Source: a virus. From it: a stretch of DNA of 64,000 nucleotides. The first letter of the stretch is position 1. Every line of letters begins with the position of its first letter. Where the stretch lies: the IMG/VR virus record IMGVR_UViG_3300027969_000001, positions 94,715-158,714 of that record; one strand, given 5' to 3'. Below the pieces are notes generated by a model. That model was not told the origin of the DNA. It was given only the letters and a program-made list of their open reading frames with translations, and did no database searches. The position numbers and the translations under genes were made by a program. Positions 1-64,000 of the stretch are shown piece by piece.

Positions 1-303
1 TGGCTTGTTAATCTTTAAAGGTTTCTCAGTAAGAAAACTTTTAGCAGAAGAAAGAGTATCGTCTCCTGGCATTAAGTCAGACACATGTAGTCCAACAGAC
101 GCACATATTGCTTCTACGTCACAAGATTGACCACGATGGCAAGTGACCAGTACTCGTCCATCATCCCCTTGCCCAACGGAGAGTGAAGGGTTTGAGTCGT
201 CGTTTCTGCACGGGCATCTAGCCTGCCAGCCTGAACCAGTCTTGCGAACACCCTCAAGCCGCTGTAAAAAATTTTCTGTTATCTGAGATGCGATTACTGA
301 CAT
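1..303 (-). CDS. DNA primase(-helicase) N-terminal zinc-binding domain, partial (runs off window start)
   Basis: Manual translation from ATG at 303: MSVIASQITENFLQRLEGVRKTGSGWQARCPCRNDDSNPSLSVGQGDDGRVLVTCHRGQSCD..., typical of the Zn-binding domain of phage primases; open to base 1, not in the ORF track. Confidence 0.75.
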   Translation of the reverse strand, partial: MSVIASQITENFLQRLEGVRKTGSGWQARCPCRNDDSNPSLSVGQGDDGRVLVTCHRGQSCDVEAICASVGLHVSDLMPGDDTLSSAKSFLTEKPLKINKP

Positions 304-321
304 TTAGCAGGCCTGTCGTGG

Positions 322-651
322 TTAGTTTGGCAAAAGAATGTTGATTGGTTCTCGCGGTACTACGAAAATATTTAAGCGCCGACGCATTGTTTGTCTTTCA
401 CGTTCAGTCATCCCGCCCCATATCCCGAAGTGCTCATGATACAGGCCGTATGAAAGACATTCTTCCTTAACGTGACAGTCGGAACATATTTGTAAAGCAA
501 TACCGGTATTCATTCTGGCTTTTCTGTAGTTATCAGAAAAATTTCCTGGCTGAGTTTTATCAGCGTGTGGATACCAGATGTTTGGGTTAAGACCTTTGCA
601 ATCACCATCTCTTGGTGGTGTGTCAACTCTTTGCATCTTTTCCCCGTTCAA
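322..651 (-). CDS. whiB: WhiB family Fe-S transcriptional regulator
   Basis: Four Cys (C...CxxC...C) followed by FGIWGGMTERER, the WhiB signature. Confidence 0.93.
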   Translation of the reverse strand: MNGEKMQRVDTPPRDGDCKGLNPNIWYPHADKTQPGNFSDNYRKARMNTGIALQICSDCHVKEECLSYGLYHEHFGIWGGMTERERQTMRRRLNIFVVPREPINILLPN

Positions 652-668
652 GTAGTTAACGAAGAATA

Positions 669-1079
669 CTATCTTGCGTCAGACAGTCTTGCTACGTCGA
701 TTGAAGAAAGATATATCGTTGCGCTGCGTATAACAAGTTGACCATCAATGTCTTGAGCTTTTATGTCTACGGCGTCTTGTGATATGTTGAACTTTGCTGC
801 TATAGAAGCACGTGTTTGTTCTATGTGTAATTCTTCGTCAATCAATGTTGATTCGTAATATCTAGGAATCTTTGTATTTGCTAAAGCTTTTAACTCTGTG
901 TCTTTTTCGCTTGCGCGTAGGCACCATGCACAAGCTAAAACTTTTGTTGTTGCTGCTCTTTTACGAGACTCAACATGACCGCAAGAAAGTCTATGAAGAT
1001 AAACAAAATGACCCCATCTGCCGGTCTTCGATATTTCAATTATCTCCCTACGGGGAGCACGTCTGTGGTCGGTGGTCAT
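669..1079 (-). CDS. hypothetical protein with Zn-ribbon-like motif
   Basis: 136-aa ORF, HRLSCGH...CAWC; TATTGT -10 box 6 nt before ATG. Confidence 0.6.
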   Translation of the reverse strand: MTTDHRRAPRREIIEISKTGRWGHFVYLHRLSCGHVESRKRAATTKVLACAWCLRASEKDTELKALANTKIPRYYESTLIDEELHIEQTRASIAAKFNISQDAVDIKAQDIDGQLVIRSATIYLSSIDVARLSDAR

Positions 1080-1108
1080 TTAACCACAATACATCAATAA
1101 GTCAATGC

Positions 1109-1447
1109 TTATTTGAGGCGAAGAATCTTACGAATCCAGCTTTTCTTCTTTTTTACTTCAGAAGCAAATGTGACGTTAATTTTCTCAACTACATCGTCAA
1201 CCTCGTCAAAAAAGATTCGAACTACTTCTTCTTTAACAGGGTCTGCCAAAGTAATTAATTCGTCGTCAAACTCAACAGCAATCGCTGTGGCTGATTTCTT
1301 TTTAGGAGCGGTCTTAGCAGCGGCAGCTTTTTTCGCCGGAGCTGGTTTAGGGGAACTCTTTTTTGGAGCAGCCTTTTTTGAAGTTGTTGCCTTTTTGGCG
1401 ACCTGCTTCTTTGGGGATGTTTTCTGTGTGGTTTTTTTCTGAGCCAT
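1109..1447 (-). CDS. Lys/Ala-rich histone-like DNA-binding protein
   Basis: AKK/PKK-rich N-half (PKKQVAKKATTSKKAAPKKSSPKPAPAKKAAAAK); start placed at ATG 1447 with TAGAGT -10 box 7 nt upstream. Confidence 0.6.
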   Translation of the reverse strand: MAQKKTTQKTSPKKQVAKKATTSKKAAPKKSSPKPAPAKKAAAAKTAPKKKSATAIAVEFDDELITLADPVKEEVVRIFFDEVDDVVEKINVTFASEVKKKKSWIRKILRLK

Positions 1448-1536
1448 GGGGAATACTCTAATACACCGGTATGTCGTCATGGCGGAACCAATAACTCTTT
1501 ACGGCCTGAAGTGCATGCATTGCTTAGTATCTAGGG

Positions 1537-2169
1537 ATGGAAGAGCATGTAAATGATATTAGTAAAATGGCACTTGCTCTCACCTCTGCCCAAATGGCAA
1601 AGGATTTGGCAATTTCTGAATTTGGTCTGGGCGAAGACGTTTCTATGCACTTTATGTCCTGGGACGACTCGTATTTAAGGGCTATTTGTCAAATGGGCGA
1701 GGCCCTGTCCAAGAAAAGCCCTGAAGAACGATTTATTCAAGCCAGAAGTCTTTGTTTAATTCTACGCAAATACTGGTGGTCAACGGCCATTACTATGGTT
1801 TCTGAAGGGTACTGCTCGCTAGATAACGAGAAAACCAAGGGAATGGACCTCTCTGTGGCTTTTGCCGACGCCGCACTGCCTGTATACGAATGCATAACCG
1901 TCAGTCATGTTGGCTCAGACGAGGATGGCAACGTACTGCCGATATCCATGGTTGCAGCCCCTTACAAGGTTGGTCTTGGGAGGAAGGTCACGTGGAACGA
2001 AGTTCTCGTATATCCAGAAATAGCCGAGAACTACATAAAACAGACAAAATACCCAACAATGCTTAAAAACGTCATGTTTGAAGACGTGGAGGAAGTGGCT
2101 AATCCGGCTGTACTGACTGACATGAGGCAGGAAATCGCATCCCTAGGTTTCCTTATGCAAGAATTTTAA
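1537..2169 (+). CDS. hypothetical protein
   Basis: 210-aa ORF; TAGTAT 6 nt upstream of ATG. Confidence 0.65.
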   Translation: MEEHVNDISKMALALTSAQMAKDLAISEFGLGEDVSMHFMSWDDSYLRAICQMGEALSKKSPEERFIQARSLCLILRKYWWSTAITMVSEGYCSLDNEKTKGMDLSVAFADAALPVYECITVSHVGSDEDGNVLPISMVAAPYKVGLGRKVTWNEVLVYPEIAENYIKQTKYPTMLKNVMFEDVEEVANPAVLTDMRQEIASLGFLMQEF

Positions 2170-2183
2170 ATATACACTTAATT

Positions 2184-2513
2184 ATGAGCGCATTTTATAA
2201 TACTGAATCATTTCAGGAAGACCATCTTTTCAGGAATTCTTCCGATGGAATAAGAATTACAAGAGCGGATAGGTCCCCGTGTCCGGTGTGTGGGCATCCA
2301 ACCGGAGACTGTGTTGGGGACAGCGGACCGCCAACAATAATATTCGGATACGACACGCATTCAACGCTTGATGATAAAACAACGTTCTTAATTACTGAAG
2401 ACATTTTTGACGAAGTTGAGATAGCTCCAGGAATAAAAACGCGACTACTTATCCACAGGAAGGGAAAAACAATTCCTTTTGAAAAAGCCGTAGAGCTAGG
2501 TCTCGTAGATTAA
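2184..2513 (+). CDS. hypothetical protein with CPVCGH..C motif
   Basis: 109-aa ORF filling the gap before nrdJ. Confidence 0.6.
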   Translation: MSAFYNTESFQEDHLFRNSSDGIRITRADRSPCPVCGHPTGDCVGDSGPPTIIFGYDTHSTLDDKTTFLITEDIFDEVEIAPGIKTRLLIHRKGKTIPFEKAVELGLVD

Positions 2514-2609
2514 ATAATTACGTCGACGCTAGACCTTTTCATTATTCATTCCTGCGCTACACTCTATCCCTACACCTCATCAACGATGAACTAGACGATA
2601 GGAATTAAG

Positions 2610-4535
2610 ATGCCATTTATTGACGACGCTTTCGTTAATGCTTACGCAGTAAAGCAAGCCCCATGGGGCTTTAACGGTATGGGGGAGATTGTTTTTCTTC
2701 GTACATATAGTCGCAAGAAAGATAACGGGAACATTGAAACATGGCCTGAAACAATTCAGAGAGTAATCAATGGCGCTCTTGAAATAGGTGTTCCGTATAC
2801 GCAGGAACAAGCAGAAGAACTGTTTGACCATATGTTTAATTTACGTTGCTCCATGAGTGGTCGCGCGCTATGGCAACTCGGTACGCCAATGGTTTCTAAG
2901 TTTGGTGGAGCTTCACTCAATAACTGCTACTTCACTAATATTGAAAAAGTTGAAGACTTCGAACTTCTTTTCGACTACTTAATGCTTGGCGGTGGCGTTG
3001 GCTTTTCCGTTGAACGCTCCAAGATTCACGACTTGCCAAAAGTTAAGGGTGGCGTAGTCATTACTCAAGAACGTTCTAATGATGCTGACATCATTGTCCC
3101 AGATAGCCGTCAAGGGTGGCGTAGACTTTTGCACAGTGTTCTTAAGTCGTACTTCGATACGGGGAGAAGCTTTTCTTACTCAACAATCTTGATTCGCGAA
3201 TACGGCGCTCCACTTAAAGCTTTCGGTGGTACGGCAAGCGGTCCTGGTGCGCTGATTGACGGTATTGCTGATATTTGCAAAGTAATGGATAACCGTGTAG
3301 GAAAGAAGCTTAGGTCTGTAGATGTTTTGGATATTTGCAACATTATTGGTCGCATTGTTGTTTCCGGCTCGTCACGTCGGTCCGCGCAAATAGCAATGGG
3401 TGACCCTGATGATGTCCTTTTTCTTCGTGCAAAGAATTGGTCATCAGGAAGTGTTCCTGCATGGAGAGCAAACAGCAACAACTCGCTCTATGCGGATGGT
3501 TACGATGAACTGAGCACTGAACTGTGGAAGGGCTACGACGGTTCTGGAGAGCCTTACGGCTTGGTGAACAGAAAGCTCGCCCGTACCTATGGTCGCCTTG
3601 GCGAGCGCCGTGTCGATAATTCTATTGAGGGTTTTAATCCATGTGCAGAGATTGCTCTTGCTGACGGAGAGTCGTGCAACCTTGCAACAATATTCTTGCC
3701 CAATATTGAATCGTTGGCGCAGTTCTTGTCAATATCAAAACTTCTCTACATGGCACAGAAGCAGATAACGCGTCTTGCTTACCCATACGAGAAGACCACG
3801 AATATTGTGCGTCAGAATGCTCGTCTTGGACAGAGCGTAACTGGAGTTCTTCAGTCAACAGAAAAACAAGTTTCTTGGTTGTCTCAGGCATATGAACACC
3901 TTCGTCAGTTTGACGCTGAGTATTCAGCCGAGCACGGATTCCCGCAGTCCATCAGAATGACCACCGTACAGCCCTCTGGGACGCTCTCCCTGCTGCCTGG
4001 AGTAACGCCGGGCATACATCCGGCATTCGCCCCTTATTATGTCCGTAGAGTGCGTTTTGGCTCCAATGACCCGCTTATTGACGCCTGCCGCAAGCGTGGC
4101 TACAAGGTTCAGTGGGATATCGGTTTGGACGGTCGCGAAGACCACACCAGACAGGTCATCGACTTCCCATGCATGTCACCAGAAGGCTCAATTTTGGCCA
4201 AGGACATGACCGCAGTTGAACAGCTTGAATGGGTGAAAAAGATGCAGACAGATTGGGCAGACAATGCCGTATCTGTAACCGTCTATTACCGTAAGGAAGA
4301 GCTGGAAGAAATCAAGACATGGTTGTCAAAGAATTACGACAAGAGCGTTAAGTCAGTTTCATTCTTGCTTCACTCGGACCATAACTTCGTACTCCCTCCA
4401 TACGAGGAAATAACAAAAGAAGCGTACGAGAAGCTTGTAGCAAAGATTGACTTCACTATTCCTTTGGTTCAAAATAGTTTTGAAGGAACCGTAGACCTTG
4501 AAGATTGTGCAACTGGTGCTTGTCCGATAAAGTAG
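2610..4535 (+). CDS. nrdJ: class II (adenosylcobalamin-dependent) ribonucleotide reductase
   Basis: RTYSR N-terminus, SLNNCY, GGGVGFS, NPCAE...ESCNL active site, TTVQPSGT, C-terminal CATGACPIK redox pair; no beta-subunit gene adjacent. Confidence 0.92.
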   Translation: MPFIDDAFVNAYAVKQAPWGFNGMGEIVFLRTYSRKKDNGNIETWPETIQRVINGALEIGVPYTQEQAEELFDHMFNLRCSMSGRALWQLGTPMVSKFGGASLNNCYFTNIEKVEDFELLFDYLMLGGGVGFSVERSKIHDLPKVKGGVVITQERSNDADIIVPDSRQGWRRLLHSVLKSYFDTGRSFSYSTILIREYGAPLKAFGGTASGPGALIDGIADICKVMDNRVGKKLRSVDVLDICNIIGRIVVSGSSRRSAQIAMGDPDDVLFLRAKNWSSGSVPAWRANSNNSLYADGYDELSTELWKGYDGSGEPYGLVNRKLARTYGRLGERRVDNSIEGFNPCAEIALADGESCNLATIFLPNIESLAQFLSISKLLYMAQKQITRLAYPYEKTTNIVRQNARLGQSVTGVLQSTEKQVSWLSQAYEHLRQFDAEYSAEHGFPQSIRMTTVQPSGTLSLLPGVTPGIHPAFAPYYVRRVRFGSNDPLIDACRKRGYKVQWDIGLDGREDHTRQVIDFPCMSPEGSILAKDMTAVEQLEWVKKMQTDWADNAVSVTVYYRKEELEEIKTWLSKNYDKSVKSVSFLLHSDHNFVLPPYEEITKEAYEKLVAKIDFTIPLVQNSFEGTVDLEDCATGACPIK

Positions 4536-4539
4536 TGGC

Positions 4540-5169
4540 ATGGCAGGAAGAAAACCAATCCCAGAAGAAGAACGTTTTTGGGAGAAAGTAGATAAATCCG
4601 GACCTAATCCAGATTTTCCGGATTGCTGGGAATGGACTGCGAACAGGGTGAAAACATATGGTATGTTTTCGTGCAAGCGAAATGGAATAAATAAAAAAGT
4701 CCAAACGCATAAATACATTTGGGAAAAACTAAATGGCACTGTTCCTGAGGGGTTGGAAGTTTGCCATCTTTGCAATAACCCACCATGCGTTCGCCCTGAC
4801 CATCTTGAGGTTGGAACTCGCTCCCATAATCAACGTTATTCAGTTGTGCACGGGAACCATAAGGAAAGCAGAAAAACACACTGCAAACACGGGCATCTCT
4901 ACGATGAAGAAAACACAATTCACAAAATCAGTAAACGTACCGGTTTTTACACACGAGATTGTAAGGCTTGCCACAAGAGGTGGAAGAAAGAGCGCTTTGC
5001 GCGCAGGCGTGAGGAAAAGGGAATAGAGCCTAAAAAACCAAACCACTGCAGAAAAGGTCACGACTTTGGTGTTTACGGGGAAAAGTGGTACGTGAAAAAA
5101 AGCGGACGAAAGTATCGGACGTGCGCGGAGTGCATGCGAATCAGAAATGAAAAGAAAAAAAATGGCTAA
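4540..5169 (+). CDS. HNH homing endonuclease
   Basis: RFWEKVDK..CWEW, VCHLCNNPPCVRPDHL...N; two THCKxGH...CxxC Zn-ribbon repeats. Confidence 0.88.
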   Translation: MAGRKPIPEEERFWEKVDKSGPNPDFPDCWEWTANRVKTYGMFSCKRNGINKKVQTHKYIWEKLNGTVPEGLEVCHLCNNPPCVRPDHLEVGTRSHNQRYSVVHGNHKESRKTHCKHGHLYDEENTIHKISKRTGFYTRDCKACHKRWKKERFARRREEKGIEPKKPNHCRKGHDFGVYGEKWYVKKSGRKYRTCAECMRIRNEKKKNG

Positions 5170-5722
5170 GAACTTGCCGCTCATTGAAAGATTTTTCCAG
5201 AAGGTCGATAAGTCTGGTAGCGAGGCGTATCCGGATTGCTGGATTTGGAAAGGCGGAAGGACGAGCAAGGATTATGGCTCTTTCAAGTACTATCAAGACA
5301 GGCCGGCGATTGGGTCGCATGTTTCAAGTCACCTATTCCATATAGGGGAAGTACCAAAAGGAATGCTTGTCTGTCACCATTGTGATAATCCACCGTGCGT
5401 TAATCCTAAACATCTTTTTCTAGATACGAATTCAGGAAACATGAAGGATATGTTTAAAAAAGGAAGAAATGGCTCTTCTACAAAAAAACAAACTCACTGT
5501 AAAAAAGGTCATTCTTTTGAGGAGTTTGAGCCTCTTGTTTACATCAAGAAGCAGGGCAGGCAAATTGGTGAAGAATACAGAACCTGCAGGGAATGCAAGC
5601 GCATCAATGACTCAAAAAGAAGAGGGAAGAACCTTGAATACATGCGCGAGTACAATCTTAAAAATAAAGATAAATTGAACGAACAGCAGAGAAACCTGTA
5701 TCATGCTCGAAAGAGTAAATAA
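5162..5722 (+). CDS. HNH homing endonuclease
   Basis: RFFQKVDK..CWIW, VCHHCDNPPCVNPKHL...N; THCKKGH...CREC. Confidence 0.88.
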   Translation: MAKNLPLIERFFQKVDKSGSEAYPDCWIWKGGRTSKDYGSFKYYQDRPAIGSHVSSHLFHIGEVPKGMLVCHHCDNPPCVNPKHLFLDTNSGNMKDMFKKGRNGSSTKKQTHCKKGHSFEEFEPLVYIKKQGRQIGEEYRTCRECKRINDSKRRGKNLEYMREYNLKNKDKLNEQQRNLYHARKSK

Positions 5723-5730
5723 ATCATCTA

Positions 5731-5802
5731 GCCTTTATAGTTAAATGGATATAACAAGAAACTTCTAATTTCTCGTTCTAGGTTCGATTCCTAGTGGAGG
5801 CA
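5731..5802 (+). tRNA. tRNA-Arg(UCU)
   Basis: Cloverleaf: acceptor GCCTTTA/TGGAGGC, D arm GTTA/TAAC, anticodon arm AGAAA-CT TCT AA-TTTCT, T arm CTAGG-TTCGATT-CCTAG; no encoded CCA. Confidence 0.9.
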
Positions 5803-5812
5803 CGTAATGTGG

Positions 5813-5821
5813 TGCTAGAAT
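5813..5821 (+). promoter_or_regulatory. extended -10 promoter element (TGcTAGAAT)
   Basis: TGn-TAGAAT between the two tRNAs, 7 nt before a structured element. Confidence 0.45.
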
Positions 5822-5828
5822 GCTCCAC

Positions 5829-5880
5829 ACGGGGGACTGCGTGTATAACGCGTCTTAAACGACACTGTGGTGTGCCCTGT
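5829..5880 (+). ncRNA. candidate small structured RNA in the tRNA cluster
   Basis: Closing stem ACGGGG/CCCTGT enclosing hairpins GCGT-GTATA-ACGC, GTC-TTAAAC-GAC and ACAC-TGTG-GTGT (the last two overlap). Confidence 0.3.
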
Positions 5881-5884
5881 TATT

Positions 5885-5961
5885 TGGCAAGTAGCTCAGT
5901 TTGGCAGAGCAAGGGACTGTTAATCCCTGGGTCGTAGGTTCGAGCCCTACCTTGCCAGCCA
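5885..5961 (+). tRNA. tRNA-Asn(GUU)
   Basis: Acceptor TGGCAAG/CTTGCCA, D arm GCTC/GAGC, anticodon arm AGGGA-CT GTT AA-TCCCT, T arm GTAGG-TTCGAGC-CCTAC, discriminator G plus encoded CCA. Confidence 0.95.
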
Positions 5962-5986
5962 GCACAAAAGAGAGGCAGTAACGTCA

Positions 5987-6352
5987 ATGAGAGAAATAGG
6001 AAAAGATGAGTCGTTTTCTCACATCCTTGAGCGGTTTAGTGAAGAAAATACTTGGGTACATATCGACTGTTTCCCAGGCTGGGCTGGATTAATTTTGGAC
6101 ACCGATGCGCAATTGGCCAAGATTGACCCAGACTATAAGGTTTTGCAGATAAAACAAAAGTTTGGTCGTCTTCGCTATTACTTTAAGCCATCAAAAGATT
6201 CACTGCTTCCTAAAATGAATAGAGTTACAGTGAAGGCTGAGTCGATTTCAGGTGGCGTATGTGAGATTTGTGGAGCACGTGGGCAGGTCCAAAATCTTGG
6301 TGGTTCTTTATTTGTTCAGGCTTTGTGCATGAAACACAAGTTCGGTTATTAA
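5987..6352 (+). CDS. conserved phage hypothetical protein
   Basis: GW...QIKQKFGRLRYY...CEICG...LC pattern common in phage proteins; GAGG RBS. Confidence 0.7.
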   Translation: MREIGKDESFSHILERFSEENTWVHIDCFPGWAGLILDTDAQLAKIDPDYKVLQIKQKFGRLRYYFKPSKDSLLPKMNRVTVKAESISGGVCEICGARGQVQNLGGSLFVQALCMKHKFGY

Positions 6353-6888
6353 AATCTATTAGCTTTTTGTATGCCGAGGCTTGCGCGAAGTTGCCATGCC
6401 CATTTTTGGGATGAATCAATTCTTTCTGCAATGAAGTTTGCAACACCCTGCTCGTTCATGTCATTGGCTATTGTGAAAACTTCTTTAAGCTCCATAATGT
6501 GTTCATTAATAGCTTTAAGCAATTCGGTACTCATTTCTTGTGGTGAGTCACCTTCTGAGATATCAAACTCCTCAATGGTTTTCATCTGAGCAAATCTTGA
6601 CATATGAAATGGTGCATCATAACCAAGCTTGAGAATTAATTCAGCAGTTGGGTCTACTGCTCCAAAGAAGTCTTCATAGATGTTTGCATATAGCTCATGA
6701 TATTGCGGGAAGTCTGGTCCTTTTACGTTCCAGTGAATACCATGCGTCTCGTGGTACAGGGTAAAAGTATTAGCCAAAAGTACCCCTAGCGCCGCAATCA
6801 ATGGGTTAGCCCCAGTTGTGCGCTTGTTGTCTTGTATCTTGTCTTGAATCATTTGCAGTTCTTCGTAGAGATTATCTTCAGCAGCCAT
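6349..6888 (-). CDS. dps: Dps/ferritin-like protein
   Basis: HGIHWNVKGPDFPQYHELY...D.TAE...KWAWQLRA Dps signature. Confidence 0.88.
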   Translation of the reverse strand: MAAEDNLYEELQMIQDKIQDNKRTTGANPLIAALGVLLANTFTLYHETHGIHWNVKGPDFPQYHELYANIYEDFFGAVDPTAELILKLGYDAPFHMSRFAQMKTIEEFDISEGDSPQEMSTELLKAINEHIMELKEVFTIANDMNEQGVANFIAERIDSSQKWAWQLRASLGIQKANRF

Positions 6889-6893
6889 GGCTA

Positions 6894-7358
6894 TTATTTT
6901 CCTTCTTTTTCTTTACCGTCAGTGAGTGTTGGTCCACCAACAACCCATGCATCACATGTTCTTTCAGAGTGGCACTTAAAGTCAAATGCTTCACAGTATC
7001 CAATTTTACCAGCATCGATAATGTCCCATGCGGCACCTGATTCATTTCCAAGTGCGCTATCAATACATTCAAGTATTCTTGGTGAGCGAACAAATAGAAT
7101 GCAGTTCCCACAAAGAGACTTTTTAGCATCTTCTTCAGATACTGACCATCTCTTTGCTTTCTTTGGCCAGAATGCAGCATCAGGTTCTTTTGGATTCATC
7201 GGTCCGTAAGCTGCTGTGTCTATGGCATTTTGACGGTTTTTAATATTTACGGCAATACTTTGTGTTGCTGGAGGACAATTGTTTGGGTCTGCTTTTGTTT
7301 CAAACCTAAACCCCTTAATCTCTCCGCTGTAGTTGCCCCATGTCTGTCCCGTGGTCAT
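6894..7358 (-). CDS. hypothetical protein with HiPIP-like Cys cluster
   Basis: CGNC...GYC-x12-CDAW; ATG 7358 overlaps the SNase stop. Confidence 0.6.
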   Translation of the reverse strand: MTTGQTWGNYSGEIKGFRFETKADPNNCPPATQSIAVNIKNRQNAIDTAAYGPMNPKEPDAAFWPKKAKRWSVSEEDAKKSLCGNCILFVRSPRILECIDSALGNESGAAWDIIDAGKIGYCEAFDFKCHSERTCDAWVVGGPTLTDGKEKEGK

Positions 7359-7762
7359 TTTGTTTCCTTCTTGAATTCGGTCCAAGTTTTATCGCCTATA
7401 CCAAAGTACTCGCGAGCATATCCTGATTGGATAATATCTTTATTTAAACAGGCCGTAGAAGGGTCTTCTATTTGGTCTGAAGAAAATATGCGGGCAAGAA
7501 TTCTTCCGTATTTATCATTCTTGTCTGGGATTGTGTTTACAAATACCCACTTGTGGTTTGTAAGCCAGTCTTCCGTGAAATGCTTAGCTTTGAGGCCCAT
7601 TTCTTTTTCTGCTAAATCTTTTGTTCGTGATTCAGGAGTATTAACTCCATAAAGACGAACACGTATTTTGTGATGAACGTTGAAACCAAGGTCAACCATT
7701 AACTCTATGGTGTCGCCGTCTATAACCTTAAGAAGGGTTGCTCCGTACCAGAAACGTTCCAT
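7355..7762 (-). CDS. thermonuclease (SNase family)
   Basis: VIDGDTI...RVRLYGVNTPES...DKYGRILA...GYAREY. Confidence 0.9.
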   Translation of the reverse strand: MERFWYGATLLKVIDGDTIELMVDLGFNVHHKIRVRLYGVNTPESRTKDLAEKEMGLKAKHFTEDWLTNHKWVFVNTIPDKNDKYGRILARIFSSDQIEDPSTACLNKDIIQSGYAREYFGIGDKTWTEFKKETK

Positions 7763-8775
7763 TACTTTGCTTTTCTCTTCTTTTTTATGTCTATCTGTAC
7801 TTGTTTTCTAGCCTTACCCATTCTAGTTTTAACTCCAGGCATCATGCGAATGTCTTCTACGGCAATTACTCCTGTTCTTGCTGTTTCTGCAAGTTTCTTT
7901 TTTATTTCTGCACGGCGCTTCAATAGTTCCGCGTCAACATTTTCAGTTTCATCGTCGTAGAGGTCTAGTGGTTCATCTGTTGCAATATTTTTAGCTGTAT
8001 TTTTTTCTGCAGCTACCGACTCTTCGGCGTATAGGTCCATATCGCTTGCGTCATCTATTCCGCGTAGGTCTGGGTCAATTGGTTTCTTTTTTGAAGTAAG
8101 AGCTTTTATTTCTTCATTAAAAGATAGTTCTTTTTTCTTTGTATTTGCATACTTCTCTAATAGTCTTTTGCCTTTTGCTGCAAGCGCAGCTGCATCTTCT
8201 GCGTTCTTTGGAACAGGCTCACCCCATGCAGCTGCCGAGAGGGCAAGTCTTGTTGCTCTACCTTTTTCGTCAATCATTGGACCTGATGGGTTGGTAAAAA
8301 ATCTTGTTAGGAACGAGCCTTTTCGACGCATTTTCTGTGGAGTATTGGCTGGCCCTTTTACTCCTGGCTTGAGGTTCGCGCCTTCTTTGTTTTTAAAGTA
8401 TTTTCTGCCGGCTGCGGTAAGCCCACCCTTCGGGTCGTGAAGTTGTTCAGCGCTTTTGCCTTCTACAGGGATGCAGTTAGGGACCATTTTCCCGCCCTTG
8501 CCTTTTTTCATCCCAAGCTGAACATATCCAGCCCAACATGGGTTGGCTGCTTTAAGCTCGAAAGAATTAACTACTGCCGAACCATAGAACTCATCAAAAA
8601 TTGGCATAAAGTCATCATGCTTTAACTCGACCATTGACTCTTCGACTATTTTGTTAAATTCAGTATCAGCGTCTATACGCTCAGATATGCGTAGAAGTTC
8701 ATCAAACATGTCTTCTTCTGTTGGGTTTAGCTCATTTTGCATACTCGTCCAGTCTTTCACACCCATCTGGGCCAA
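7762..8775 (-). CDS. putative head-associated protein, mosaic of short phage motifs
   Basis: PCWAGY..GMKKGKGGKMVPNCIP motif and DPKGGLTAAGRKYF...RRKGSFLTRF...RLALSAAAWG block (DUF6321-like by recall); TACAGT 6 nt before TTG start. Confidence 0.6.
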   Translation of the reverse strand: MAQMGVKDWTSMQNELNPTEEDMFDELLRISERIDADTEFNKIVEESMVELKHDDFMPIFDEFYGSAVVNSFELKAANPCWAGYVQLGMKKGKGGKMVPNCIPVEGKSAEQLHDPKGGLTAAGRKYFKNKEGANLKPGVKGPANTPQKMRRKGSFLTRFFTNPSGPMIDEKGRATRLALSAAAWGEPVPKNAEDAAALAAKGKRLLEKYANTKKKELSFNEEIKALTSKKKPIDPDLRGIDDASDMDLYAEESVAAEKNTAKNIATDEPLDLYDDETENVDAELLKRRAEIKKKLAETARTGVIAVEDIRMMPGVKTRMGKARKQVQIDIKKKRKAK

Positions 8776-8805
8776 TTGGGAACTGTAGTCCTTTATTATC
8801 CCACA

Positions 8806-9339
8806 TTAAATAGCATCTATGATTAAATGGATACGGTCGGTGTCGCCAGTATTTTCAACACTGTGATATCTATTGACATTGTCTATCACCCATATCTCGC
8901 CAGTTTTTAAGTTCTTTGCTTCGTCGCCCACTTTGAAAATGCATTTTGTGCTGGTGATTACAGGGACGTGTATTCTGTGTGTTTTGGCAGTTAGTGGCCC
9001 TTTGTCCCTATGTCTGGGAATAACCGTATTCGCCTTAAGCCGGGTTAACATTGCCTGCTTAATGACCATCTCACCAAGAGTCTTTGCTGTCGTTCTGACT
9101 ATCTCGTCAATGTGCCCCTCGAAGATAGCGTAGTTTTCATGTGTGATTCCAGAATTTAATCTTTGCGTTAGGTCATACATAAGTGGAATGGTATCGGTGT
9201 TGGAGGCGGCTGCTCCACCATTCATTTTGCGTTCTTTATTTTTTTCCCAGTCTCTGTCAGTTAGTGAATTTACATCATTAAGAAGGTTTTCAAAAAGCGC
9301 CATGTTTCCTATGAATTGAAAAGCTTTACTTTCTTTCAT
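8806..9339 (-). CDS. Asp/Asn beta-hydroxylase-like 2OG-Fe(II) oxygenase
   Basis: IPRHRD (HxD), RIHVPVIT, GEIWVIDN, HSVEN.G.TDRIHLIID; GAGG RBS before ATG 9339. Confidence 0.85.
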   Translation of the reverse strand: MKESKAFQFIGNMALFENLLNDVNSLTDRDWEKNKERKMNGGAAASNTDTIPLMYDLTQRLNSGITHENYAIFEGHIDEIVRTTAKTLGEMVIKQAMLTRLKANTVIPRHRDKGPLTAKTHRIHVPVITSTKCIFKVGDEAKNLKTGEIWVIDNVNRYHSVENTGDTDRIHLIIDAI

Positions 9340-9357
9340 AACTACCTCATATATGGC

Positions 9358-9397
9358 AAAAACCCCGCCCACACCGTTCGAAGGTGCAGGCGGGGTT
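9358..9397 (-). terminator. intrinsic terminator after major capsid gene
   Basis: Minus strand AACCCCGCCTGCACC-TTCGAAC-GGTGTGGGCGGGGTT followed by T tract. Confidence 0.8.
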
Positions 9398-9411
9398 CCG
9401 CTTAGTGCTTA

Positions 9412-10761
9412 TTAGGCTTCTGGAGCGCCGTCGAATGTTACTTTGACGAATGCTTCTGGGCGCTTGACTGCAAGTGCAAGACGCTGTTCAGCAAGAACAA
9501 CGATTGCGTTACGTACGAAGAAGTCGCTATGCTGTTCAGAAATTCTGATGCTAGCTTCTTCACGGTCGTACAATTGAGCACCAGTACCGAAGGCACCGAC
9601 GAGTGCGACTCCTTCTGCGATTGCTGGAGTGTCAACCAATGGCATGCGCCAAACTTTTGGCTCGCCGCCCATTGCAACTGAAACTGCGATGAGGTATTGG
9701 CCATTCTTGTCCTTGGTCAATTCGATATCTTCCCAGTCGTTCGGGTGAAGAACAACGCCGGAAGGCTCGTAGTATGCAAGGTACGACAAGGTAGCCGCAC
9801 GACGGATTGAGTCTGCCTTGGTGTCGGGCACTGGTAATGTTGCACCTTCTGACCATGAGTACTCCTGGATGTTTGGAGTCTGGAGAACACCGAGAAGGTT
9901 TTCGCCAGTTCCGTCACCGTTAAGGATTTGTGAATCCTCAAGAAGGCGGAGACCGTACATCAACTCGTTATCAATGATTGAACGAAGCTGTGGCTCGTCT
10001 GCAAGAACATTACGGTGCGCTGCTTCCCAGTGTGCGAGTGTACGCACTGGAGCTTGCTCACCAATGAAGTTGAATGACGACTGTGGCTTTGCTGCGAATG
10101 CTGAACCGTTACGCTCAGCTACTGCTGCCGCGTTATTTGTACCGCCACCGGTGAGGGTGGTGAAGCCAAGCTGGCGGAAGTATTCGATTACCTGTGCGTT
10201 TGTCTTGCGAACTGGGAACAAGTCACGAACACGCTTTGTACGCATTGGAGGGATAACGATTGAGTCACGCTGGATTGAACCGAAAACCGCATCTGCACCA
10301 CGGGCCATTGAGCCTGAAGGCATACCTGAGAAAACGTCTTTAACGTTGTACGAGGTAAGAGATGCTGAAATCTGCCAAGGAGCAGGCATGTTAGCGCCAT
10401 TACGGCCACCGTTCAGTGCCTTGAACTCAGCGGAATCGGTGAACATTTGACCAATGCTCTTGATTTCGCGTGAGGAAAGCTGATTGATGTCTGCAGACGA
10501 AGCTGCATATGCTGAACCAACAGAACCAGATGCTGGCTCTGAAGACCAGCTATCAACGTTGTCCATGGTCTGAAGGTCACCAAGGAGAGACTTAATCTCT
10601 TTGATGTCACGCATGTTCTTGTCGAACGCGCTCTTCTGCTCGGTTGAAACGATAACTGTACCGTCTTCAATTTTGAATGAATCTGCGATGGCTTTATTAT
10701 CTGCCATCTTTGTGCGAAGAGCTGATTGTAGCTCTTCTACGCGGGCTTTGTCTTGCGACAT
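9412..10761 (-). CDS. major capsid protein, HK97 fold, with N-terminal scaffolding (delta) domain
   Basis: Coiled-coil N-terminus; VRDLFPV, AVAE..AKPQS, L.SIIDNELMYGL..LED.QILNGDG, DFFVRNAIVVLAEQRLALAVKRPEAFV. Confidence 0.95.
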   Translation of the reverse strand: MSQDKARVEELQSALRTKMADNKAIADSFKIEDGTVIVSTEQKSAFDKNMRDIKEIKSLLGDLQTMDNVDSWSSEPASGSVGSAYAASSADINQLSSREIKSIGQMFTDSAEFKALNGGRNGANMPAPWQISASLTSYNVKDVFSGMPSGSMARGADAVFGSIQRDSIVIPPMRTKRVRDLFPVRKTNAQVIEYFRQLGFTTLTGGGTNNAAAVAERNGSAFAAKPQSSFNFIGEQAPVRTLAHWEAAHRNVLADEPQLRSIIDNELMYGLRLLEDSQILNGDGTGENLLGVLQTPNIQEYSWSEGATLPVPDTKADSIRRAATLSYLAYYEPSGVVLHPNDWEDIELTKDKNGQYLIAVSVAMGGEPKVWRMPLVDTPAIAEGVALVGAFGTGAQLYDREEASIRISEQHSDFFVRNAIVVLAEQRLALAVKRPEAFVKVTFDGAPEA

Positions 10762-10848
10762 TGTGTACTCCTGTATGGGTAAAAGGGTTGGGTTTTTAAG
10801 GTTTTGTTTTCACCAGCCTTAGGTAAGCACCCAGCCCTGGTACTACCA

Positions 10849-10884
10849 AAAGTAACACGCCGAAAGTATGGTTTAGTGGAACTA
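10849..10884 (-). promoter_or_regulatory. putative late promoter (TAGTTCCAC-N21-TACTTT)
   Basis: Same bipartite motif and spacing as at 35542-35577, 51772-51807 and 53844-53879. Confidence 0.6.
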
Positions 10885-10943
10885 ATAATATTTACGCAAA
10901 TAAAGTGTGTAAATATTTATAGCGACAAAAACGTATACAGCAA

Positions 10944-11675
10944 TTACTGTTTCTTAATAGGCTTTTTCTTGAGGTTTTCGCGCATCACGGTACGTACAGC
11001 TGTCTCAATATTTCTCTGCTGCCTAACACCCATGTTATGTCGTCCAAGGTCTGTAGAGCCAGCCCTGTTTGCGTAGTCAGACATGTTGGTGCATGGCATC
11101 CAAACCGCACGACCTGTTTTCGATATTCGCCTACTCACGCCAATGCATCCCATTTCACGGGCTTTTTGACGTGCTGATTCGATATCCATAAAAACATTAG
11201 AGTCATTATCTCTGACGTATTCGGGACCGGCGGTCTTGCCTGATTTTTTAACGGAATCATTTGCTCTTGGCTTGTATCCATTTGTCATTGGGGGAACAAT
11301 CCCCCCACCAAAAGCGGTAACCGTATTGCCAAAAGTATCTAACGATTCCTTGACAGCTACAGAGTTGGTGCCACTAACTAGTCCACCACCGGGAAGGGTA
11401 TCTATGGCCAGAACTGGACGTTCACGCAGCCTTTCCCAACCGTCTTCTCTTCTTTTTTTACGTTTTGCAGTCATTCCATCTTTTTCGGCCCTTGGATTAG
11501 GAACAACAGAACGCCATTTCGACCCCTCTGCCATCGTGGAAATTCTGTCAAGTTCAGTTGGAGACGAACAGGGGTTCCACTTATTGTCTTTATCTAGATG
11601 AGCGCCGGAACAGCCGATGTCTTTTGCAAGTCTAAGGGCTTGCATCTTTGGCGTTATTGATTCAACGTTTTTCAT
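10944..11675 (-). CDS. protein with two DUF3721-like Cys motifs
   Basis: ALRLAKDIGCSGAH...WNPC and ARQKAREMGCIGVS...WMPC. Confidence 0.65.
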   Translation of the reverse strand: MKNVESITPKMQALRLAKDIGCSGAHLDKDNKWNPCSSPTELDRISTMAEGSKWRSVVPNPRAEKDGMTAKRKKRREDGWERLRERPVLAIDTLPGGGLVSGTNSVAVKESLDTFGNTVTAFGGGIVPPMTNGYKPRANDSVKKSGKTAGPEYVRDNDSNVFMDIESARQKAREMGCIGVSRRISKTGRAVWMPCTNMSDYANRAGSTDLGRHNMGVRQQRNIETAVRTVMRENLKKKPIKKQ

Positions 11676-12405
11676 TTTTTTGCAACCTTGACTGAATTGA
11701 CATTTTTATTTTTTCTGACATGTCAATATCTTCTTTAGTTTCTGTTTCAGCAATAGATTTAACTCTTCGCTCAACTCTTCTTGAACTGCTTTTTTCTTCA
11801 AGTTTTGAACTGTTATTCAAGAATCTTCTCATGGAGCCTTTACCTACAGACAGCATAAGTTTTTCTACTGTGTACTGGGAGAGCGCATCGTTCTTGCGAT
11901 GAGTGAAAACGTTACTGCTCTTGTTGAATCCTATGTTTATGCCATCTATTGCTGCTATAGCAGTAGATGTTTTAGATGCAAGATTAAATTTTTTGGCTTT
12001 ATAGTTGACAATATTTGACTTGTCTTCGCTATTTTTAAATATATTCATCGGGGCAGAAGAAGATGGAATATTCTTCTTTGTGCCAAGCAAGTTTCTGCCA
12101 ACATGAAGCATTGGGGACTGTTCGGTAGTCTTTGTTGACCCAATTTGCTTTATTGTTTTTTCATAGACATCACCAAATGAGCTATTCAGCATTTCTTCCA
12201 TCTGCGGGTTTACTTCTCTAAATGGAGTAAGCATAAAACCTTCAGGAATTTGTTTTGTGTCTATTGAACCGAATCTAGACATGTCAGTGGCTATTGATTT
12301 TCCAAATTCTGTAATGCCCTCAACATTTAAGGAGCTATCTTCTTTGATGAGGATTGCATGAGGAGTATTTCCAAACACGTCTTTGATTATTGATACATGT
12401 TTCAT
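11662..12405 (-). CDS. hypothetical protein (head module)
   Basis: ORF coupled to the upstream stop (TAATG at 12405). Confidence 0.6.
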   Translation of the reverse strand: MKHVSIIKDVFGNTPHAILIKEDSSLNVEGITEFGKSIATDMSRFGSIDTKQIPEGFMLTPFREVNPQMEEMLNSSFGDVYEKTIKQIGSTKTTEQSPMLHVGRNLLGTKKNIPSSSAPMNIFKNSEDKSNIVNYKAKKFNLASKTSTAIAAIDGINIGFNKSSNVFTHRKNDALSQYTVEKLMLSVGKGSMRRFLNNSSKLEEKSSSRRVERRVKSIAETETKEDIDMSEKIKMSIQSRLQKNEKR

Positions 12406-14450
12406 TATGCAGTTCCCTTCATTAGCCACTTCAACACGTTTTTCTGAGAAGAAAGAGTGTTTAGTCTATTTGTGTATAGTTTTTGAATAATATTCAAGTG
12501 AAGTTTTTCTCCAGTTGATATCCCGTATTTATCAAGATTATTTGAAAATCTACTCACATTAAAAGAACGAGCTTTAGCTATCAGGGAGTCAATCATTTGA
12601 ATATAGGCAACGCGTTGAGTGGCTTGAAGCTGCATGTAATACTGAGAGTAGGCAGGTATTAAGGTACTCTCAAAATAGGACTCAAGCCTTATTTTGTTTC
12701 TTTGTGTTACTGATATCTTGTCGAGGTCAATAAGTCCTGAAGTTGAGTTTTGTCCAAGAACAAGACGCGCACCGTCAGGTGTCTCTACTGGATAGATGGA
12801 AGACATTGGCCTGTCTCTTTGGTCGGTGAGAAAATCTGAAATCATCATTCTTGCAACATCCTGAGGAGGTAAATCTGCAAACTTTATATCTGGATTGAAC
12901 TTCCCGCCAGGAATGGCAGACTGCACTTCTTGGCGAAGAAACTTTCTTTTATCCCCTGGAGGGCCAGCAAATATAACATCTGGAGACTCAAGGCCTAAAT
13001 GTTGTTGCAGGTCAGATGCAAATCTTTCTCCAATGTGTTGGAAGTCTTTTGGTCTTTCGTAGAGGAAATACTTGTTCCCCCCAGCGGTTACAGCGGTTAT
13101 GCCGTTTGCCATCTTTTGACTTTGCACTACATTTGACTGGGATAGTACTTTTGCCAAGATGTCGGGAGATATATCCGCGAGGCTTCCTCCGTCAGCTATG
13201 TGGTTTATAGCTTCATCAAGATTCCCTATCATTTCAGACGAACCAGCAAAACTAACCGTATTTCTTGCCGTACTGGATTCAATAGTCTGGGGAACTTCTC
13301 TCTTGGGGTTTGAGAATAACTGGTTTGCCCATCTGACGGTTCTTCCAGACCTTTCATTTGGGTTAGGGATGTTTATAAAGTTCTCAGTAAACTTTATGCC
13401 ATCTCCAATTTCTGCAGAAATACTTCTTAGACGAACAGATGGGTCATTTGCATTTGGAATAGCTTGAGATGAACTAACTAGTCTTCCAAGTTTTCTGCGT
13501 TCCCCAACTGTTAGTTGACGAGCTTTTTCTATCGAGATTGTAGAACCACCTGGAAGTACGTAAACAAGTTTTCCAACCCCCGTGTTGGAGAGCATGCCTA
13601 GTTCTTCTCCACCAATATCCCTCGGAGATAGGGCTGACATAATAAATGCCGCCCCTTCCATGTCTCTATTGTCAGGTATCGCACGAAGCACTTTGTTGGG
13701 CACCACGGGCTCTAGTACGAAGCCGTCTCGTCTTACCATTCTTCGTATTTTGGTACCAGAAGACTTGTTGAATTCGCCTATGGCTTTTATCGCTTCTGCA
13801 ACTCTAGATTTTTGTATGTCTGAAGCAAATATGCCAATTTTAGGTATCTGTGGAGCTCTCGATGCTATTAACCCGGATGGCGACGGCATGCCGGTTATGG
13901 GTGTTCCTTGAGCATTTACTGCGTTTACCGCAGAGCGAGCCTGTCTAGCTAAAGACAACGAAACACCAAGAGCTGAAGGGATATCAAATAACTTAAGCCC
14001 ACACGTAGTCAGCCTATTATCCGTAAACCGACCACCAAATTGGTACCCCTCTGGACACCTATAGGCACTGTTGCCGCCAGGCTTCGACCCACCACGTCCG
14101 CCAGGTATTCCTGGTCTTCCGGGTGTTATGGTTCTGAATCCTATAGAACGAACAGGACTTTGAATCCTGTCACTATCTCCAGGGACTATCGTGCTAACAA
14201 GGGAACTTAACGCAGAAGAGCCAGCGTTGGCTTTTGTTTGGAATCGTTCATTGTAGGAAGTTAGTTTTGTTTTTCTATGGGCCCCAAATACACGGGCCAA
14301 AGTTTTATAGTCAACAAGCTCTTGAGAAATTGCACCGATTCCTCTTATGTGGTCAACTGCCACCTTTGACTGGACGTCAAAAAGTATCACTCGCGTTATT
14401 GTTGATGAATTATCAGAACAACAATTATTAATACGAGCAGCTTTATCCAC
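12405..14450 (-). CDS. putative internal head protein with degenerate HipA/PI3K-like kinase domain
   Basis: GTG 14450 overlaps upstream stop; RCPEG..GGRFTD motif; C-terminal ERFASDLQQHLGLESP...DFLTDQRDRP resembles a HipA-type kinase fold. Confidence 0.55.
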   Translation of the reverse strand: MDKAARINNCCSDNSSTITRVILFDVQSKVAVDHIRGIGAISQELVDYKTLARVFGAHRKTKLTSYNERFQTKANAGSSALSSLVSTIVPGDSDRIQSPVRSIGFRTITPGRPGIPGGRGGSKPGGNSAYRCPEGYQFGGRFTDNRLTTCGLKLFDIPSALGVSLSLARQARSAVNAVNAQGTPITGMPSPSGLIASRAPQIPKIGIFASDIQKSRVAEAIKAIGEFNKSSGTKIRRMVRRDGFVLEPVVPNKVLRAIPDNRDMEGAAFIMSALSPRDIGGEELGMLSNTGVGKLVYVLPGGSTISIEKARQLTVGERRKLGRLVSSSQAIPNANDPSVRLRSISAEIGDGIKFTENFINIPNPNERSGRTVRWANQLFSNPKREVPQTIESSTARNTVSFAGSSEMIGNLDEAINHIADGGSLADISPDILAKVLSQSNVVQSQKMANGITAVTAGGNKYFLYERPKDFQHIGERFASDLQQHLGLESPDVIFAGPPGDKRKFLRQEVQSAIPGGKFNPDIKFADLPPQDVARMMISDFLTDQRDRPMSSIYPVETPDGARLVLGQNSTSGLIDLDKISVTQRNKIRLESYFESTLIPAYSQYYMQLQATQRVAYIQMIDSLIAKARSFNVSRFSNNLDKYGISTGEKLHLNIIQKLYTNRLNTLSSQKNVLKWLMKGTA

Positions 14451-15123
14451 AGCACTCTTCTTCAAGGGATTTTTGAACAGTAATTGATACAACAACACGA
14501 GCACCACTATGGTCGTCTCCGTGGACTTCCCAGTTGTCATTGTTTCTAATAGCGTTAGTGAACGATGGCTCCATCTCCATAAAGTCACGCAAAACGGTCA
14601 TTGCATGCATTATGTCATCTTCTGTAACTACGTGGTTTTCTGCAGTGTCATATGGAGAGAAATCATGAAAGAACACGTCAGTTGATGCTTCGGCTGACTT
14701 ACCTGCTCCTTGAATTACGTTTGCAGGTTCTTTGCCTGTATTGATGTGTGTAGAGAATTGCCTATCATTCCAGTTCGTAAGTTTTTTAAGCTTCTTTCTA
14801 CAGTTCTTCATCCCAGGATGATGACATCCTTCATTTGGCCATAGTCCTGTAGTTTCATGATGTAACCATGCGCACATGTTGTTAAGTGGGAATAGCTCTG
14901 GATGGTTAGCCAAAATAAGACGGCACCTACGGAATCCGCCCTCTTTACGCATGATTGGACGCCAGTAGCGGAGGAGGCGCTCTAGATTGCCTCTGCGTGG
15001 CCCATGACCATGCATGATGTCACCAGTGATTCGTTCTTGTGGCAAAAAGTCCGGGACGGCATTTTGGGGCGTAGCTGGTACGTCAGCTGGAGAGATTTTT
15101 ACCTCATTGTCGTAGTCACTCAT
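14443..15123 (-). CDS. head morphogenesis-associated protein
   Basis: LLRYW...GGFRRC...CAWLHHETTGLWP motif, recalled from actinophage head-maturation genes. Confidence 0.55.
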   Translation of the reverse strand: MSDYDNEVKISPADVPATPQNAVPDFLPQERITGDIMHGHGPRRGNLERLLRYWRPIMRKEGGFRRCRLILANHPELFPLNNMCAWLHHETTGLWPNEGCHHPGMKNCRKKLKKLTNWNDRQFSTHINTGKEPANVIQGAGKSAEASTDVFFHDFSPYDTAENHVVTEDDIMHAMTVLRDFMEMEPSFTNAIRNNDNWEVHGDDHSGARVVVSITVQKSLEEECCG

Positions 15124-15124
15124 C

Positions 15125-15628
15125 TTATTTTTCCTCTATTTGTTTGAGAATTCTCATGGCAGTCCATGCTTTATTCTTGTCGCTTAATGTCTTGAATGAC
15201 AGATTTCCTATATCAGACTGTACCATCTCGCCACAACATGAATTGGATAGCTGCAAATTGCGTAATTGTTTATTAAGGAATGACTCAACTGCGTCAGATT
15301 TTGACTTAATATTTCTGGCGTTTCTGCCAAGTGATGTATATATTTTTATACCCTCAAGCATGGTTTTGTCTATGTCAATTGTTTTTGTTATAAACGTTTC
15401 ATACCATTTCCCACTAGTCACAGAATGAGGTGAATCCCATAGGGTTCTATGAAATCTTGAAGACCTCATTTTGGTTAAACCGGAAACCTTTGATGTAAAT
15501 GCAAAAAAATCTACACTTACGGTTCCTCCGTCTTGCTTCTCCACGACTCCATCATCACCGTCTGGGCCGGCATCAAGCACATAGAACAATTTGTCCCCAT
15601 GTATTGAGCCGACCAATACTGCCCTCAT
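15125..15628 (-). CDS. hypothetical protein (head module)
   Basis: 167-aa ORF coupled (ATGA) to the 2645-aa gene. Confidence 0.6.
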   Translation of the reverse strand: MRAVLVGSIHGDKLFYVLDAGPDGDDGVVEKQDGGTVSVDFFAFTSKVSGLTKMRSSRFHRTLWDSPHSVTSGKWYETFITKTIDIDKTMLEGIKIYTSLGRNARNIKSKSDAVESFLNKQLRNLQLSNSCCGEMVQSDIGNLSFKTLSDKNKAWTAMRILKQIEEK

Positions 15629-18600
15629 CGTGGCCTTCTTAGATTTGTTATAAGTTCTGGTTTCCCACCCTTACGCATTTCTTTTAAGGCTTTTTCAGCT
15701 TGTTCCTGTATGTCAAACATTATTTCGTTACGCAATATGGATTCCATATTTGCTGACGGTGAAACATTTTTTGCAATAATTCGTGGATTTTCTATATTGA
15801 TTCCATCTGGGTGGGCAATTCGTATATTATTAAAACCAAGTTTATTGAATTTATCTTTAACTCCTTGAGCTGCCCGATACTCCCGAAGCATTTGCATATT
15901 TTGTGAGTTCATTTTCCCGGCACCACCAAGAGAGTAAAAGTAATCTATTTCTTCTTGGGAAAATCCGCTTGCTCTTAACTTTTCAGAAATAGTTTTTGTA
16001 TTGACCACATCGGATATGTCTACATTGCTTGACATTTCTTTGATTTTTGAATACGGGTAGTTTATTTGCTCGACTTCATCTTTATCAAAGCCACCAAGAA
16101 TCTGTGCCTCAAATGGAACACGCTTCCTGTCCGCTGTATCGAGTTTTTTAACTGGAGCCATTTTGCCGTCATCAGATAGTCCTGCATTTACATGTGCAAA
16201 GTTTCCATCCATGCCGGCCCCCATTAAATGAAGTGTTGCATCCATATTATTGTTTTTGTTGTTCTTACCTTCTGCGTTTATTGTTGCGTCAAGAATGTCA
16301 TGCTTATTAATTGAGTTAAGTTTTACTGGTCTATGAGACGTATTCATTGCTTCTCCGCGCCCATAAGACGTACGGTTGGAAACGCCAGATTTAAGTACGA
16401 CCTCTATGTCTCCGAGGGAAGTAAGACCGTCCCCGACTATGTCTTTATCGCCTATTTCAAATATGGCGTCATTTGAAACGTTCCCCTTATTTGCGGCTGT
16501 TGCTCTGCGTATTTTTTCATCAACATGGGATTTGTGTACAAGATATCCAGAAACTGGCATTGTCTCGTTGGATACGTCTGGCGGTATACCAATTCTTGAA
16601 TAGTACTCACGAGATAGTTTTTCATTTGCCATTCCAACCGAAGCCCCTGAAGAAAACTTCGCTGCAATAGGACCAGACGTCCAACCCCGCTGTTTGTTTA
16701 TTCTTCCAAATTTTCCTGCAGTGCGTTGGCTTGTGGGTGATAGTTTTTCTGCGTCTTTAGAGACCGTGGCAACTCTCATAAACGCATCTGATGCATCCTT
16801 GTAGGCGTTGGCTATTTTTGTTTTTTCTTCAACAGACATTGTTCCTGGTTGAATGTTCTTAATAGTGGAAAGCATTTCAGATTCTGTTATTTCTCCACGC
16901 CTATGAAGGTCCCTGATTGCTATTTCTGCTAATTCTGGAGCAGAATGACGGGATATATCATTAGCGAGCTGGTCGAGCTCGTAATGATAGGTTTGAATAG
17001 CGGAACGATGTGATTCCCAGATAGCATCCCTTATGGGCCTGCGGTAAGAGCTATTTATATTTGATTTCTTTAATGCTGAATTGACTGCACCGTTAACTGC
17101 ACGTCTTTTACTTCTTCCAGAAAGGTCACCATTTTCGATGCGTACTGGCTGGGGTGAACTTTTCTTAGCATTCTTGTCTTTTTCCCATCCCTCTTGGAGC
17201 ATGGCTTGAACTATGGATTCGCGTTTTTTGCTGGCTTTTTTGACTGCATCCAATTCTCTTGTCAGCTGTTTATCAGCATTAAATGGTTCCCCATACATGT
17301 CTTCATAAGATTTTCCGCCCTCGTAAACTTCATAGGCATCATGTACCGCTTTTGCTTCAGGAGTACCATCAAGTCGACGAGCAACCTCTGCCCCAAATGT
17401 GTCGCCTTCATCCCAACCGGCAATGGGAGCCTTTCCTCTTCCTCTTCCAGTAAGAGCATCAGATAAACCACTTGATAATTTATTTATTTTTTCTTCTACG
17501 GTTTTGGGAGCGGAACCAAGACGTGCTTCTTCGATAACTGCAGCGTTGTATGCTGTCTCTCTTGCTGCAGACGCCTCGGAAAGTAGGCGACGGTCATACG
17601 CTATGCTCTGCCGTTCAGAAAGTCGCGCGGCATAATCTGGATTTCTTGATAGGCCAACTGAACCAAGTTTGATAAAACTGCCTCCGGCGTACATTTCATC
17701 CACAAGACCTGGAGCGTCTTTTTCTAGAACCTTAGCCTTAGAAACAATATCCTCATCACTTATTGAATCTATAGTTCCAACTTTCCATTTATCTTCAACT
17801 CCAAGTTTTGCAGCTTTTATGCCCCACTCACCTTGGAATACTTTTCCTAAAGTCAATCCTTCTACAATGTCCGTCTGAACTTCATTTACATTCAATGGGA
17901 GTTGCAGCTCTTTAGGTAGTGAACGATTGGCAACTATTATTGCAGCCCATCTGTGGTGACCATCAAGTATGTATTTGTCTTCTGTTGCAAGTATTGGGCT
18001 CATGAACCATAATTTGCTCATTGCTTCATCGTACGCTTTTTTAAATTCTGGGGTTCCCCTAACAAGACCAGAATCTTCTAATTTTTTTACTTGTTTAAAA
18101 ACATCTTTGGTAATATCTTCGTTAGTACTATCAACTTTTGAAGCAACAAGCTGCCTCTGGGAAGGCTGATACGTGGTTGGGTCTGCTGCTTTTGTTATTA
18201 CGCCATCCCTGCCATCTTCCGTCTTGATTTGTTCTTTCAGAAATTCTATAAATGGCATTTCAAGGTTTACTTCTACGTCTTGCCAATTTGTATTGTCATA
18301 TAACCATTGTTTTTCGTCTTCAGGTAATGCTAGGAAAGTGGCGCGATGTTCTGCTACTGTTTTTTTAGTGAGTTCGTTTTCGGTATTGTGTTTTTCACCA
18401 ATAGTTTTATAAACAAAAGCAGTTTGTTGTTGGGGAGTCATTGCAGATTTTCCATCAGCAATCAATTTTTGATTTTCTTTTTCTATTTCCGCCACATATC
18501 TTTGCTCTATTTCGATATTTTGCTTAACGGCATCACCTTTGTTGCCTAATGGGGCCCACTTCCCAGCAGCTTTGCCGTCTTTAAGCATTCTGATAGCCAC

Positions 18601-21600
18601 AGAGTCGTGTCCAGTAGTTCGACCATTCGTCTGCGGCATGTCTTCACGAGCTATACCTATGTGTCCAGAGCAAAGAAGGTTATTCTCTGGGTTATAAAGC
18701 ATACATAGGTCTGCCTGATGTTTTTCTTTGTATTGACGCTTTGCCTCGGCAATCATTTCAGGACTTTTTAAATCTTCGTCAGAGTTAATTTTTTCAAATT
18801 CTGATTTAAATTTAAGCCATTCGGGGTGTTCGTTTTCAATTTGATTGGCTGCTTCTTGCTTAACAAGTTCTTCAAATTGTTTTTGAGCTTGCTCAGTAAG
18901 TCTTACATCTTCATGTTTTACCATCACATGATGACCTGCCATCATTAGCGCAAGAGCGTCCTCGACTTTATCTACTTCATATAGGTGTGAAGATTTTTCA
19001 CTTACAGACTTTTGACCAGACCTTCTGACGGTTCCACCAAAAAACGATGACAGCTCTTCTTCGGACATGGTTTCAATATCTTTGCCATTATCGGCTATTT
19101 TTTTAAAAGTTTCCAAAGCAGATTCAGCAATAGCTTTTTCTTTTTTCCCTCTTTCGGCTACCTGTTCAGCGGAGTCGGAGACACCAGAACTGAGTCTCCC
19201 AGCTCTTGCTGCTGGGTCCATACCGGCAAGTCTTTCAACTCTTCTACTACCACTAGAAACCTGAGGACCTACGCTGGATGCCCGCATGGTGCCGTCGGCA
19301 AGGAACTTTTCTAGGTCAGGTTCACGCATTCTCACCCTGACTCTTCTGTCAAATCCGTTATGCATCTGAAAGGCAGCGGTTTCCAGGTCTGAAATTATTT
19401 GCTCGTGAGACTGGGTCGAAAGTTTTTTAACAACAGCACTATCAAGTGATGAAATAGATAGCGCTTCGTGCTCGCCTGAACCAGAACCGGATATCACCTT
19501 ACGAAGTTCTACCGAACGGTCTTTTATTCTTCCGTTTCTTTGTGTAGTTCTTGCTTCCCGGGTCATTGCTGGTCCGAATACGTCGGAGTGGCCAGAAGAA
19601 AGTTTTCTAGCAACTTCCGACGCAGGACGGCCTCCTCTTTCTGCTGAAGTTTTACTTATAGATTCTAAATATGTTGGAAGCTCTGTTGGGGCTTCGCCAA
19701 ATACTCCACCCTTATCGACTACGTCAGAAAGAACTGTCCTGCTTGTTTCTTTAACAGAATCCGCATCGTCAGAGCGTGAGCCAGGAAGAGGGGAATCGTG
19801 TCTGGTTACTGCGTAGTTGTCTGCAAAGGTTTTAAGCTTTCTTGAAGCACCTTTACGCCATGCAGCATCATCAGTGCCCGATGCTATCGATGTAGCCATC
19901 GAATCAAGGACTTCAACGGTTCCTTTTTGCTCGGCAATTTCTATGCGAATAGTTCCGTCAGCTTCTCTTCCAACAATTCTAATTTTTCCTGGAGGCATAA
20001 CGACAGTTTGGTCTCCACTATCTCCAATATTGGGAAATATTCCCCTGTCTTTTGCTTTAGCAACAATAACTACGCGCTGTTTTACTTTTCCTGTTTCTTC
20101 ATTTATCTTGGTAGCTTCATCAATAACAGTTTTTTTCTGACCTTTAGAAATCACTCGGCCACTTAATAGTCCGTCGTTTTCTATCTCCCTACCTATGGAA
20201 ACTCCCGTGAAAATAGTAGGGTCAAATTCCATTACTGTTTCTATATCTAGCTGCTCTCCAAGTGAGGAAACTTCCATTGCCTCAAGTGTGGGAACTAGTA
20301 TGTTTTTGATTTGGTCATCGAAAGAAGCTTCACTACTAGATTTATCATCTATTGGAAGTGCAAGACGTTTTAATCGAGCATTTTTTCTGTTTGCAGCCCT
20401 ACCTACGGATATTTGCTTAGATGGCTCTAGCGCACCAGCTAACCCATCAGTATCGAATGTGCCCATCTCTTTAACGGCATCAGATTGTTCTTTTGTTATT
20501 TTTCTACGGAGCCGTGCTCTTTGCTTTTTACCCATATCTCGAGCTTCGGTAGCTGATGCTACTTTCCGTGATGCTCGTGGCTTAGGCGAAAGTACAGTTT
20601 CAACTTTCCCATCAAGCTCCATCAGGATTTGCGCAGTGGTTCTCTTATCGCCGGCGTCTTTTATAGATTTTGCATACTGGTTTCTGAGAAGGTCAAGTTC
20701 CTCTGCTTTATCCATGAGGTCTTTGTCTAGTGCTGCAATATCGACAACAGTTAATTCACCATCTGGAACGGTTTCTACGTCGGCTGGAACATAGGAAGCA
20801 ATTGAATTTTCTATATCTTTAATCAGTAATGAATGGTCAGCTATCTTGCGAACTAATTCTTTTTCTGACATCGAAGAAGCAAGTCCCTTTAGGTCATCAA
20901 GAGCTGCGGCCCTAGAAGCGGCCTCTATCTCTTCTGGAGCATAAAGACCGTGAGCATCTCTAACTTCTTTTACTCTCTCTTCAAATCTAGCCAACTCAGT
21001 TTTTGAACCAACGCCATGTTCTTTTCGCCATATTTTTTTGGCGTCTTCATACATTTTGTCGTAAAATTCAAATTCTTTTTGTGCAGAATCAAAAGCGGGA
21101 GAAGTTATGTCATCTATAGAATCCATTTTTGCTGAAGCATTATCACGCTGTGCTGCAACTAGTGCTGCGTTGTTTATCATGTCTTCTTCTGGGAGCTCCT
21201 TAAAAGCTTCACTGAAAGACTTAAGGGCTGCGCGTCGTTCTTCTGAGGTTCTTTCTCCAACTGAAATCAACTCTTCCGCCATGTCTTCCGCGGGCATATC
21301 CGGAACAGCGTCTCCAGATACGTCTGGAATAAAATCTCCACCAGCATCACCGCTTGGAATAATTGAAGAAACTATGGCTCTATCTTCAGCTGCCGCCCTC
21401 ATGGAGACATTGTCCATCCATTCAAGTGCTGCATCAATATCTTCGCCGTAAATTATTCCCTGTTCACGAAGCGCCCAAAGCTCTGCGCATACTTCTAGGG
21501 CCCAGTGCTCTCCGCCTTTTCTGTACACATCCCCTGGGTAGCTACCAGCAAGAGCTGATACAACTTCAATTCTGCTTAATGCTCCATTAAGTGCTTCAAT

Positions 21601-23562
21601 GTTTATATCATCAGCAACATCTATCATGATGTTGGGCCAGTCGTAGCTCGTTATCTGAGTAAAATCAGTAACAGTTCTGTATCTCCCCGTAAACATTCCC
21701 GTTTTTTTGTCATATTCCGGAATGCGGATTGAACCACCAGCCATTAGTTCTGCTTCAATATGGTCCATAAATGCTTGGTACTGAAGTGTGTGAGAAATTT
21801 CGTGGAATATCTGCTGGCGCATGTACGATTTTTCGCCATCAATCAAACCGGCCATACCTCGTGCCGTGTGGTCGGCGTTGACGAGGAAATCTGCAACTGT
21901 TGCCCGTGCTTCAGCGTCAGTAGAGGCTCCAACTGCAGCTACCGAAAGTCTTTGATTTGGGCGCAACGATGGAAGTAGTGACTCTTGCCCAGACATGCTG
22001 TTGTGCATGTTTAGGGAGATTATGTATTTTCCACCTACGTACCTTGTACTCATTTCGTCAGTGCTCGAGTTGTCATACTCCATGACGTTTGTGCGGCGCA
22101 TCGTTGTTGGGGATTTTACATACTGGTCCAGAAGTCCCTCTAGGACTGCGCGCTCAGTGCTGTAGTACCTAGATACGTCTGCTTTTAAAACAATATCTTG
22201 TTCTTCTTTAGTTAAGTCTCTCCATCCTTTTACGGACTGTAGTCTTGCTTGGCAAAACTGCTCAACTTCAACCGGAGTAAGCATTGCTCCATCGGCTCCA
22301 CCACGCTGATGAACGAGCCTTATGTCCCAACCAAGAGAGGGGTCAGAAGCCGCTAAAGCGCGAAGCGCATCAAACCCCTGCTTAAGGTCTTCATTTGTTG
22401 CTCGTGCAGTTTCACTTCTATCAACGCCGAGAGAATCAAGTATCGATGAAACACGGGCATCTGTTTGTAACATTCTGTCCTGTGCTCTTATTGCGCCATT
22501 CTTAAACCATCTCTGGTTTTCTGGCATCTCAATACTTCGCCAGTCAGGCGTGTCTACGCGTTCTCCAGTTATGGAGTCGTACCAGACAGTTCTTCCGAGT
22601 TTTGCCAAATAAGAAGGGCTCGGTATTTCGCCAGGAACCCTGTCTGCCATTGGGTCGTATCTTTGGGAGCTCCAGTTGCCGTTAAATACCCCATCAAAGA
22701 AACGTTGAGCAGTGGTTCTGGTCCCCTGTAGTTTCCCGTCAGCGGTGGCTGTTTGCGCCATTCTTGCAGCAAATCTACCGAACTTAGACGGACTAAAGCC
22801 AAAACAGTTTGTCCCATACATGTCCGTAAACTGATTTGCGGCCGGCGTCCCTGGAGGGCATCTGAACTTATTTAGCTCGTCTTTTATTACTCCAAATGCG
22901 GCAGCCGCACGTGAAGCCAGGTTTCCCCCGGGAATACTGGAGCCTATTCTTTCCCCAGGAAGAATCTTTACTTCGGGGTCGAGCTTGTTTCCTGTTTCGC
23001 GACGCTTTTCTCCAACTGTTAATCCAGAAGTTATTGAGAACGGGTTGACTACTCGTCCAGACTCTGGGACAATATCGTCAGTACGTGGATTGACATCGTA
23101 TACGGTTAGTTCTACGGATGGTTTTTTTATTATCTGATTTAGTTCGTCTTGAAAAGAACTTGACTTTGGCTCTTTATCAGCAAGCCAGCCAAAGTTTGGT
23201 TTTTCTTCCAAGCCATGAATACTTGAGTATGAAGGAAAAAGTTGAAGGTGTTTTCCTTCTTCCCATGTCTCGTCTGGCATGAATCTTTCGCCAGTAGGAA
23301 GAGATTCCATCCCAGGAATTGACCCGCCGCGCATGTCGCGCTTTTTGCCATCAGTATTATCTTTGTCTACGCCTCCACCAAGAGGAGTTCCATCAAGTGC
23401 TTTGATAGATATATCTGCGTATAGACGCTCAGTAGCAGAACTTATTGCAATTGATTTTCTGAACGAGACAGCAGTCTTGTTTATGTCTTTACAGCAAGAC
23501 GTAGGCACTATTAAGCGCGCAGATAATATTACTCGTTCACGGACTATTGAATCACCCGTCAT
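15625..23562 (-). CDS. 2645-aa polyvalent protein: zincin metallopeptidase, degenerate VIP2-like ADP-ribosyltransferase, ParB/Srx domain, split DUF3626-like domain
   Basis: HEISH (21790-21804) plus EVCAE; ART-like segment ~19930-20500; ILDGHHRWAA (~17941-17970); MPVSGYL..GDIEVVLK..NRTSY..FEAQILGG. Confidence 0.7.
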   Translation of the reverse strand: MTGDSIVRERVILSARLIVPTSCCKDINKTAVSFRKSIAISSATERLYADISIKALDGTPLGGGVDKDNTDGKKRDMRGGSIPGMESLPTGERFMPDETWEEGKHLQLFPSYSSIHGLEEKPNFGWLADKEPKSSSFQDELNQIIKKPSVELTVYDVNPRTDDIVPESGRVVNPFSITSGLTVGEKRRETGNKLDPEVKILPGERIGSSIPGGNLASRAAAAFGVIKDELNKFRCPPGTPAANQFTDMYGTNCFGFSPSKFGRFAARMAQTATADGKLQGTRTTAQRFFDGVFNGNWSSQRYDPMADRVPGEIPSPSYLAKLGRTVWYDSITGERVDTPDWRSIEMPENQRWFKNGAIRAQDRMLQTDARVSSILDSLGVDRSETARATNEDLKQGFDALRALAASDPSLGWDIRLVHQRGGADGAMLTPVEVEQFCQARLQSVKGWRDLTKEEQDIVLKADVSRYYSTERAVLEGLLDQYVKSPTTMRRTNVMEYDNSSTDEMSTRYVGGKYIISLNMHNSMSGQESLLPSLRPNQRLSVAAVGASTDAEARATVADFLVNADHTARGMAGLIDGEKSYMRQQIFHEISHTLQYQAFMDHIEAELMAGGSIRIPEYDKKTGMFTGRYRTVTDFTQITSYDWPNIMIDVADDINIEALNGALSRIEVVSALAGSYPGDVYRKGGEHWALEVCAELWALREQGIIYGEDIDAALEWMDNVSMRAAAEDRAIVSSIIPSGDAGGDFIPDVSGDAVPDMPAEDMAEELISVGERTSEERRAALKSFSEAFKELPEEDMINNAALVAAQRDNASAKMDSIDDITSPAFDSAQKEFEFYDKMYEDAKKIWRKEHGVGSKTELARFEERVKEVRDAHGLYAPEEIEAASRAAALDDLKGLASSMSEKELVRKIADHSLLIKDIENSIASYVPADVETVPDGELTVVDIAALDKDLMDKAEELDLLRNQYAKSIKDAGDKRTTAQILMELDGKVETVLSPKPRASRKVASATEARDMGKKQRARLRRKITKEQSDAVKEMGTFDTDGLAGALEPSKQISVGRAANRKNARLKRLALPIDDKSSSEASFDDQIKNILVPTLEAMEVSSLGEQLDIETVMEFDPTIFTGVSIGREIENDGLLSGRVISKGQKKTVIDEATKINEETGKVKQRVVIVAKAKDRGIFPNIGDSGDQTVVMPPGKIRIVGREADGTIRIEIAEQKGTVEVLDSMATSIASGTDDAAWRKGASRKLKTFADNYAVTRHDSPLPGSRSDDADSVKETSRTVLSDVVDKGGVFGEAPTELPTYLESISKTSAERGGRPASEVARKLSSGHSDVFGPAMTREARTTQRNGRIKDRSVELRKVISGSGSGEHEALSISSLDSAVVKKLSTQSHEQIISDLETAAFQMHNGFDRRVRVRMREPDLEKFLADGTMRASSVGPQVSSGSRRVERLAGMDPAARAGRLSSGVSDSAEQVAERGKKEKAIAESALETFKKIADNGKDIETMSEEELSSFFGGTVRRSGQKSVSEKSSHLYEVDKVEDALALMMAGHHVMVKHEDVRLTEQAQKQFEELVKQEAANQIENEHPEWLKFKSEFEKINSDEDLKSPEMIAEAKRQYKEKHQADLCMLYNPENNLLCSGHIGIAREDMPQTNGRTTGHDSVAIRMLKDGKAAGKWAPLGNKGDAVKQNIEIEQRYVAEIEKENQKLIADGKSAMTPQQQTAFVYKTIGEKHNTENELTKKTVAEHRATFLALPEDEKQWLYDNTNWQDVEVNLEMPFIEFLKEQIKTEDGRDGVITKAADPTTYQPSQRQLVASKVDSTNEDITKDVFKQVKKLEDSGLVRGTPEFKKAYDEAMSKLWFMSPILATEDKYILDGHHRWAAIIVANRSLPKELQLPLNVNEVQTDIVEGLTLGKVFQGEWGIKAAKLGVEDKWKVGTIDSISDEDIVSKAKVLEKDAPGLVDEMYAGGSFIKLGSVGLSRNPDYAARLSERQSIAYDRRLLSEASAARETAYNAAVIEEARLGSAPKTVEEKINKLSSGLSDALTGRGRGKAPIAGWDEGDTFGAEVARRLDGTPEAKAVHDAYEVYEGGKSYEDMYGEPFNADKQLTRELDAVKKASKKRESIVQAMLQEGWEKDKNAKKSSPQPVRIENGDLSGRSKRRAVNGAVNSALKKSNINSSYRRPIRDAIWESHRSAIQTYHYELDQLANDISRHSAPELAEIAIRDLHRRGEITESEMLSTIKNIQPGTMSVEEKTKIANAYKDASDAFMRVATVSKDAEKLSPTSQRTAGKFGRINKQRGWTSGPIAAKFSSGASVGMANEKLSREYYSRIGIPPDVSNETMPVSGYLVHKSHVDEKIRRATAANKGNVSNDAIFEIGDKDIVGDGLTSLGDIEVVLKSGVSNRTSYGRGEAMNTSHRPVKLNSINKHDILDATINAEGKNNKNNNMDATLHLMGAGMDGNFAHVNAGLSDDGKMAPVKKLDTADRKRVPFEAQILGGFDKDEVEQINYPYSKIKEMSSNVDISDVVNTKTISEKLRASGFSQEEIDYFYSLGGAGKMNSQNMQMLREYRAAQGVKDKFNKLGFNNIRIAHPDGINIENPRIIAKNVSPSANMESILRNEIMFDIQEQAEKALKEMRKGGKPELITNLRRPR

Positions 23563-23576
23563 GCCGGGGTCCCTTT

Positions 23577-25277
23577 TTAAAATTCGTCGTCGAGAGTGTC
23601 TTCGAGCAACTGGAACTCGACAAGTGCTGCCATGAATTCTGCTTCATTGAGTGAGTCGCCCTTCTCTTCCGTACCAGCTAGCCAGCTTGCTGGCACAAGA
23701 CTCTCAAGCTTGAGAGCGCGAGCGCGCTTCATGATGTGCTTCTTGGTCGCGTCTTTGTCTTTTGCTCGCCCAAATGCCTGAATAGCATTACGGAGGTCTG
23801 ACTCTTTAACGATTGGGTAAGAACCGTCAGGCATTGCTTCGCCTGTTTTGGCTAAGTCAAAACGTCTTGTCTCTGAAAAAGCTCTCTTGAGTGCGATTTC
23901 GGCTGCTTCTGCTTCAATTGAAGCAGCTTCATCCTGTTCATATTTGTCGTAACCCAAAATTTCTCCATCTAGTGCAACGAAAACGTCGTATGACTTCCCG
24001 TCGAATCCTTCAATCTCTACTGCGTAGGAATCAAAGCCTTCGAAAACGTCTGGTTCAACAGCAACAACATGACCGTCAATTGATTTGACTGCAATTTCAG
24101 CAGCTTCGGTAAAGTCGATTAGTTTGTAACCACCGAAGTCTGATTTTTGCTCAAACTCAGCGTTGTCAAGCTTATGGAAACCCATAACCTCAGCACTTGT
24201 TCCATCAATGAATACTTCTTTAACAGAACCATCTTTTGTCTGAACATCAACTACGAACATGTCAGCATCAGATGAGTAACCAGAATCGATAACGACCCCG
24301 TTAAACATCTTCTCTGCAAGACCTTCTACGTGAAGAATTCCTGGCATTCCCTTTTCCGCAACACAACCGCCTGGGCAGTCATCACAAACCGGAGTTGAGC
24401 TATTATAGCCCTTGCGCTCTAGGGCACAAACGTAACCCTTGGTTCCCATTTCTGCTTCATCAATTCCCATTGATTTAATTCTCATAGAACGAATTTCTTC
24501 CCACTCTGGGTCGTTGGCAGAGAATGACTTTTCAGCCATCATGTCGTCTTCTTCGTCATCCACTTCTTCGCCAGTTTCAGGCATTTGAAGTTTTTTCTTC
24601 TTGAGTGGCATGCCGTTTTCATCTTCTTCTTCTTCATCTATGCCGCCGTCGAGAGCATCTTCTGCGTCAGCCATGCCCTTCTTCTTAATAGGCATACCGT
24701 TTTCGTCTTCTTCGATTTCTTCGTCAGCTGGACCATCCGCTACATAAGCTGGGTCGACAACAAGGTTAGGGGTACCCTTCATGGCTCCGGTCTGACGTAC
24801 TGGGACTCGAGGCTTTCCCGAATCATTATCTCCATCATCCATGGTTGCATCAATCGGGTCACCAACGGTGTCTTCGTAATCGTCGTCCATTCGGTCATCT
24901 TCGCCGTAAGGGACTGTTTCTGCATCTGCAGGAATCGGTTCTTCGTCGTCTTCTGGTTTTGGTTCAAGCTTCATGTCCTCTTCAGGCATATCGTCTTCCA
25001 TGACAGGATTGCCTTCGGCGTCGAGAATAGGGTTACCGTTTTGGTCAAGCTTTGGCTTTTTCTTTGGAGCAGTAGCTCCAGCCATTGGCTGTTCTGGGAC
25101 AATGGATGCTGCAGGCTCTGCTGGGACCATCTTCATTTCCATCGGCATTGCTCCGCACTTAGCGCACAAATCTGCGCCCTTTTCAAAACCGCACTCACTT
25201 ACAGCAAGCGCTTTTGCGCATTTAAGCACGTTTCCATCACTGTCAATGTTGACGGTAGCCTTTTCATCGTAGCTCAT
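23577..25277 (-). CDS. acidic protein with Cys clusters, two PepSY-like domains and a C-terminal MPDGSYPI domain
   Basis: IDFTEAAEIAVKSIDGHVVAVE...YAVEI...GKSYDVFVALDGEILG (PepSY pattern, with a second copy upstream); AMPDGSYPI...DLRNAIQAFGR...HIMKRARAL. Confidence 0.65.
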   Translation of the reverse strand: MSYDEKATVNIDSDGNVLKCAKALAVSECGFEKGADLCAKCGAMPMEMKMVPAEPAASIVPEQPMAGATAPKKKPKLDQNGNPILDAEGNPVMEDDMPEEDMKLEPKPEDDEEPIPADAETVPYGEDDRMDDDYEDTVGDPIDATMDDGDNDSGKPRVPVRQTGAMKGTPNLVVDPAYVADGPADEEIEEDENGMPIKKKGMADAEDALDGGIDEEEEDENGMPLKKKKLQMPETGEEVDDEEDDMMAEKSFSANDPEWEEIRSMRIKSMGIDEAEMGTKGYVCALERKGYNSSTPVCDDCPGGCVAEKGMPGILHVEGLAEKMFNGVVIDSGYSSDADMFVVDVQTKDGSVKEVFIDGTSAEVMGFHKLDNAEFEQKSDFGGYKLIDFTEAAEIAVKSIDGHVVAVEPDVFEGFDSYAVEIEGFDGKSYDVFVALDGEILGYDKYEQDEAASIEAEAAEIALKRAFSETRRFDLAKTGEAMPDGSYPIVKESDLRNAIQAFGRAKDKDATKKHIMKRARALKLESLVPASWLAGTEEKGDSLNEAEFMAALVEFQLLEDTLDDEF

Positions 25278-25338
25278 AGAACTCCTGTGTTATCTGGGGA
25301 TGTCAAGTCGACACTGTCCAATAAATGTGTTTAATTAT

Positions 25339-25373
25339 AACCTATCATGAGGGTCTCCCATGACTTGCTACTA
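25339..25373 (-). promoter_or_regulatory. possible variant late promoter (TAGTAGCAA-N20-TAGGTT; TATAAT also adjacent)
   Basis: Partial match to the bipartite motif; spacer contains inverted repeat TCATGGG/CCCTCATGA. Confidence 0.35.
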
Positions 25374-25403
25374 ATTGACTGTTTTGCAACGGTCTTTTAT
25401 TAA

Positions 25404-28400
25404 CTAAACAGCTGTTGAATCAGAAATTACTCTCGTTCCATTTTTGTTTTTACCGTAAAGAGTTTTTCCATCTTTTTCTATACGCTCTCGCGCTGTACGA
25501 AGTTGTTCCGCACTGAAAATGTCATCTATGGAATAATTTGTTCCAAAAACTTCATTGAATCTATTTACAACACCCTGAAGCTCATTTGTTGAATATCGAG
25601 GGCTGTCGCCCTTCTTCGGAGAAAAAACTGGACCACGTGTAGCAGCCAGTTTAGGCAGCTCAGTATGTATGTCTTTTTTACCGATTATTGAATGAACAGT
25701 CTCTCTATTGGCTTTTGACTTTTCCACGCCACTCTTTTGAATGAATTCATTTAGGGCTTCGTACACAGCATGCTTGGAACGACTCAGCTCGGAATCAAGC
25801 TGTTGACCAGCTTTCCCTTCCGTCCAAATAGAAGAAGCATCAGGTATTACTCCCTTGCGAATCATTTCATCGATATAAGCGACGGGAACGCCTTTCTTTT
25901 CCCATTCAGCAGCATCACGCCTACTTCCAAGACCAACATTCTGACTACCAAAACTTTCAGCAATCACTTGACGGAGTTTTTCGTGCCAGTTATCGTTTTT
26001 GCTAATACCGAGGTGCTCCAGAAGGGGCTCTATTTTGAAATCCTGTCTAGATGTCTTGTCGGTTGCTATCTGCTCAGCAGTGACTGTTCCTGATGGAGTT
26101 AAGGATGCCCCAGACATTCCTTCCAGCATTAAATTATGTTCTGCTTCCGAGTCGCCATCAGTAGCACTATTCTTCTGGAATCGGCCCATTGCCTGAAACT
26201 TGGCAACAGGACTAACTTCCCCAAGAGAAGCGTATTCATCTGGCGTTATTGATTGTTGTTCTTCTTGGTCAAACCAGTGAGGGAATGCGTCTTTACCAAA
26301 AGTCTCAACAATGAATCGGTCTCGCATGCTGGCTCGGCCTATATTCTCGGCAAATACTTCTTCAGCGTTCCACTTTTTCTGCTTTGCTTCCGCCGAATCT
26401 ACTGGGGCAAAAAGCCTCCATGCTCCGAATTCTTTTTGCTTGCCGGTTTCGGCCAACATGTACCTGACTGCGTCATGGTTAATAGCTGCGCCATCTTTTT
26501 CCAACAACGCAGCGTCTCTTCTGCCAAGACCAAGCATGCTTGCTAACTCGGCATTGGTGATTGGACGAGTCTGTGAATGGAAAGACTCAGACAGTGAACC
26601 ACTATCGGTATAATCCCTAGTCCACTCTGTCGGAACACGAATGGCATCCTTGAGCTTGGATACTGGGAGCATCCATGTCTCAGCTGAAGGCTCTTGATTG
26701 CCACCATTTTGAGATATGTTTCCAATCTTAATTGATGGGCGCTCGCGCATTCTTTCAGAAATAGCATTAAGCGCATTATTCAGTGCTTTTTGTTTCTGGG
26801 CAGGGTCTGTTGAGTCGGAGTCAATATCAAGTGCTATGCCATTATCTCTAAAGCCCTTCCATATGCTCATTGATGTTTTTGTGATTGCTCTATTAGTGCC
26901 ACTATTTTTTGTAACGCTAGAGAACCCAGCAAGCTCTATGGGGTGCGCTAAACGTCGGGTGTCGCCTTCTGCACCAGACATGTCCTCGCCGGCATTACCG
27001 ACCGTACGAATACGCCTGGAGAGACGTCCACCAGCATTTGATGAAGCTGCACCACTGCTTAGTTTGGCAACGCTTCCTGAATCGCTTTCAGGGAAGTCAT
27101 TAATCCAGTCTAGTGAACCAAGTTCAAGCTGTTCTTCTGCTCTTGTAACGGCAACATAAGAAAGTCGGAGTTCCTGCTCGTCAGGCATAATCCATGTTTT
27201 CTTCTCTTTGTCCCACTTTGGTTTTCTAAAGTCTGACCAAATTTTTACTCTTGGAGACTCAAGACCCTTAGAGGTATGTGCTGTTTGAATATGCACGTAG
27301 TCGTCGCGATTTTCTGGCAGTTTTTTCTTGTCGGTAATAATCTTGCTGAGTGCTTCACGCAAGTCTGCAACAGAGTTCTCTGCAAGCAGCTTATTAAGCA
27401 TGTTTAATCTGTTGTTATCCCCGTCCTCTATGGCTTTTTTGAATTCTTCCATAGTAGTAATTCCGTCAAGGTCTTGACTTGGAGGTGGAGGAGTCTTGAC
27501 TTCTTTGCCAAATTCGTTGATGTAGAAAGGGTTGCCTTTTGCTTTGTTTTCCATCCAGTCAATGTTTTGGATAAAATTTTCTAAGTCTTTCTTAAAGTTC
27601 TTACTTCCATATACAGCGCCGCCCTTGCTGAAAACATCCATAGTTGCCGCAATGGCTCCACCGTTTGCACGAGTAAGAATCATTGTTGGTTTATCTATAG
27701 TTGTAATTACTCCATCTACAGGATTACCTGACTTGTCTGCTTTCTTTCCGGTCATGCGTTCTTTTGCACCAAGAAGCGATAGGAACTGGTTTCCTACTCC
27801 AGCAATTACTTTTCCAAATCTATAAGAATCTGTAATTGGCATGTCATATACGGATTTTGCATCATCTAAAGTTTTTCCATCAGCCCCTCGCCAGGCGTTG
27901 ATGGCCTGATTGGTATCGCCAATGTAAATTTTTTGAATATCGCCAGAGTTTGCCAGCATCTTTGCAAACACAGGGTTCATATCCTGTGCCTCGTCAACCA
28001 TGGCTATATTGGCTCCGGCTATTTTCCCAATGTCTGGGTCGGTTAGTGCCCATATTTTTGTTAAATGAGCGTTGTTCGTTGGCAACATTCCCTTTTTGCC
28101 ATCACGTGCAGTATTAATGTCTTCCCACATTTTCTTGGCATATCCGACCAACTCGGGAAGTATTTTTTCATCTTTCACTGCTAATGAACCATTGAAGGCA
28201 CCGGTAAAGTGCTGAGGGCCAACTTCCTTATCATCACTGATTACGAAAGCATCAATTGCCTTCTGTACTCTCTTGTAAACATCTATGGCACTGAGTTCAT
28301 CTGCTTCAGAAACCATACCCTTTATACCGAGATATGCGGCTCTATCTTTGTAAGACTTGATTGGGTCTATCCAGTTGACAGCATCAGCCTCGTAGCTTTT

Positions 28401-31400
28401 ATCAGTCAAGTTTCTATTAATTGCCTTCATGGCATTGTAGGAAAGACTGTCCATAGTTCTAATCTGGAAGAAATCTGGAGAGATGCCTTCTTTGGCTATT
28501 CTCTTTGTTACGTCGTCTTTGGCGTTAACGTTAAATACTAAATAAGCAATTCTTGCTTCCGGTTCTGATTTCTGCAGTCTCTTAGCAAAGTTAATAACTG
28601 TTGTTGTTTTACCCGTTGCCGCTAAAGCTCTAACCTTTACGTCTGCTCCAGTCATCATTGCGTCTATAGCAACATCTTGTTCAGGGTTAGGTTTTCTGTT
28701 GGCAGGGAGGTCTGGGTAGTCGTATTTCTCAACGTCTTTTATGTCAATTATTTTTCTAGGTTTTCTAGAGAATGGAGCACTTGGTGTACTTGGCGCACCT
28801 GGGGCATTCGGGGTGGAAGGCTTGGATGGAGTAGCGTCACCATTTGGCCATACGGTTTTGCCGTTTTCAACGGTAGGCCAGCCATAAACCATGTTACGAA
28901 GCGTGTCCCACTGTGACTGACTAAGGACTCCATTTTTACTCTTATGCTGAGAAAGAACACTAGGTAAGAAACTTTCTTCAAAACCCTTTTTGGGAGTTTT
29001 TGCTGCGGCAGCTTCTATTAGTTTTTTCTGCTCTTCTGGATTTGGCATGTCTCCTGGTGGATTTTTGCCAGAAGACAGGCTTTGCGGAGCAGTTACTGTT
29101 GGTGTAAATGTTGATGCTTTAGGAGCTCCACCACCGTACGGATTCCAGTGTCCGTTTGGCCTTTGTTGTTCTGGTCCGAGTTTTGTTGGACCATTGGCAA
29201 TGCCGTCAATACCGGTGTTTCTGGCTGGGTCGAATATCCAATCGAGGCCTGGACCGGGGTCAAAACCTAATTTTGCACGAGTAAGTGCAACATACAGAAG
29301 ATGTGCTTCTTCTCTTGGCAACCTATTGTTAACCTCACCAGCATCTTTCTGTGCTTGAGTGAGTGCAATCCCCATGTCACGAGCATTGGACCTTCCCCAG
29401 TCATCACCCATCATGACGTAGTCGGCTTCAAGGCCTTTTACCCCGTGTCCGGTAATTACTTCAATATCAACGCCTTCAGTGTCGTTTACGTGGTCTGTGA
29501 GGTATCTTCCAAGTTCTGAAACAATAGAAGCACTTTCTTCTAGGGTGTCACCGGAGACAACCCACCCATCGCCAGGCGGGCGCTGCGCCTTCCCGTCTAA
29601 AGCAACACTCTTCTCATGGTAGGATATTTTCCCTTCCATTTTGTGGTCTTTAATCCATTTTTGAAGTGCAAGTCTGCTTGGCCCGAGCGCAGTAGCTTTT
29701 GTGGCTGAGCCGTTCGCGGCCGTGTATGACTTTACTCCGTCAACTCCGTTACCGGTTATGAGAATACTCTTCCCGTCCCATTTGCCTGATGCCGTAACGC
29801 CAGGACCAAGCCACGAACCAGAGTCGGTAAATAATGGTCTCCAGTAAACCCTATTAATATCTGCGTCACCATTAAGAGATGCTGGAATAATTATGTTTGG
29901 CTCAAGGCCGCCCATTATCCACGGGCCATTAGCACCAGCACCAGATTTCTTGGGATTGAGTGCTCCCTGTATTTTTACAGCTTCAATATCAATTTGTTCA
30001 AATGGGTCTATGTCTACCCTTTCTTGAACTGGAATAATTTTTCTCTTAGAATAGTCAAATTCACCTTTTACTGAGTCCCACATGCCCTCTAAGGCTTCTA
30101 CGTAATCCATGGCGCTCATGTTGGCTTGCATTATCGCCCCGGTTTGTGGGTCTCTATATGTAGCCCGTGTTCCGTCTGGGTTCATTTTAGGCAAATCAAG
30201 AAGCCTCATCAACGAGAGCGCGTCAGCATTAGCTTTACCGTCGATAGAAAGTATTCTCTTGACGTCTTGAATACTTGCAGCGTCCATCACTTTTCCACCA
30301 AGAAGCTTTGACTCCACTGGTCTTGCAAGTTTTTTGCCAGAGTTAATCCAATTCAGAACCTTCATTGCGGCAAGCATTTTAGAGTGTCTTTCCTCCGGCA
30401 TGCCAAGCGTCTTACCAAGTCGCGTGCTTATTTCTATACCTTGAGAAATCATTCCCGCATTGGTCCTGAATATAACCATGTTTTTGCCAGGACGGTCAAA
30501 TTTGTAGTCTCTAAGTATTTCTCCGTCAGCCTGAGCAGCAAGAGCCTGCATGGCATCGGTTAATAATTTGTCTCTATCTTTTTCATTAAGTGAGGGAAGC
30601 GCGGAAAGACTTACAATGTTTTCATCCAGACGATTGTTTCTTTTTTGTATGTCGACCCATCGAGCGTCGTACTTCTTGGCAAGTTTTTGAAATTTTTTAG
30701 TAAGTTCATCTTTGGATAGTCCAGCAATACTGAAGTCGGCTTCGACTACACCAGCAGCTCTACCAAACAATTGGTAATCGGAAGCTTCTGGGTCTACGCC
30801 ATCGTTTCTGTCCTCGATATTCAGCATGTTAAGAATCGAGTTACCTAAGTATGCTTGTAATCTTCCGTATCTAAAAGAGTCACGAAGGGTTAGTTCAAAT
30901 GTTGGTTTTACTTGAGCAAAAGTATCTGATGAACCTCTAAACCCAAAGATTGACTGACGTGGGTCACCAACCATCATTATGCTGACGCCTTTTTCGGCAT
31001 TGTCGGCAATTACTTGCTGAACTACCTGGTTAGTGTCTTGTGCCTCGTCGAACATGAACAGGCTCAACGGTTTGTCTTTTGTTCCAAACTGGCGGTACCA
31101 CGTTGCACCTGTCTTGTTGTGTGTAACAATGCCTGTCTTGCCTTTGACGGCTCTTGTTCCGGATGGGGTGGCTTTTGGAAAACCCTGCTGGTCCCTGCTG
31201 GCGTGACCAATCAAACCTGGGTCTGTTGATAGGTCAGGCTTGGTTAATGCCCACATTTTTACTTGATGGTCAAAAGTTGGAAGAACGTTTGAATTATCGT
31301 CCGTAATGTCTTTCCACATCTGTTCCAACTGCTTAACCCAAGCATCTGGAACAGGCTGGGTCCACACGCGGTCTACTACAGGACTTAGGGTGGTGCTGCC

Positions 31401-34400
31401 TCCATTTAGAACCATGTTCTGTATGTCAAAAGCAGAATGTTCAAAGTGTTTTGCACTTATGGTCTCGTCGCCGCTTATGCAGAACCTGCTAAGAGCATTG
31501 TTGAGGATTGCTCCGTATTGAAGTGCGCTTATTTGCGTGGCATCAAACATCTGACTACCCAAGGGAAGTGCGCCACCATTGTTGCTTCCGCCATATTTGA
31601 TTTCGTCTAATTTGTATTTTTCGACAACAGCTTTAGAGCCCTCTATTTTGTCAAAAGCGGTATACCCAAGCGTTCTGTACCCAACAGACTTAACACCTAC
31701 TAAATCCACAGTAGTTCCATCAAATCTTGTGATGGTTTTTTTAACGGTTGCCTGTTTATGGGTTTTACCCCAGTACGAATTGCCTCCGCCACTTGCACCA
31801 ATTGAAACTTTTTCGGCAGTTTTTGGGCCGAACATTTTATTTCCGGTGCCAAACTTGAGTGACCAATACGCCAATTGATTAATTGTTGAAGAACCAGTAT
31901 TTTCTGGCATTCTTCCGTTTGCTTCTTGCGCGTTTTTTCTGGCAAAAGTAATGTAATAAACTCCTGCTTCTGGGTCTTCTAGTTGAACAGCTTTAGAGAC
32001 TGCTTCCAGGGTTGTCGTTTTGCCAGTTCCGGCACCCGCTCTTACTGCAGCTATCCCACCCGGTTGCTCCAAGAAATGAACTCCGGTGTCAATGATTGCA
32101 ACTTGTTCTTCAGTTGGCGTGTAGTTGAGGCCTAGGCGCTCGCGAGCGCTTTCCGCGTCGCTTCTCTTGACTATTCTCTTATCGTCAAACTTGCTTACAA
32201 TCGGCTTCAGGTCAGCGCCGCTGCTTAGCTTACGATAAGACTGGTCGTATCTATTGCCGTCTTTGTCTTTAATTAAGAATCCAGGGATTCCTGCAAGGTC
32301 TTCTCCAAAGAGTCCTGATGACATTGCACCAACAACGCCTCTTCTCTTTCCTCCTGCAGGAACTCTAAATGGAGCCTGTGGAGAAAGTGGTTTTTTCTCG
32401 CCTTTCTTTGGTGGGCCGAGCTTGACTGTAACGTTTCTGGCAGTGTTTGTTCCAGGAACCGTGAAGGTAAAGTCTTGACGACCTTTTCTTTCGTCGTCTC
32501 TTTTACCAGCAAGTCTACGAAGCGTTGGCGACTTGTTCATCATGTAGTCGATGGCCTGCTGTGCCTGTGTTAACGCATCTTGAAGTGCGTTTGGGTTATC
32601 GCGAATGGCTTGCATCCAGCCGGAAACGTACTGAGCGTGGTCTTCTCTGACTGTCGGCTCAAGGCCAAGGATTCCCATGGCGAAAGCGCTACCAATTTCA
32701 GCAATTAGTTCTTCAAATGCGTACCTAGATTTAGATTCGGCTCCAGCTCCTCGCATTCTTCCTGTTTGGTCTCTATTGAGGCGAGATGGGTGGCCGGTCC
32801 AGTGGGTTGTTTCGTGAAGCAGTGTTGAGTAGAAACCTATTGGGTCCTTAAAAGAAGAGAACGTGGGCATTGTAATAGAGTCATTGGAAGGTGAATAAAA
32901 TGCTCGGCCTTGTTTTGCCTCTTTCCAATCCGGTCCTATTTCTGAAATAACGTCTTCAATGTCTTTCATTCTCTTCGCTGCGTCAAGTTCGTCATGCGAG
33001 ATTGGTTTATAGAACTCCTCCGGCAAGCCTTTTACTTCAGCAACGTTAATAACTTCAGTAATGTGAAACGTTCCTGTTGGGCGACCGTTGTATAAAGTTG
33101 GTGCAATTATCTGTACGAGCTTATTCTCATATCCCGGTTCTAGTTCTCCGCCAGCTTTCTTCCATTGAGCCACCCCAGCCCAACGTGGAATCTCGTACCC
33201 ACGATGCGATGCAACCTGCATGAGAAGGAATTGGTTTGTTCCTTCATATGTTCTTTTGGTATTTGGATTAGTAGCAAAAAACATTGCTCTTCTCCAAGGA
33301 AATTCCCATGTTGAATTAGGGTCATTTTGTACTTTTTCAAGAGAAGCTAAAAAGTCTTTAGCCATCAAGTCGTACATTTCCTTAAGGGAACTTTCATCTA
33401 GTTCTTGACCTGATGAAAGTTTTGCTAGCGGACCATCGTACTTAAATCTGTCTTCGTCAGACCTGTTCTTGGGACTTGTTTTGAGATAAAACTTATAGTC
33501 GTTAGAAAGGTCTTTTCCAGGAATGCTGAATTTCTTATCTGGATTTGGTGATTTAGGAGCTGAAATTTTTGCTACAGAGTCGCCGACTTCGTTCTCTAGT
33601 TTTTGAACTGGTTTTTTAGCACTCGGAACACGGTCTTTTGGCTTGACGTCGGGGGCCCCAATAGGCTTCAATGCGTTCTGGATTCCTATGAAACGAGGAT
33701 TGGTTGAACCTTCGTCTACCCAGCCGTCATTGTCGGGGTCAAAGGTACTGAATGTGGGTTTTCTGTATCCGCGAACGCCACCAGTAGGGATGTCGATATC
33801 CGTGCTTCTATTTCTACGGTTGTCGCCAAGATGACGGTCACCAAGGGTTGGTCTGTCTATGAGACGAGAACCAATCGCCCTTCCTAAACGAAAGCCTGCG
33901 GCCTTTGTTTCGGGGTCAAACTCAATTAAAGATTTTTTTTTTAGGTTATTGAGTGCAGTGTCTACTGCATCTATGAGTTCCAGGGTTACTCCGGATGTGA
34001 GAACGATGCCTTCCGTATCAACAAAAGACTCAACTCTGTGATAATCAAAAATTGGGTCAAGAGCTTGTTTTACTTTAAATGCATGCTCTACGACTACCGG
34101 AATGTAATACGGCTTATCATCGTATGAATCACCGAGACTAAACTCGGCGAGGCTTTTGTACTTGCGACGGGAGAGGAATTTATTCTCAATTGCCCCACGG
34201 AGTGAAACAACAGCCAAATCTTCTGGGTACTTAACTTCTATGTCTGTTAAATACTCGACTTCTGAATTGAGTTCATCTAGTCTGTACGACTTCATGACAG
34301 ACGGACCGGCATTAACCACGCCAGGAGGAATTACGGCGAATCGACACTTTCCTTCACTCTCAACAGCCATGTCAATAATCTTGCATTTTCCTTCACCTTG

Positions 34401-35513
34401 GAAGAATACGCAGTTTGAGCATTTGACGCCTATTCTAGCAATTTCGTTTTCTATGGCCGGCGTATATCCAGCCCACACACCTTCGGAGTCTTCATTGAAC
34501 TTTCCGTGGCGAGCTACAATCTTTAGCAAAGCGTCTCTAAGGTCCGCTTCTTCTTTATCGAGGTTTCCAGGAGTTTGCTGACCCATGTTGCTGTTGCCTG
34601 TATTCGCGTACTCAACTCGTGGAAGAGCAATAACAGCCATTCCCTCGCTAGTTGGCTTAAACGCCATCGGTACCGATGCTGCTGGTGGGCGCATGGGAAC
34701 CGTTGGAGCCTGAACTCGTGGAGTCGGCATAGACATTGGCATAGCCATTGGGGCACCGAACATGAAGCGGCCGTTGTTGTGCATGAATGGGCACTTGTAC
34801 TTTTCATTTTGACCGTTTTCGCCTACATGTCCATACATGACATGATTATCTGCAACGTCAGTCACGGAAACTTTTTTGCCGAGCATCATCGAGAGTTGCT
34901 TCTCTAGTTCCTCTACGTCCATACCATCAGTAACAGGAGTACTCATCTGTGGGTTCTCCATGATTGCAGACTGACCGTCAGACTTGACAGAGATGGTCCC
35001 CGTGAGTTGGTTTGCGCCATGCAATACAGGGCTTACTTCATAGAGTTCAAGCTCGTAAATAACGTTTGCTTGAGCCTTTTGGTCATACTGAGCGCGGAGG
35101 GTTTTGTAGCCAATTGACCACTCCTGCTCTTGACCAAAGAAGGCTACGTTTGAGAACGCCTCTTTGCCTTTTTCTGAAAAAAGATTGAACTGAACGCGAG
35201 CAAAAAGTCCACCAATACCAGCCATCTTCATTTTCATTGGAAGACGATTGTCGGTTGGCGGTACTTCGTAAATTTCTAGAACCTTACCGATAGGGTCGTT
35301 CCAGTTATGTCCCCAAACAACACGCGGCTTTCTGCGCATAAGGCTCTTGGTAAATGCTCCAGTTGCACAAATGTCACCAACAGAGTCTCTATTACCAATG
35401 CCTGCCACAAAGCACTCAACGATTCCCTGCGCTTCATCTAGGTTTAGCGAGCCATTTGCTGCTGCTGTAGAACCTAGTGATGCTGCTTTGTATTCAAACA
35501 TTTCTAAAGGCAT
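25404..35513 (-). CDS. 3369-aa prohead protease polyprotein: HK97-type protease, ArdC-like/zincin, two SF1 (UvrD-like) helicases, unknown C-terminal domain
   Basis: aa 1-180 DSVGD..GAF..WGHNW..PIG..WSIGY..LYEVSPVLHGAN; W..PW..N..T.RTYEGTN and HETTHWTGH..RLNR..YAFEELIAEIG; two full sets of Walker A (AGAGTGKTT, ALAATGKTT), DEAQD, GD..Q.I..[FW]RG, H..KGLE, YVA.TRA. Confidence 0.9.
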   Translation of the reverse strand: MPLEMFEYKAASLGSTAAANGSLNLDEAQGIVECFVAGIGNRDSVGDICATGAFTKSLMRRKPRVVWGHNWNDPIGKVLEIYEVPPTDNRLPMKMKMAGIGGLFARVQFNLFSEKGKEAFSNVAFFGQEQEWSIGYKTLRAQYDQKAQANVIYELELYEVSPVLHGANQLTGTISVKSDGQSAIMENPQMSTPVTDGMDVEELEKQLSMMLGKKVSVTDVADNHVMYGHVGENGQNEKYKCPFMHNNGRFMFGAPMAMPMSMPTPRVQAPTVPMRPPAASVPMAFKPTSEGMAVIALPRVEYANTGNSNMGQQTPGNLDKEEADLRDALLKIVARHGKFNEDSEGVWAGYTPAIENEIARIGVKCSNCVFFQGEGKCKIIDMAVESEGKCRFAVIPPGVVNAGPSVMKSYRLDELNSEVEYLTDIEVKYPEDLAVVSLRGAIENKFLSRRKYKSLAEFSLGDSYDDKPYYIPVVVEHAFKVKQALDPIFDYHRVESFVDTEGIVLTSGVTLELIDAVDTALNNLKKKSLIEFDPETKAAGFRLGRAIGSRLIDRPTLGDRHLGDNRRNRSTDIDIPTGGVRGYRKPTFSTFDPDNDGWVDEGSTNPRFIGIQNALKPIGAPDVKPKDRVPSAKKPVQKLENEVGDSVAKISAPKSPNPDKKFSIPGKDLSNDYKFYLKTSPKNRSDEDRFKYDGPLAKLSSGQELDESSLKEMYDLMAKDFLASLEKVQNDPNSTWEFPWRRAMFFATNPNTKRTYEGTNQFLLMQVASHRGYEIPRWAGVAQWKKAGGELEPGYENKLVQIIAPTLYNGRPTGTFHITEVINVAEVKGLPEEFYKPISHDELDAAKRMKDIEDVISEIGPDWKEAKQGRAFYSPSNDSITMPTFSSFKDPIGFYSTLLHETTHWTGHPSRLNRDQTGRMRGAGAESKSRYAFEELIAEIGSAFAMGILGLEPTVREDHAQYVSGWMQAIRDNPNALQDALTQAQQAIDYMMNKSPTLRRLAGKRDDERKGRQDFTFTVPGTNTARNVTVKLGPPKKGEKKPLSPQAPFRVPAGGKRRGVVGAMSSGLFGEDLAGIPGFLIKDKDGNRYDQSYRKLSSGADLKPIVSKFDDKRIVKRSDAESARERLGLNYTPTEEQVAIIDTGVHFLEQPGGIAAVRAGAGTGKTTTLEAVSKAVQLEDPEAGVYYITFARKNAQEANGRMPENTGSSTINQLAYWSLKFGTGNKMFGPKTAEKVSIGASGGGNSYWGKTHKQATVKKTITRFDGTTVDLVGVKSVGYRTLGYTAFDKIEGSKAVVEKYKLDEIKYGGSNNGGALPLGSQMFDATQISALQYGAILNNALSRFCISGDETISAKHFEHSAFDIQNMVLNGGSTTLSPVVDRVWTQPVPDAWVKQLEQMWKDITDDNSNVLPTFDHQVKMWALTKPDLSTDPGLIGHASRDQQGFPKATPSGTRAVKGKTGIVTHNKTGATWYRQFGTKDKPLSLFMFDEAQDTNQVVQQVIADNAEKGVSIMMVGDPRQSIFGFRGSSDTFAQVKPTFELTLRDSFRYGRLQAYLGNSILNMLNIEDRNDGVDPEASDYQLFGRAAGVVEADFSIAGLSKDELTKKFQKLAKKYDARWVDIQKRNNRLDENIVSLSALPSLNEKDRDKLLTDAMQALAAQADGEILRDYKFDRPGKNMVIFRTNAGMISQGIEISTRLGKTLGMPEERHSKMLAAMKVLNWINSGKKLARPVESKLLGGKVMDAASIQDVKRILSIDGKANADALSLMRLLDLPKMNPDGTRATYRDPQTGAIMQANMSAMDYVEALEGMWDSVKGEFDYSKRKIIPVQERVDIDPFEQIDIEAVKIQGALNPKKSGAGANGPWIMGGLEPNIIIPASLNGDADINRVYWRPLFTDSGSWLGPGVTASGKWDGKSILITGNGVDGVKSYTAANGSATKATALGPSRLALQKWIKDHKMEGKISYHEKSVALDGKAQRPPGDGWVVSGDTLEESASIVSELGRYLTDHVNDTEGVDIEVITGHGVKGLEADYVMMGDDWGRSNARDMGIALTQAQKDAGEVNNRLPREEAHLLYVALTRAKLGFDPGPGLDWIFDPARNTGIDGIANGPTKLGPEQQRPNGHWNPYGGGAPKASTFTPTVTAPQSLSSGKNPPGDMPNPEEQKKLIEAAAAKTPKKGFEESFLPSVLSQHKSKNGVLSQSQWDTLRNMVYGWPTVENGKTVWPNGDATPSKPSTPNAPGAPSTPSAPFSRKPRKIIDIKDVEKYDYPDLPANRKPNPEQDVAIDAMMTGADVKVRALAATGKTTTVINFAKRLQKSEPEARIAYLVFNVNAKDDVTKRIAKEGISPDFFQIRTMDSLSYNAMKAINRNLTDKSYEADAVNWIDPIKSYKDRAAYLGIKGMVSEADELSAIDVYKRVQKAIDAFVISDDKEVGPQHFTGAFNGSLAVKDEKILPELVGYAKKMWEDINTARDGKKGMLPTNNAHLTKIWALTDPDIGKIAGANIAMVDEAQDMNPVFAKMLANSGDIQKIYIGDTNQAINAWRGADGKTLDDAKSVYDMPITDSYRFGKVIAGVGNQFLSLLGAKERMTGKKADKSGNPVDGVITTIDKPTMILTRANGGAIAATMDVFSKGGAVYGSKNFKKDLENFIQNIDWMENKAKGNPFYINEFGKEVKTPPPPSQDLDGITTMEEFKKAIEDGDNNRLNMLNKLLAENSVADLREALSKIITDKKKLPENRDDYVHIQTAHTSKGLESPRVKIWSDFRKPKWDKEKKTWIMPDEQELRLSYVAVTRAEEQLELGSLDWINDFPESDSGSVAKLSSGAASSNAGGRLSRRIRTVGNAGEDMSGAEGDTRRLAHPIELAGFSSVTKNSGTNRAITKTSMSIWKGFRDNGIALDIDSDSTDPAQKQKALNNALNAISERMRERPSIKIGNISQNGGNQEPSAETWMLPVSKLKDAIRVPTEWTRDYTDSGSLSESFHSQTRPITNAELASMLGLGRRDAALLEKDGAAINHDAVRYMLAETGKQKEFGAWRLFAPVDSAEAKQKKWNAEEVFAENIGRASMRDRFIVETFGKDAFPHWFDQEEQQSITPDEYASLGEVSPVAKFQAMGRFQKNSATDGDSEAEHNLMLEGMSGASLTPSGTVTAEQIATDKTSRQDFKIEPLLEHLGISKNDNWHEKLRQVIAESFGSQNVGLGSRRDAAEWEKKGVPVAYIDEMIRKGVIPDASSIWTEGKAGQQLDSELSRSKHAVYEALNEFIQKSGVEKSKANRETVHSIIGKKDIHTELPKLAATRGPVFSPKKGDSPRYSTNELQGVVNRFNEVFGTNYSIDDIFSAEQLRTARERIEKDGKTLYGKNKNGTRVISDSTAV

Positions 35514-35541
35514 TTGGCTTCTTTTCTTTAGCGATGAAACG

Positions 35542-35577
35542 ATAATAAACTATTTTGTAGGTCTGTTAGTGCACCTA
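35542..35577 (-). promoter_or_regulatory. putative late promoter (TAGGTGCAC-N21-TATTAT)
   Basis: Bipartite motif with identical 21-nt spacer. Confidence 0.6.
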
Positions 35578-35617
35578 TTGTTATTATCCATTAATATAAA
35601 GAAACAATATAAAGAAA

Positions 35618-37681
35618 CTAAGCTACTTGAGCAAAGTTCCAAACATCCCTTGCGCCTGTTTCGGCTATTTCAAACTGTTCTTTAGCAAAGAAGTTTGCAT
35701 ACATATCAATCAAACCCTCCCTGAAGGAGAGGAGGCGTCTATCTTCTTCGGCAAACTCAAAAGACTTGAGCATTATGGAGTTGATGTCAGAGAAGAATAC
35801 GTCATTAACCTTTTTGATTCTAAGCAAATGTGACTCAATATTCTTGACAACGTCAAACGGCTGAAGAGTTTTAATCTTCATACCGTATTCGTTTGACTTC
35901 TCGCTTCTTAATTCGTATGAGTCATTAATAATTGCAGATAATACGGGTTTAATGTCGTCATCAATCTGCTTATTCCATATATCTTTTGAGAGAATTGAAT
36001 CTATGTCCAAAGTTCCAGACATAAGAGACTTTCTAGCCTTTGCCCCACTGGCCTTCTCAAGAACAACTCTTTGCTGTCTTTCGACAATACGTTCAATGCT
36101 TCTAGAAAGTATGTCCGTCCAGCGCTCAATTGCAGTCTCAGACCTATCTTCGGCTGTCGTTTCGTCACTCTTTGTTTGAATCTGAGTGTTTGAGTCAGAA
36201 GCCGTAACCATCCCAGGCATCGCCTCAGGAGCAAGCGCTTCTGGCGGAACAGTGTCTTGAGGCATTCCTTCAACTTGTCCTGCTGCTGCAAGGGCTCCCT
36301 GCATCGTATTGGGGTCAAGTGGCGGTGTTGCCCCCACTGGAGGCATTCCTGGTACTGGGGGTATTCCTGGAGCGCCTGGTGGCATTCCTGGCATTCCTGG
36401 CATTCCTGGAGCGCCTGGAATCTGTGCCGTATTTGGTTCTTCCATCTTCTTCTTAGTATTGGCAATTGGAATGAGGTTGGGGTTCATCAAAAGGGAGTCA
36501 GCCAAATCGGCTTCTACTTCTTTTCGTGAAGAACCTATTCTGTATTCGTTGTTGCTAATTAGACCTGCTTGGAATTCCTGCATCAGGTAGCGGTCGCGCT
36601 CTTGCTTGTAGAGCATCAAAATTGGGACACCGGTGGTATCAAAGTCAACGTAGTTCTTATCATCTAGTTCATCCAAAGCACGGGCGATTGGCTCCAAATG
36701 CGGAAGCATTGTCTCCATCCAGAATACCCTGATTTCCTCAGCAGCGTTACTAAACGTACGTCCTGCAGCATTTCCTATTACCGACTCCGGAACACCAAAA
36801 GCAGCAAGTATTTCCTCTTTGGTAACTTGGCGCATCTGAATATAGGCAGCATCTCTTGGGCTAGCCGAAGTGTCAACGAAGTCAACACCATCATCGGCCG
36901 AAATAACGGTCGTATGGCCGGCGCGTGTTATGTTTCCACGGAATCGACTACGGAGCTCCTCCTTGTCTTCTTCATCAATTTCTCCACGAAGGACAAGCAA
37001 TCCACCGGGACGACCATCATTAAGCAGGTAGTTGCGGTTGTAGAGCTTTGCCAAGTTCTCAATTTCTATCGCCACGCCAGATGCCTCAAGTGGAGTTAGG
37101 GACAGGTATGGGTCAAGAGGGTGCGGGCGACGAACCCAACAAACATCATCCGGCTTCATGATTACTTTTTGACCATTTGGCATGCTTACTTCGTAACCAG
37201 AAACAAAGGTCTTGGGGTCGGGAATTGGGGCAGTTGACTGAGGTGGGAGTAGGTTTAGTCCAATTATCCCACCATCACGACCACGCACTTTTTCGATAAA
37301 AGCACCCCGTGTACCAAGGAGAAGCTGAGCGGAAAGCCTGTATCTAAAAATAAATGAGTTTTCCCCAACATTGGACTTGACGTTTAGGAGTTCCAGCAAT
37401 GTTGAGCGGTTCGCCTCGCGGCCAACTATTATCTCACCCTTGCTGGAGTTGTCTTTGCGGAGTATGGCCGGTAGACGTGCCTGGTTTCCAGCGATAGCAT
37501 CAATGCACCGGTTAACCCAGGTAATTTTTGACATGCCTTCGCGGTAAGCACGCTCGATATCCCACGAGTCCCTGTATGGCTTACCCTCAAAAGAGGGGTT
37601 ATTTGAGATAGGTATTCCATACCCCAACCCCTTCGACCCCGATGACTGAACTGATTTATTCTCTGACGAGTTCCATCCCAT
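35618..37681 (-). CDS. portal protein (HK97 family) with Pro/Gly/Met linker and C-terminal MuF-like extension
   Basis: WVNRCIDAIA, GLNLLPP, YLSLTPLEA, NDGRPGGLL, EILAAFGVPESVIG, GLISNNEYR; PGM repeats; helical extension ending IAETGARDVWN. Confidence 0.9.
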   Translation of the reverse strand: MGWNSSENKSVQSSGSKGLGYGIPISNNPSFEGKPYRDSWDIERAYREGMSKITWVNRCIDAIAGNQARLPAILRKDNSSKGEIIVGREANRSTLLELLNVKSNVGENSFIFRYRLSAQLLLGTRGAFIEKVRGRDGGIIGLNLLPPQSTAPIPDPKTFVSGYEVSMPNGQKVIMKPDDVCWVRRPHPLDPYLSLTPLEASGVAIEIENLAKLYNRNYLLNDGRPGGLLVLRGEIDEEDKEELRSRFRGNITRAGHTTVISADDGVDFVDTSASPRDAAYIQMRQVTKEEILAAFGVPESVIGNAAGRTFSNAAEEIRVFWMETMLPHLEPIARALDELDDKNYVDFDTTGVPILMLYKQERDRYLMQEFQAGLISNNEYRIGSSRKEVEADLADSLLMNPNLIPIANTKKKMEEPNTAQIPGAPGMPGMPGMPPGAPGIPPVPGMPPVGATPPLDPNTMQGALAAAGQVEGMPQDTVPPEALAPEAMPGMVTASDSNTQIQTKSDETTAEDRSETAIERWTDILSRSIERIVERQQRVVLEKASGAKARKSLMSGTLDIDSILSKDIWNKQIDDDIKPVLSAIINDSYELRSEKSNEYGMKIKTLQPFDVVKNIESHLLRIKKVNDVFFSDINSIMLKSFEFAEEDRRLLSFREGLIDMYANFFAKEQFEIAETGARDVWNFAQVA

Positions 37682-37688
37682 GTTTTAT

Positions 37689-37889
37689 TTACTCAAGTCC
37701 TAATAAAAATCCGAATATGCCGCAACAAACACCAGCAACCACTAAACCTGCCGGCAGGTAAATCATGCTAGTGCCGACACTCGTAAACATTATAAATGAA
37801 AACATGAGCAAATTAGCGAATGTAGGCCTTTTGCTTTTGGACTTTAGCCATATTAAGGCTTTTCTACTAACTGTACGTAGTTTTGACAT
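37689..37889 (-). CDS. small membrane protein preceding portal
   Basis: Hydrophobic stretch ...IYLPAGLVVAGVCCGIFGFLLG; ATG 37889 with TACTGT 7 nt upstream. Confidence 0.6.
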   Translation of the reverse strand: MSKLRTVSRKALIWLKSKSKRPTFANLLMFSFIMFTSVGTSMIYLPAGLVVAGVCCGIFGFLLGLE

Positions 37890-37949
37890 ATACCATACAG
37901 TAGCGCACAAATGCACCTTTTGGAACGACAAGAGTAGTGAAAGAAACTT

Positions 37950-39263
37950 ATGACAAAGAAACCTAACTGGGATGATGTCCTTGAGTACTTGCAACCAAAA
38001 GAACCATTGTTTTGCCCAGAAGAACCTTCAATTAACCAAAAGGTGTTCTTGAGAACAAATGGGATAGAAGCTTTGTTTGGCGGAGCAGCAGGTGGAGGAA
38101 AATCGTCGGCCTTACTAATGGCCGCTCTCCAGTACGTAGACGTGCCTGGTTATTCAGCCCTTCTCTGTCGTAGAACTTTCGCCGACCTTTCGCTCCCTGG
38201 AGCACTCATGGACCGCTTTAGGTCGTGGATAAGTAACTACGACGACGTTCATTGGAATAACAACACCTTTATCGCCACATTCCCATCTGGCGCAAGAATA
38301 TCCTTCGGTTATCTGAATAACGTCAATGACTACCTTCGCTACAAGGGTTCCGAATTTCAATTCATCGGAATGGATGAAGTTACAGAAATCAGAGAATCTG
38401 ACTACAGATACCTGTTCTCTCGTCTCCGTCGTCCAGCATCTGGTCCAGTTTCTCAAGTTCCACTACGGATGCGCTGTGCTTCAAACCCTGCCCCCAACTG
38501 GGTTAGACAAAGATTTATCGTAGAAGGCAAACAAGAGAGCAGGGTCTTTGTTCCTTCAACACTGAAAGATAACCCAGGAATTGACGCTGATTCATACCGT
38601 CAGTCACTGTCCGCTCTTGACCCTGTAGAAAGAAGAAGACTTGAAGAAGGAGACTGGTGGAGCACCACTCTTGGAAGCCTCTTTGACAGACCAGCATTTG
38701 AAATAATTGATGGCAACGAAATCCCACCCATATCTCCGGCAGCAAGAGTTGTTAGATACTGGGACCTTGCAGCCACGGAACCATCCACGTCCTATCCTGA
38801 CCCCGACTGGACGGTAGGAACGCTAATGATGTTCGACCAGGGCGTTTCATATATTTTGGATGTCAGGCGCGAACGCTTCAGAGGAGAAAAAGTTGAAAAA
38901 CTGATTGCTCAAACAGCTCTCGAAGATGGCATCGGAGTTCCGATACGAATGGAGCAAGAGCCTGGTTCGTCAGGTAAAGCACTCATGGACCAGTATGCAA
39001 GGTATGTGGTTCCAGGATATGACTTCGGTGCAATTCGTCCATCAGGAGACAAGGTAACAAGAGCCAGGCCGTTTGCTGCGGCTACTGCTAACGGAAACGT
39101 AAGAATAATCAGAGCGTCATGGTTGAGTGCGTGGCTTGACGAATTCTCATCTTTTCCTGAAGCCTGCGACCATGACGACCAAGTCGACTCTGCAGTTGGA
39201 GCTTTTACATTTTTAACTGGCTTGGGGTTGCCTCAAAGAAAACGTGTCTCTATACTCATCTAA
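37950..39263 (+). CDS. terL: terminase large subunit
   Basis: GGAAGGGKS Walker A, FIGMDEVTE Walker B, CASNP, YWDLAAT, DDQVDS nuclease motif. Confidence 0.93.
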   Translation: MTKKPNWDDVLEYLQPKEPLFCPEEPSINQKVFLRTNGIEALFGGAAGGGKSSALLMAALQYVDVPGYSALLCRRTFADLSLPGALMDRFRSWISNYDDVHWNNNTFIATFPSGARISFGYLNNVNDYLRYKGSEFQFIGMDEVTEIRESDYRYLFSRLRRPASGPVSQVPLRMRCASNPAPNWVRQRFIVEGKQESRVFVPSTLKDNPGIDADSYRQSLSALDPVERRRLEEGDWWSTTLGSLFDRPAFEIIDGNEIPPISPAARVVRYWDLAATEPSTSYPDPDWTVGTLMMFDQGVSYILDVRRERFRGEKVEKLIAQTALEDGIGVPIRMEQEPGSSGKALMDQYARYVVPGYDFGAIRPSGDKVTRARPFAAATANGNVRIIRASWLSAWLDEFSSFPEACDHDDQVDSAVGAFTFLTGLGLPQRKRVSILI

Positions 39264-39286
39264 ACATAACTAGATAAGGGGATACT

Positions 39287-39784
39287 ATGACCCTGAGTAA
39301 AATTCAGGAAATACAATCACTCATTACAGCTCTCGATACTGAGTTGAGTGAGTTTATGGATTCATCGCCATCTGTATCGGAAGCCTGTGCCGTACTAATT
39401 GACATGAATCTACTGAAACGAGACATGTCTCTTGTTTATGACTTCTTTGCTACGTCGGTTGGACACACAATGGGCGACACCGAGAGTGTTCTCATTGAAG
39501 GCGGAGGAGAGGTTGAAAAGAAATCTTCTTATGACCGCAAGGGCTGGCAACACAAAGAAATAGGTTCTGCTGTTGCTGACAAGATTGTCAAAATGTCAGT
39601 CGATATGGACACTGGGGAAGTAATGAAAACCCCTCGCGAAATAGCCGTAGAGATGCTAAGTTACTGTGCGCCGTCGTACTGGCGGATTAAAGAACTAAAC
39701 AAAATTGGTATCAACCCTGACAACTACTGTGAAGTTGGGGAGCTGAAAACCAGCATCATTGTTCGCAAACCAAAGAATAAATAG
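39287..39784 (+). CDS. hypothetical protein (recombination cluster)
   Basis: 165-aa ORF with AAGGGG RBS. Confidence 0.65.
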   Translation: MTLSKIQEIQSLITALDTELSEFMDSSPSVSEACAVLIDMNLLKRDMSLVYDFFATSVGHTMGDTESVLIEGGGEVEKKSSYDRKGWQHKEIGSAVADKIVKMSVDMDTGEVMKTPREIAVEMLSYCAPSYWRIKELNKIGINPDNYCEVGELKTSIIVRKPKNK

Positions 39785-39798
39785 AAGGTAGAACCAAA

Positions 39799-40473
39799 AT
39801 GGACAGACATGAATCTGATATTGAAAAAGCACTAGCACAACCATTTCCTGAGGAGATGGAAAAGGTGCTCATGAAAAGTGGCGTAGAGCTTATCTACCTG
39901 CCAATCAGCGAAGTCATCAACCGCCTCAATAAGGTACTTGGTGTTGATAGTTGGTCGTTTGAAATTATTTCCGTACGACGTGACGACATAGACCCTGACG
40001 AACTAGTCGCTCACGTAAGTATCACTGCTGAAATCAACGGCAAGTCGGTAGTCAAGCATGGCTTCGGTGGACAAAGTGTAAAGCGCGTAAAGAGCAGTGG
40101 GAAACCAGTTGACCTTGGCAACGATTTCAAGGGTGCTGTTTCTGATGCATTAAAGAAGGCAGCACAGCTACTCGGTGTTGGTTTATACTTGGCACGAAGC
40201 GCTGACGCAATGGATGCTGAAGACGCAATGAGTATGCCAGAACATGTTGAGCCGCCACAGCCAGCTTCTCCCAAAGATGAAAAGTGGAACAATTTTGTAG
40301 ACATTACAAAAGGAATGTCTAAAGAACAAAAAGATGAACTCAATAAATTCTGGGAAGAGCATGCTCCGGGCAAACCAAAGCCTACAAAATCAACCGCAAC
40401 TGAAGAAGATATCCAAGCCCTTCTTGTTGAGTCATTGCGCATTCAACTCGGCGGAACATACGTAAATGAGTGA
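39799..40473 (+). CDS. Rad52/Sak-family single-strand annealing protein
   Basis: L.QPF...LIYL...VINRLNKVLG..W...KGAVSDALKKAAQLLGVGLYL. Confidence 0.85.
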   Translation: MDRHESDIEKALAQPFPEEMEKVLMKSGVELIYLPISEVINRLNKVLGVDSWSFEIISVRRDDIDPDELVAHVSITAEINGKSVVKHGFGGQSVKRVKSSGKPVDLGNDFKGAVSDALKKAAQLLGVGLYLARSADAMDAEDAMSMPEHVEPPQPASPKDEKWNNFVDITKGMSKEQKDELNKFWEEHAPGKPKPTKSTATEEDIQALLVESLRIQLGGTYVNE

Positions 40474-41242
40474 TTCAAAAGCGCCACTAGTGGCTCCGGA
40501 GTACCTCTCTCCATCTTCGATATCAACGTTTAGACAGTGCCCGTTAAAGTTTAAGTTTGGCAAAATAGATGGCTTGTATGAACCAGGCTCTGATGCAACT
40601 GTTCTAGGTAACTTCGTTCATGAAGTTCTAGAAACGATGTATGCTCTCCCTCCGGAACAGCGTACGCAGGATACGGCAAAAGATATTGCTAGAGAACTAT
40701 GGGCATCTAAGTGGCTGGAAGAGTCATCAAAGTATGTTCGCGGTGAAAAAGAATTAAACCGTTTCCGATGGACTGCATGGTGGTGCATAGAAAATATTTG
40801 GATGCTTGAAAAGCCAGAAGATGTTGAACCTTGGGGTATTGAGACACACGTAAAGGGAGAGATAGGTGGAGTCAAAATACATGGCTTTATTGACAGACTC
40901 TCGATTAGTGGCGACACGGCAAAAGTTAGTGACTATAAAACTGGCAAGACACCCAAGAAAAACTACATGTCAGATAAGTACTTTCAACTAATTATCTACA
41001 CTCAACTTCTTTACAGTGTTGGTATTGATTCTCCTAAAAAAGAAATAGAACTTCTTTACCTCAAGGACGGGGTAAGGTTTGAAAAACAAATAACTCAAGA
41101 AGACATTGATGAGGTCGTACTAACACTTCGTGAAGTCAAAGACGGAATAGACTCAAGATGTGAATCCGGAGAATTTGAACCAAAAACATCAATACTGTGT
41201 AACTGGTGCGGTTTTAAGGCGCTATGTCCAGCTTGGAAATAA
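40466..41242 (+). CDS. PD-(D/E)XK exonuclease (RecB/Cas4-like, Fe-S staple)
   Basis: LSPSSI..F.QCP, G..VHEVLE, GFIDRL, DYKTGK, QL.IY, C..C...C C-terminus. Confidence 0.88.
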   Translation: MSDSKAPLVAPEYLSPSSISTFRQCPLKFKFGKIDGLYEPGSDATVLGNFVHEVLETMYALPPEQRTQDTAKDIARELWASKWLEESSKYVRGEKELNRFRWTAWWCIENIWMLEKPEDVEPWGIETHVKGEIGGVKIHGFIDRLSISGDTAKVSDYKTGKTPKKNYMSDKYFQLIIYTQLLYSVGIDSPKKEIELLYLKDGVRFEKQITQEDIDEVVLTLREVKDGIDSRCESGEFEPKTSILCNWCGFKALCPAWK

Positions 41243-41262
41243 AACAGACAAAGGCAATAGGT

Positions 41263-41772
41263 GTGGAACTGAATGACGACGCATTTGCTCGCATGGTGGC
41301 TGAAGAGGTAAAAAACAAACTCTCACCAATTCACAAAAATGATTTAATGCAGGAGCACAACTGGGGCAGGTGGAAAGAAGCATTGCTGGCTCTTTCGGAG
41401 AATCTTCAGGACCAGATAGACAGCATTGAGGCCGATTCAGAGTCGGACGAGCGCAGGTACGCATCACTTGGGGCCAAAGGCAAAAGACTAAGTCGTGAGG
41501 CGACGTCGTACTACGACACTAAAGCCACGAGAATTAAACGGTTTCAATTTCATGTCGACAAACGCCTAGACGAAGTTATGCAGATGATTGAGACAGGAGA
41601 AGCTATTGTTAACGATGGCTGGTCTCAGGTTGAATTCTTAAAGAAAGCAATTACAACGCATAGGGAAATGTTGCGAGACTTTGACCTAGAAGACACATCT
41701 ATCGACAGAGCTCTTTGGGCTACACTTGACAACAAGTGGTTATTCGATTCGGTAACCGACGACAATTTGTAA
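41263..41772 (+). CDS. hypothetical protein
   Basis: Helical ORF; start uncertain (ATG 41224 or GTG 41263). Confidence 0.6.
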   Translation: MELNDDAFARMVAEEVKNKLSPIHKNDLMQEHNWGRWKEALLALSENLQDQIDSIEADSESDERRYASLGAKGKRLSREATSYYDTKATRIKRFQFHVDKRLDEVMQMIETGEAIVNDGWSQVEFLKKAITTHREMLRDFDLEDTSIDRALWATLDNKWLFDSVTDDNL

Positions 41773-41784
41773 ATTGGGGTATTA

Positions 41785-42129
41785 ATGTTGCGCAGAAACA
41801 AGCCCATTAAGAGACAAACAAAACCAATCGCTAACAGAAGCAAAAAGCAAGAAAAACTTTATGAAGAGCGACGCCCATTTGTTGCAAGAATCTTAGAAGA
41901 AAGACCAGCATGCGAGGCATGTAAAGTTTTCGCTGCACATGACGAAAAACCCACATTTGTGCAATACCCAAGTCAAGACGTACACGAACTGGTACGCAGG
42001 TCGCAAGGTGGGTCAATCTTGGACGAAAAAAACGTTTTAGCCGTTTGCCGTAAATGTCATACACGAATAGGGAATTACCCTCAATTAGCAATAGACCTTG
42101 GGTTGGCTAAAAGAAGCTGGGAAAGCTAA
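41785..42129 (+). CDS. small HNH endonuclease
   Basis: CEAC...DVHELVRRSQGG....NVLAVCRKCH. Confidence 0.85.
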   Translation: MLRRNKPIKRQTKPIANRSKKQEKLYEERRPFVARILEERPACEACKVFAAHDEKPTFVQYPSQDVHELVRRSQGGSILDEKNVLAVCRKCHTRIGNYPQLAIDLGLAKRSWES

Positions 42130-42169
42130 TCATCATTTTTGTCAAAATACTGAAATGATAAAATAGATA

Positions 42170-42296
42170 CAGTGCACTACTTCGTTCCGTAAAAAGAAAG
42201 GTGGTGATTTAGGTCTAGCAGGGAAACCTGCAGCAAAATTGATTAGTCATTCAGTGACGAATCTTTCCCGTCTGCCTTTTGGTCGGGCGGGTTTTT
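42170..42296 (+). ncRNA. candidate structured small RNA with own promoter and terminator
   Basis: TGaTAAAAT at 42156-42164; stems CACTAC/GTGGTG, GCAGG-GAAA-CCTGC, GATTaGTCAT-TCA-GTGACgAATC; terminator 42267-42296. Confidence 0.45.
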
Positions 42297-42947
42297 GCTT
42301 TTTAAACTCTCCACAGAGCCAATACGGTTATCTATTCGTTCACTACCGCCAGGATAAATGTCTCGCAGTTTTTCGCCATCTGCTGTAGTAATTGCACCGC
42401 CGTGAATAACTTTGCCAGGGCTAAACCCGTAACAAGCGTTCACAACATCACAGACGCCAAACATCATGACTGAAATCCTCTTGCGTCGCCAGTTTGGAGA
42501 AGTAGTAATCTGCTGAATCATCGGGTCTCCAGCACGCCAGTTAATCATTCCGGCCCATGTGGACATATATTCCTTCTCAAGCACCCGAGAGGCTTCTGAG
42601 CCCTCAATCACGGTGCCCCAAGGGTATCTACTGTCGGCAAACCCAAGAAGAATTAAATGAGGAGGCTGGATATGTCGCCCGTCAAGTAGTACAAACCAAA
42701 GTTTAACTACTTCGTCTTCAGAGCCAAAGACTTCTGGACGGTAATACTTGACTACTAAATGACCTTCGGCATCAACTTCTCCGCGTCCCCACTCGGTCAG
42801 GTCTTCAGTGGGTAGTTCTTCATCAGGGCTATACCAGCGTTTGGGCGGTTGTTTATCTAGTCCGTAAGAAAACCAACGAATATCAAAGAAATTATCGCTT
42901 AATTTGTTTCCAGTATCAAGCGCAAATGTTGAGGGTAGTTTTGCCAT
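42243..42947 (-). CDS. putative GNAT-family acetyltransferase
   Basis: IQQITTSPNWRRKRIS resembles acetyl-CoA-binding motif A, followed by H...T.DG; leaderless TAGTAT. Confidence 0.45.
   Translation of the reverse strand: MAKLPSTFALDTGNKLSDNFFDIRWFSYGLDKQPPKRWYSPDEELPTEDLTEWGRGEVDAEGHLVVKYYRPEVFGSEDEVVKLWFVLLDGRHIQPPHLILLGFADSRYPWGTVIEGSEASRVLEKEYMSTWAGMINWRAGDPMIQQITTSPNWRRKRISVMMFGVCDVVNACYGFSPGKVIHGGAITTADGEKLRDIYPGGSERIDNRIGSVESLKSKNPPDQKADGKDSSLND
42267..42296 (+). terminator. intrinsic terminator
   Basis: CCCGTCTGCC-TTTT-GGTCGGGCGGG followed by TTTTT. Confidence 0.7.
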
Positions 42948-42956
42948 ACGGCAATA

Positions 42957-43646
42957 CTAGTCGTTCCACCATGCTGTCCATGGCTTGGCTGAAGCAGATG
43001 CTCCATCCCCGTGGATACCAGTGTAAGCAACGGAGATTGTCACTTTTGCGTCATCTTCGTAGCCTGTCCAGTCTCCGCCATCAGCGTAAACGAACATTTG
43101 GAGAATTTCGTCAGTGTTCATAATTGCAACATCAGTGAGGTAGGTATTTGCCTCCCACTCATTAAAGGTGTTCCAACTGTTGTTTATCGCACGGGCTTTA
43201 TCAATAGGTGTTGCTGCTGTGCTTCGGATGTCAAGAGCACCGTTTCCCCAGTACTGCTGCGTCCCCCATGCCCCAACTCTTCCAGCAGCATCATCTGGGT
43301 TACCAAGCCACATTGTTGGCTTCAGTTCTTCATTGACATCGCCATCCCACGGAACATTTTCAAAGCCAAACACCCAATCTGATGGGTTGTCAATTGCGTT
43401 GTGCTGTGTCTTTGAGTTCTTTGACTTGATTGCCGCAAGGCGAAGTAGTCTTTCAGTTGACTCAATATCAACAGTTGTTTCGTCACCCTGCCAAAGACCA
43501 GATGTTGGACCGTAAATCTGCTGCGTGGTAAACCAGATTGACTCAATCTTCACACGGAACGGAAACGACACATTCAGATATGAAGGGTCGCCCTCTCTTA
43601 CTGTCCAGTCGTAGTTGACAATTGATGGTGCGATAATTCCTGACAT
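42957..43646 (-). CDS. putative virion structural protein, paralog of 43658-44359
   Basis: MSGIIAPSI..SFPFRVKIESIWFT..IMN.DE.L..FVY.DGGDW..YTGI.G shared with neighbour. Confidence 0.6.
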   Translation of the reverse strand: MSGIIAPSIVNYDWTVREGDPSYLNVSFPFRVKIESIWFTTQQIYGPTSGLWQGDETTVDIESTERLLRLAAIKSKNSKTQHNAIDNPSDWVFGFENVPWDGDVNEELKPTMWLGNPDDAAGRVGAWGTQQYWGNGALDIRSTAATPIDKARAINNSWNTFNEWEANTYLTDVAIMNTDEILQMFVYADGGDWTGYEDDAKVTISVAYTGIHGDGASASAKPWTAWWND

Positions 43647-43657
43647 TTTGTCTCCTA

Positions 43658-44359
43658 TTAGTTGTTTCTTCCATCCCAGATACGGGTTGGATTAGAAATG
43701 TCTGAGCCGCCAATACCTGTGTATTGAACGAAGATTGATGCCAAGCCAGAGTTGTTGGTGTAGTCGCCCCAGTCACCACCGTCTTCGTAAACAAATAGCG
43801 ATAGAACCTCATCTGGGTTCATGATTGACAAGTCGGTCTTGTACTTATTTGCCAGATACTCGGCATTGTCCCAGCCGTAGTTATTCCATTCTCCCATTAC
43901 TTCCATGCTTGGAAGAGGGCGAGCGGTGCTGCGATACACGCTTCGCGTGTCTTGCCAGTTGTCGTACTGAACGACCTGTTCTGGAGTTTCTGGGTCGTTG
44001 TCATCAACATTGTCACGGTTGTCAGGGTCGCCGAACCAGATGGAAGGCTTTGATTCGTACTGCAATCCAGCACCCCACTCGTTCCATAGGATGTTGTAGT
44101 CGGTCGGGTAATCATCGGTTGAATCAGGGCGAAGAGCGTTGCGCGTCTTGACACCACCAAGCCGCAACACGCGGTTGAGGTTCTTGGGGTTGTACCCGCC
44201 ATCATTGTTGTCGCCGCGACCACTCAAAGCATCATCAGCAGTGAACCAGATTGACTCAATCTTAATTCGGAATGGAAACGAAAGGTTTACATACTTCTTG
44301 AAATATGTGTCTACTTCGTATTGCATGGTGAGGATTGACGGTGGAATAATTCCAGACAT
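43658..44359 (-). CDS. putative virion structural protein, paralog of 42957-43646
   Basis: MSGIIPPSI..SFPFRIKIESIWFT..IMNPDEVL..FVYEDGGDW..YTGIGG. Confidence 0.6.
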   Translation of the reverse strand: MSGIIPPSILTMQYEVDTYFKKYVNLSFPFRIKIESIWFTADDALSGRGDNNDGGYNPKNLNRVLRLGGVKTRNALRPDSTDDYPTDYNILWNEWGAGLQYESKPSIWFGDPDNRDNVDDNDPETPEQVVQYDNWQDTRSVYRSTARPLPSMEVMGEWNNYGWDNAEYLANKYKTDLSIMNPDEVLSLFVYEDGGDWGDYTNNSGLASIFVQYTGIGGSDISNPTRIWDGRNN

Positions 44360-44398
44360 TTTTTCTCCTGTTAGTAAGTAACGTTAATATTGTGACAT

Positions 44399-44435
44399 AA
44401 AAAATCACCCCGCCCACTAGGAACGGGGTGATTTT
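44399..44435 (-). terminator. intrinsic terminator (potentially bidirectional)
   Basis: AAAATCACCCCG-loop-CGGGGTGATTTT downstream of 44454-44804. Confidence 0.75.
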
Positions 44436-44453
44436 AATTACGAAAAAGTTAAA

Positions 44454-44804
44454 TTAGCCTTCAACAACCGTGAATGCGACAGTCATGTTTGAACCGGCAG
44501 TACTAGAACCAATTTGTGAAACGTCAAGGCTAACAAGAGCGCCTGCTGCAAAATCGCAATTAGCAGCGGTAAGCGTGCCTGCGTCTGAAGTGCCGCTGAT
44601 TGCGATTGAGAACGCTGCTGCGACATCAGAACCGACCTTGAGGTCTGCGTTAAGCGCTGCACCAGTAGGGGCTGTGGTGACGGCAACATAAGCGCCTGTG
44701 ATTGTGCCAGCAAACGGCATAGCCATTGTGACGATACTGTTTGTTGTAAGCACGCCTGGGATTGTGAGCGTGACGGTTGTTGGGGCAAGGACTGCTGTTG
44801 ACAT
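44454..44804 (-). CDS. small Ala/Thr-rich beta protein, putative capsid decoration/structural protein
   Basis: MPFAGTITG...APTGA.L.AD.K...AAGALVSLDVSQIGS..AGSNMTV; own promoter (TGcTATAAT, 44837-44845), AGGAG RBS and terminator. Confidence 0.55.
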   Translation of the reverse strand: MSTAVLAPTTVTLTIPGVLTTNSIVTMAMPFAGTITGAYVAVTTAPTGAALNADLKVGSDVAAAFSIAISGTSDAGTLTAANCDFAAGALVSLDVSQIGSSTAGSNMTVAFTVVEG

Positions 44805-44942
44805 TTTTTCTCCTGTGAAAGTCGTTGTTAGTAGAAATTATAGCAAACTCTCGAACCACAAAAAGACCACCAAACCTGTAAAGGCAAATTTTATTTTTTT
44901 AATAATTTCGCTGTGTTAAAAAATACACATGTATAATTAAAG

Positions 44943-45006
44943 TTCTTAGGACCGTTATAGGCGCAGGGGCGGGGAGTCATTGGCTCCCCGTCCCTGCGTC
45001 TCTTTT
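44943..45006 (+). ncRNA. candidate ~64-nt small RNA: short leader plus 20-bp GC-rich terminator hairpin
   Basis: TATAAT 44932-44937; stem 44959-44978/44982-45001 with three G-U pairs that form only on the + strand; CTTTT tail. Confidence 0.45.
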
Positions 45007-45022
45007 GTTATATAGTCCCCTT

Positions 45023-45577
45023 GTGAACATCATTGGACTAGACCTCTCCCTGACCTCGACTGGGTACAGCATCAATGAGAAAACTGGCGTCATTGTGTCC
45101 AAAAATAAAGGGCCGGCAAGATTATCTGAAATTAATAAAATAGTTCTTCAGTTATGTCTTGATAACGATATTGAACTAGCGGTCATTGAAAGTTACTCAT
45201 TTGCTTCACGCAACTCACAGGCCCACAGTATTGGAGAGCTTGGCGGATGCATCAGAATGACCCTCTGGGAATGTTTCATTCCATACATTGACGTTCCTCC
45301 AACGTGTAGGGCAAAGTTTGCTACAGGAAAAGGAAATGCGTCAAAAGGTGAAGTCATCTCCTCTGTTTCCGCCAAGACTGGAATGGTCTTTAGTGGGGCT
45401 GGCGGGAACGACGAATGCGATGCGTGGGTCCTTGAACAGATGGGCCTAACCATGGCAGGATTATCTAAATGGGAGTGGACCAAAGAGCAGTTATCTGCCA
45501 TGGACAAAGTAGACTGGGCCAATCTAGAGAAGCTACAAAGTGGGAAAAATGAGAACATCACCAATCAGTCAAGTTGA
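45023..45577 (+). CDS. ruvC: RuvC-like Holliday junction resolvase
   Basis: IIGLDLSLTSTG, AVIESY, GELGG, KFATGKGNASK, NDECDAW; GTG start 6 nt after TATAGT. Confidence 0.85.
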   Translation: MNIIGLDLSLTSTGYSINEKTGVIVSKNKGPARLSEINKIVLQLCLDNDIELAVIESYSFASRNSQAHSIGELGGCIRMTLWECFIPYIDVPPTCRAKFATGKGNASKGEVISSVSAKTGMVFSGAGGNDECDAWVLEQMGLTMAGLSKWEWTKEQLSAMDKVDWANLEKLQSGKNENITNQSS

Positions 45578-45884
45578 TATTGAACAGGAACTAATACGTC
45601 TCGTTGAGAGACTTGAGGTACAAACCGAACAATTCGAAACACTGGCTATGGACTGTGCTAAAAAAGAAGCTCTTTATAAATCTAACTGGGCAAAAGAATA
45701 TCTTTCGGCTAAGGGCTCTATCAAAGAGAGAGAATCTTGGGCTGATTACAAGATGGACCAACAGAGTTTTGAGTACAAATGTGCTGAGGCTTTGGTTAAA
45801 TCTAAAAGAGAAAGTCTCTACTCAATTAGAACATCAATAGATGCAATACGAACCCTGAACGCAAACGTAAGAACGCAGGTATAA
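45549..45884 (+). CDS. helical hypothetical protein
   Basis: 111-aa coiled-coil-like ORF between ruvC and the ParB-like gene. Confidence 0.6.
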   Translation: MRTSPISQVDIEQELIRLVERLEVQTEQFETLAMDCAKKEALYKSNWAKEYLSAKGSIKERESWADYKMDQQSFEYKCAEALVKSKRESLYSIRTSIDAIRTLNANVRTQV

Positions 45885-45885
45885 A

Positions 45886-46758
45886 ATGGCAAACGGAATA
45901 CACAAGTCTTTACTCCCACTCGCAGTTGACATAGATACCCTGTCTCCACTCGGTGGTAACCCACGACATGGGAACGTGGAGGCAATCATGTCCTCTTATA
46001 CAGAGTTTGGACAGATAAAGCCGATAGTTGTTCGCCCAAACGTTGATGGCACTTCTACGATTATTGCGGGAAACCATCAATACCAAGCAGCCAAAAGACT
46101 TGGATGGGACAAGATTGCAGCAGTTGAATATCACGTAGATGACAAGAGAGCTTTGGCTTTTGCGCTCGCTGACAATAGAACAATGGAGCTCGGTTACACC
46201 GAACCAGAACTACTCAACGACATCATCACGGAGATAAATGAATTCTATCCGGAACTCATAGAAGGGCTTGGATGGGACGAGTACGAAGTTGCCGAAATAG
46301 AGCAGCGTTCAATCCGTGAAGATAACCAAGTTGTGTCTGGTGGGTCATACACAGCACCAACGATGGTAGCCAATAACGAATTTGCCGGCAATGGATTCTC
46401 ACCTTCTTCAAGGGTGGATAGCTTTAGTAGTTACGAAGAACGTGATGAAGATGAAGAACGACCAAAAGCATCAATAGACATGAATAACGTCTCAATAACG
46501 CGAGACAGGGATGGCAATCAACAAATCAATGCTCGTGCTGGAGTGGACCAGAACGATGCAGTTACTCGTGGTTCCACTACGGTTTCTCCGGGCTCTGCTC
46601 CTCAAGCTGTCGTACAGTACACAATCGTATTCGATAATCACGACCAGCAAAGAACTTGGTACGACTTCATTAAGTGGCTCAAATCAGATGCCGCAGTAGT
46701 AGGTACAACGACCGCAGAACGATTGATTGACTTTATTCAACAACATACGGAGATTTAA
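45886..46758 (+). CDS. ParB/Srx N-terminal domain protein
   Basis: NPRHG...S..EFGQIKPIVV...IIAGNHQYQAAKRLGW...LADNRT. Confidence 0.85.
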   Translation: MANGIHKSLLPLAVDIDTLSPLGGNPRHGNVEAIMSSYTEFGQIKPIVVRPNVDGTSTIIAGNHQYQAAKRLGWDKIAAVEYHVDDKRALAFALADNRTMELGYTEPELLNDIITEINEFYPELIEGLGWDEYEVAEIEQRSIREDNQVVSGGSYTAPTMVANNEFAGNGFSPSSRVDSFSSYEERDEDEERPKASIDMNNVSITRDRDGNQQINARAGVDQNDAVTRGSTTVSPGSAPQAVVQYTIVFDNHDQQRTWYDFIKWLKSDAAVVGTTTAERLIDFIQQHTEI

Positions 46759-47018
46759 TGGCTATCGGTAGCGAAGGCGAAATAGGAACAACGTTTACTG
46801 TTTGGGGGAAAATGTCTCAAGCAGATAGAGACGCGTGGTTTAAGCACATGCGCGAGAATTGGGTGCCTTTACAAAAAGGTTACGCAACTCTTGTGTTGAA
46901 AAAAGAAAACAATCCGTTCTATGAGAGCAAAGAAGCTCGCGAATTAAGACAACTTAGGTCTCTTTATAATGAAGCCAAGGCCGAGATACAAAGACTTTCA
47001 CAGATTGCAAAATACTAA
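46758..47018 (+). CDS. hypothetical protein
   Basis: 86-aa ORF abutting genes on both sides. Confidence 0.55.
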   Translation: MAIGSEGEIGTTFTVWGKMSQADRDAWFKHMRENWVPLQKGYATLVLKKENNPFYESKEARELRQLRSLYNEAKAEIQRLSQIAKY

Positions 47019-48152
47019 ATGACCCGCCAAAGAATGTTTCTAGATATGAGCTGTGTTGATGCTGCGCGTCAGCGGATAAGGCATGTCTACGACACGTTTG
47101 ATACGGTTTGCGTTCAATTCTCTGGAGGCAAGGACAGCACTGCAATTCTTTTACTCGCCAAAGAGGTACATGAAGAACGCGGATTAGGTCCAGTAAAAGT
47201 AATCTTTCGCGATGAAGAAATGGTTAGTCCTGCAACCATCAAGTATGTAGAGATGGTTAGAAACTATGACTGGGTTGATATGGAATGGTACTGCCTTCCA
47301 TACCCTGCGGAGATATGGGTTCTTGGACACCGCATTACTACTCTTCTTTGGAGTCAAGAAAGATTCGAGCAGAACCGCTGGGTTCGTGACATGCCTGAGT
47401 GGGCAATAACTGGGAAGAACTTTGGTTTAACTCACAGTGTGTCTCTTCCTGAACAAACCGACTACTACACCATGCAGGGGAAGAAGGGGAACGTAGCCTT
47501 CCTTACTGGAGTACGAGCAAGCGAGTCAATGATTCGTTACCGCTCTATTGTTCAGAAGCTTCATGAGAACTACATCAACACTCCATACAAGCTCAAAAAA
47601 GGAATACCTCTCAAGTTTGCAAAAGTCATTTATGACTGGAACACGAATGACGTTTTCAAGTTCATCATTGAAGAGCATGGTGCTCCTTACTGTGAGTACT
47701 ACGACTTAGCTGCCGCCACCGGGAGCAATACAAGAATCGGAATTCCGCTTCATGCAACTGCCATTAGAAGAATTGGTGACGTGATTGCAACGGAGCCAGA
47801 GTTCTACGACAGGCTCTACGAATGCTTTCCATACATAGATGCACAGCGCCGACTGTGGCCAGAGTTTGATGTTGAGAAACTTATTGCTAGTTACGCTCGC
47901 CACGGGTTTGACGGAGCGTCAGCTTTTGTTGATGATTACTTGGTTGGTTCACGGCGTCAAATGGAAGCACGTGTCTATATAGGCAAGTTTAGGAAAAAAC
48001 ACCTCACGGACCCACACGGGTATCCGGTGTCGTGGCTTATCAGAAATCTAATGCTTAACGAAATAGACGTTAACTCACCTACGCCGGTTGGCCCCAAGAC
48101 AAGGGCCTATACAATCAGAGCCGCAGAAGAAGAACTAGAGGAAAACCTATGA
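47019..48152 (+). CDS. PAPS-reductase-family (PP-loop) protein, IbrA/YbdN-like
   Basis: VQFSGGKDS PP-loop, FRDEE, GVRASES..R, IYDW...DVF. Confidence 0.85.
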   Translation: MTRQRMFLDMSCVDAARQRIRHVYDTFDTVCVQFSGGKDSTAILLLAKEVHEERGLGPVKVIFRDEEMVSPATIKYVEMVRNYDWVDMEWYCLPYPAEIWVLGHRITTLLWSQERFEQNRWVRDMPEWAITGKNFGLTHSVSLPEQTDYYTMQGKKGNVAFLTGVRASESMIRYRSIVQKLHENYINTPYKLKKGIPLKFAKVIYDWNTNDVFKFIIEEHGAPYCEYYDLAAATGSNTRIGIPLHATAIRRIGDVIATEPEFYDRLYECFPYIDAQRRLWPEFDVEKLIASYARHGFDGASAFVDDYLVGSRRQMEARVYIGKFRKKHLTDPHGYPVSWLIRNLMLNEIDVNSPTPVGPKTRAYTIRAAEEELEENL

Positions 48153-48709
48153 CAAAGCTAGATATCGAATACGTTGACCCAAGAACTTTAGTTATACCTG
48201 ACTGGAGAGCTACGTATTTACTACGCCCAGAGATGCTTGTTGTCTCTGCTTCCCTCTCGCAATACGGGTTCATACAGCCAATCCATGTACGAACAAGCAC
48301 TAGGGAAATTATAGACGGGTCAGAGCGAGTCCTTCTGGCTATGAATATTAGACAGATACTTGACCATTCAGACGGTCTCGTCCCAGCCGTATTTCACGAC
48401 TTAGACAAAATGGACGCAATGATGCTCCATTTGAGATTAAACCGCGGACACACCCAGATGGTTGCCGCCAAAACCTCACAGATAATTAGAACAGTTAAAC
48501 GTTCTGGCAAATACGGCAAAGACGATTTTGAAGCAATGTTATGCATGAGAAGCGAAGAATTAGCCTTAATGCTTGACGGGACAATCTTCAAAGCTCGCAA
48601 AATCAAGGAACACAACTATGCAAGAGCATGGATTCCGATAGAAGCGCCATCTGGAAAAGAGAGCGGGGAAAGCGTAATTATTGAACGCCCCCCAAATGCT
48701 GACCGTTAG
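48149..48709 (+). CDS. ParB-like protein, IbrB/YbdM-like
   Basis: SL.QYGFIQPI...EIIDGSER...AMMLHLRLNRG...Y.RAW.P. Confidence 0.75.
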   Translation: MTKLDIEYVDPRTLVIPDWRATYLLRPEMLVVSASLSQYGFIQPIHVRTSTREIIDGSERVLLAMNIRQILDHSDGLVPAVFHDLDKMDAMMLHLRLNRGHTQMVAAKTSQIIRTVKRSGKYGKDDFEAMLCMRSEELALMLDGTIFKARKIKEHNYARAWIPIEAPSGKESGESVIIERPPNADR

Positions 48710-48756
48710 TTAACACCTTTTAATGGTATATTTTAAATAACCATAAGGAGTTTAAT

Positions 48757-49470
48757 ATGCCAGGTGTACGCTACGGCCCAGACATTGCTGATGATGCCGC
48801 ATATATTATGAATAACCTTGTATCTATTAACAAGCGCCAGCGTGATTTAGAGAAAAAAGGCAAAAAACTCACGGCAAAAGAAAGCCGCAATAAAGACAAA
48901 CTTGCCAGTTTGGCTGATGGAATATTTGGCGTATCACGTGCAGATATTGACCAGAACAAGTTCGGCGACATGGGCAAACTAGCGCAATATAGCGCGTACG
49001 GAAAAAGCACTAGAGGCAAAGCGTACAAACGTTCAAAAATGGCTAAAAATGCACGTACTGGCAAAATACGTCAGCGAGAAATCGCGGCTGAACACTTACG
49101 AAGAAGTGATAATAAAGTATCTCGTGGATTGGATTCGTCCTCAAGCGGAGGTGCATCTTACTTGGGAAGAACCAAAACTAAAAGATTTGCAGCGCTTCAT
49201 GATGCAGCACAGGCACGTGCAGCTAAAAAAGGGGTTAGCTACCAAGGAAGAACAGTAAGAAGCAATAGTCAGGAATCTATCGACAATCTTGGTGTTGCCA
49301 ATGTAAGTAAAGGTTCACTAGGTCGGGCAGCTGCTGGCCTATCCAAGACAGGCTCGCTTAGACCACCAAAGCAATCGTCCGTGGCTCGCAGAAACCAAGG
49401 TAGCCGTGGCGGACCAAAGAAGCCTCCTGGACCAAAGAAGTCAACTAAGCCTACAAAAAGGAAAAAGTAA
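48757..49470 (+). CDS. highly basic K/R/S/G-rich protein, possible DNA-condensing protein
   Basis: Composition; AAGGAG RBS and TATATT -10 box. Confidence 0.55.
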   Translation: MPGVRYGPDIADDAAYIMNNLVSINKRQRDLEKKGKKLTAKESRNKDKLASLADGIFGVSRADIDQNKFGDMGKLAQYSAYGKSTRGKAYKRSKMAKNARTGKIRQREIAAEHLRRSDNKVSRGLDSSSSGGASYLGRTKTKRFAALHDAAQARAAKKGVSYQGRTVRSNSQESIDNLGVANVSKGSLGRAAAGLSKTGSLRPPKQSSVARRNQGSRGGPKKPPGPKKSTKPTKRKK

Positions 49471-49875
49471 CTAGTCGCCTAGCAGTTTTTTTTCGTGCAG
49501 GCCGAGGTTTATTTCAACATCACCCAACTCCGGGTCGTAGCCTTCGACAACGTCTTCAACCATGTCTTCATAGAATGGCTGACCTTCTATAGCAAAGTCT
49601 TCGTTTATTAAAAATTGTTTAACGCTGTCTACGGGTTTTAAAATAGCGGTATAAGAACCATCTTCGTTCTTTCCAGTAATACTTAGCCCTACTGCCGCCA
49701 TTGAGGATATTGATATATCCCACATGTAATCAACAAATTCAGCCAGTGCTGCATCGTCTCCAGCAAGGTCTTCCTGTTCTTCGTTGAAGAAGTAAAACAA
49801 CACCTCACAAACGTGGTTCATTACGTCAATAGTTGCAAGACGTTTTTCTTCTCTGGAGAACGGTGTGGTGGTCAT
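49471..49875 (-). CDS. acidic hypothetical protein
   Basis: 134-aa ORF; TAGCCT 6 nt before ATG. Confidence 0.6.
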   Translation of the reverse strand: MTTTPFSREEKRLATIDVMNHVCEVLFYFFNEEQEDLAGDDAALAEFVDYMWDISISSMAAVGLSITGKNEDGSYTAILKPVDSVKQFLINEDFAIEGQPFYEDMVEDVVEGYDPELGDVEINLGLHEKKLLGD

Positions 49876-49995
49876 GCGTGAAGGCTACACCCAAGGCGCT
49901 GTGTGGTCAAGCAAAGGTTGCTAGTCTGCGTGGTGGCAGATAGATGATAAAATTTAATATCTGCAATTTATTGCATCAATTGACTCGAGGAATTC

Positions 49996-50646
49996 ATGCT
50001 TGTTGGCATCAATGACATAAAGACATACATGGATATTTCCCTCACTGCTCGGCAGGAAGATGCGGCAGAAATAATCCTCGCTGGACTTCAGAGCGAACTG
50101 GAGGGCTACCTTCGTCGACCTATTGAGGTCACCGAGTTTGAGGAAGAGCATGTTCTTCCGTCTAACCATACAGGTCTACCCATGGGGAGCTTCTTGACGA
50201 CCATGCGCAGTAGTGGTGGGCTCATGAACTCGTATACCACTGTTGATTCTATAGATTCAACCACATGGGCATATCCGCCTCCAACCATTTACCTCAAGAA
50301 CTCTCCAGTTGTGGAGATTTTGGAAGTTCGCGTTAAGCCATTATTTGGCTCAGACCGAGTATTGGTAGAAGAACAGGACTACACGAAGCGCGTCTATGGC
50401 CTTGATTATTACTACGGCTATGCCGACGATAGGGTTACGATTACCTATACTGCAGGCCTAGATGGTGCAGCCATTCCAGTATTTAAGTTATTGATACTCC
50501 GTGCAGCGACAAGAGAAATGCAAAATATGCACGATGACGTAGTTGGCGTAAAAGACCTAAACCCAAGAGGCGTTTCCGTCACGTCAACAGGATTTTTAGA
50601 TTCGGAACTATCGTCTGTGAGAAGATACCGCAGAGTTCGGGTATAG
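49996..50646 (+). CDS. head-tail adaptor/connector protein
   Basis: LV...DIK.Y..I, vtitYtAG, L..YRR C-terminus; first gene of the neck/tail module. Confidence 0.75.
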   Translation: MLVGINDIKTYMDISLTARQEDAAEIILAGLQSELEGYLRRPIEVTEFEEEHVLPSNHTGLPMGSFLTTMRSSGGLMNSYTTVDSIDSTTWAYPPPTIYLKNSPVVEILEVRVKPLFGSDRVLVEEQDYTKRVYGLDYYYGYADDRVTITYTAGLDGAAIPVFKLLILRAATREMQNMHDDVVGVKDLNPRGVSVTSTGFLDSELSSVRRYRRVRV

Positions 50647-50649
50647 GTC

Positions 50650-51129
50650 ATGGCGGACATTGAAGTAAGAATTCAGGTTCGTGTTCATGGAGAAGACGTC
50701 AAAGACAGATTAGATGGAATGCACGACAGGGCTCACAATATGAGACCCGTTCTTCATTGGGCCGGAGGACACCTAGAACGCGCACTAGGCGAGAACTTCA
50801 CCACGATGGGGGCAATGTCGGCTTTAGCCATGCTTAGAGGCGGATGGGCCCCACTTACGCCAAAATATGGAGCATGGAAGATGGCCCACTTTCCAGGAGA
50901 ACCAACACTCGTGCAGACCGGTGGCCTATTTGCTGCGGTAACACATATGGATGACGACATTTCAGACATGCGTGGAACCTACAGTGTTAACTCAAAAATA
51001 GCGAAGTTCCATCAATATGGAACAAGAGACATGGTTGCGCGTCCTATAGTCTTCGTACCTCGCGACTTTGATAGGGAGCTCGGCAAGAAAGCCAGCACCT
51101 ACATTATGGAAGGCAGTAAAATTACGTGA
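50650..51129 (+). CDS. virion morphogenesis (neck) protein, Mu gpG-like
   Basis: GWAPL.P.Y...L..TG.L...A.FHQYGT..M.ARP. Confidence 0.8.
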   Translation: MADIEVRIQVRVHGEDVKDRLDGMHDRAHNMRPVLHWAGGHLERALGENFTTMGAMSALAMLRGGWAPLTPKYGAWKMAHFPGEPTLVQTGGLFAAVTHMDDDISDMRGTYSVNSKIAKFHQYGTRDMVARPIVFVPRDFDRELGKKASTYIMEGSKIT

Positions 51130-51728
51130 TTGAGCTAATGAATGGCTCTCATTATGCCAAACAGTACGTTAATAGCTACCTTTCCACGGATATGCCACTA
51201 CGGCTTATTACGTACAGAAATGGGTGGGGTCTTGACAGTCGTGAACTCCCAGACCCTGAACAGTTCATAATCCACGAACCGTTAGCAATAGATAGGTGGC
51301 CGTCAGTGATAACTACGGTGCTTTCTACTAATCAGTTAACAAGAATTGGTTTTGAGGGGAATAATCCCCTCTACCGAATCTCCTATTCAATGAGAACCTA
51401 CATATGGGTCCGTACAGAGGGTTCAGAAGCATGTGGGCTAATGAGGGACAGACTTACTACTGTCGTGCGCTCAGCCCTTCTTGACTACCCATGCTTAAAG
51501 GCATTTGATGCTCGCACCAACTTCAGAGCGTTAATAGATGAGGGGACTTTTAGAGAAGAGTTTTCAGACATTACTTTGCTAAAAGGTGACAGAGTTATGT
51601 CTGGTGCTTACATCGGTTACACGCTTGAAATAGATGAAGTTGTTGATAGGCAAGACCAAGGCACCATCGGTGAGATAGATGTAGATACCACATCTGTTGG
51701 TGTAGGCCAGGAACTTCCTGTCCTATAG
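51126..51728 (+). CDS. putative tail terminator/completion protein
   Basis: Position between neck and sheath genes, 200 aa. Confidence 0.55.
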   Translation: MIELMNGSHYAKQYVNSYLSTDMPLRLITYRNGWGLDSRELPDPEQFIIHEPLAIDRWPSVITTVLSTNQLTRIGFEGNNPLYRISYSMRTYIWVRTEGSEACGLMRDRLTTVVRSALLDYPCLKAFDARTNFRALIDEGTFREEFSDITLLKGDRVMSGAYIGYTLEIDEVVDRQDQGTIGEIDVDTTSVGVGQELPVL

Positions 51729-51771
51729 CTTGAAATTTTATTTAAAAGTCTCTTGGAATAAGTTAAATAGA

Positions 51772-51807
51772 TAGTTGCACAGAATATTAATACAGCCTCT
51801 GTACAAT
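51772..51807 (+). promoter_or_regulatory. putative late promoter (TAGTTGCAC-N21-TACAAT)
   Basis: Bipartite motif upstream of the sheath gene. Confidence 0.6.
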
Positions 51808-51853
51808 TGAAATCACATACGGTATTCCCCCTAATCCGAAACAGGAAGGTCCT

Positions 51854-53320
51854 ATGCCAGGCGTAGTAATCTCAACTTCAGTTAGAACAGGTCCATCGAC
51901 AGCGACGGTCCGCGAGTCTTCACAATTCTTCGTAGCCGGCAAAGCCGAGCGAGGTCCAGCAGGTACAGCCGTAATGGTTGAAAGTCTTGCTGAATTCGAA
52001 GACACATTCGGTGGATACGTTTCGTATTCTAACTTGCACCCAACAATCGAAACTTTCTTTGAAGAAGGCGGAACCCGTGCTTACGTTTCTCGCGTAGTAG
52101 GTTCTGATGCAACAGTAGGAACCCTCAGTCTCAACGAAGGCGGAGTAGGTGGAGATGACTGCATCGCACTCACAGCAAACGGAGCAGGCGCATGGAGCTC
52201 TAACGTGACAGTAGACGTTACTCACCCAACAGCTTCAACTTTCAAGATTGATATCAAGTATTCGGGTGTTCTCAAATACACAACCGGAACTGTCAGTTCT
52301 GTATCTCAAGCAGTTGGCAGAATAAACCTCAGCTCCATAGCTGCTCGTTATGTTTCTGCTGAAGTTATTGATGCGACAATCGCGCGACCTGAAGTATCAA
52401 CTGCCTCAGCATTGAGCGCCGGTGATGATGACAGAGATGCTATTATTGTCGCGGATTACGTAGCAAGCCTTGAAGCCTTTAACGACGCCCTCGGAACCGG
52501 AGTGGTTGCATGTGCTGAAGACTCAAGCTCAACAGTAACTAACGCTCTTGTTGCTCATGCAAATGCATACAGCAGAGTTGCTTTCTTGTATGACACAGAA
52601 AATGCAAATACAGCAAGCGTCAAGGCCAAGGCTCTCGCTATCCAAGCAGAAGACAATGCAGAACATGCAGCAATCTTCTATCCTTGGATAGAGGTTCCAA
52701 CAGCAACCGCTGGAATCACTCGCTTTATCCCTCCAGTTGGATATGCTGCCGCAAAACGCGCAGTTGCCCACAACCAGACTGGACCACATCTTCCAGCTGC
52801 TGGTCTCTTGTCAGTAGCAAAGTTTGTTACAGGAATCAAGGCAGAAATAAGCAAAGTAACCGGCGATGACCTTGACGAAAACTATGTCAATGCAATTCGC
52901 GTCATTCAGAACACTGTGAGAATCTACGGAGCACGTTCATGCTCAGTAGATACGGACAACTTCCGTCACATCACACAGCAAGACGTTGTAAACTCAATCG
53001 TCACAATGTGCTACCGTTCACTTGAGGACCTTGTTTTCAGTACAATCGACGGAAGAAATACAATCTTTGCAAGCATTGAGTCTCGTATAGTTGTAATTCT
53101 TGCTGGTATGCGTGACCTTGGTGCGCTTTACCCAGCATTCAACGTCAATGGCAAGCAACTTGACAACGGATACACCGTTAAGTGCGACACCACAATCAAC
53201 CCTGCTGCACAACTTCAGACTGGCCTCGTAAAGGCTAAAGTCGGAGTAAGAGTAAGCAGCGTTGGCGACAAGATTGAAATCGATATCGTCAAATCAAACT
53301 TAACAACATCAGTGGTCTGA
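51854..53320 (+). CDS. contractile tail sheath protein
   Basis: MPGVVI, G.AERGP, FFEEGG.RAYVSRV, AIFYPWI, PPVG.AA, VNAIR, IYGARS. Confidence 0.92.
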   Translation: MPGVVISTSVRTGPSTATVRESSQFFVAGKAERGPAGTAVMVESLAEFEDTFGGYVSYSNLHPTIETFFEEGGTRAYVSRVVGSDATVGTLSLNEGGVGGDDCIALTANGAGAWSSNVTVDVTHPTASTFKIDIKYSGVLKYTTGTVSSVSQAVGRINLSSIAARYVSAEVIDATIARPEVSTASALSAGDDDRDAIIVADYVASLEAFNDALGTGVVACAEDSSSTVTNALVAHANAYSRVAFLYDTENANTASVKAKALAIQAEDNAEHAAIFYPWIEVPTATAGITRFIPPVGYAAAKRAVAHNQTGPHLPAAGLLSVAKFVTGIKAEISKVTGDDLDENYVNAIRVIQNTVRIYGARSCSVDTDNFRHITQQDVVNSIVTMCYRSLEDLVFSTIDGRNTIFASIESRIVVILAGMRDLGALYPAFNVNGKQLDNGYTVKCDTTINPAAQLQTGLVKAKVGVRVSSVGDKIEIDIVKSNLTTSVV

Positions 53321-53335
53321 TAGAGGAGTAACCCA

Positions 53336-53839
53336 ATGTCAAAAATTGCACAGAGACAAGTACTTGCGGAAATTGTTCCAAGTAACTTTGTTAACAATTT
53401 AAAACAGCAGTCAAATGTTCAAGGTAACTTGCCAGTATGGAACGGTTTTCGTTTTGCACAAGTTTCTGGTGGCGAAATCACTGCTTCTGTAGAGAAAATC
53501 TACGAAGGCGGAAGTCGTCGACCTACGGTATTGTGTGCTCCGTCAGAAATCGGTGACATTACGCTTACCGCTCACTATGACGACGACATGAACCCAGCTT
53601 CAACAGCTTCGGGAATTGGTGAAAAAATTCAGAAGTTGCGCCGTTACGTAGGTGTTGCTTACTACAACATCACGGTATCTGTTTACGACTGTGACATCAA
53701 AGACCCAACCAACGACCGCTTCTACTACGATGCCCTCCTTGTTGGAATCACTGAGCCAGACGGCGACTCGTCATCTGGTGCCCCAGCTACATTTGCTCTT
53801 ACCTTCGCAATCTCAGACGTAACCTCTACTCCTAGATAA
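53336..53839 (+). CDS. tail tube protein
   Basis: Follows sheath; FAQVSGGE...YEGG...GDITLT...PDGDSSS. Confidence 0.8.
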   Translation: MSKIAQRQVLAEIVPSNFVNNLKQQSNVQGNLPVWNGFRFAQVSGGEITASVEKIYEGGSRRPTVLCAPSEIGDITLTAHYDDDMNPASTASGIGEKIQKLRRYVGVAYYNITVSVYDCDIKDPTNDRFYYDALLVGITEPDGDSSSGAPATFALTFAISDVTSTPR

Positions 53840-53843
53840 TAGG

Positions 53844-53879
53844 TAGTTGCGCTACGGCGTGATAATGATGTGCTAGTTT
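53844..53879 (+). promoter_or_regulatory. putative late promoter (TAGTTGCGC-N21-TAGTTT), leaderless start
   Basis: Bipartite motif; ATG 7 nt after the -10 box. Confidence 0.55.
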
Positions 53880-53886
53880 CATTCGT

Positions 53887-54456
53887 ATGAGTGATTCACC
53901 AATTTCAGTACAAGAAGACGGCACGGACGAAGTAAAGCCTGTAGCCAAGAAACAGCTCCGTGATGCTGGATTCAGCCCTTCAGGCATGTCCACAGGTCCG
54001 GAAGAGACACAACTAGACAAGTTGCGCTCAATCGTTCGCAAAAAAGTAGAACGAAGTGCTGTTCTTATTCCCGTAACAGAACGCCCTGGCGTGGCCATTA
54101 AGGTCAGTCCAAATATTACACAAACACAAATGCGCAACTGGCGTAAAAATGCCGGAGAAGACACGCGAAACGGATTAGACGCTACCAAGTTTGCTTGTTT
54201 GGTAATTGGTCACACAACAACTGGTATTTATATTGACGACGAAGAAGTATTCGATGAGGGTGGAAATTTTCTTAATTTTGCTCACCCATTGATTCTTGAA
54301 ATGACAGAGACAACACGTCCTGTTCCTGATGCTGTTAGAGCCCTATTTGGAGTAGACCCACACATCGAATCTGCAGCACTTGCAATTCTTGATGCTGCTG
54401 GATACTCAGACTCGGTCGAAGCAGTGGACCCTACGAAGGAGTCTTCGACGAACTAG
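53887..54456 (+). CDS. tail assembly chaperone
   Basis: Position between tube and tape measure; ends ..VDPTKESSTN. Confidence 0.75.
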   Translation: MSDSPISVQEDGTDEVKPVAKKQLRDAGFSPSGMSTGPEETQLDKLRSIVRKKVERSAVLIPVTERPGVAIKVSPNITQTQMRNWRKNAGEDTRNGLDATKFACLVIGHTTTGIYIDDEEVFDEGGNFLNFAHPLILEMTETTRPVPDAVRALFGVDPHIESAALAILDAAGYSDSVEAVDPTKESSTN

Positions 54457-54629
54457 TCGTAGATTCCGGCCTAATGGCAGCTGCAAGGCTGGGCGAGTTA
54501 TTTAATCAGAATCCACTTACGTTCCTAGATTTAGAAGAAACTGACTGGATACTACTTTTGGCCTGTGCTAAAGTTATAAGTAACGACCGCGAAGAGCAAG
54601 AGCGTAAGTCAAAGACTCAGAATCCGTAG
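54426..54629 (+). CDS. tail assembly chaperone -1 frame extension (G-T type)
   Basis: -1 frame open 54393-54629: PYEGVFDELVVDSGLMAAARLGELFNQNPLTFLDLEETDWILLLACAKVISNDREEQERKSKTQNP; not in the ORF track. Confidence 0.65.
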   Translation, partial: GPYEGVFDELVVDSGLMAAARLGELFNQNPLTFLDLEETDWILLLACAKVISNDREEQERKSKTQNP

Positions 54630-54695
54630 ATTTAATCCGGATTTATAGCTTGACAACTTTTACACTCACGTGACTTAAAAATCACCGGAGACGTA

Positions 54696-64000: not shown

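Follow-up and report, generated by a model that had tools for sequence, protein, structure and literature searches.

The window, a 64,000-nucleotide stretch of viral DNA, contains a giant open reading frame (ORF), P0001, flanked by a portal gene on one side (35618-37681) and a major capsid gene on the other (9412-10761), with a terminase gene also flanking. P0001 bears the hallmarks of polyvalent proteins in that it is large and multi-modular, contains both an ADP-ribosyltransferase (ART) fold and a ParB/Srx fold, and lies in a head and packaging context. Its N-terminal 1324 residues are conserved across ~20 giant orthologues, and it also has a conserved HExxH. A neighbouring ORF of 3369 aa has a Peptidase_S78 domain at its N terminus and carries PF18818 and PF08401 domains (MPTase-PolyVal and ArdC-N) as well. 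We conclude that P0001 belongs among the polyvalent proteins of the phage head module and has a SopF-like (DUF3626-related) ADP-ribosyltransferase-fold enzyme module at its C-terminus. The features, in coordinates of the window, are:

34989..35423, minus strand: Peptidase_S78 prohead protease domain (PF04586; score 39.6 bits, cut-off 21)
15625..23562, minus strand: giant ORF P0001, a stop-free frame of 2645 aa encoding a head-module polyvalent-type protein
19591..19605, minus strand: RKLSSG boundary motif before the ART leader (aa 1320-1324), from the motif
19249..19590, minus strand: leader and ART-like N half (aa 1325-1438), ending in QVSSG, from HMM hits
19276-19386, minus strand: helix-strand-helix core of the N half (aa 1393-1429), from HMM hits; pLDDT 83-95 in the cis model
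19183..19248, minus strand: basic linker of 22 aa (aa 1439-1460), ending in RLSSG; conserved, pLDDT <50
17467..19182, minus strand: insert module 1 (aa 1461-2032), ending in KLSSG, with the ParB/Srx-fold core inside
17629-18219, minus strand: predicted ParB/Srx-fold core (~aa 1782-1978), with DGHHR at aa 1867, from a structural match
16645..17466, minus strand: insert module 2, helical (aa 2033-2306), ending in KFSSG, shared with P0002
15628..16644, minus strand: C half of the ART-like domain and C-terminal helical subdomain (aa 2307-2645), from the HMM match (50-371) and SopF superposition

An earlier, sequence-only reading of this DNA had quoted a set of strings from the locus, and all of them are present in the 2645-aa frame, with some positions slightly displaced. 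The N half ends with QVSSG at aa 1438 (nt 19249); KFSSG begins at aa 2302 (nt 16659), one residue before the 16656 that had been given; and RLSSG (aa 1456) and KLSSG (aa 2028) had each been numbered one residue off. The VRVRMREPD strand motif begins at aa 1408 (nt 19341) and FEAQILGG lies at aa 2484. Within the P0001 subclade the linker at aa 1439-1460 is kept as RRxERLAxMxPxxRxxRLSSG.

A SopF-like domain matched in two pieces

A profile HMM made from 30 homologues, all contiguous in this domain and none of them split, matches P0001 in two segments that correspond to complementary parts of the profile. The first, aa 1393-1450, aligns with profile positions 4-64 (4-38 being the confident part) at 26.3 bits, with an i-E of 4.9e-10 that was computed against the three giant proteins only; the second, aa 2314-2635, aligns with positions 50-371 at 233 bits. 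The same two-piece pattern is found in 24 further orthologues. A second HMM, restricted to the N half and built on 22 contiguous forms, reaches 29.6 bits over aa 1396-1425 of P0001 and locates the element far upstream of the C halves in the listed giant split orthologues. As measured by these profiles, the two-piece similarity far exceeds chance, and the profile matches confirm that a single SopF-like domain is discontinuous in P0001, with its first ~45 residues placed 865 residues upstream of the remainder (863-865 aa across the estimates of the gap). The idea of the sequence-only reading that a surface loop interrupts one DUF3626-like domain is thus borne out, and contiguous homologues do exist.

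The models place this family, at superfamily level, in the DUF3626/SopF-like ADP-ribosyltransferase fold. SopF of Salmonella (PDB 7DN8/7DN9), an ADP-ribosyltransferase and the archetype of DUF3626 (PF12294), comes first in structural comparisons with a contiguous homologue and with the P0001 cis model alike. For the contiguous homologue (model pLDDT 86.9), SopF 7dn8 is the best Foldseek match (E 7e-5) and superposes best in VIA (Z 10.9, rmsd 4.1, 208 aligned), followed by the other ART folds DarT (Z ~7), OspC3/CopC (~6) and CteC (~4). In SopF the DUF3626 domain spans residues 178-338 (PMC6682159), and the protein has a catalytic I-Y-E triad (PMC10333799). Unlike the domain in P0001, with which it shares ~10% identity, that of SopF is contiguous and belongs to a type III effector that acts on the eukaryotic V-ATPase; the phage family, for its part, has an extra C-terminal helical subdomain.

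The DUF3626 label itself, as it had been applied to P0001 from sequence, holds through fold and kinship and does not hold as a Pfam match. P0001 has zero Pfam matches, including to PF12294, whether the full protein is searched, or pieces of it with E allowed up to 10, or the genome in six frames, and its family as a whole lacks a Pfam or PDB sequence match, contiguous members reaching just 11-12 bits against a PF12294 gathering threshold of 27 bits. A paralogue module from the same genome, P0145, passes PF12294 at 34.5 bits. The contiguous-only (A1) profile matches this PF12294 stretch, aa 3737-3856 of the 4250-aa paralogue, at 19.5 bits (i-E 5.8e-8, from a three-protein search whose small space makes the match supporting rather than decisive). 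The DUF3626 link of P0001 rests on fold and on this profile match to a true DUF3626 paralogue. We note that matches in BFVD include a Nodularia phage protein named DUF3626 domain-containing. The ~140 cluster representatives of this SopF-like family are without Pfam coverage, and a separated N half would escape domain scanners.

Some of the residues that mark the family have changed in the split clade. The Arg of RPxSGY is present in 80 of 84 contiguous forms as against 17 of 42 members of the split clade, P0001 having Met at this position, and the YKTTHE loop motif is lost or relaxed; P0001 keeps the Glu of FEAQILGG, as do 33/42 members of the split clade, and the Arg of RT.Y is invariant. Because the RPxSGY Arg is relaxed and YKTTHE lost, catalysis by the ART-like domain of the split clade may be altered or lost.

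Predicted co-folding of the halves and the modules between them

The two pieces are predicted to associate. Complex prediction for the N piece with the C piece gave a median ipSAE of 0.83 over three runs, as against 0.00 for the best control (the mark applied is reached by 58/80 solved complexes and 2/110 mismatched pairs), although the alignments were custom, with rows matched in order and contiguous homologues among them, and the structure of a related fold has already been solved, so that this pass may mirror likeness to the ancestral fold and not an association of the two pieces once separated. The runs had 86% or more of their contacts in common, partner pLDDT was at least 77, and strand residues aa 1403-1414 contact the YLVHK and IEVVL strands of the C half. 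An AF2 model in cis covered aa 1325-2520 and used an alignment of split orthologues only; SopF superposes on it with Z 9.9 and rmsd 4.4, the 204 aligned positions lying between model residues 8 and 1189 and so spanning both halves, as judged by where the alignment starts and stops and by its length rather than by a contact map. The models therefore favour one compact fold made of both ART halves, with the N-half strand inner, between two C-half strands. The sequence-only reading had asked that the halves match one profile and co-fold, and both expectations find support here, the second in models. The halves are a candidate naturally split, fragment-complementing enzyme for study.

The insert had been described as a ParB/Srx domain followed by a second module, and the structural matches agree. 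The core of module 1 (model residues 458-654) superposes in VIA on ParB 6t1f (Z 7.0, rmsd 2.3, 68 aligned), Noc (Z 6.8) and sulfiredoxin (Z 6.7, 96 aligned, 19% identity), and its DGHHRW is conserved in orthologues; the Pfam ParB models did not match the module. These middling Z scores suggest that module 1 holds a ParB/Srx-fold core. Module 2 is confined to P0001 and P0002, apart from weak similarity in P0030 and L003. Its structure search returned only non-specific helical matches; a weak LPD38 lead, at 0.77, came separately.

Distribution of the split form

A search of representatives with the C half returned 143 homologues, of which ~84 are contiguous and ~25 split, the rest being fragments or stand-alone C halves. 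Inserts in the split forms are ~420-1370 aa long. In a tree of the C half, split and stand-alone-C forms make up one clade (SH-aLRT 99), sister (97) to the contiguous forms, which indicates that the split arose once and was then retained throughout a phage clade. Orthologues swap or lack insert modules; the cargo modules are of the ordinary polyvalent-protein type and in relatives also occur outside the ART domain. An enzyme fold that tolerates swappable multi-domain cargo in one loop, conserves it clade-wide and can even be encoded by two genes is what these comparisons describe. L003 and L004 represent a derived, two-gene form, in which the C half has a gene of its own and the N half (29.2 bits) remains in an upstream gene of 2204 aa.

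It might be argued that the upstream element is a relic, or has a job of its own together with the preceding leader, and that the C half folds and acts alone. Two observations fit such a reading: C-half genes of 321-331 aa occur on their own, and within the split clade both the catalytic-looking RPxSGY Arg and the TTHE loop motif are less strictly kept. We nevertheless consider it improbable. Conservation of the N half is higher among split than among contiguous forms (H12, D16, R20 and R22 are each present in 25/25 split sequences as against 26-61 of 84 contiguous ones), a pattern that shows the N half to be under strong purifying selection even when separated. The N half also persists in a genome that encodes the C half as a gene apart, the models predict its strand to be an inner one, and SopF superposes on the cis model across both halves.

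SSG motifs and the fate of the insert

The SSG motifs that had been seen to bound the insert are real and recurrent. In the three giant ORFs of the genome [LF]SSG occurs 17 times, where shuffles give an expectation of 0.43. Across split orthologues [LFM]SSG was observed 76 times against 3.3 expected (~23-fold), and in proteins with a contiguous domain 6 times against 5.5 expected. [KR][LF]SSG stands at nearly every module boundary, in predicted disordered linkers, and all 4 of the 4 SSG motifs in the modelled region have pLDDT <50. The codons of the motif vary, so its conservation is at the protein level. A recurrent boundary motif in accessible linkers, together with encoded S78 and zincin domains, gives the locus the signs of a processed polyprotein. 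Since the SSG motifs and the split co-occur as one evolutionary event, cause cannot be shown from their association.

One way in which the insert might leave the protein is by intein-like splicing that ligates the halves without any recognisable intein, as the sequence-only reading had offered as one option. The nested topology and the Ser-rich junctions are all that speak for this, and we regard it as exceedingly unlikely. No Hint/intein Pfam family is found in P0001 even at E up to 10, the insert ends ...AAKFSSG without a terminal His-Asn and the junctions lack intein-type residues. The same motif moreover bounds 20+ modules that are nested in no domain, and the insert is made of cargo that relatives also carry outside the ART domain. 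Searches for RNA intron families and for flanking DNA repeats likewise found none.

Excision of the cargo at the SSG motifs, leaving a two-chain domain, is plausible given the position of the motifs, the disordered linkers, the two-gene variant and the S78 prohead protease encoded next door. The explanation that we favour, and hold to be reasonably likely, is that the cargo is looped out of a co-folded split ART, that SSG motifs are cut at maturation and that a two-chain enzyme is ejected to modify the host. The ParB/Srx-like and helical modules occupy a loop that is short and flexible in contiguous relatives; the halves would fold together, with the RVRVRM strand between two C-half strands and the cargo looping out on disordered linkers. 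The [KR][LF]SSG motifs would be protease sites, cut during head maturation by the neighbouring S78 protease or a zincin domain. Cutting would release the cargo and the ART-like enzyme would remain as two chains held non-covalently, to enter the host along with the ejected DNA and there, like T4 Alt, to modify a host target via NAD+. The model is testable, and in it proteolysis might mature or time a capsid-delivered effector.

The nesting could instead be real with nothing cut, the SSG motifs being hinge, linker or docking signatures and the cargo being permanently looped out of a working ART-like domain. Among proteins generally, uncleaved inserts in discontinuous domains are common. Two SSG motifs lie in a 1629-aa ORF of the tail region, where a head protease would not be met, and N4 vRNAP and some other polyvalent proteins are packaged unprocessed (PMC5512222). 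We regard this alternative as rather unlikely, if a serious one. That almost all module boundaries bear a strict motif of five residues whose codons vary, and that it is enriched in the split clade only, goes beyond what a linker needs; in L003 the gene boundary is a module boundary, and the giant protein next to P0001 is fused to a prohead protease.

Polyvalent proteins are giant, multi-modular and encoded in the head-packaging region, they contain ART, ParB-like and zincin modules, and both delivery with the DNA and proteolytic processing have been proposed for them (PMC5512222). In that survey, by Iyer et al. in 2017, the modules stand in series and the word 'inserted' is absent from the text, whereas in P0001 modules are nested in a loop of another module; polyvalent proteins, usually read as beads on a string, here appear to have one bead threaded through another. 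P0001 differs further in its clade-specific [KR][LF]SSG punctuation and in an ART family other than ART-PolyVal. T4 Alt is a head-packaged, protease-processed ADP-ribosyltransferase (PMC5512222), and in the working model P0001 would resemble it as a capsid-carried ART that the prohead protease matures and that modifies host proteins after injection; T4 Alt, unlike P0001, is a single contiguous ART. According to the abstracts on SPN3US, its prohead protease cleaves proteins during head assembly, and numerous proteins enter the capsid together with the genome and are later ejected (PMC5694885, PMC10052503); these abstracts mention no case of cargo nested in an enzyme domain. The protease family of phiKZ/SPN3US-like phages may differ from the S78 of the P0001 neighbour, and processing of P0001 is proposed.

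More tentatively, loop cargo and SSG motifs may form one device, in which ~860 residues sterically encumber the ART until every SSG is cut at maturation, freeing ParB-like and other effectors and leaving a nicked two-chain ART for ejection, with the gene-fission subclade assembling the enzyme in trans. We think this possible, though on the doubtful side. If [KR][LF]SSG is a protease site, processing in this lineage of phages would follow a code that can be read from sequence.

The two halves of the domain in P0001

We have found that P0001, the 2645-aa giant ORF at window 15625-23562 (minus strand), matches a single protein family in two separated pieces. An exhaustive HMMER search with its C half (query aa 2290-2645) returned 143 cluster representatives, and many of the distant ones carry an element, FHxGxDRRVRVxxPxxRLxxxLxDGRYKTTHE, directly ahead of the matched part that plainly resembles aa 1396-1430 of P0001. 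A profile of this element, derived from 22 contiguous forms, matches P0001 at aa 1396-1425 with 29.6 bits and, in the giant orthologues listed, also finds the element a long way ahead of the C half. The full-domain profile A1, made from 30 forms, all of them contiguous, matches P0001 in two complementary pieces (aa 1393-1450 at profile positions 4-64, aa 2314-2635 at positions 50-371), as expected from the sequence-only reading, in which a DUF3626-like domain was split by a nested insert of ~870 aa. The strings quoted in that reading are all present in P0001 at the places given for them, with residue numbering off by one. By these sequence comparisons, the split is one of true homology, not a chance likeness. 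The HMM alignments also gave rise to the idea of a duplication at the junction, in which the 22 residues that follow the N half (RRxERLAxMxP..RLSSG) would be a degenerate copy of profile positions 50-75; this was ruled out by hhalign, which gave 12 such tails a probability of 0.2% against the family.

The window, which carries genes for a terminase, a portal, an HK97-type capsid protein and a tail sheath, makes up the final 64 kb of a phage record that is 158.7 kb long, complete and equipped with direct terminal repeats. P0001 and a 3369-aa ORF, both giant and both on the minus strand, occupy the region from portal to capsid, and a third giant ORF, of 4250 aa, lies just beyond the window:

Window 25404-35513, minus strand: 3369-aa ORF, directly after the portal gene, with five SSG ([KR][LF]SSG-type) boundary motifs
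L001:1156-2403, minus strand of contig L001, and genome 79459-92211, outside the window: 4250-aa paralogue with two contiguous copies of the superfamily domain

A Peptidase_S78 prohead protease domain at the start of the 3369-aa ORF is followed by ArdC-N, MPTase-PolyVal (a zincin) and two helicase regions of UvrD type, a domain content by which the giant ORFs are polyvalent proteins, the class defined by Iyer et al. 2017 (PMC5512222). GenBank phages gave no DNA-level match for the P0001 ORF and no tblastn match for its C half. No deposited phage comes close, terminase identity reaching 45% at most (to those of Methanothermobacter psiM100 and Gordonia phages), so the lineage is an uncultured one.

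Fold of the domain and predicted pairing of its halves

Searches of P0001 against Pfam and PHROGs, whole and in eight pieces, yielded nothing useful. When the genome was searched in six frames with PF12294 (DUF3626), the sole match was not P0001 but a contiguous module of the 4250-aa paralogue, which passes the Pfam threshold at 34.5 bits. This is copy 1 (aa ~3737-3916); copy 2 (aa ~470-740) is nearer to the P0001 family. The A1 profile also matches the PF12294-positive module, and two contiguous family members give sub-threshold PF12294 matches at the same profile positions. Sequence searches of the PDB returned only spurious matches to a short LRxxGFSxxEI-like DotG repeat for the family profile and none for the paralogue module, and a word-indexed homologue search with the latter gave a single match.

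For a contiguous member modelled with AlphaFold2 (pLDDT 86.9, pTM 0.84), the best match in the PDB is SopF (Foldseek E 7e-5; VIA Z 10.9, rmsd 4.1 Å, 208 aligned), followed by DarT, OspC3/CopC, CteC and classical ADP-ribosylating toxins. The predicted viral structures that were matched include a Nodularia phage protein named as DUF3626 domain-containing, together with minor-capsid and ParB-fused proteins. SopF is a DUF3626 protein over residues 178-338 (PMC6682159) and an ADP-ribosyltransferase with an I-Y-E triad (PMC10333799). Judging from the profile matches and the models, the family is a distant relative of DUF3626 with a predicted ART fold, and lies outside Pfam coverage. The DUF3626-like label thus holds as regards the SopF-like fold and the profile match to the DUF3626 paralogue, but P0001 itself fails PF12294 and is therefore not to be classed as a member of that family.

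The expectation that the halves co-fold is borne out by two predictions. A complex model that paired aa 1380-1438 (the N piece, with alignment A2) with aa 2302-2645 (the C piece, with alignment A3) gave an ipSAE of 0.83 (median of three runs) versus 0.00 for the best of three controls, a pass to be read as compatibility with the ancestral fold rather than as measured binding, because contiguous homologues are present in matched order in both alignments and a structure has already been solved for a related fold. Of 80 solved complexes 58 reach this ipSAE mark, as do 2 of 110 mismatched pairs. The runs had at least 86% of contacts in common, with partner pLDDT of at least 77, and the tightest contacts place the N-half strand (aa ~1403-1414) as an inner strand of the sheet, flanked by YLVHK and IEVVL of the C half. 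A partly independent check came from an AlphaFold2 model of aa 1325-2520 in one chain, made with split orthologues only (alignment A4, 23 rows). Its mean pLDDT is 75, with 83-95 in the leader and N half, and its best PDB match is again SopF (Z 9.9, rmsd 4.4, 204 aligned), the superposition covering model residues 8 to 1189 and hence both halves. The best-supported reading is that of a discontinuous ART-fold domain, in which cargo modules are nested in a loop that had become permissive and the two halves fold together.

The insert, its history and a two-gene form

Module 1 of the insert (aa 1461-2032) had been proposed to hold a ParB/Srx domain, a call that gains support from fold matches of middling Z and from a conserved DGHHR motif. 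Residues 458-654 of the single-chain model (aa 1782-1978) match ParB (Z 7.0), Noc (6.8) and the pNOB8 ParB N-domain (6.0), as well as sulfiredoxin (Z 6.7, 19-21% identity); the Pfam ParB models were silent on the insert. Module 2 (aa 2033-2306) is helical; P0001 has it in common only with its closest relative, and two others match it weakly. The ESM Atlas offered weak leads only (ParBc_2 0.87 and ParB_N 0.86 for module 1, LPD38 0.77 for module 2). Orthologues lacking or swapping the insert, which the sequence-only reading had suggested looking for, do exist, as contiguous relatives and as split forms that differ in cargo. The commonest insert is a ParB-like module with DGHHRW, which in contiguous relatives is located before or after the ART domain.

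A census with the A1 profile found 84 contiguous and 25 split representatives, the remainder being contig-truncated fragments or stand-alone C halves; the gap between the halves of split forms is about 420-1370 residues. In a maximum-likelihood tree of C halves (a quick IQ-TREE run, with midpoint root only), split forms, fragments and stand-alone C halves group together as one clade (SH-aLRT 99), whose sister (97) is a small clade of contiguous forms; all other contiguous forms fall outside. A single insertion event would be enough to explain this pattern. According to the A1 alignment rows, loss of the YKTTHE loop motif in the wider clade preceded the insertion. H12, D16, R20 and R22 of the N half are present in 25/25 split forms versus 26-61 of 84 contiguous ones, so that at the sequence level the separated N half is more tightly constrained than in contiguous relatives. 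The Arg of RPxSGY, near-invariant in contiguous forms, is relaxed across the split clade (17/42), and P0001 has Met in its place; this change and the lost loop motif call the activity of the predicted enzyme into question. Besides P0001, the same genome holds two contiguous copies, both within the 4250-aa ORF.

One nested subclade encodes the C half as a gene of its own, of 321-331 aa:

L003:587-8392 and L004:2-2807 (two contigs of related phages): giant gene broken into genes of 2204 aa (which keeps the N half), 66 aa (low-complexity) and 331 aa (C half)

The 2204-aa gene of L003 has the N half at aa 1544-1587 (29.2 bits), followed by RFSSG, and the C half lies two genes downstream; the second contig has the same layout. 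The insert in these contigs is without a ParB-like module.

Boundary motifs and possible processing

Module boundaries in the giant ORFs are marked by a short motif:

Window 16645-56432 and genome 79459-92211: [KR][LMF]SSG module-boundary motifs, in all three giant ORFs and a 1629-aa ORF

The three giant ORFs hold 5, 5 and 11 copies plus one RPSSGY, which in copy 2 of the paralogue is an ART motif that mimics an SSG boundary. Two more are in the 1629-aa ORF of the tail region (window 54696-59585). For [LF]SSG in the three giant ORFs, 17 were observed versus 0.43 expected from shuffles, and the SSG codons vary, so that conservation is at the protein level. Across 21 orthologues of the split-ART clade the motif was observed 76 times versus 3.3 expected; in 53 long contiguous-ART proteins it was observed 6 times versus 5.5, so that enrichment is limited to the split-ART clade. 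Most orthologues have one SSG after the N half and another immediately before the C half.

The conserved 1324-aa N-terminal region of P0001, which has no family match, houses a candidate peptidase motif:

Window 21790-21804, minus strand: HExxH motif HEISH (aa 587-591 of P0001), candidate zincin peptidase

Nearly all giant homologues, whether split or contiguous, conserve HExxH at aa ~480-640. The non-enriched contiguous group includes the sister clade, which retains this domain; as a source of SSG specificity it was ruled out, being present also in relatives without the motif.

Excision or splicing of the insert had been proposed. Protein splicing is not upheld, as Hint families and intein junction residues are both absent and boundaries that are not nested carry the motif throughout. 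Nor does anything point to removal of the insert at the DNA or RNA level: an Rfam search for an RNA intron family found none and the junctions have no meaningful repeats, direct or inverted. Cutting at the SSG linkers may instead occur, and would leave a two-chain putative enzyme and free cargo. This is suggested by the position and specificity of the motif and the disorder of the linkers (pLDDT <50 at all four SSG motifs of the modelled region), by the adjacent S78 protease fused to a putatively packaged giant protein, by the natural two-gene form, and by the reported cleavage of head proteins by a prohead protease in SPN3US-like phages (PMC5694885, PMC10052503).

Polyvalent proteins, phage ARTs, domain insertion and prohead-protease processing are individually known already. 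What is new is their combination in a multi-domain, swappable insert within an ART-fold domain, at a position conserved across the clade, with strict co-distribution of a punctuation motif, a derived two-gene split form and a SopF-like family outside Pfam.

Two further ORFs lie in the head module:

Window 7762-8775, minus strand: DUF6321 ORF (99.9 bits)
Window 10944-11675, minus strand: DUF3721 ORF (31.7 bits)

The position of the DUF3721 gene downstream of the giant gene is also kept in L004. We also note a QLSSR in the N-terminal delta-like part of the major capsid protein (aa ~90-105, window 10440-10500, minus strand, ORF 9412-10761), which resembles the SSG motif without its Gly.

What the first reader, a model, noticed from the sequence alone, without database searches (positions are those of the whole stretch)
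25404..35513. Prohead protease fused to ArdC-like anti-restriction module and two intact SF1 helicases (3369 aa)
Seen: one uninterrupted ORF in the canonical protease position after portal: protease (~34980-35513), ArdC-like ssDNA-binding domain plus HETTH zincin (~32540-33400), helicase 1 (~29280-32130), helicase 2 (~27130-28690). Known: HK97 proteases are ~200 aa and are packaged in the procapsid; ArdC-N/MPTase modules occur in polyvalent proteins of plasmids and phages. Inference: the essential protease acts as a packaging handle for counter-defence and DNA-processing enzymes needed before phage gene expression. I do not know of a described protease-ArdC-double-helicase fusion.
Basis: partly seen in the sequence, partly recalled or inferred. 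Interest (0 to 1): 0.9.

Follow-up and report, generated by a model that had tools for sequence, protein, structure and literature searches.

The report
Phage maturation protease heading cassette polyprotein
A freshwater phage fuses its head-maturation protease to a string of swappable enzyme cassettes separated by a short repeated motif, and that motif changes in step across several virion proteins from lineage to lineage, which suggests tailed phages can package and cut polyproteins much as RNA viruses do.

Summary
The 3369-aa ORF is real: S78 protease, ArdC-N/MPTase and two SF1 helicases, all with intact catalytic motifs. It lies in a 159-kb myovirus, probably of Ilumatobacteraceae. The fusion is lineage-wide (40 database clusters). 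Two helicases occur in only 7 and at least 8 have none, so the double helicase is incidental.

The stronger finding is the punctuation. An x-[L/M/F]-S-S-G motif separates the modules (20 copies in three giant proteins, 0.56 expected). It avoids domain cores, marks homology breakpoints and sits at two fixed sites in the tape-measure-position protein. Two divergent lineages use G-[F/L]-A-S or G-[L/M/F]-[R/K]-S instead, in every carrier examined that holds several cassettes and in the tape measure. A DxDxDG leader precedes the cargo, and ArdC switches carrier.

Best reading (0.65): head-packaged polyproteins cut at this motif by a phage protease into ejected effectors. Cleavage, packaging and the protease's identity are inferred, not shown. 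First-stage notes already recorded the LSSG motif here and in another genome; I saw no note of the lineage covariation in four look-ups. Closest known: polyvalent proteins.

The parts
25404..35513 (-). 3369-aa protease-led polyprotein ORF (371 kDa)
34980..35456 (-). S78/HK97-type prohead serine protease (aa 20-178; His69, Ser133), ending at a conserved Lys177
   Evidence: Pfam and PHROG; best fold matches T4 gp21 Z 7.2, rmsd 3.8, 121 aligned, and VZV protease Z 6.2; Lys177 invariant in 29 sequences
33906..34979 (-). Conserved head-associated middle region (aa 179-536): small alpha/beta domains, Pro-rich linker, Cys-rich segment; conserved E-x-K sites at Lys428 and Lys537
   Evidence: function inferred (scaffold or tether)
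33681..33911 (-). Leader (aa 535-611) with DxDxDG motif, 69% identical to the N-terminus of the 4250-aa giant; candidate capsid-targeting tag
33408..33422 (-). Motif 1 (KLSSG)
32514..33380 (-). ArdC cassette: ArdC-N ssDNA-binding domain plus HExxH zincin (MPTase)
   Evidence: HExxH and EE kept in 26/26
32313..32327 (-). Motif 2 (AMSSG)
32217..32231 (-). Motif 3 (KLSSG)
29229..32216 (-). SF1 helicase H1 (about 1000 aa with inserts), the lineage's common helicase family
29067..29081 (-). Motif 4 (SLSSG)
27114..28745 (-). SF1 helicase H2, compact, best PDB hit FBH1 (E 4e-13); separate family, 64% identical to the sole helicase of another sub-lineage
27051..27065 (-). Motif 5 (KLSSG)
25407..27050 (-). 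Conserved 548-aa C-terminal module, well modelled (pLDDT 78), no family or fold assigned
35618..37681 (-). Portal protein, immediately upstream
15625..23562 (-). Second giant (2645 aa) with four motif copies (19591, 19183, 17467, 16645) and an HExxH near aa 585
54696..59585 (+). 1629-aa protein in tape-measure position (after sheath, tube and chaperone); motif at aa 36 (54798-54812) and aa 576 (56418-56432)
   Evidence: tape-measure identity inferred from gene order, no family hit
9412..10761 (-). HK97-fold major capsid protein with conserved x-x-K|S/D sites in its N-terminal domain

Best explanation
The ORF is one of several late, head-packaged polyproteins built as carrier + leader + (motif + cargo)n. 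Shown: domain content, motif enrichment, cassette shuffling at the motif, the shared leader and genome-wide covariation of the motif. Inferred steps: (1) The precursor enters the prohead through its protease, middle region or leader. (2) The S78 domain cuts HK97-type K|S/A sites in the capsid protein and in itself (Lys177, Lys428, Lys537), freeing the cargo arm. (3) A phage protease cuts at [L/M/F]-x-S, probably just before the invariant Ser, releasing ArdC (41 kDa), H1 (114 kDa), H2 (74 kDa) and the C-terminal module (60 kDa), and it trims the tape measure too. (4) These pieces are ejected with the DNA, bind and remodel it, and shield it from restriction. My odds for the cutter: S78 itself 45%, a phage zincin (the ArdC MPTase or the HExxH domain of the 2645-aa family) 35%, host or other 20%.
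For: Motif: 20 copies in three giant proteins against 0.56 in shuffles (maximum 4 in 1000), and 4 in the other 40,000 residues; codons are synonymous but varied, so selection acts on the protein. Across 26 homologues, only 1 of 217 motifs lies inside a domain core, although cores make up about 45% of residues. 50% of BLAST segment ends fall within 15 aa of a motif against 9.7% at random (the sequences are related, so this is not a p-value). Module order and content differ between motifs. The tape-measure-position protein has the motif at aa 36 and at aa ~570-607 in 6/6 genomes. A second lineage uses D-G-[F/L]-A-S (17-26 copies per protein), and its tape measure has LASRG near aa 46 and GFASR at aa 631. 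A third lineage uses G-[L/M/F]-[R/K]-S in five head-gene carriers and at tape-measure aa 588, with 0 hits in 6742 non-carrier residues. The third form has the shape of the capsid's EIK|S sites and of HK97 K103/S104 (PMC10275583). The leader precedes cargo in different carriers. Cultured relatives with cargo-free proteases show no such motif array.
Against: No proteomic, virion or expression data exist. The capsid K|S sites stay fixed across lineages while the motif changes, and S78 stays 76-87% identical, which is awkward if S78 is the only cutter. A tail protein is not expected inside the prohead. In the 2645-aa protein, a motif-bounded insert splits a domain that is contiguous in a relative, and one homologue has a motif inside helicase 2. 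ArdC antirestriction did not need the protease activity in plasmid R388 (PMC7213743). N4 vRNAP and TraC1 are delivered uncut (PMC5512222).
Confidence: 0.65

Rival explanations
1. The polyprotein is packaged and ejected whole (or cut only at K|S sites). The motif is a binding or modification tag, for example for an ejection chaperone, and not a scissile bond.
For: Covariation and linker position show a shared recogniser, not that it hydrolyses. Uncut polyvalent proteins exist (PMC5512222). The motif can sit inside a domain loop.
Against: The third-lineage motif looks like a prohead-protease site. Copies flank both sides of every cassette and sometimes isolate linkers of only 10-36 aa.
Confidence: 0.17
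2. The cargo is cut off and works in the cytoplasm late in infection (replication, recombination, packaging support). The fusion serves only co-expression.
For: Helicases suit replication, and ArdC acted when expressed in recipient cells (PMC7213743). Cultured Caulobacter and Brevundimonas phages carry ArdC-like genes.
Against: The carriers are mostly genes of the head cluster, and cargo moves among them. The same motif marks the tape-measure-position protein. Antirestriction is needed at entry (inference).
Confidence: 0.13
3. The motif is only a DNA recombination scar or a low-complexity linker, or the ORF is a chimera.
For: Assembly graphs break at the repeated leader.
Against: Codons of the motif vary, including both Ser codon families. 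Dozens of independent assemblies keep the frame. The motif is conserved in a non-cassette gene and changes in step across genes.
Confidence: 0.05

Closest known systems
Polyvalent proteins of phages and conjugative elements (Iyer et al. 2017, PMC5512222)
   Same: Giant multidomain effector protein with ArdC-N plus MPTase, encoded among virion genes; assemblin-like peptidases and UvrD-like helicases are listed as rare members; autoproteolytic release was proposed.
   Different: [quoted passage not shown] I found no recurring inter-domain motif, shared leader or tape-measure covariation in the passages read.
Effector fusions to MuF, portal or the capsid-processing peptidase (PMC9503650; Streptomyces phage Gilgamesh gp52)
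   Same: A head protein is used as the route into the virion.
   Different: Mostly one or a few effector domains, against arrays of 4 to more than 20 motif-delimited cassettes on up to five carriers.
T4 capsid-targeting sequences and SPN3US/phiKZ ejection-protein processing (PMC5694885, PMC10052503)
   Same: A prohead protease cuts many packaged proteins at one motif; leaders direct packaging.
   Different: In SPN3US the identified cuts remove N-terminal propeptides from separate gene products (apart from self-cleavage); they do not split one ORF into several enzymes.
Plasmid R388 ArdC (PMC7213743; PDB 6SNA/6I89)
   Same: Whole two-domain architecture aligns (E 3e-36).
   Different: Stand-alone plasmid protein; here a cassette in a protein from a phage head gene.
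Gordonia phages Gray/GMA6 and Brevibacterium phage Cantare proteases
   Same: Closest cultured S78 domains (38-42% identity).
   Different: About 420-480 aa, protease plus acidic tail, no cargo and no motif array.

Membership tests
HK97-type prohead protease (S78) | Profile match and assemblin-type fold | tested here: met
   PF04586 34.4 bits against a cut-off of 21; best structural matches T4 gp21 Z 7.2 and VZV protease Z 6.2, middling scores on a long model
HK97-type prohead protease (S78) | Catalytic His and Ser | tested here: met
   His69 and Ser133 invariant in 29 sequences; role assigned from family knowledge
HK97-type prohead protease (S78) | Gene between portal and major capsid protein | tested here: met
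   Portal directly upstream; capsid gene downstream on the same strand
HK97-type prohead protease (S78) | Cleaves the capsid precursor in the prohead | not testable with these tools
   Only candidate K|S sites
ArdC | ArdC-N plus HExxH metalloprotease domain | tested here: met
ArdC | ssDNA binding and protection from type I restriction | not testable with these tools
   Homology only
SF1 (UvrD/FBH1-like) helicase | Motifs I, II, III, V and VI in each copy | tested here: met
   Read in the sequence, positions; PDB hit FBH1 for H2
Polyvalent proteins | Several unrelated effector domains in one polypeptide of a mobile element, with MPTase or ArdC-N | tested here: met
Polyvalent proteins | Variable architecture among orthologues | tested here: met
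Polyvalent proteins | Delivered with the DNA at invasion | not testable with these tools
   Inferred from gene context
Viral polyprotein (self-processed) | Recurring motif at domain junctions and an encoded protease | tested here: met
Viral polyprotein (self-processed) | Demonstrated cleavage at that motif | not testable with these tools
   No proteomics available
Gabija defence system (GajB) | UvrD-like GajB next to an OLD-nuclease GajA | tested here: inconclusive
   Short GajB hits over helicase motifs only; no PADLOC hit for the two downstream neighbours scanned; read as generic UvrD similarity

The most novel reading that the evidence does not exclude
A widespread clade of freshwater actinobacterial myoviruses runs a true polyprotein system. 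Several head genes act as carriers with a common targeting leader. Effector cassettes are gained, lost and moved between carriers at a short cleavage motif. One phage protease, whose specificity co-evolves genome-wide with that motif, releases the cassettes and also processes the tape measure.
Probability: 0.55. Interest if true: 0.9.

Novelty: new variant of a known kind. Interest (0 to 1): 0.78.

Why it matters
Processing of one ORF into many enzymes is a hallmark of RNA viruses, and my searches found no described motif-punctuated equivalent in tailed phages. The motif gives exact predicted cut sites, so the long-standing proposal that polyvalent proteins are released by proteolysis becomes directly testable. 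It also delimits dozens of unknown cassettes as candidate early-acting counter-defence proteins, including a conserved 550-aa module with no fold match. Three natural motif variants offer a way to identify the protease and to watch protease and substrate co-evolve. The leader plus motif could serve as a protein-delivery design for actinobacterial phages.

Tried and rejected
Misassembly or missed stop: rejected. Double helicase as the defining trait: rejected, 7 of 40. DNA-level repeat as the source of the motif: rejected. Gabija: GajB hits read as generic. C-terminal module: no Pfam or PHROG family, no Atlas feature hit, no Foldseek match at E 0.001 in PDB or BFVD, best VIA Z 4.8, Atlas TM 0.21, no GenBank phage hit. 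Sub-domains were not folded alone, so this does not show a new fold. A PDB sequence search with the protease found nothing. Promoter and terminator scans were at chance level. No RNA holder listed. A PepSY role for the 566-aa neighbour was not supported by Pfam and not pursued. Literature searches found no paper on this motif or this phage group; most subscription journals are not covered. Two papers on protease specificity were not held. Complex prediction was not used, since enzyme-substrate jobs are poorly informative.

Full report
OBSERVATION. The ORF 25404-35513 (-) is open for 3369 aa and follows the portal gene. It holds an S78 prohead protease (aa 31-175), ArdC-N (712-797), an MPTase zincin (852-980) and two SF1 helicases. 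Catalytic motifs are intact in all of them. The protease model matches T4 gp21 (Z 7.2) and VZV protease (Z 6.2) best. The ArdC cassette aligns with solved ArdC at E 3e-36, and H2 is closest to FBH1. Contigs of two runs, possibly the source samples, agree letter for letter. Both break at a short repeat in a leader shared with a paralogous gene.

GENOME AND HOST. The window is the last 64 kb of a 158.7-kb phage record with sheath, tube, chaperone, terminase and an HK97-fold capsid. A host-like gene at G000 30138-30974, which I read as methionine aminopeptidase from its sequence, is 94-96% identical to genes in MAGs labelled mostly Ilumatobacteraceae/acIV. The best holders of the DNA are freshwater metagenomes. 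The host is therefore probably a freshwater Acidimicrobiia. The closest cultured proteases (Gordonia Gray and GMA6, Cantare, Gilgamesh; 36-42%) are 418-642 aa and lack ArdC and helicases.

THE FUSION IS A LINEAGE TRAIT. 581 IMG/VR stretches encode a close protease; of the best 80, 48 are ORFs of at least 2300 aa, forming 26 non-redundant types with the window's. Protease region and ArdC are present in 26/26 and the C-terminal module in nearly all; the rest varies in content and order. Two loci (L007, L011) stop at 536-548 aa. In the protein database 40 clusters join S78 and ArdC, of which 7 have two helicases and at least 8 have none. H1 and H2 are separate families, and the window's H2 groups with the sole helicase of another sub-lineage (100/100). 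The double helicase is thus best read as a cassette gain. Other cassettes hit sigma-70 region 4 HTH, WYL, KTSC, zeta-like and pentapeptide families.

THE MOTIF. x-[L/M/F]-S-S-G occurs five times in this ORF, each at a module border, four times in the 2645-aa neighbour and eleven times in a 4250-aa ORF outside the window: 20 copies against 0.56 expected, with varied synonymous codons. Among homologues, 1 of 217 copies lies inside a domain core, and half of the alignment ends fall within 15 aa of a copy against 9.7% at random. In five further genomes the same three giants carry it. So does the tape-measure-position protein, at aa 36 and at aa ~570-607, in 6/6 genomes.

COVARIATION. Divergent protease-ArdC polyproteins of 4174-5687 aa use D-G-[F/L]-A-S 17-26 times. 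On a contig with an identical protease start, the tape measure has LASRG near aa 46 and GFASR at aa 631. That lineage's 1440-aa orthologue of the 2645-aa protein lacks the insert and has one related site. A third lineage, seen on one Logan contig, uses G-[L/M/F]-[R/K]-S in five carriers: the protease (2866 aa), and homologues of the window's 2645-, 167- and 243-aa genes plus a 2267-aa protein. It also has the motif at tape-measure aa 588, with none in 6742 other residues. There the protease lacks ArdC and instead carries a module homologous to the insert of the window's 2645-aa protein, while ArdC sits on the DUF3721 gene. Cargo therefore moves between carriers, and the motif changes in step across unlinked genes. 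This points to one trans-acting recogniser per lineage. The evidence rests on three lineages, two of them thinly sampled.

THE LEADER. Residues 535-611 are 69% identical to the N-terminus of the 4250-aa giant. The pair exists in 6/6 genomes; in two genomes the protease's leader is closest to its own genome's paralogue. A DxDxDG leader also precedes cargo in four third-lineage carriers. It begins at a conserved E-x-K, one of several (Lys9, 177, 428, 537) that resemble the capsid's sites and HK97 K103/S104 (PMC10275583). By analogy with T4 capsid-targeting sequences (PMC5694885) I read it as a packaging tag; this is inference.

MECHANISM. Best reading (0.65): packaging through the carrier or leader, release of the cargo arm at K|S/A sites, cutting at [L/M/F]-x-S, and ejection of ArdC, helicases and the C-terminal module to protect and prepare the incoming DNA. 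For S78 as cutter: the third-lineage motif has the K/R|S shape, the Ser is invariant, and the strand after the catalytic Ser differs among the three lineages (weak evidence). Against: the capsid sites do not change, and a tail protein carries the motif. For a zincin: HExxH is kept in 26/26 ArdC cassettes, zincins occur in all three lineages and would travel with the cargo, and autoproteolysis was proposed in PMC5512222. Rivals are a non-cleaved tag (0.17), late cytoplasmic function (0.13) and artefact (0.05).

COMPARISON AND NOVELTY. The protein meets the testable features of a polyvalent protein. Fusing an effector to the capsid-processing peptidase has been proposed as a packaging route (PMC9503650). 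It differs in having the syntenic protease at the N-terminus (PMC5512222 reports C-terminal only), in its motif-delimited mobile cassettes, and in genome-wide covariation that includes the tape measure. SPN3US processing removes propeptides only (PMC10052503). I noticed the motif before consulting the scan's notes. These show that first-stage readers had seen LSSG in this genome and in another; they are unchecked and add no independent weight. The two variant motifs returned nothing in a word look-up. Verdict: real; new variant of a known kind; interest 0.78.

Noticed in passing
L001:1460-14212 (-), G000 79459-92211: 4250-aa giant outside the window: same leader, 11 SSG motifs plus one LASG, a DEDDh exonuclease and a DUF3626 domain, two HExxH segments; orthologues run 1210-3479 aa.
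   Followed up: partly
window 16645-19197 (-): An ~850-aa motif-bounded insert interrupts a DUF3626-like region of the 2645-aa protein that is contiguous in the L222 and L223 orthologues. Excision would leave a nicked two-chain domain; religation is not excluded.
   Followed up: partly
window 33681-33911 and G000 ~91900-92150: Leaders of the protease gene and the 4250-aa gene share a 36-bp repeat and are mutually closest in G000 and G002, suggesting gene conversion.
   Followed up: partly
window 12405-14588 and 15625-23562: Both proteins carry a C-P-x-G...F-T-D motif, kept in 6/6 genomes; possibly a second head-targeting tag.
   Followed up: partly
window 23577-25277: 566-aa acidic, Cys-cluster protein always follows the protease gene in all three lineages; no Pfam, PHROG or PADLOC hit.
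   Followed up: no
window 37950-39263 (+) against 35618-37681 (-): Terminase and portal are transcribed divergently; the same layout holds in L222 and L227.
   Followed up: no
G000 35083-35718 (L140): ORF beginning with T-T-I-I-G resembles an HslV/proteasome-type threonine peptidase (from the sequence, untested); a further candidate processing enzyme.
   Followed up: no
L140:1139-1972: Host-like methionine aminopeptidase candidate, 94-96% identical to Ilumatobacteraceae/acIV genes.
   Followed up: yes
L007:9938-11548, L011:1526-3172: Protease ORFs that stop at 536-548 aa, around the leader's E-x-K; natural split forms or assembly errors.
   Followed up: no
L136 (G007), aa ~3638: One motif copy inside helicase 2 of a 4890-aa homologue.
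   Followed up: no
L131:263-5258: Cultured Gordonia phage Gray has an RNA ligase, a VIP2-like ADP-ribosyltransferase and an HTH protein as separate genes between portal and protease, the unfused counterpart of this arrangement.
   Followed up: no
window 2610-5961: Ribonucleotide reductase with a B12-dependent insertion-domain hit, tRNA-Arg(TCT) and tRNA-Asn(GTT).
   Followed up: no
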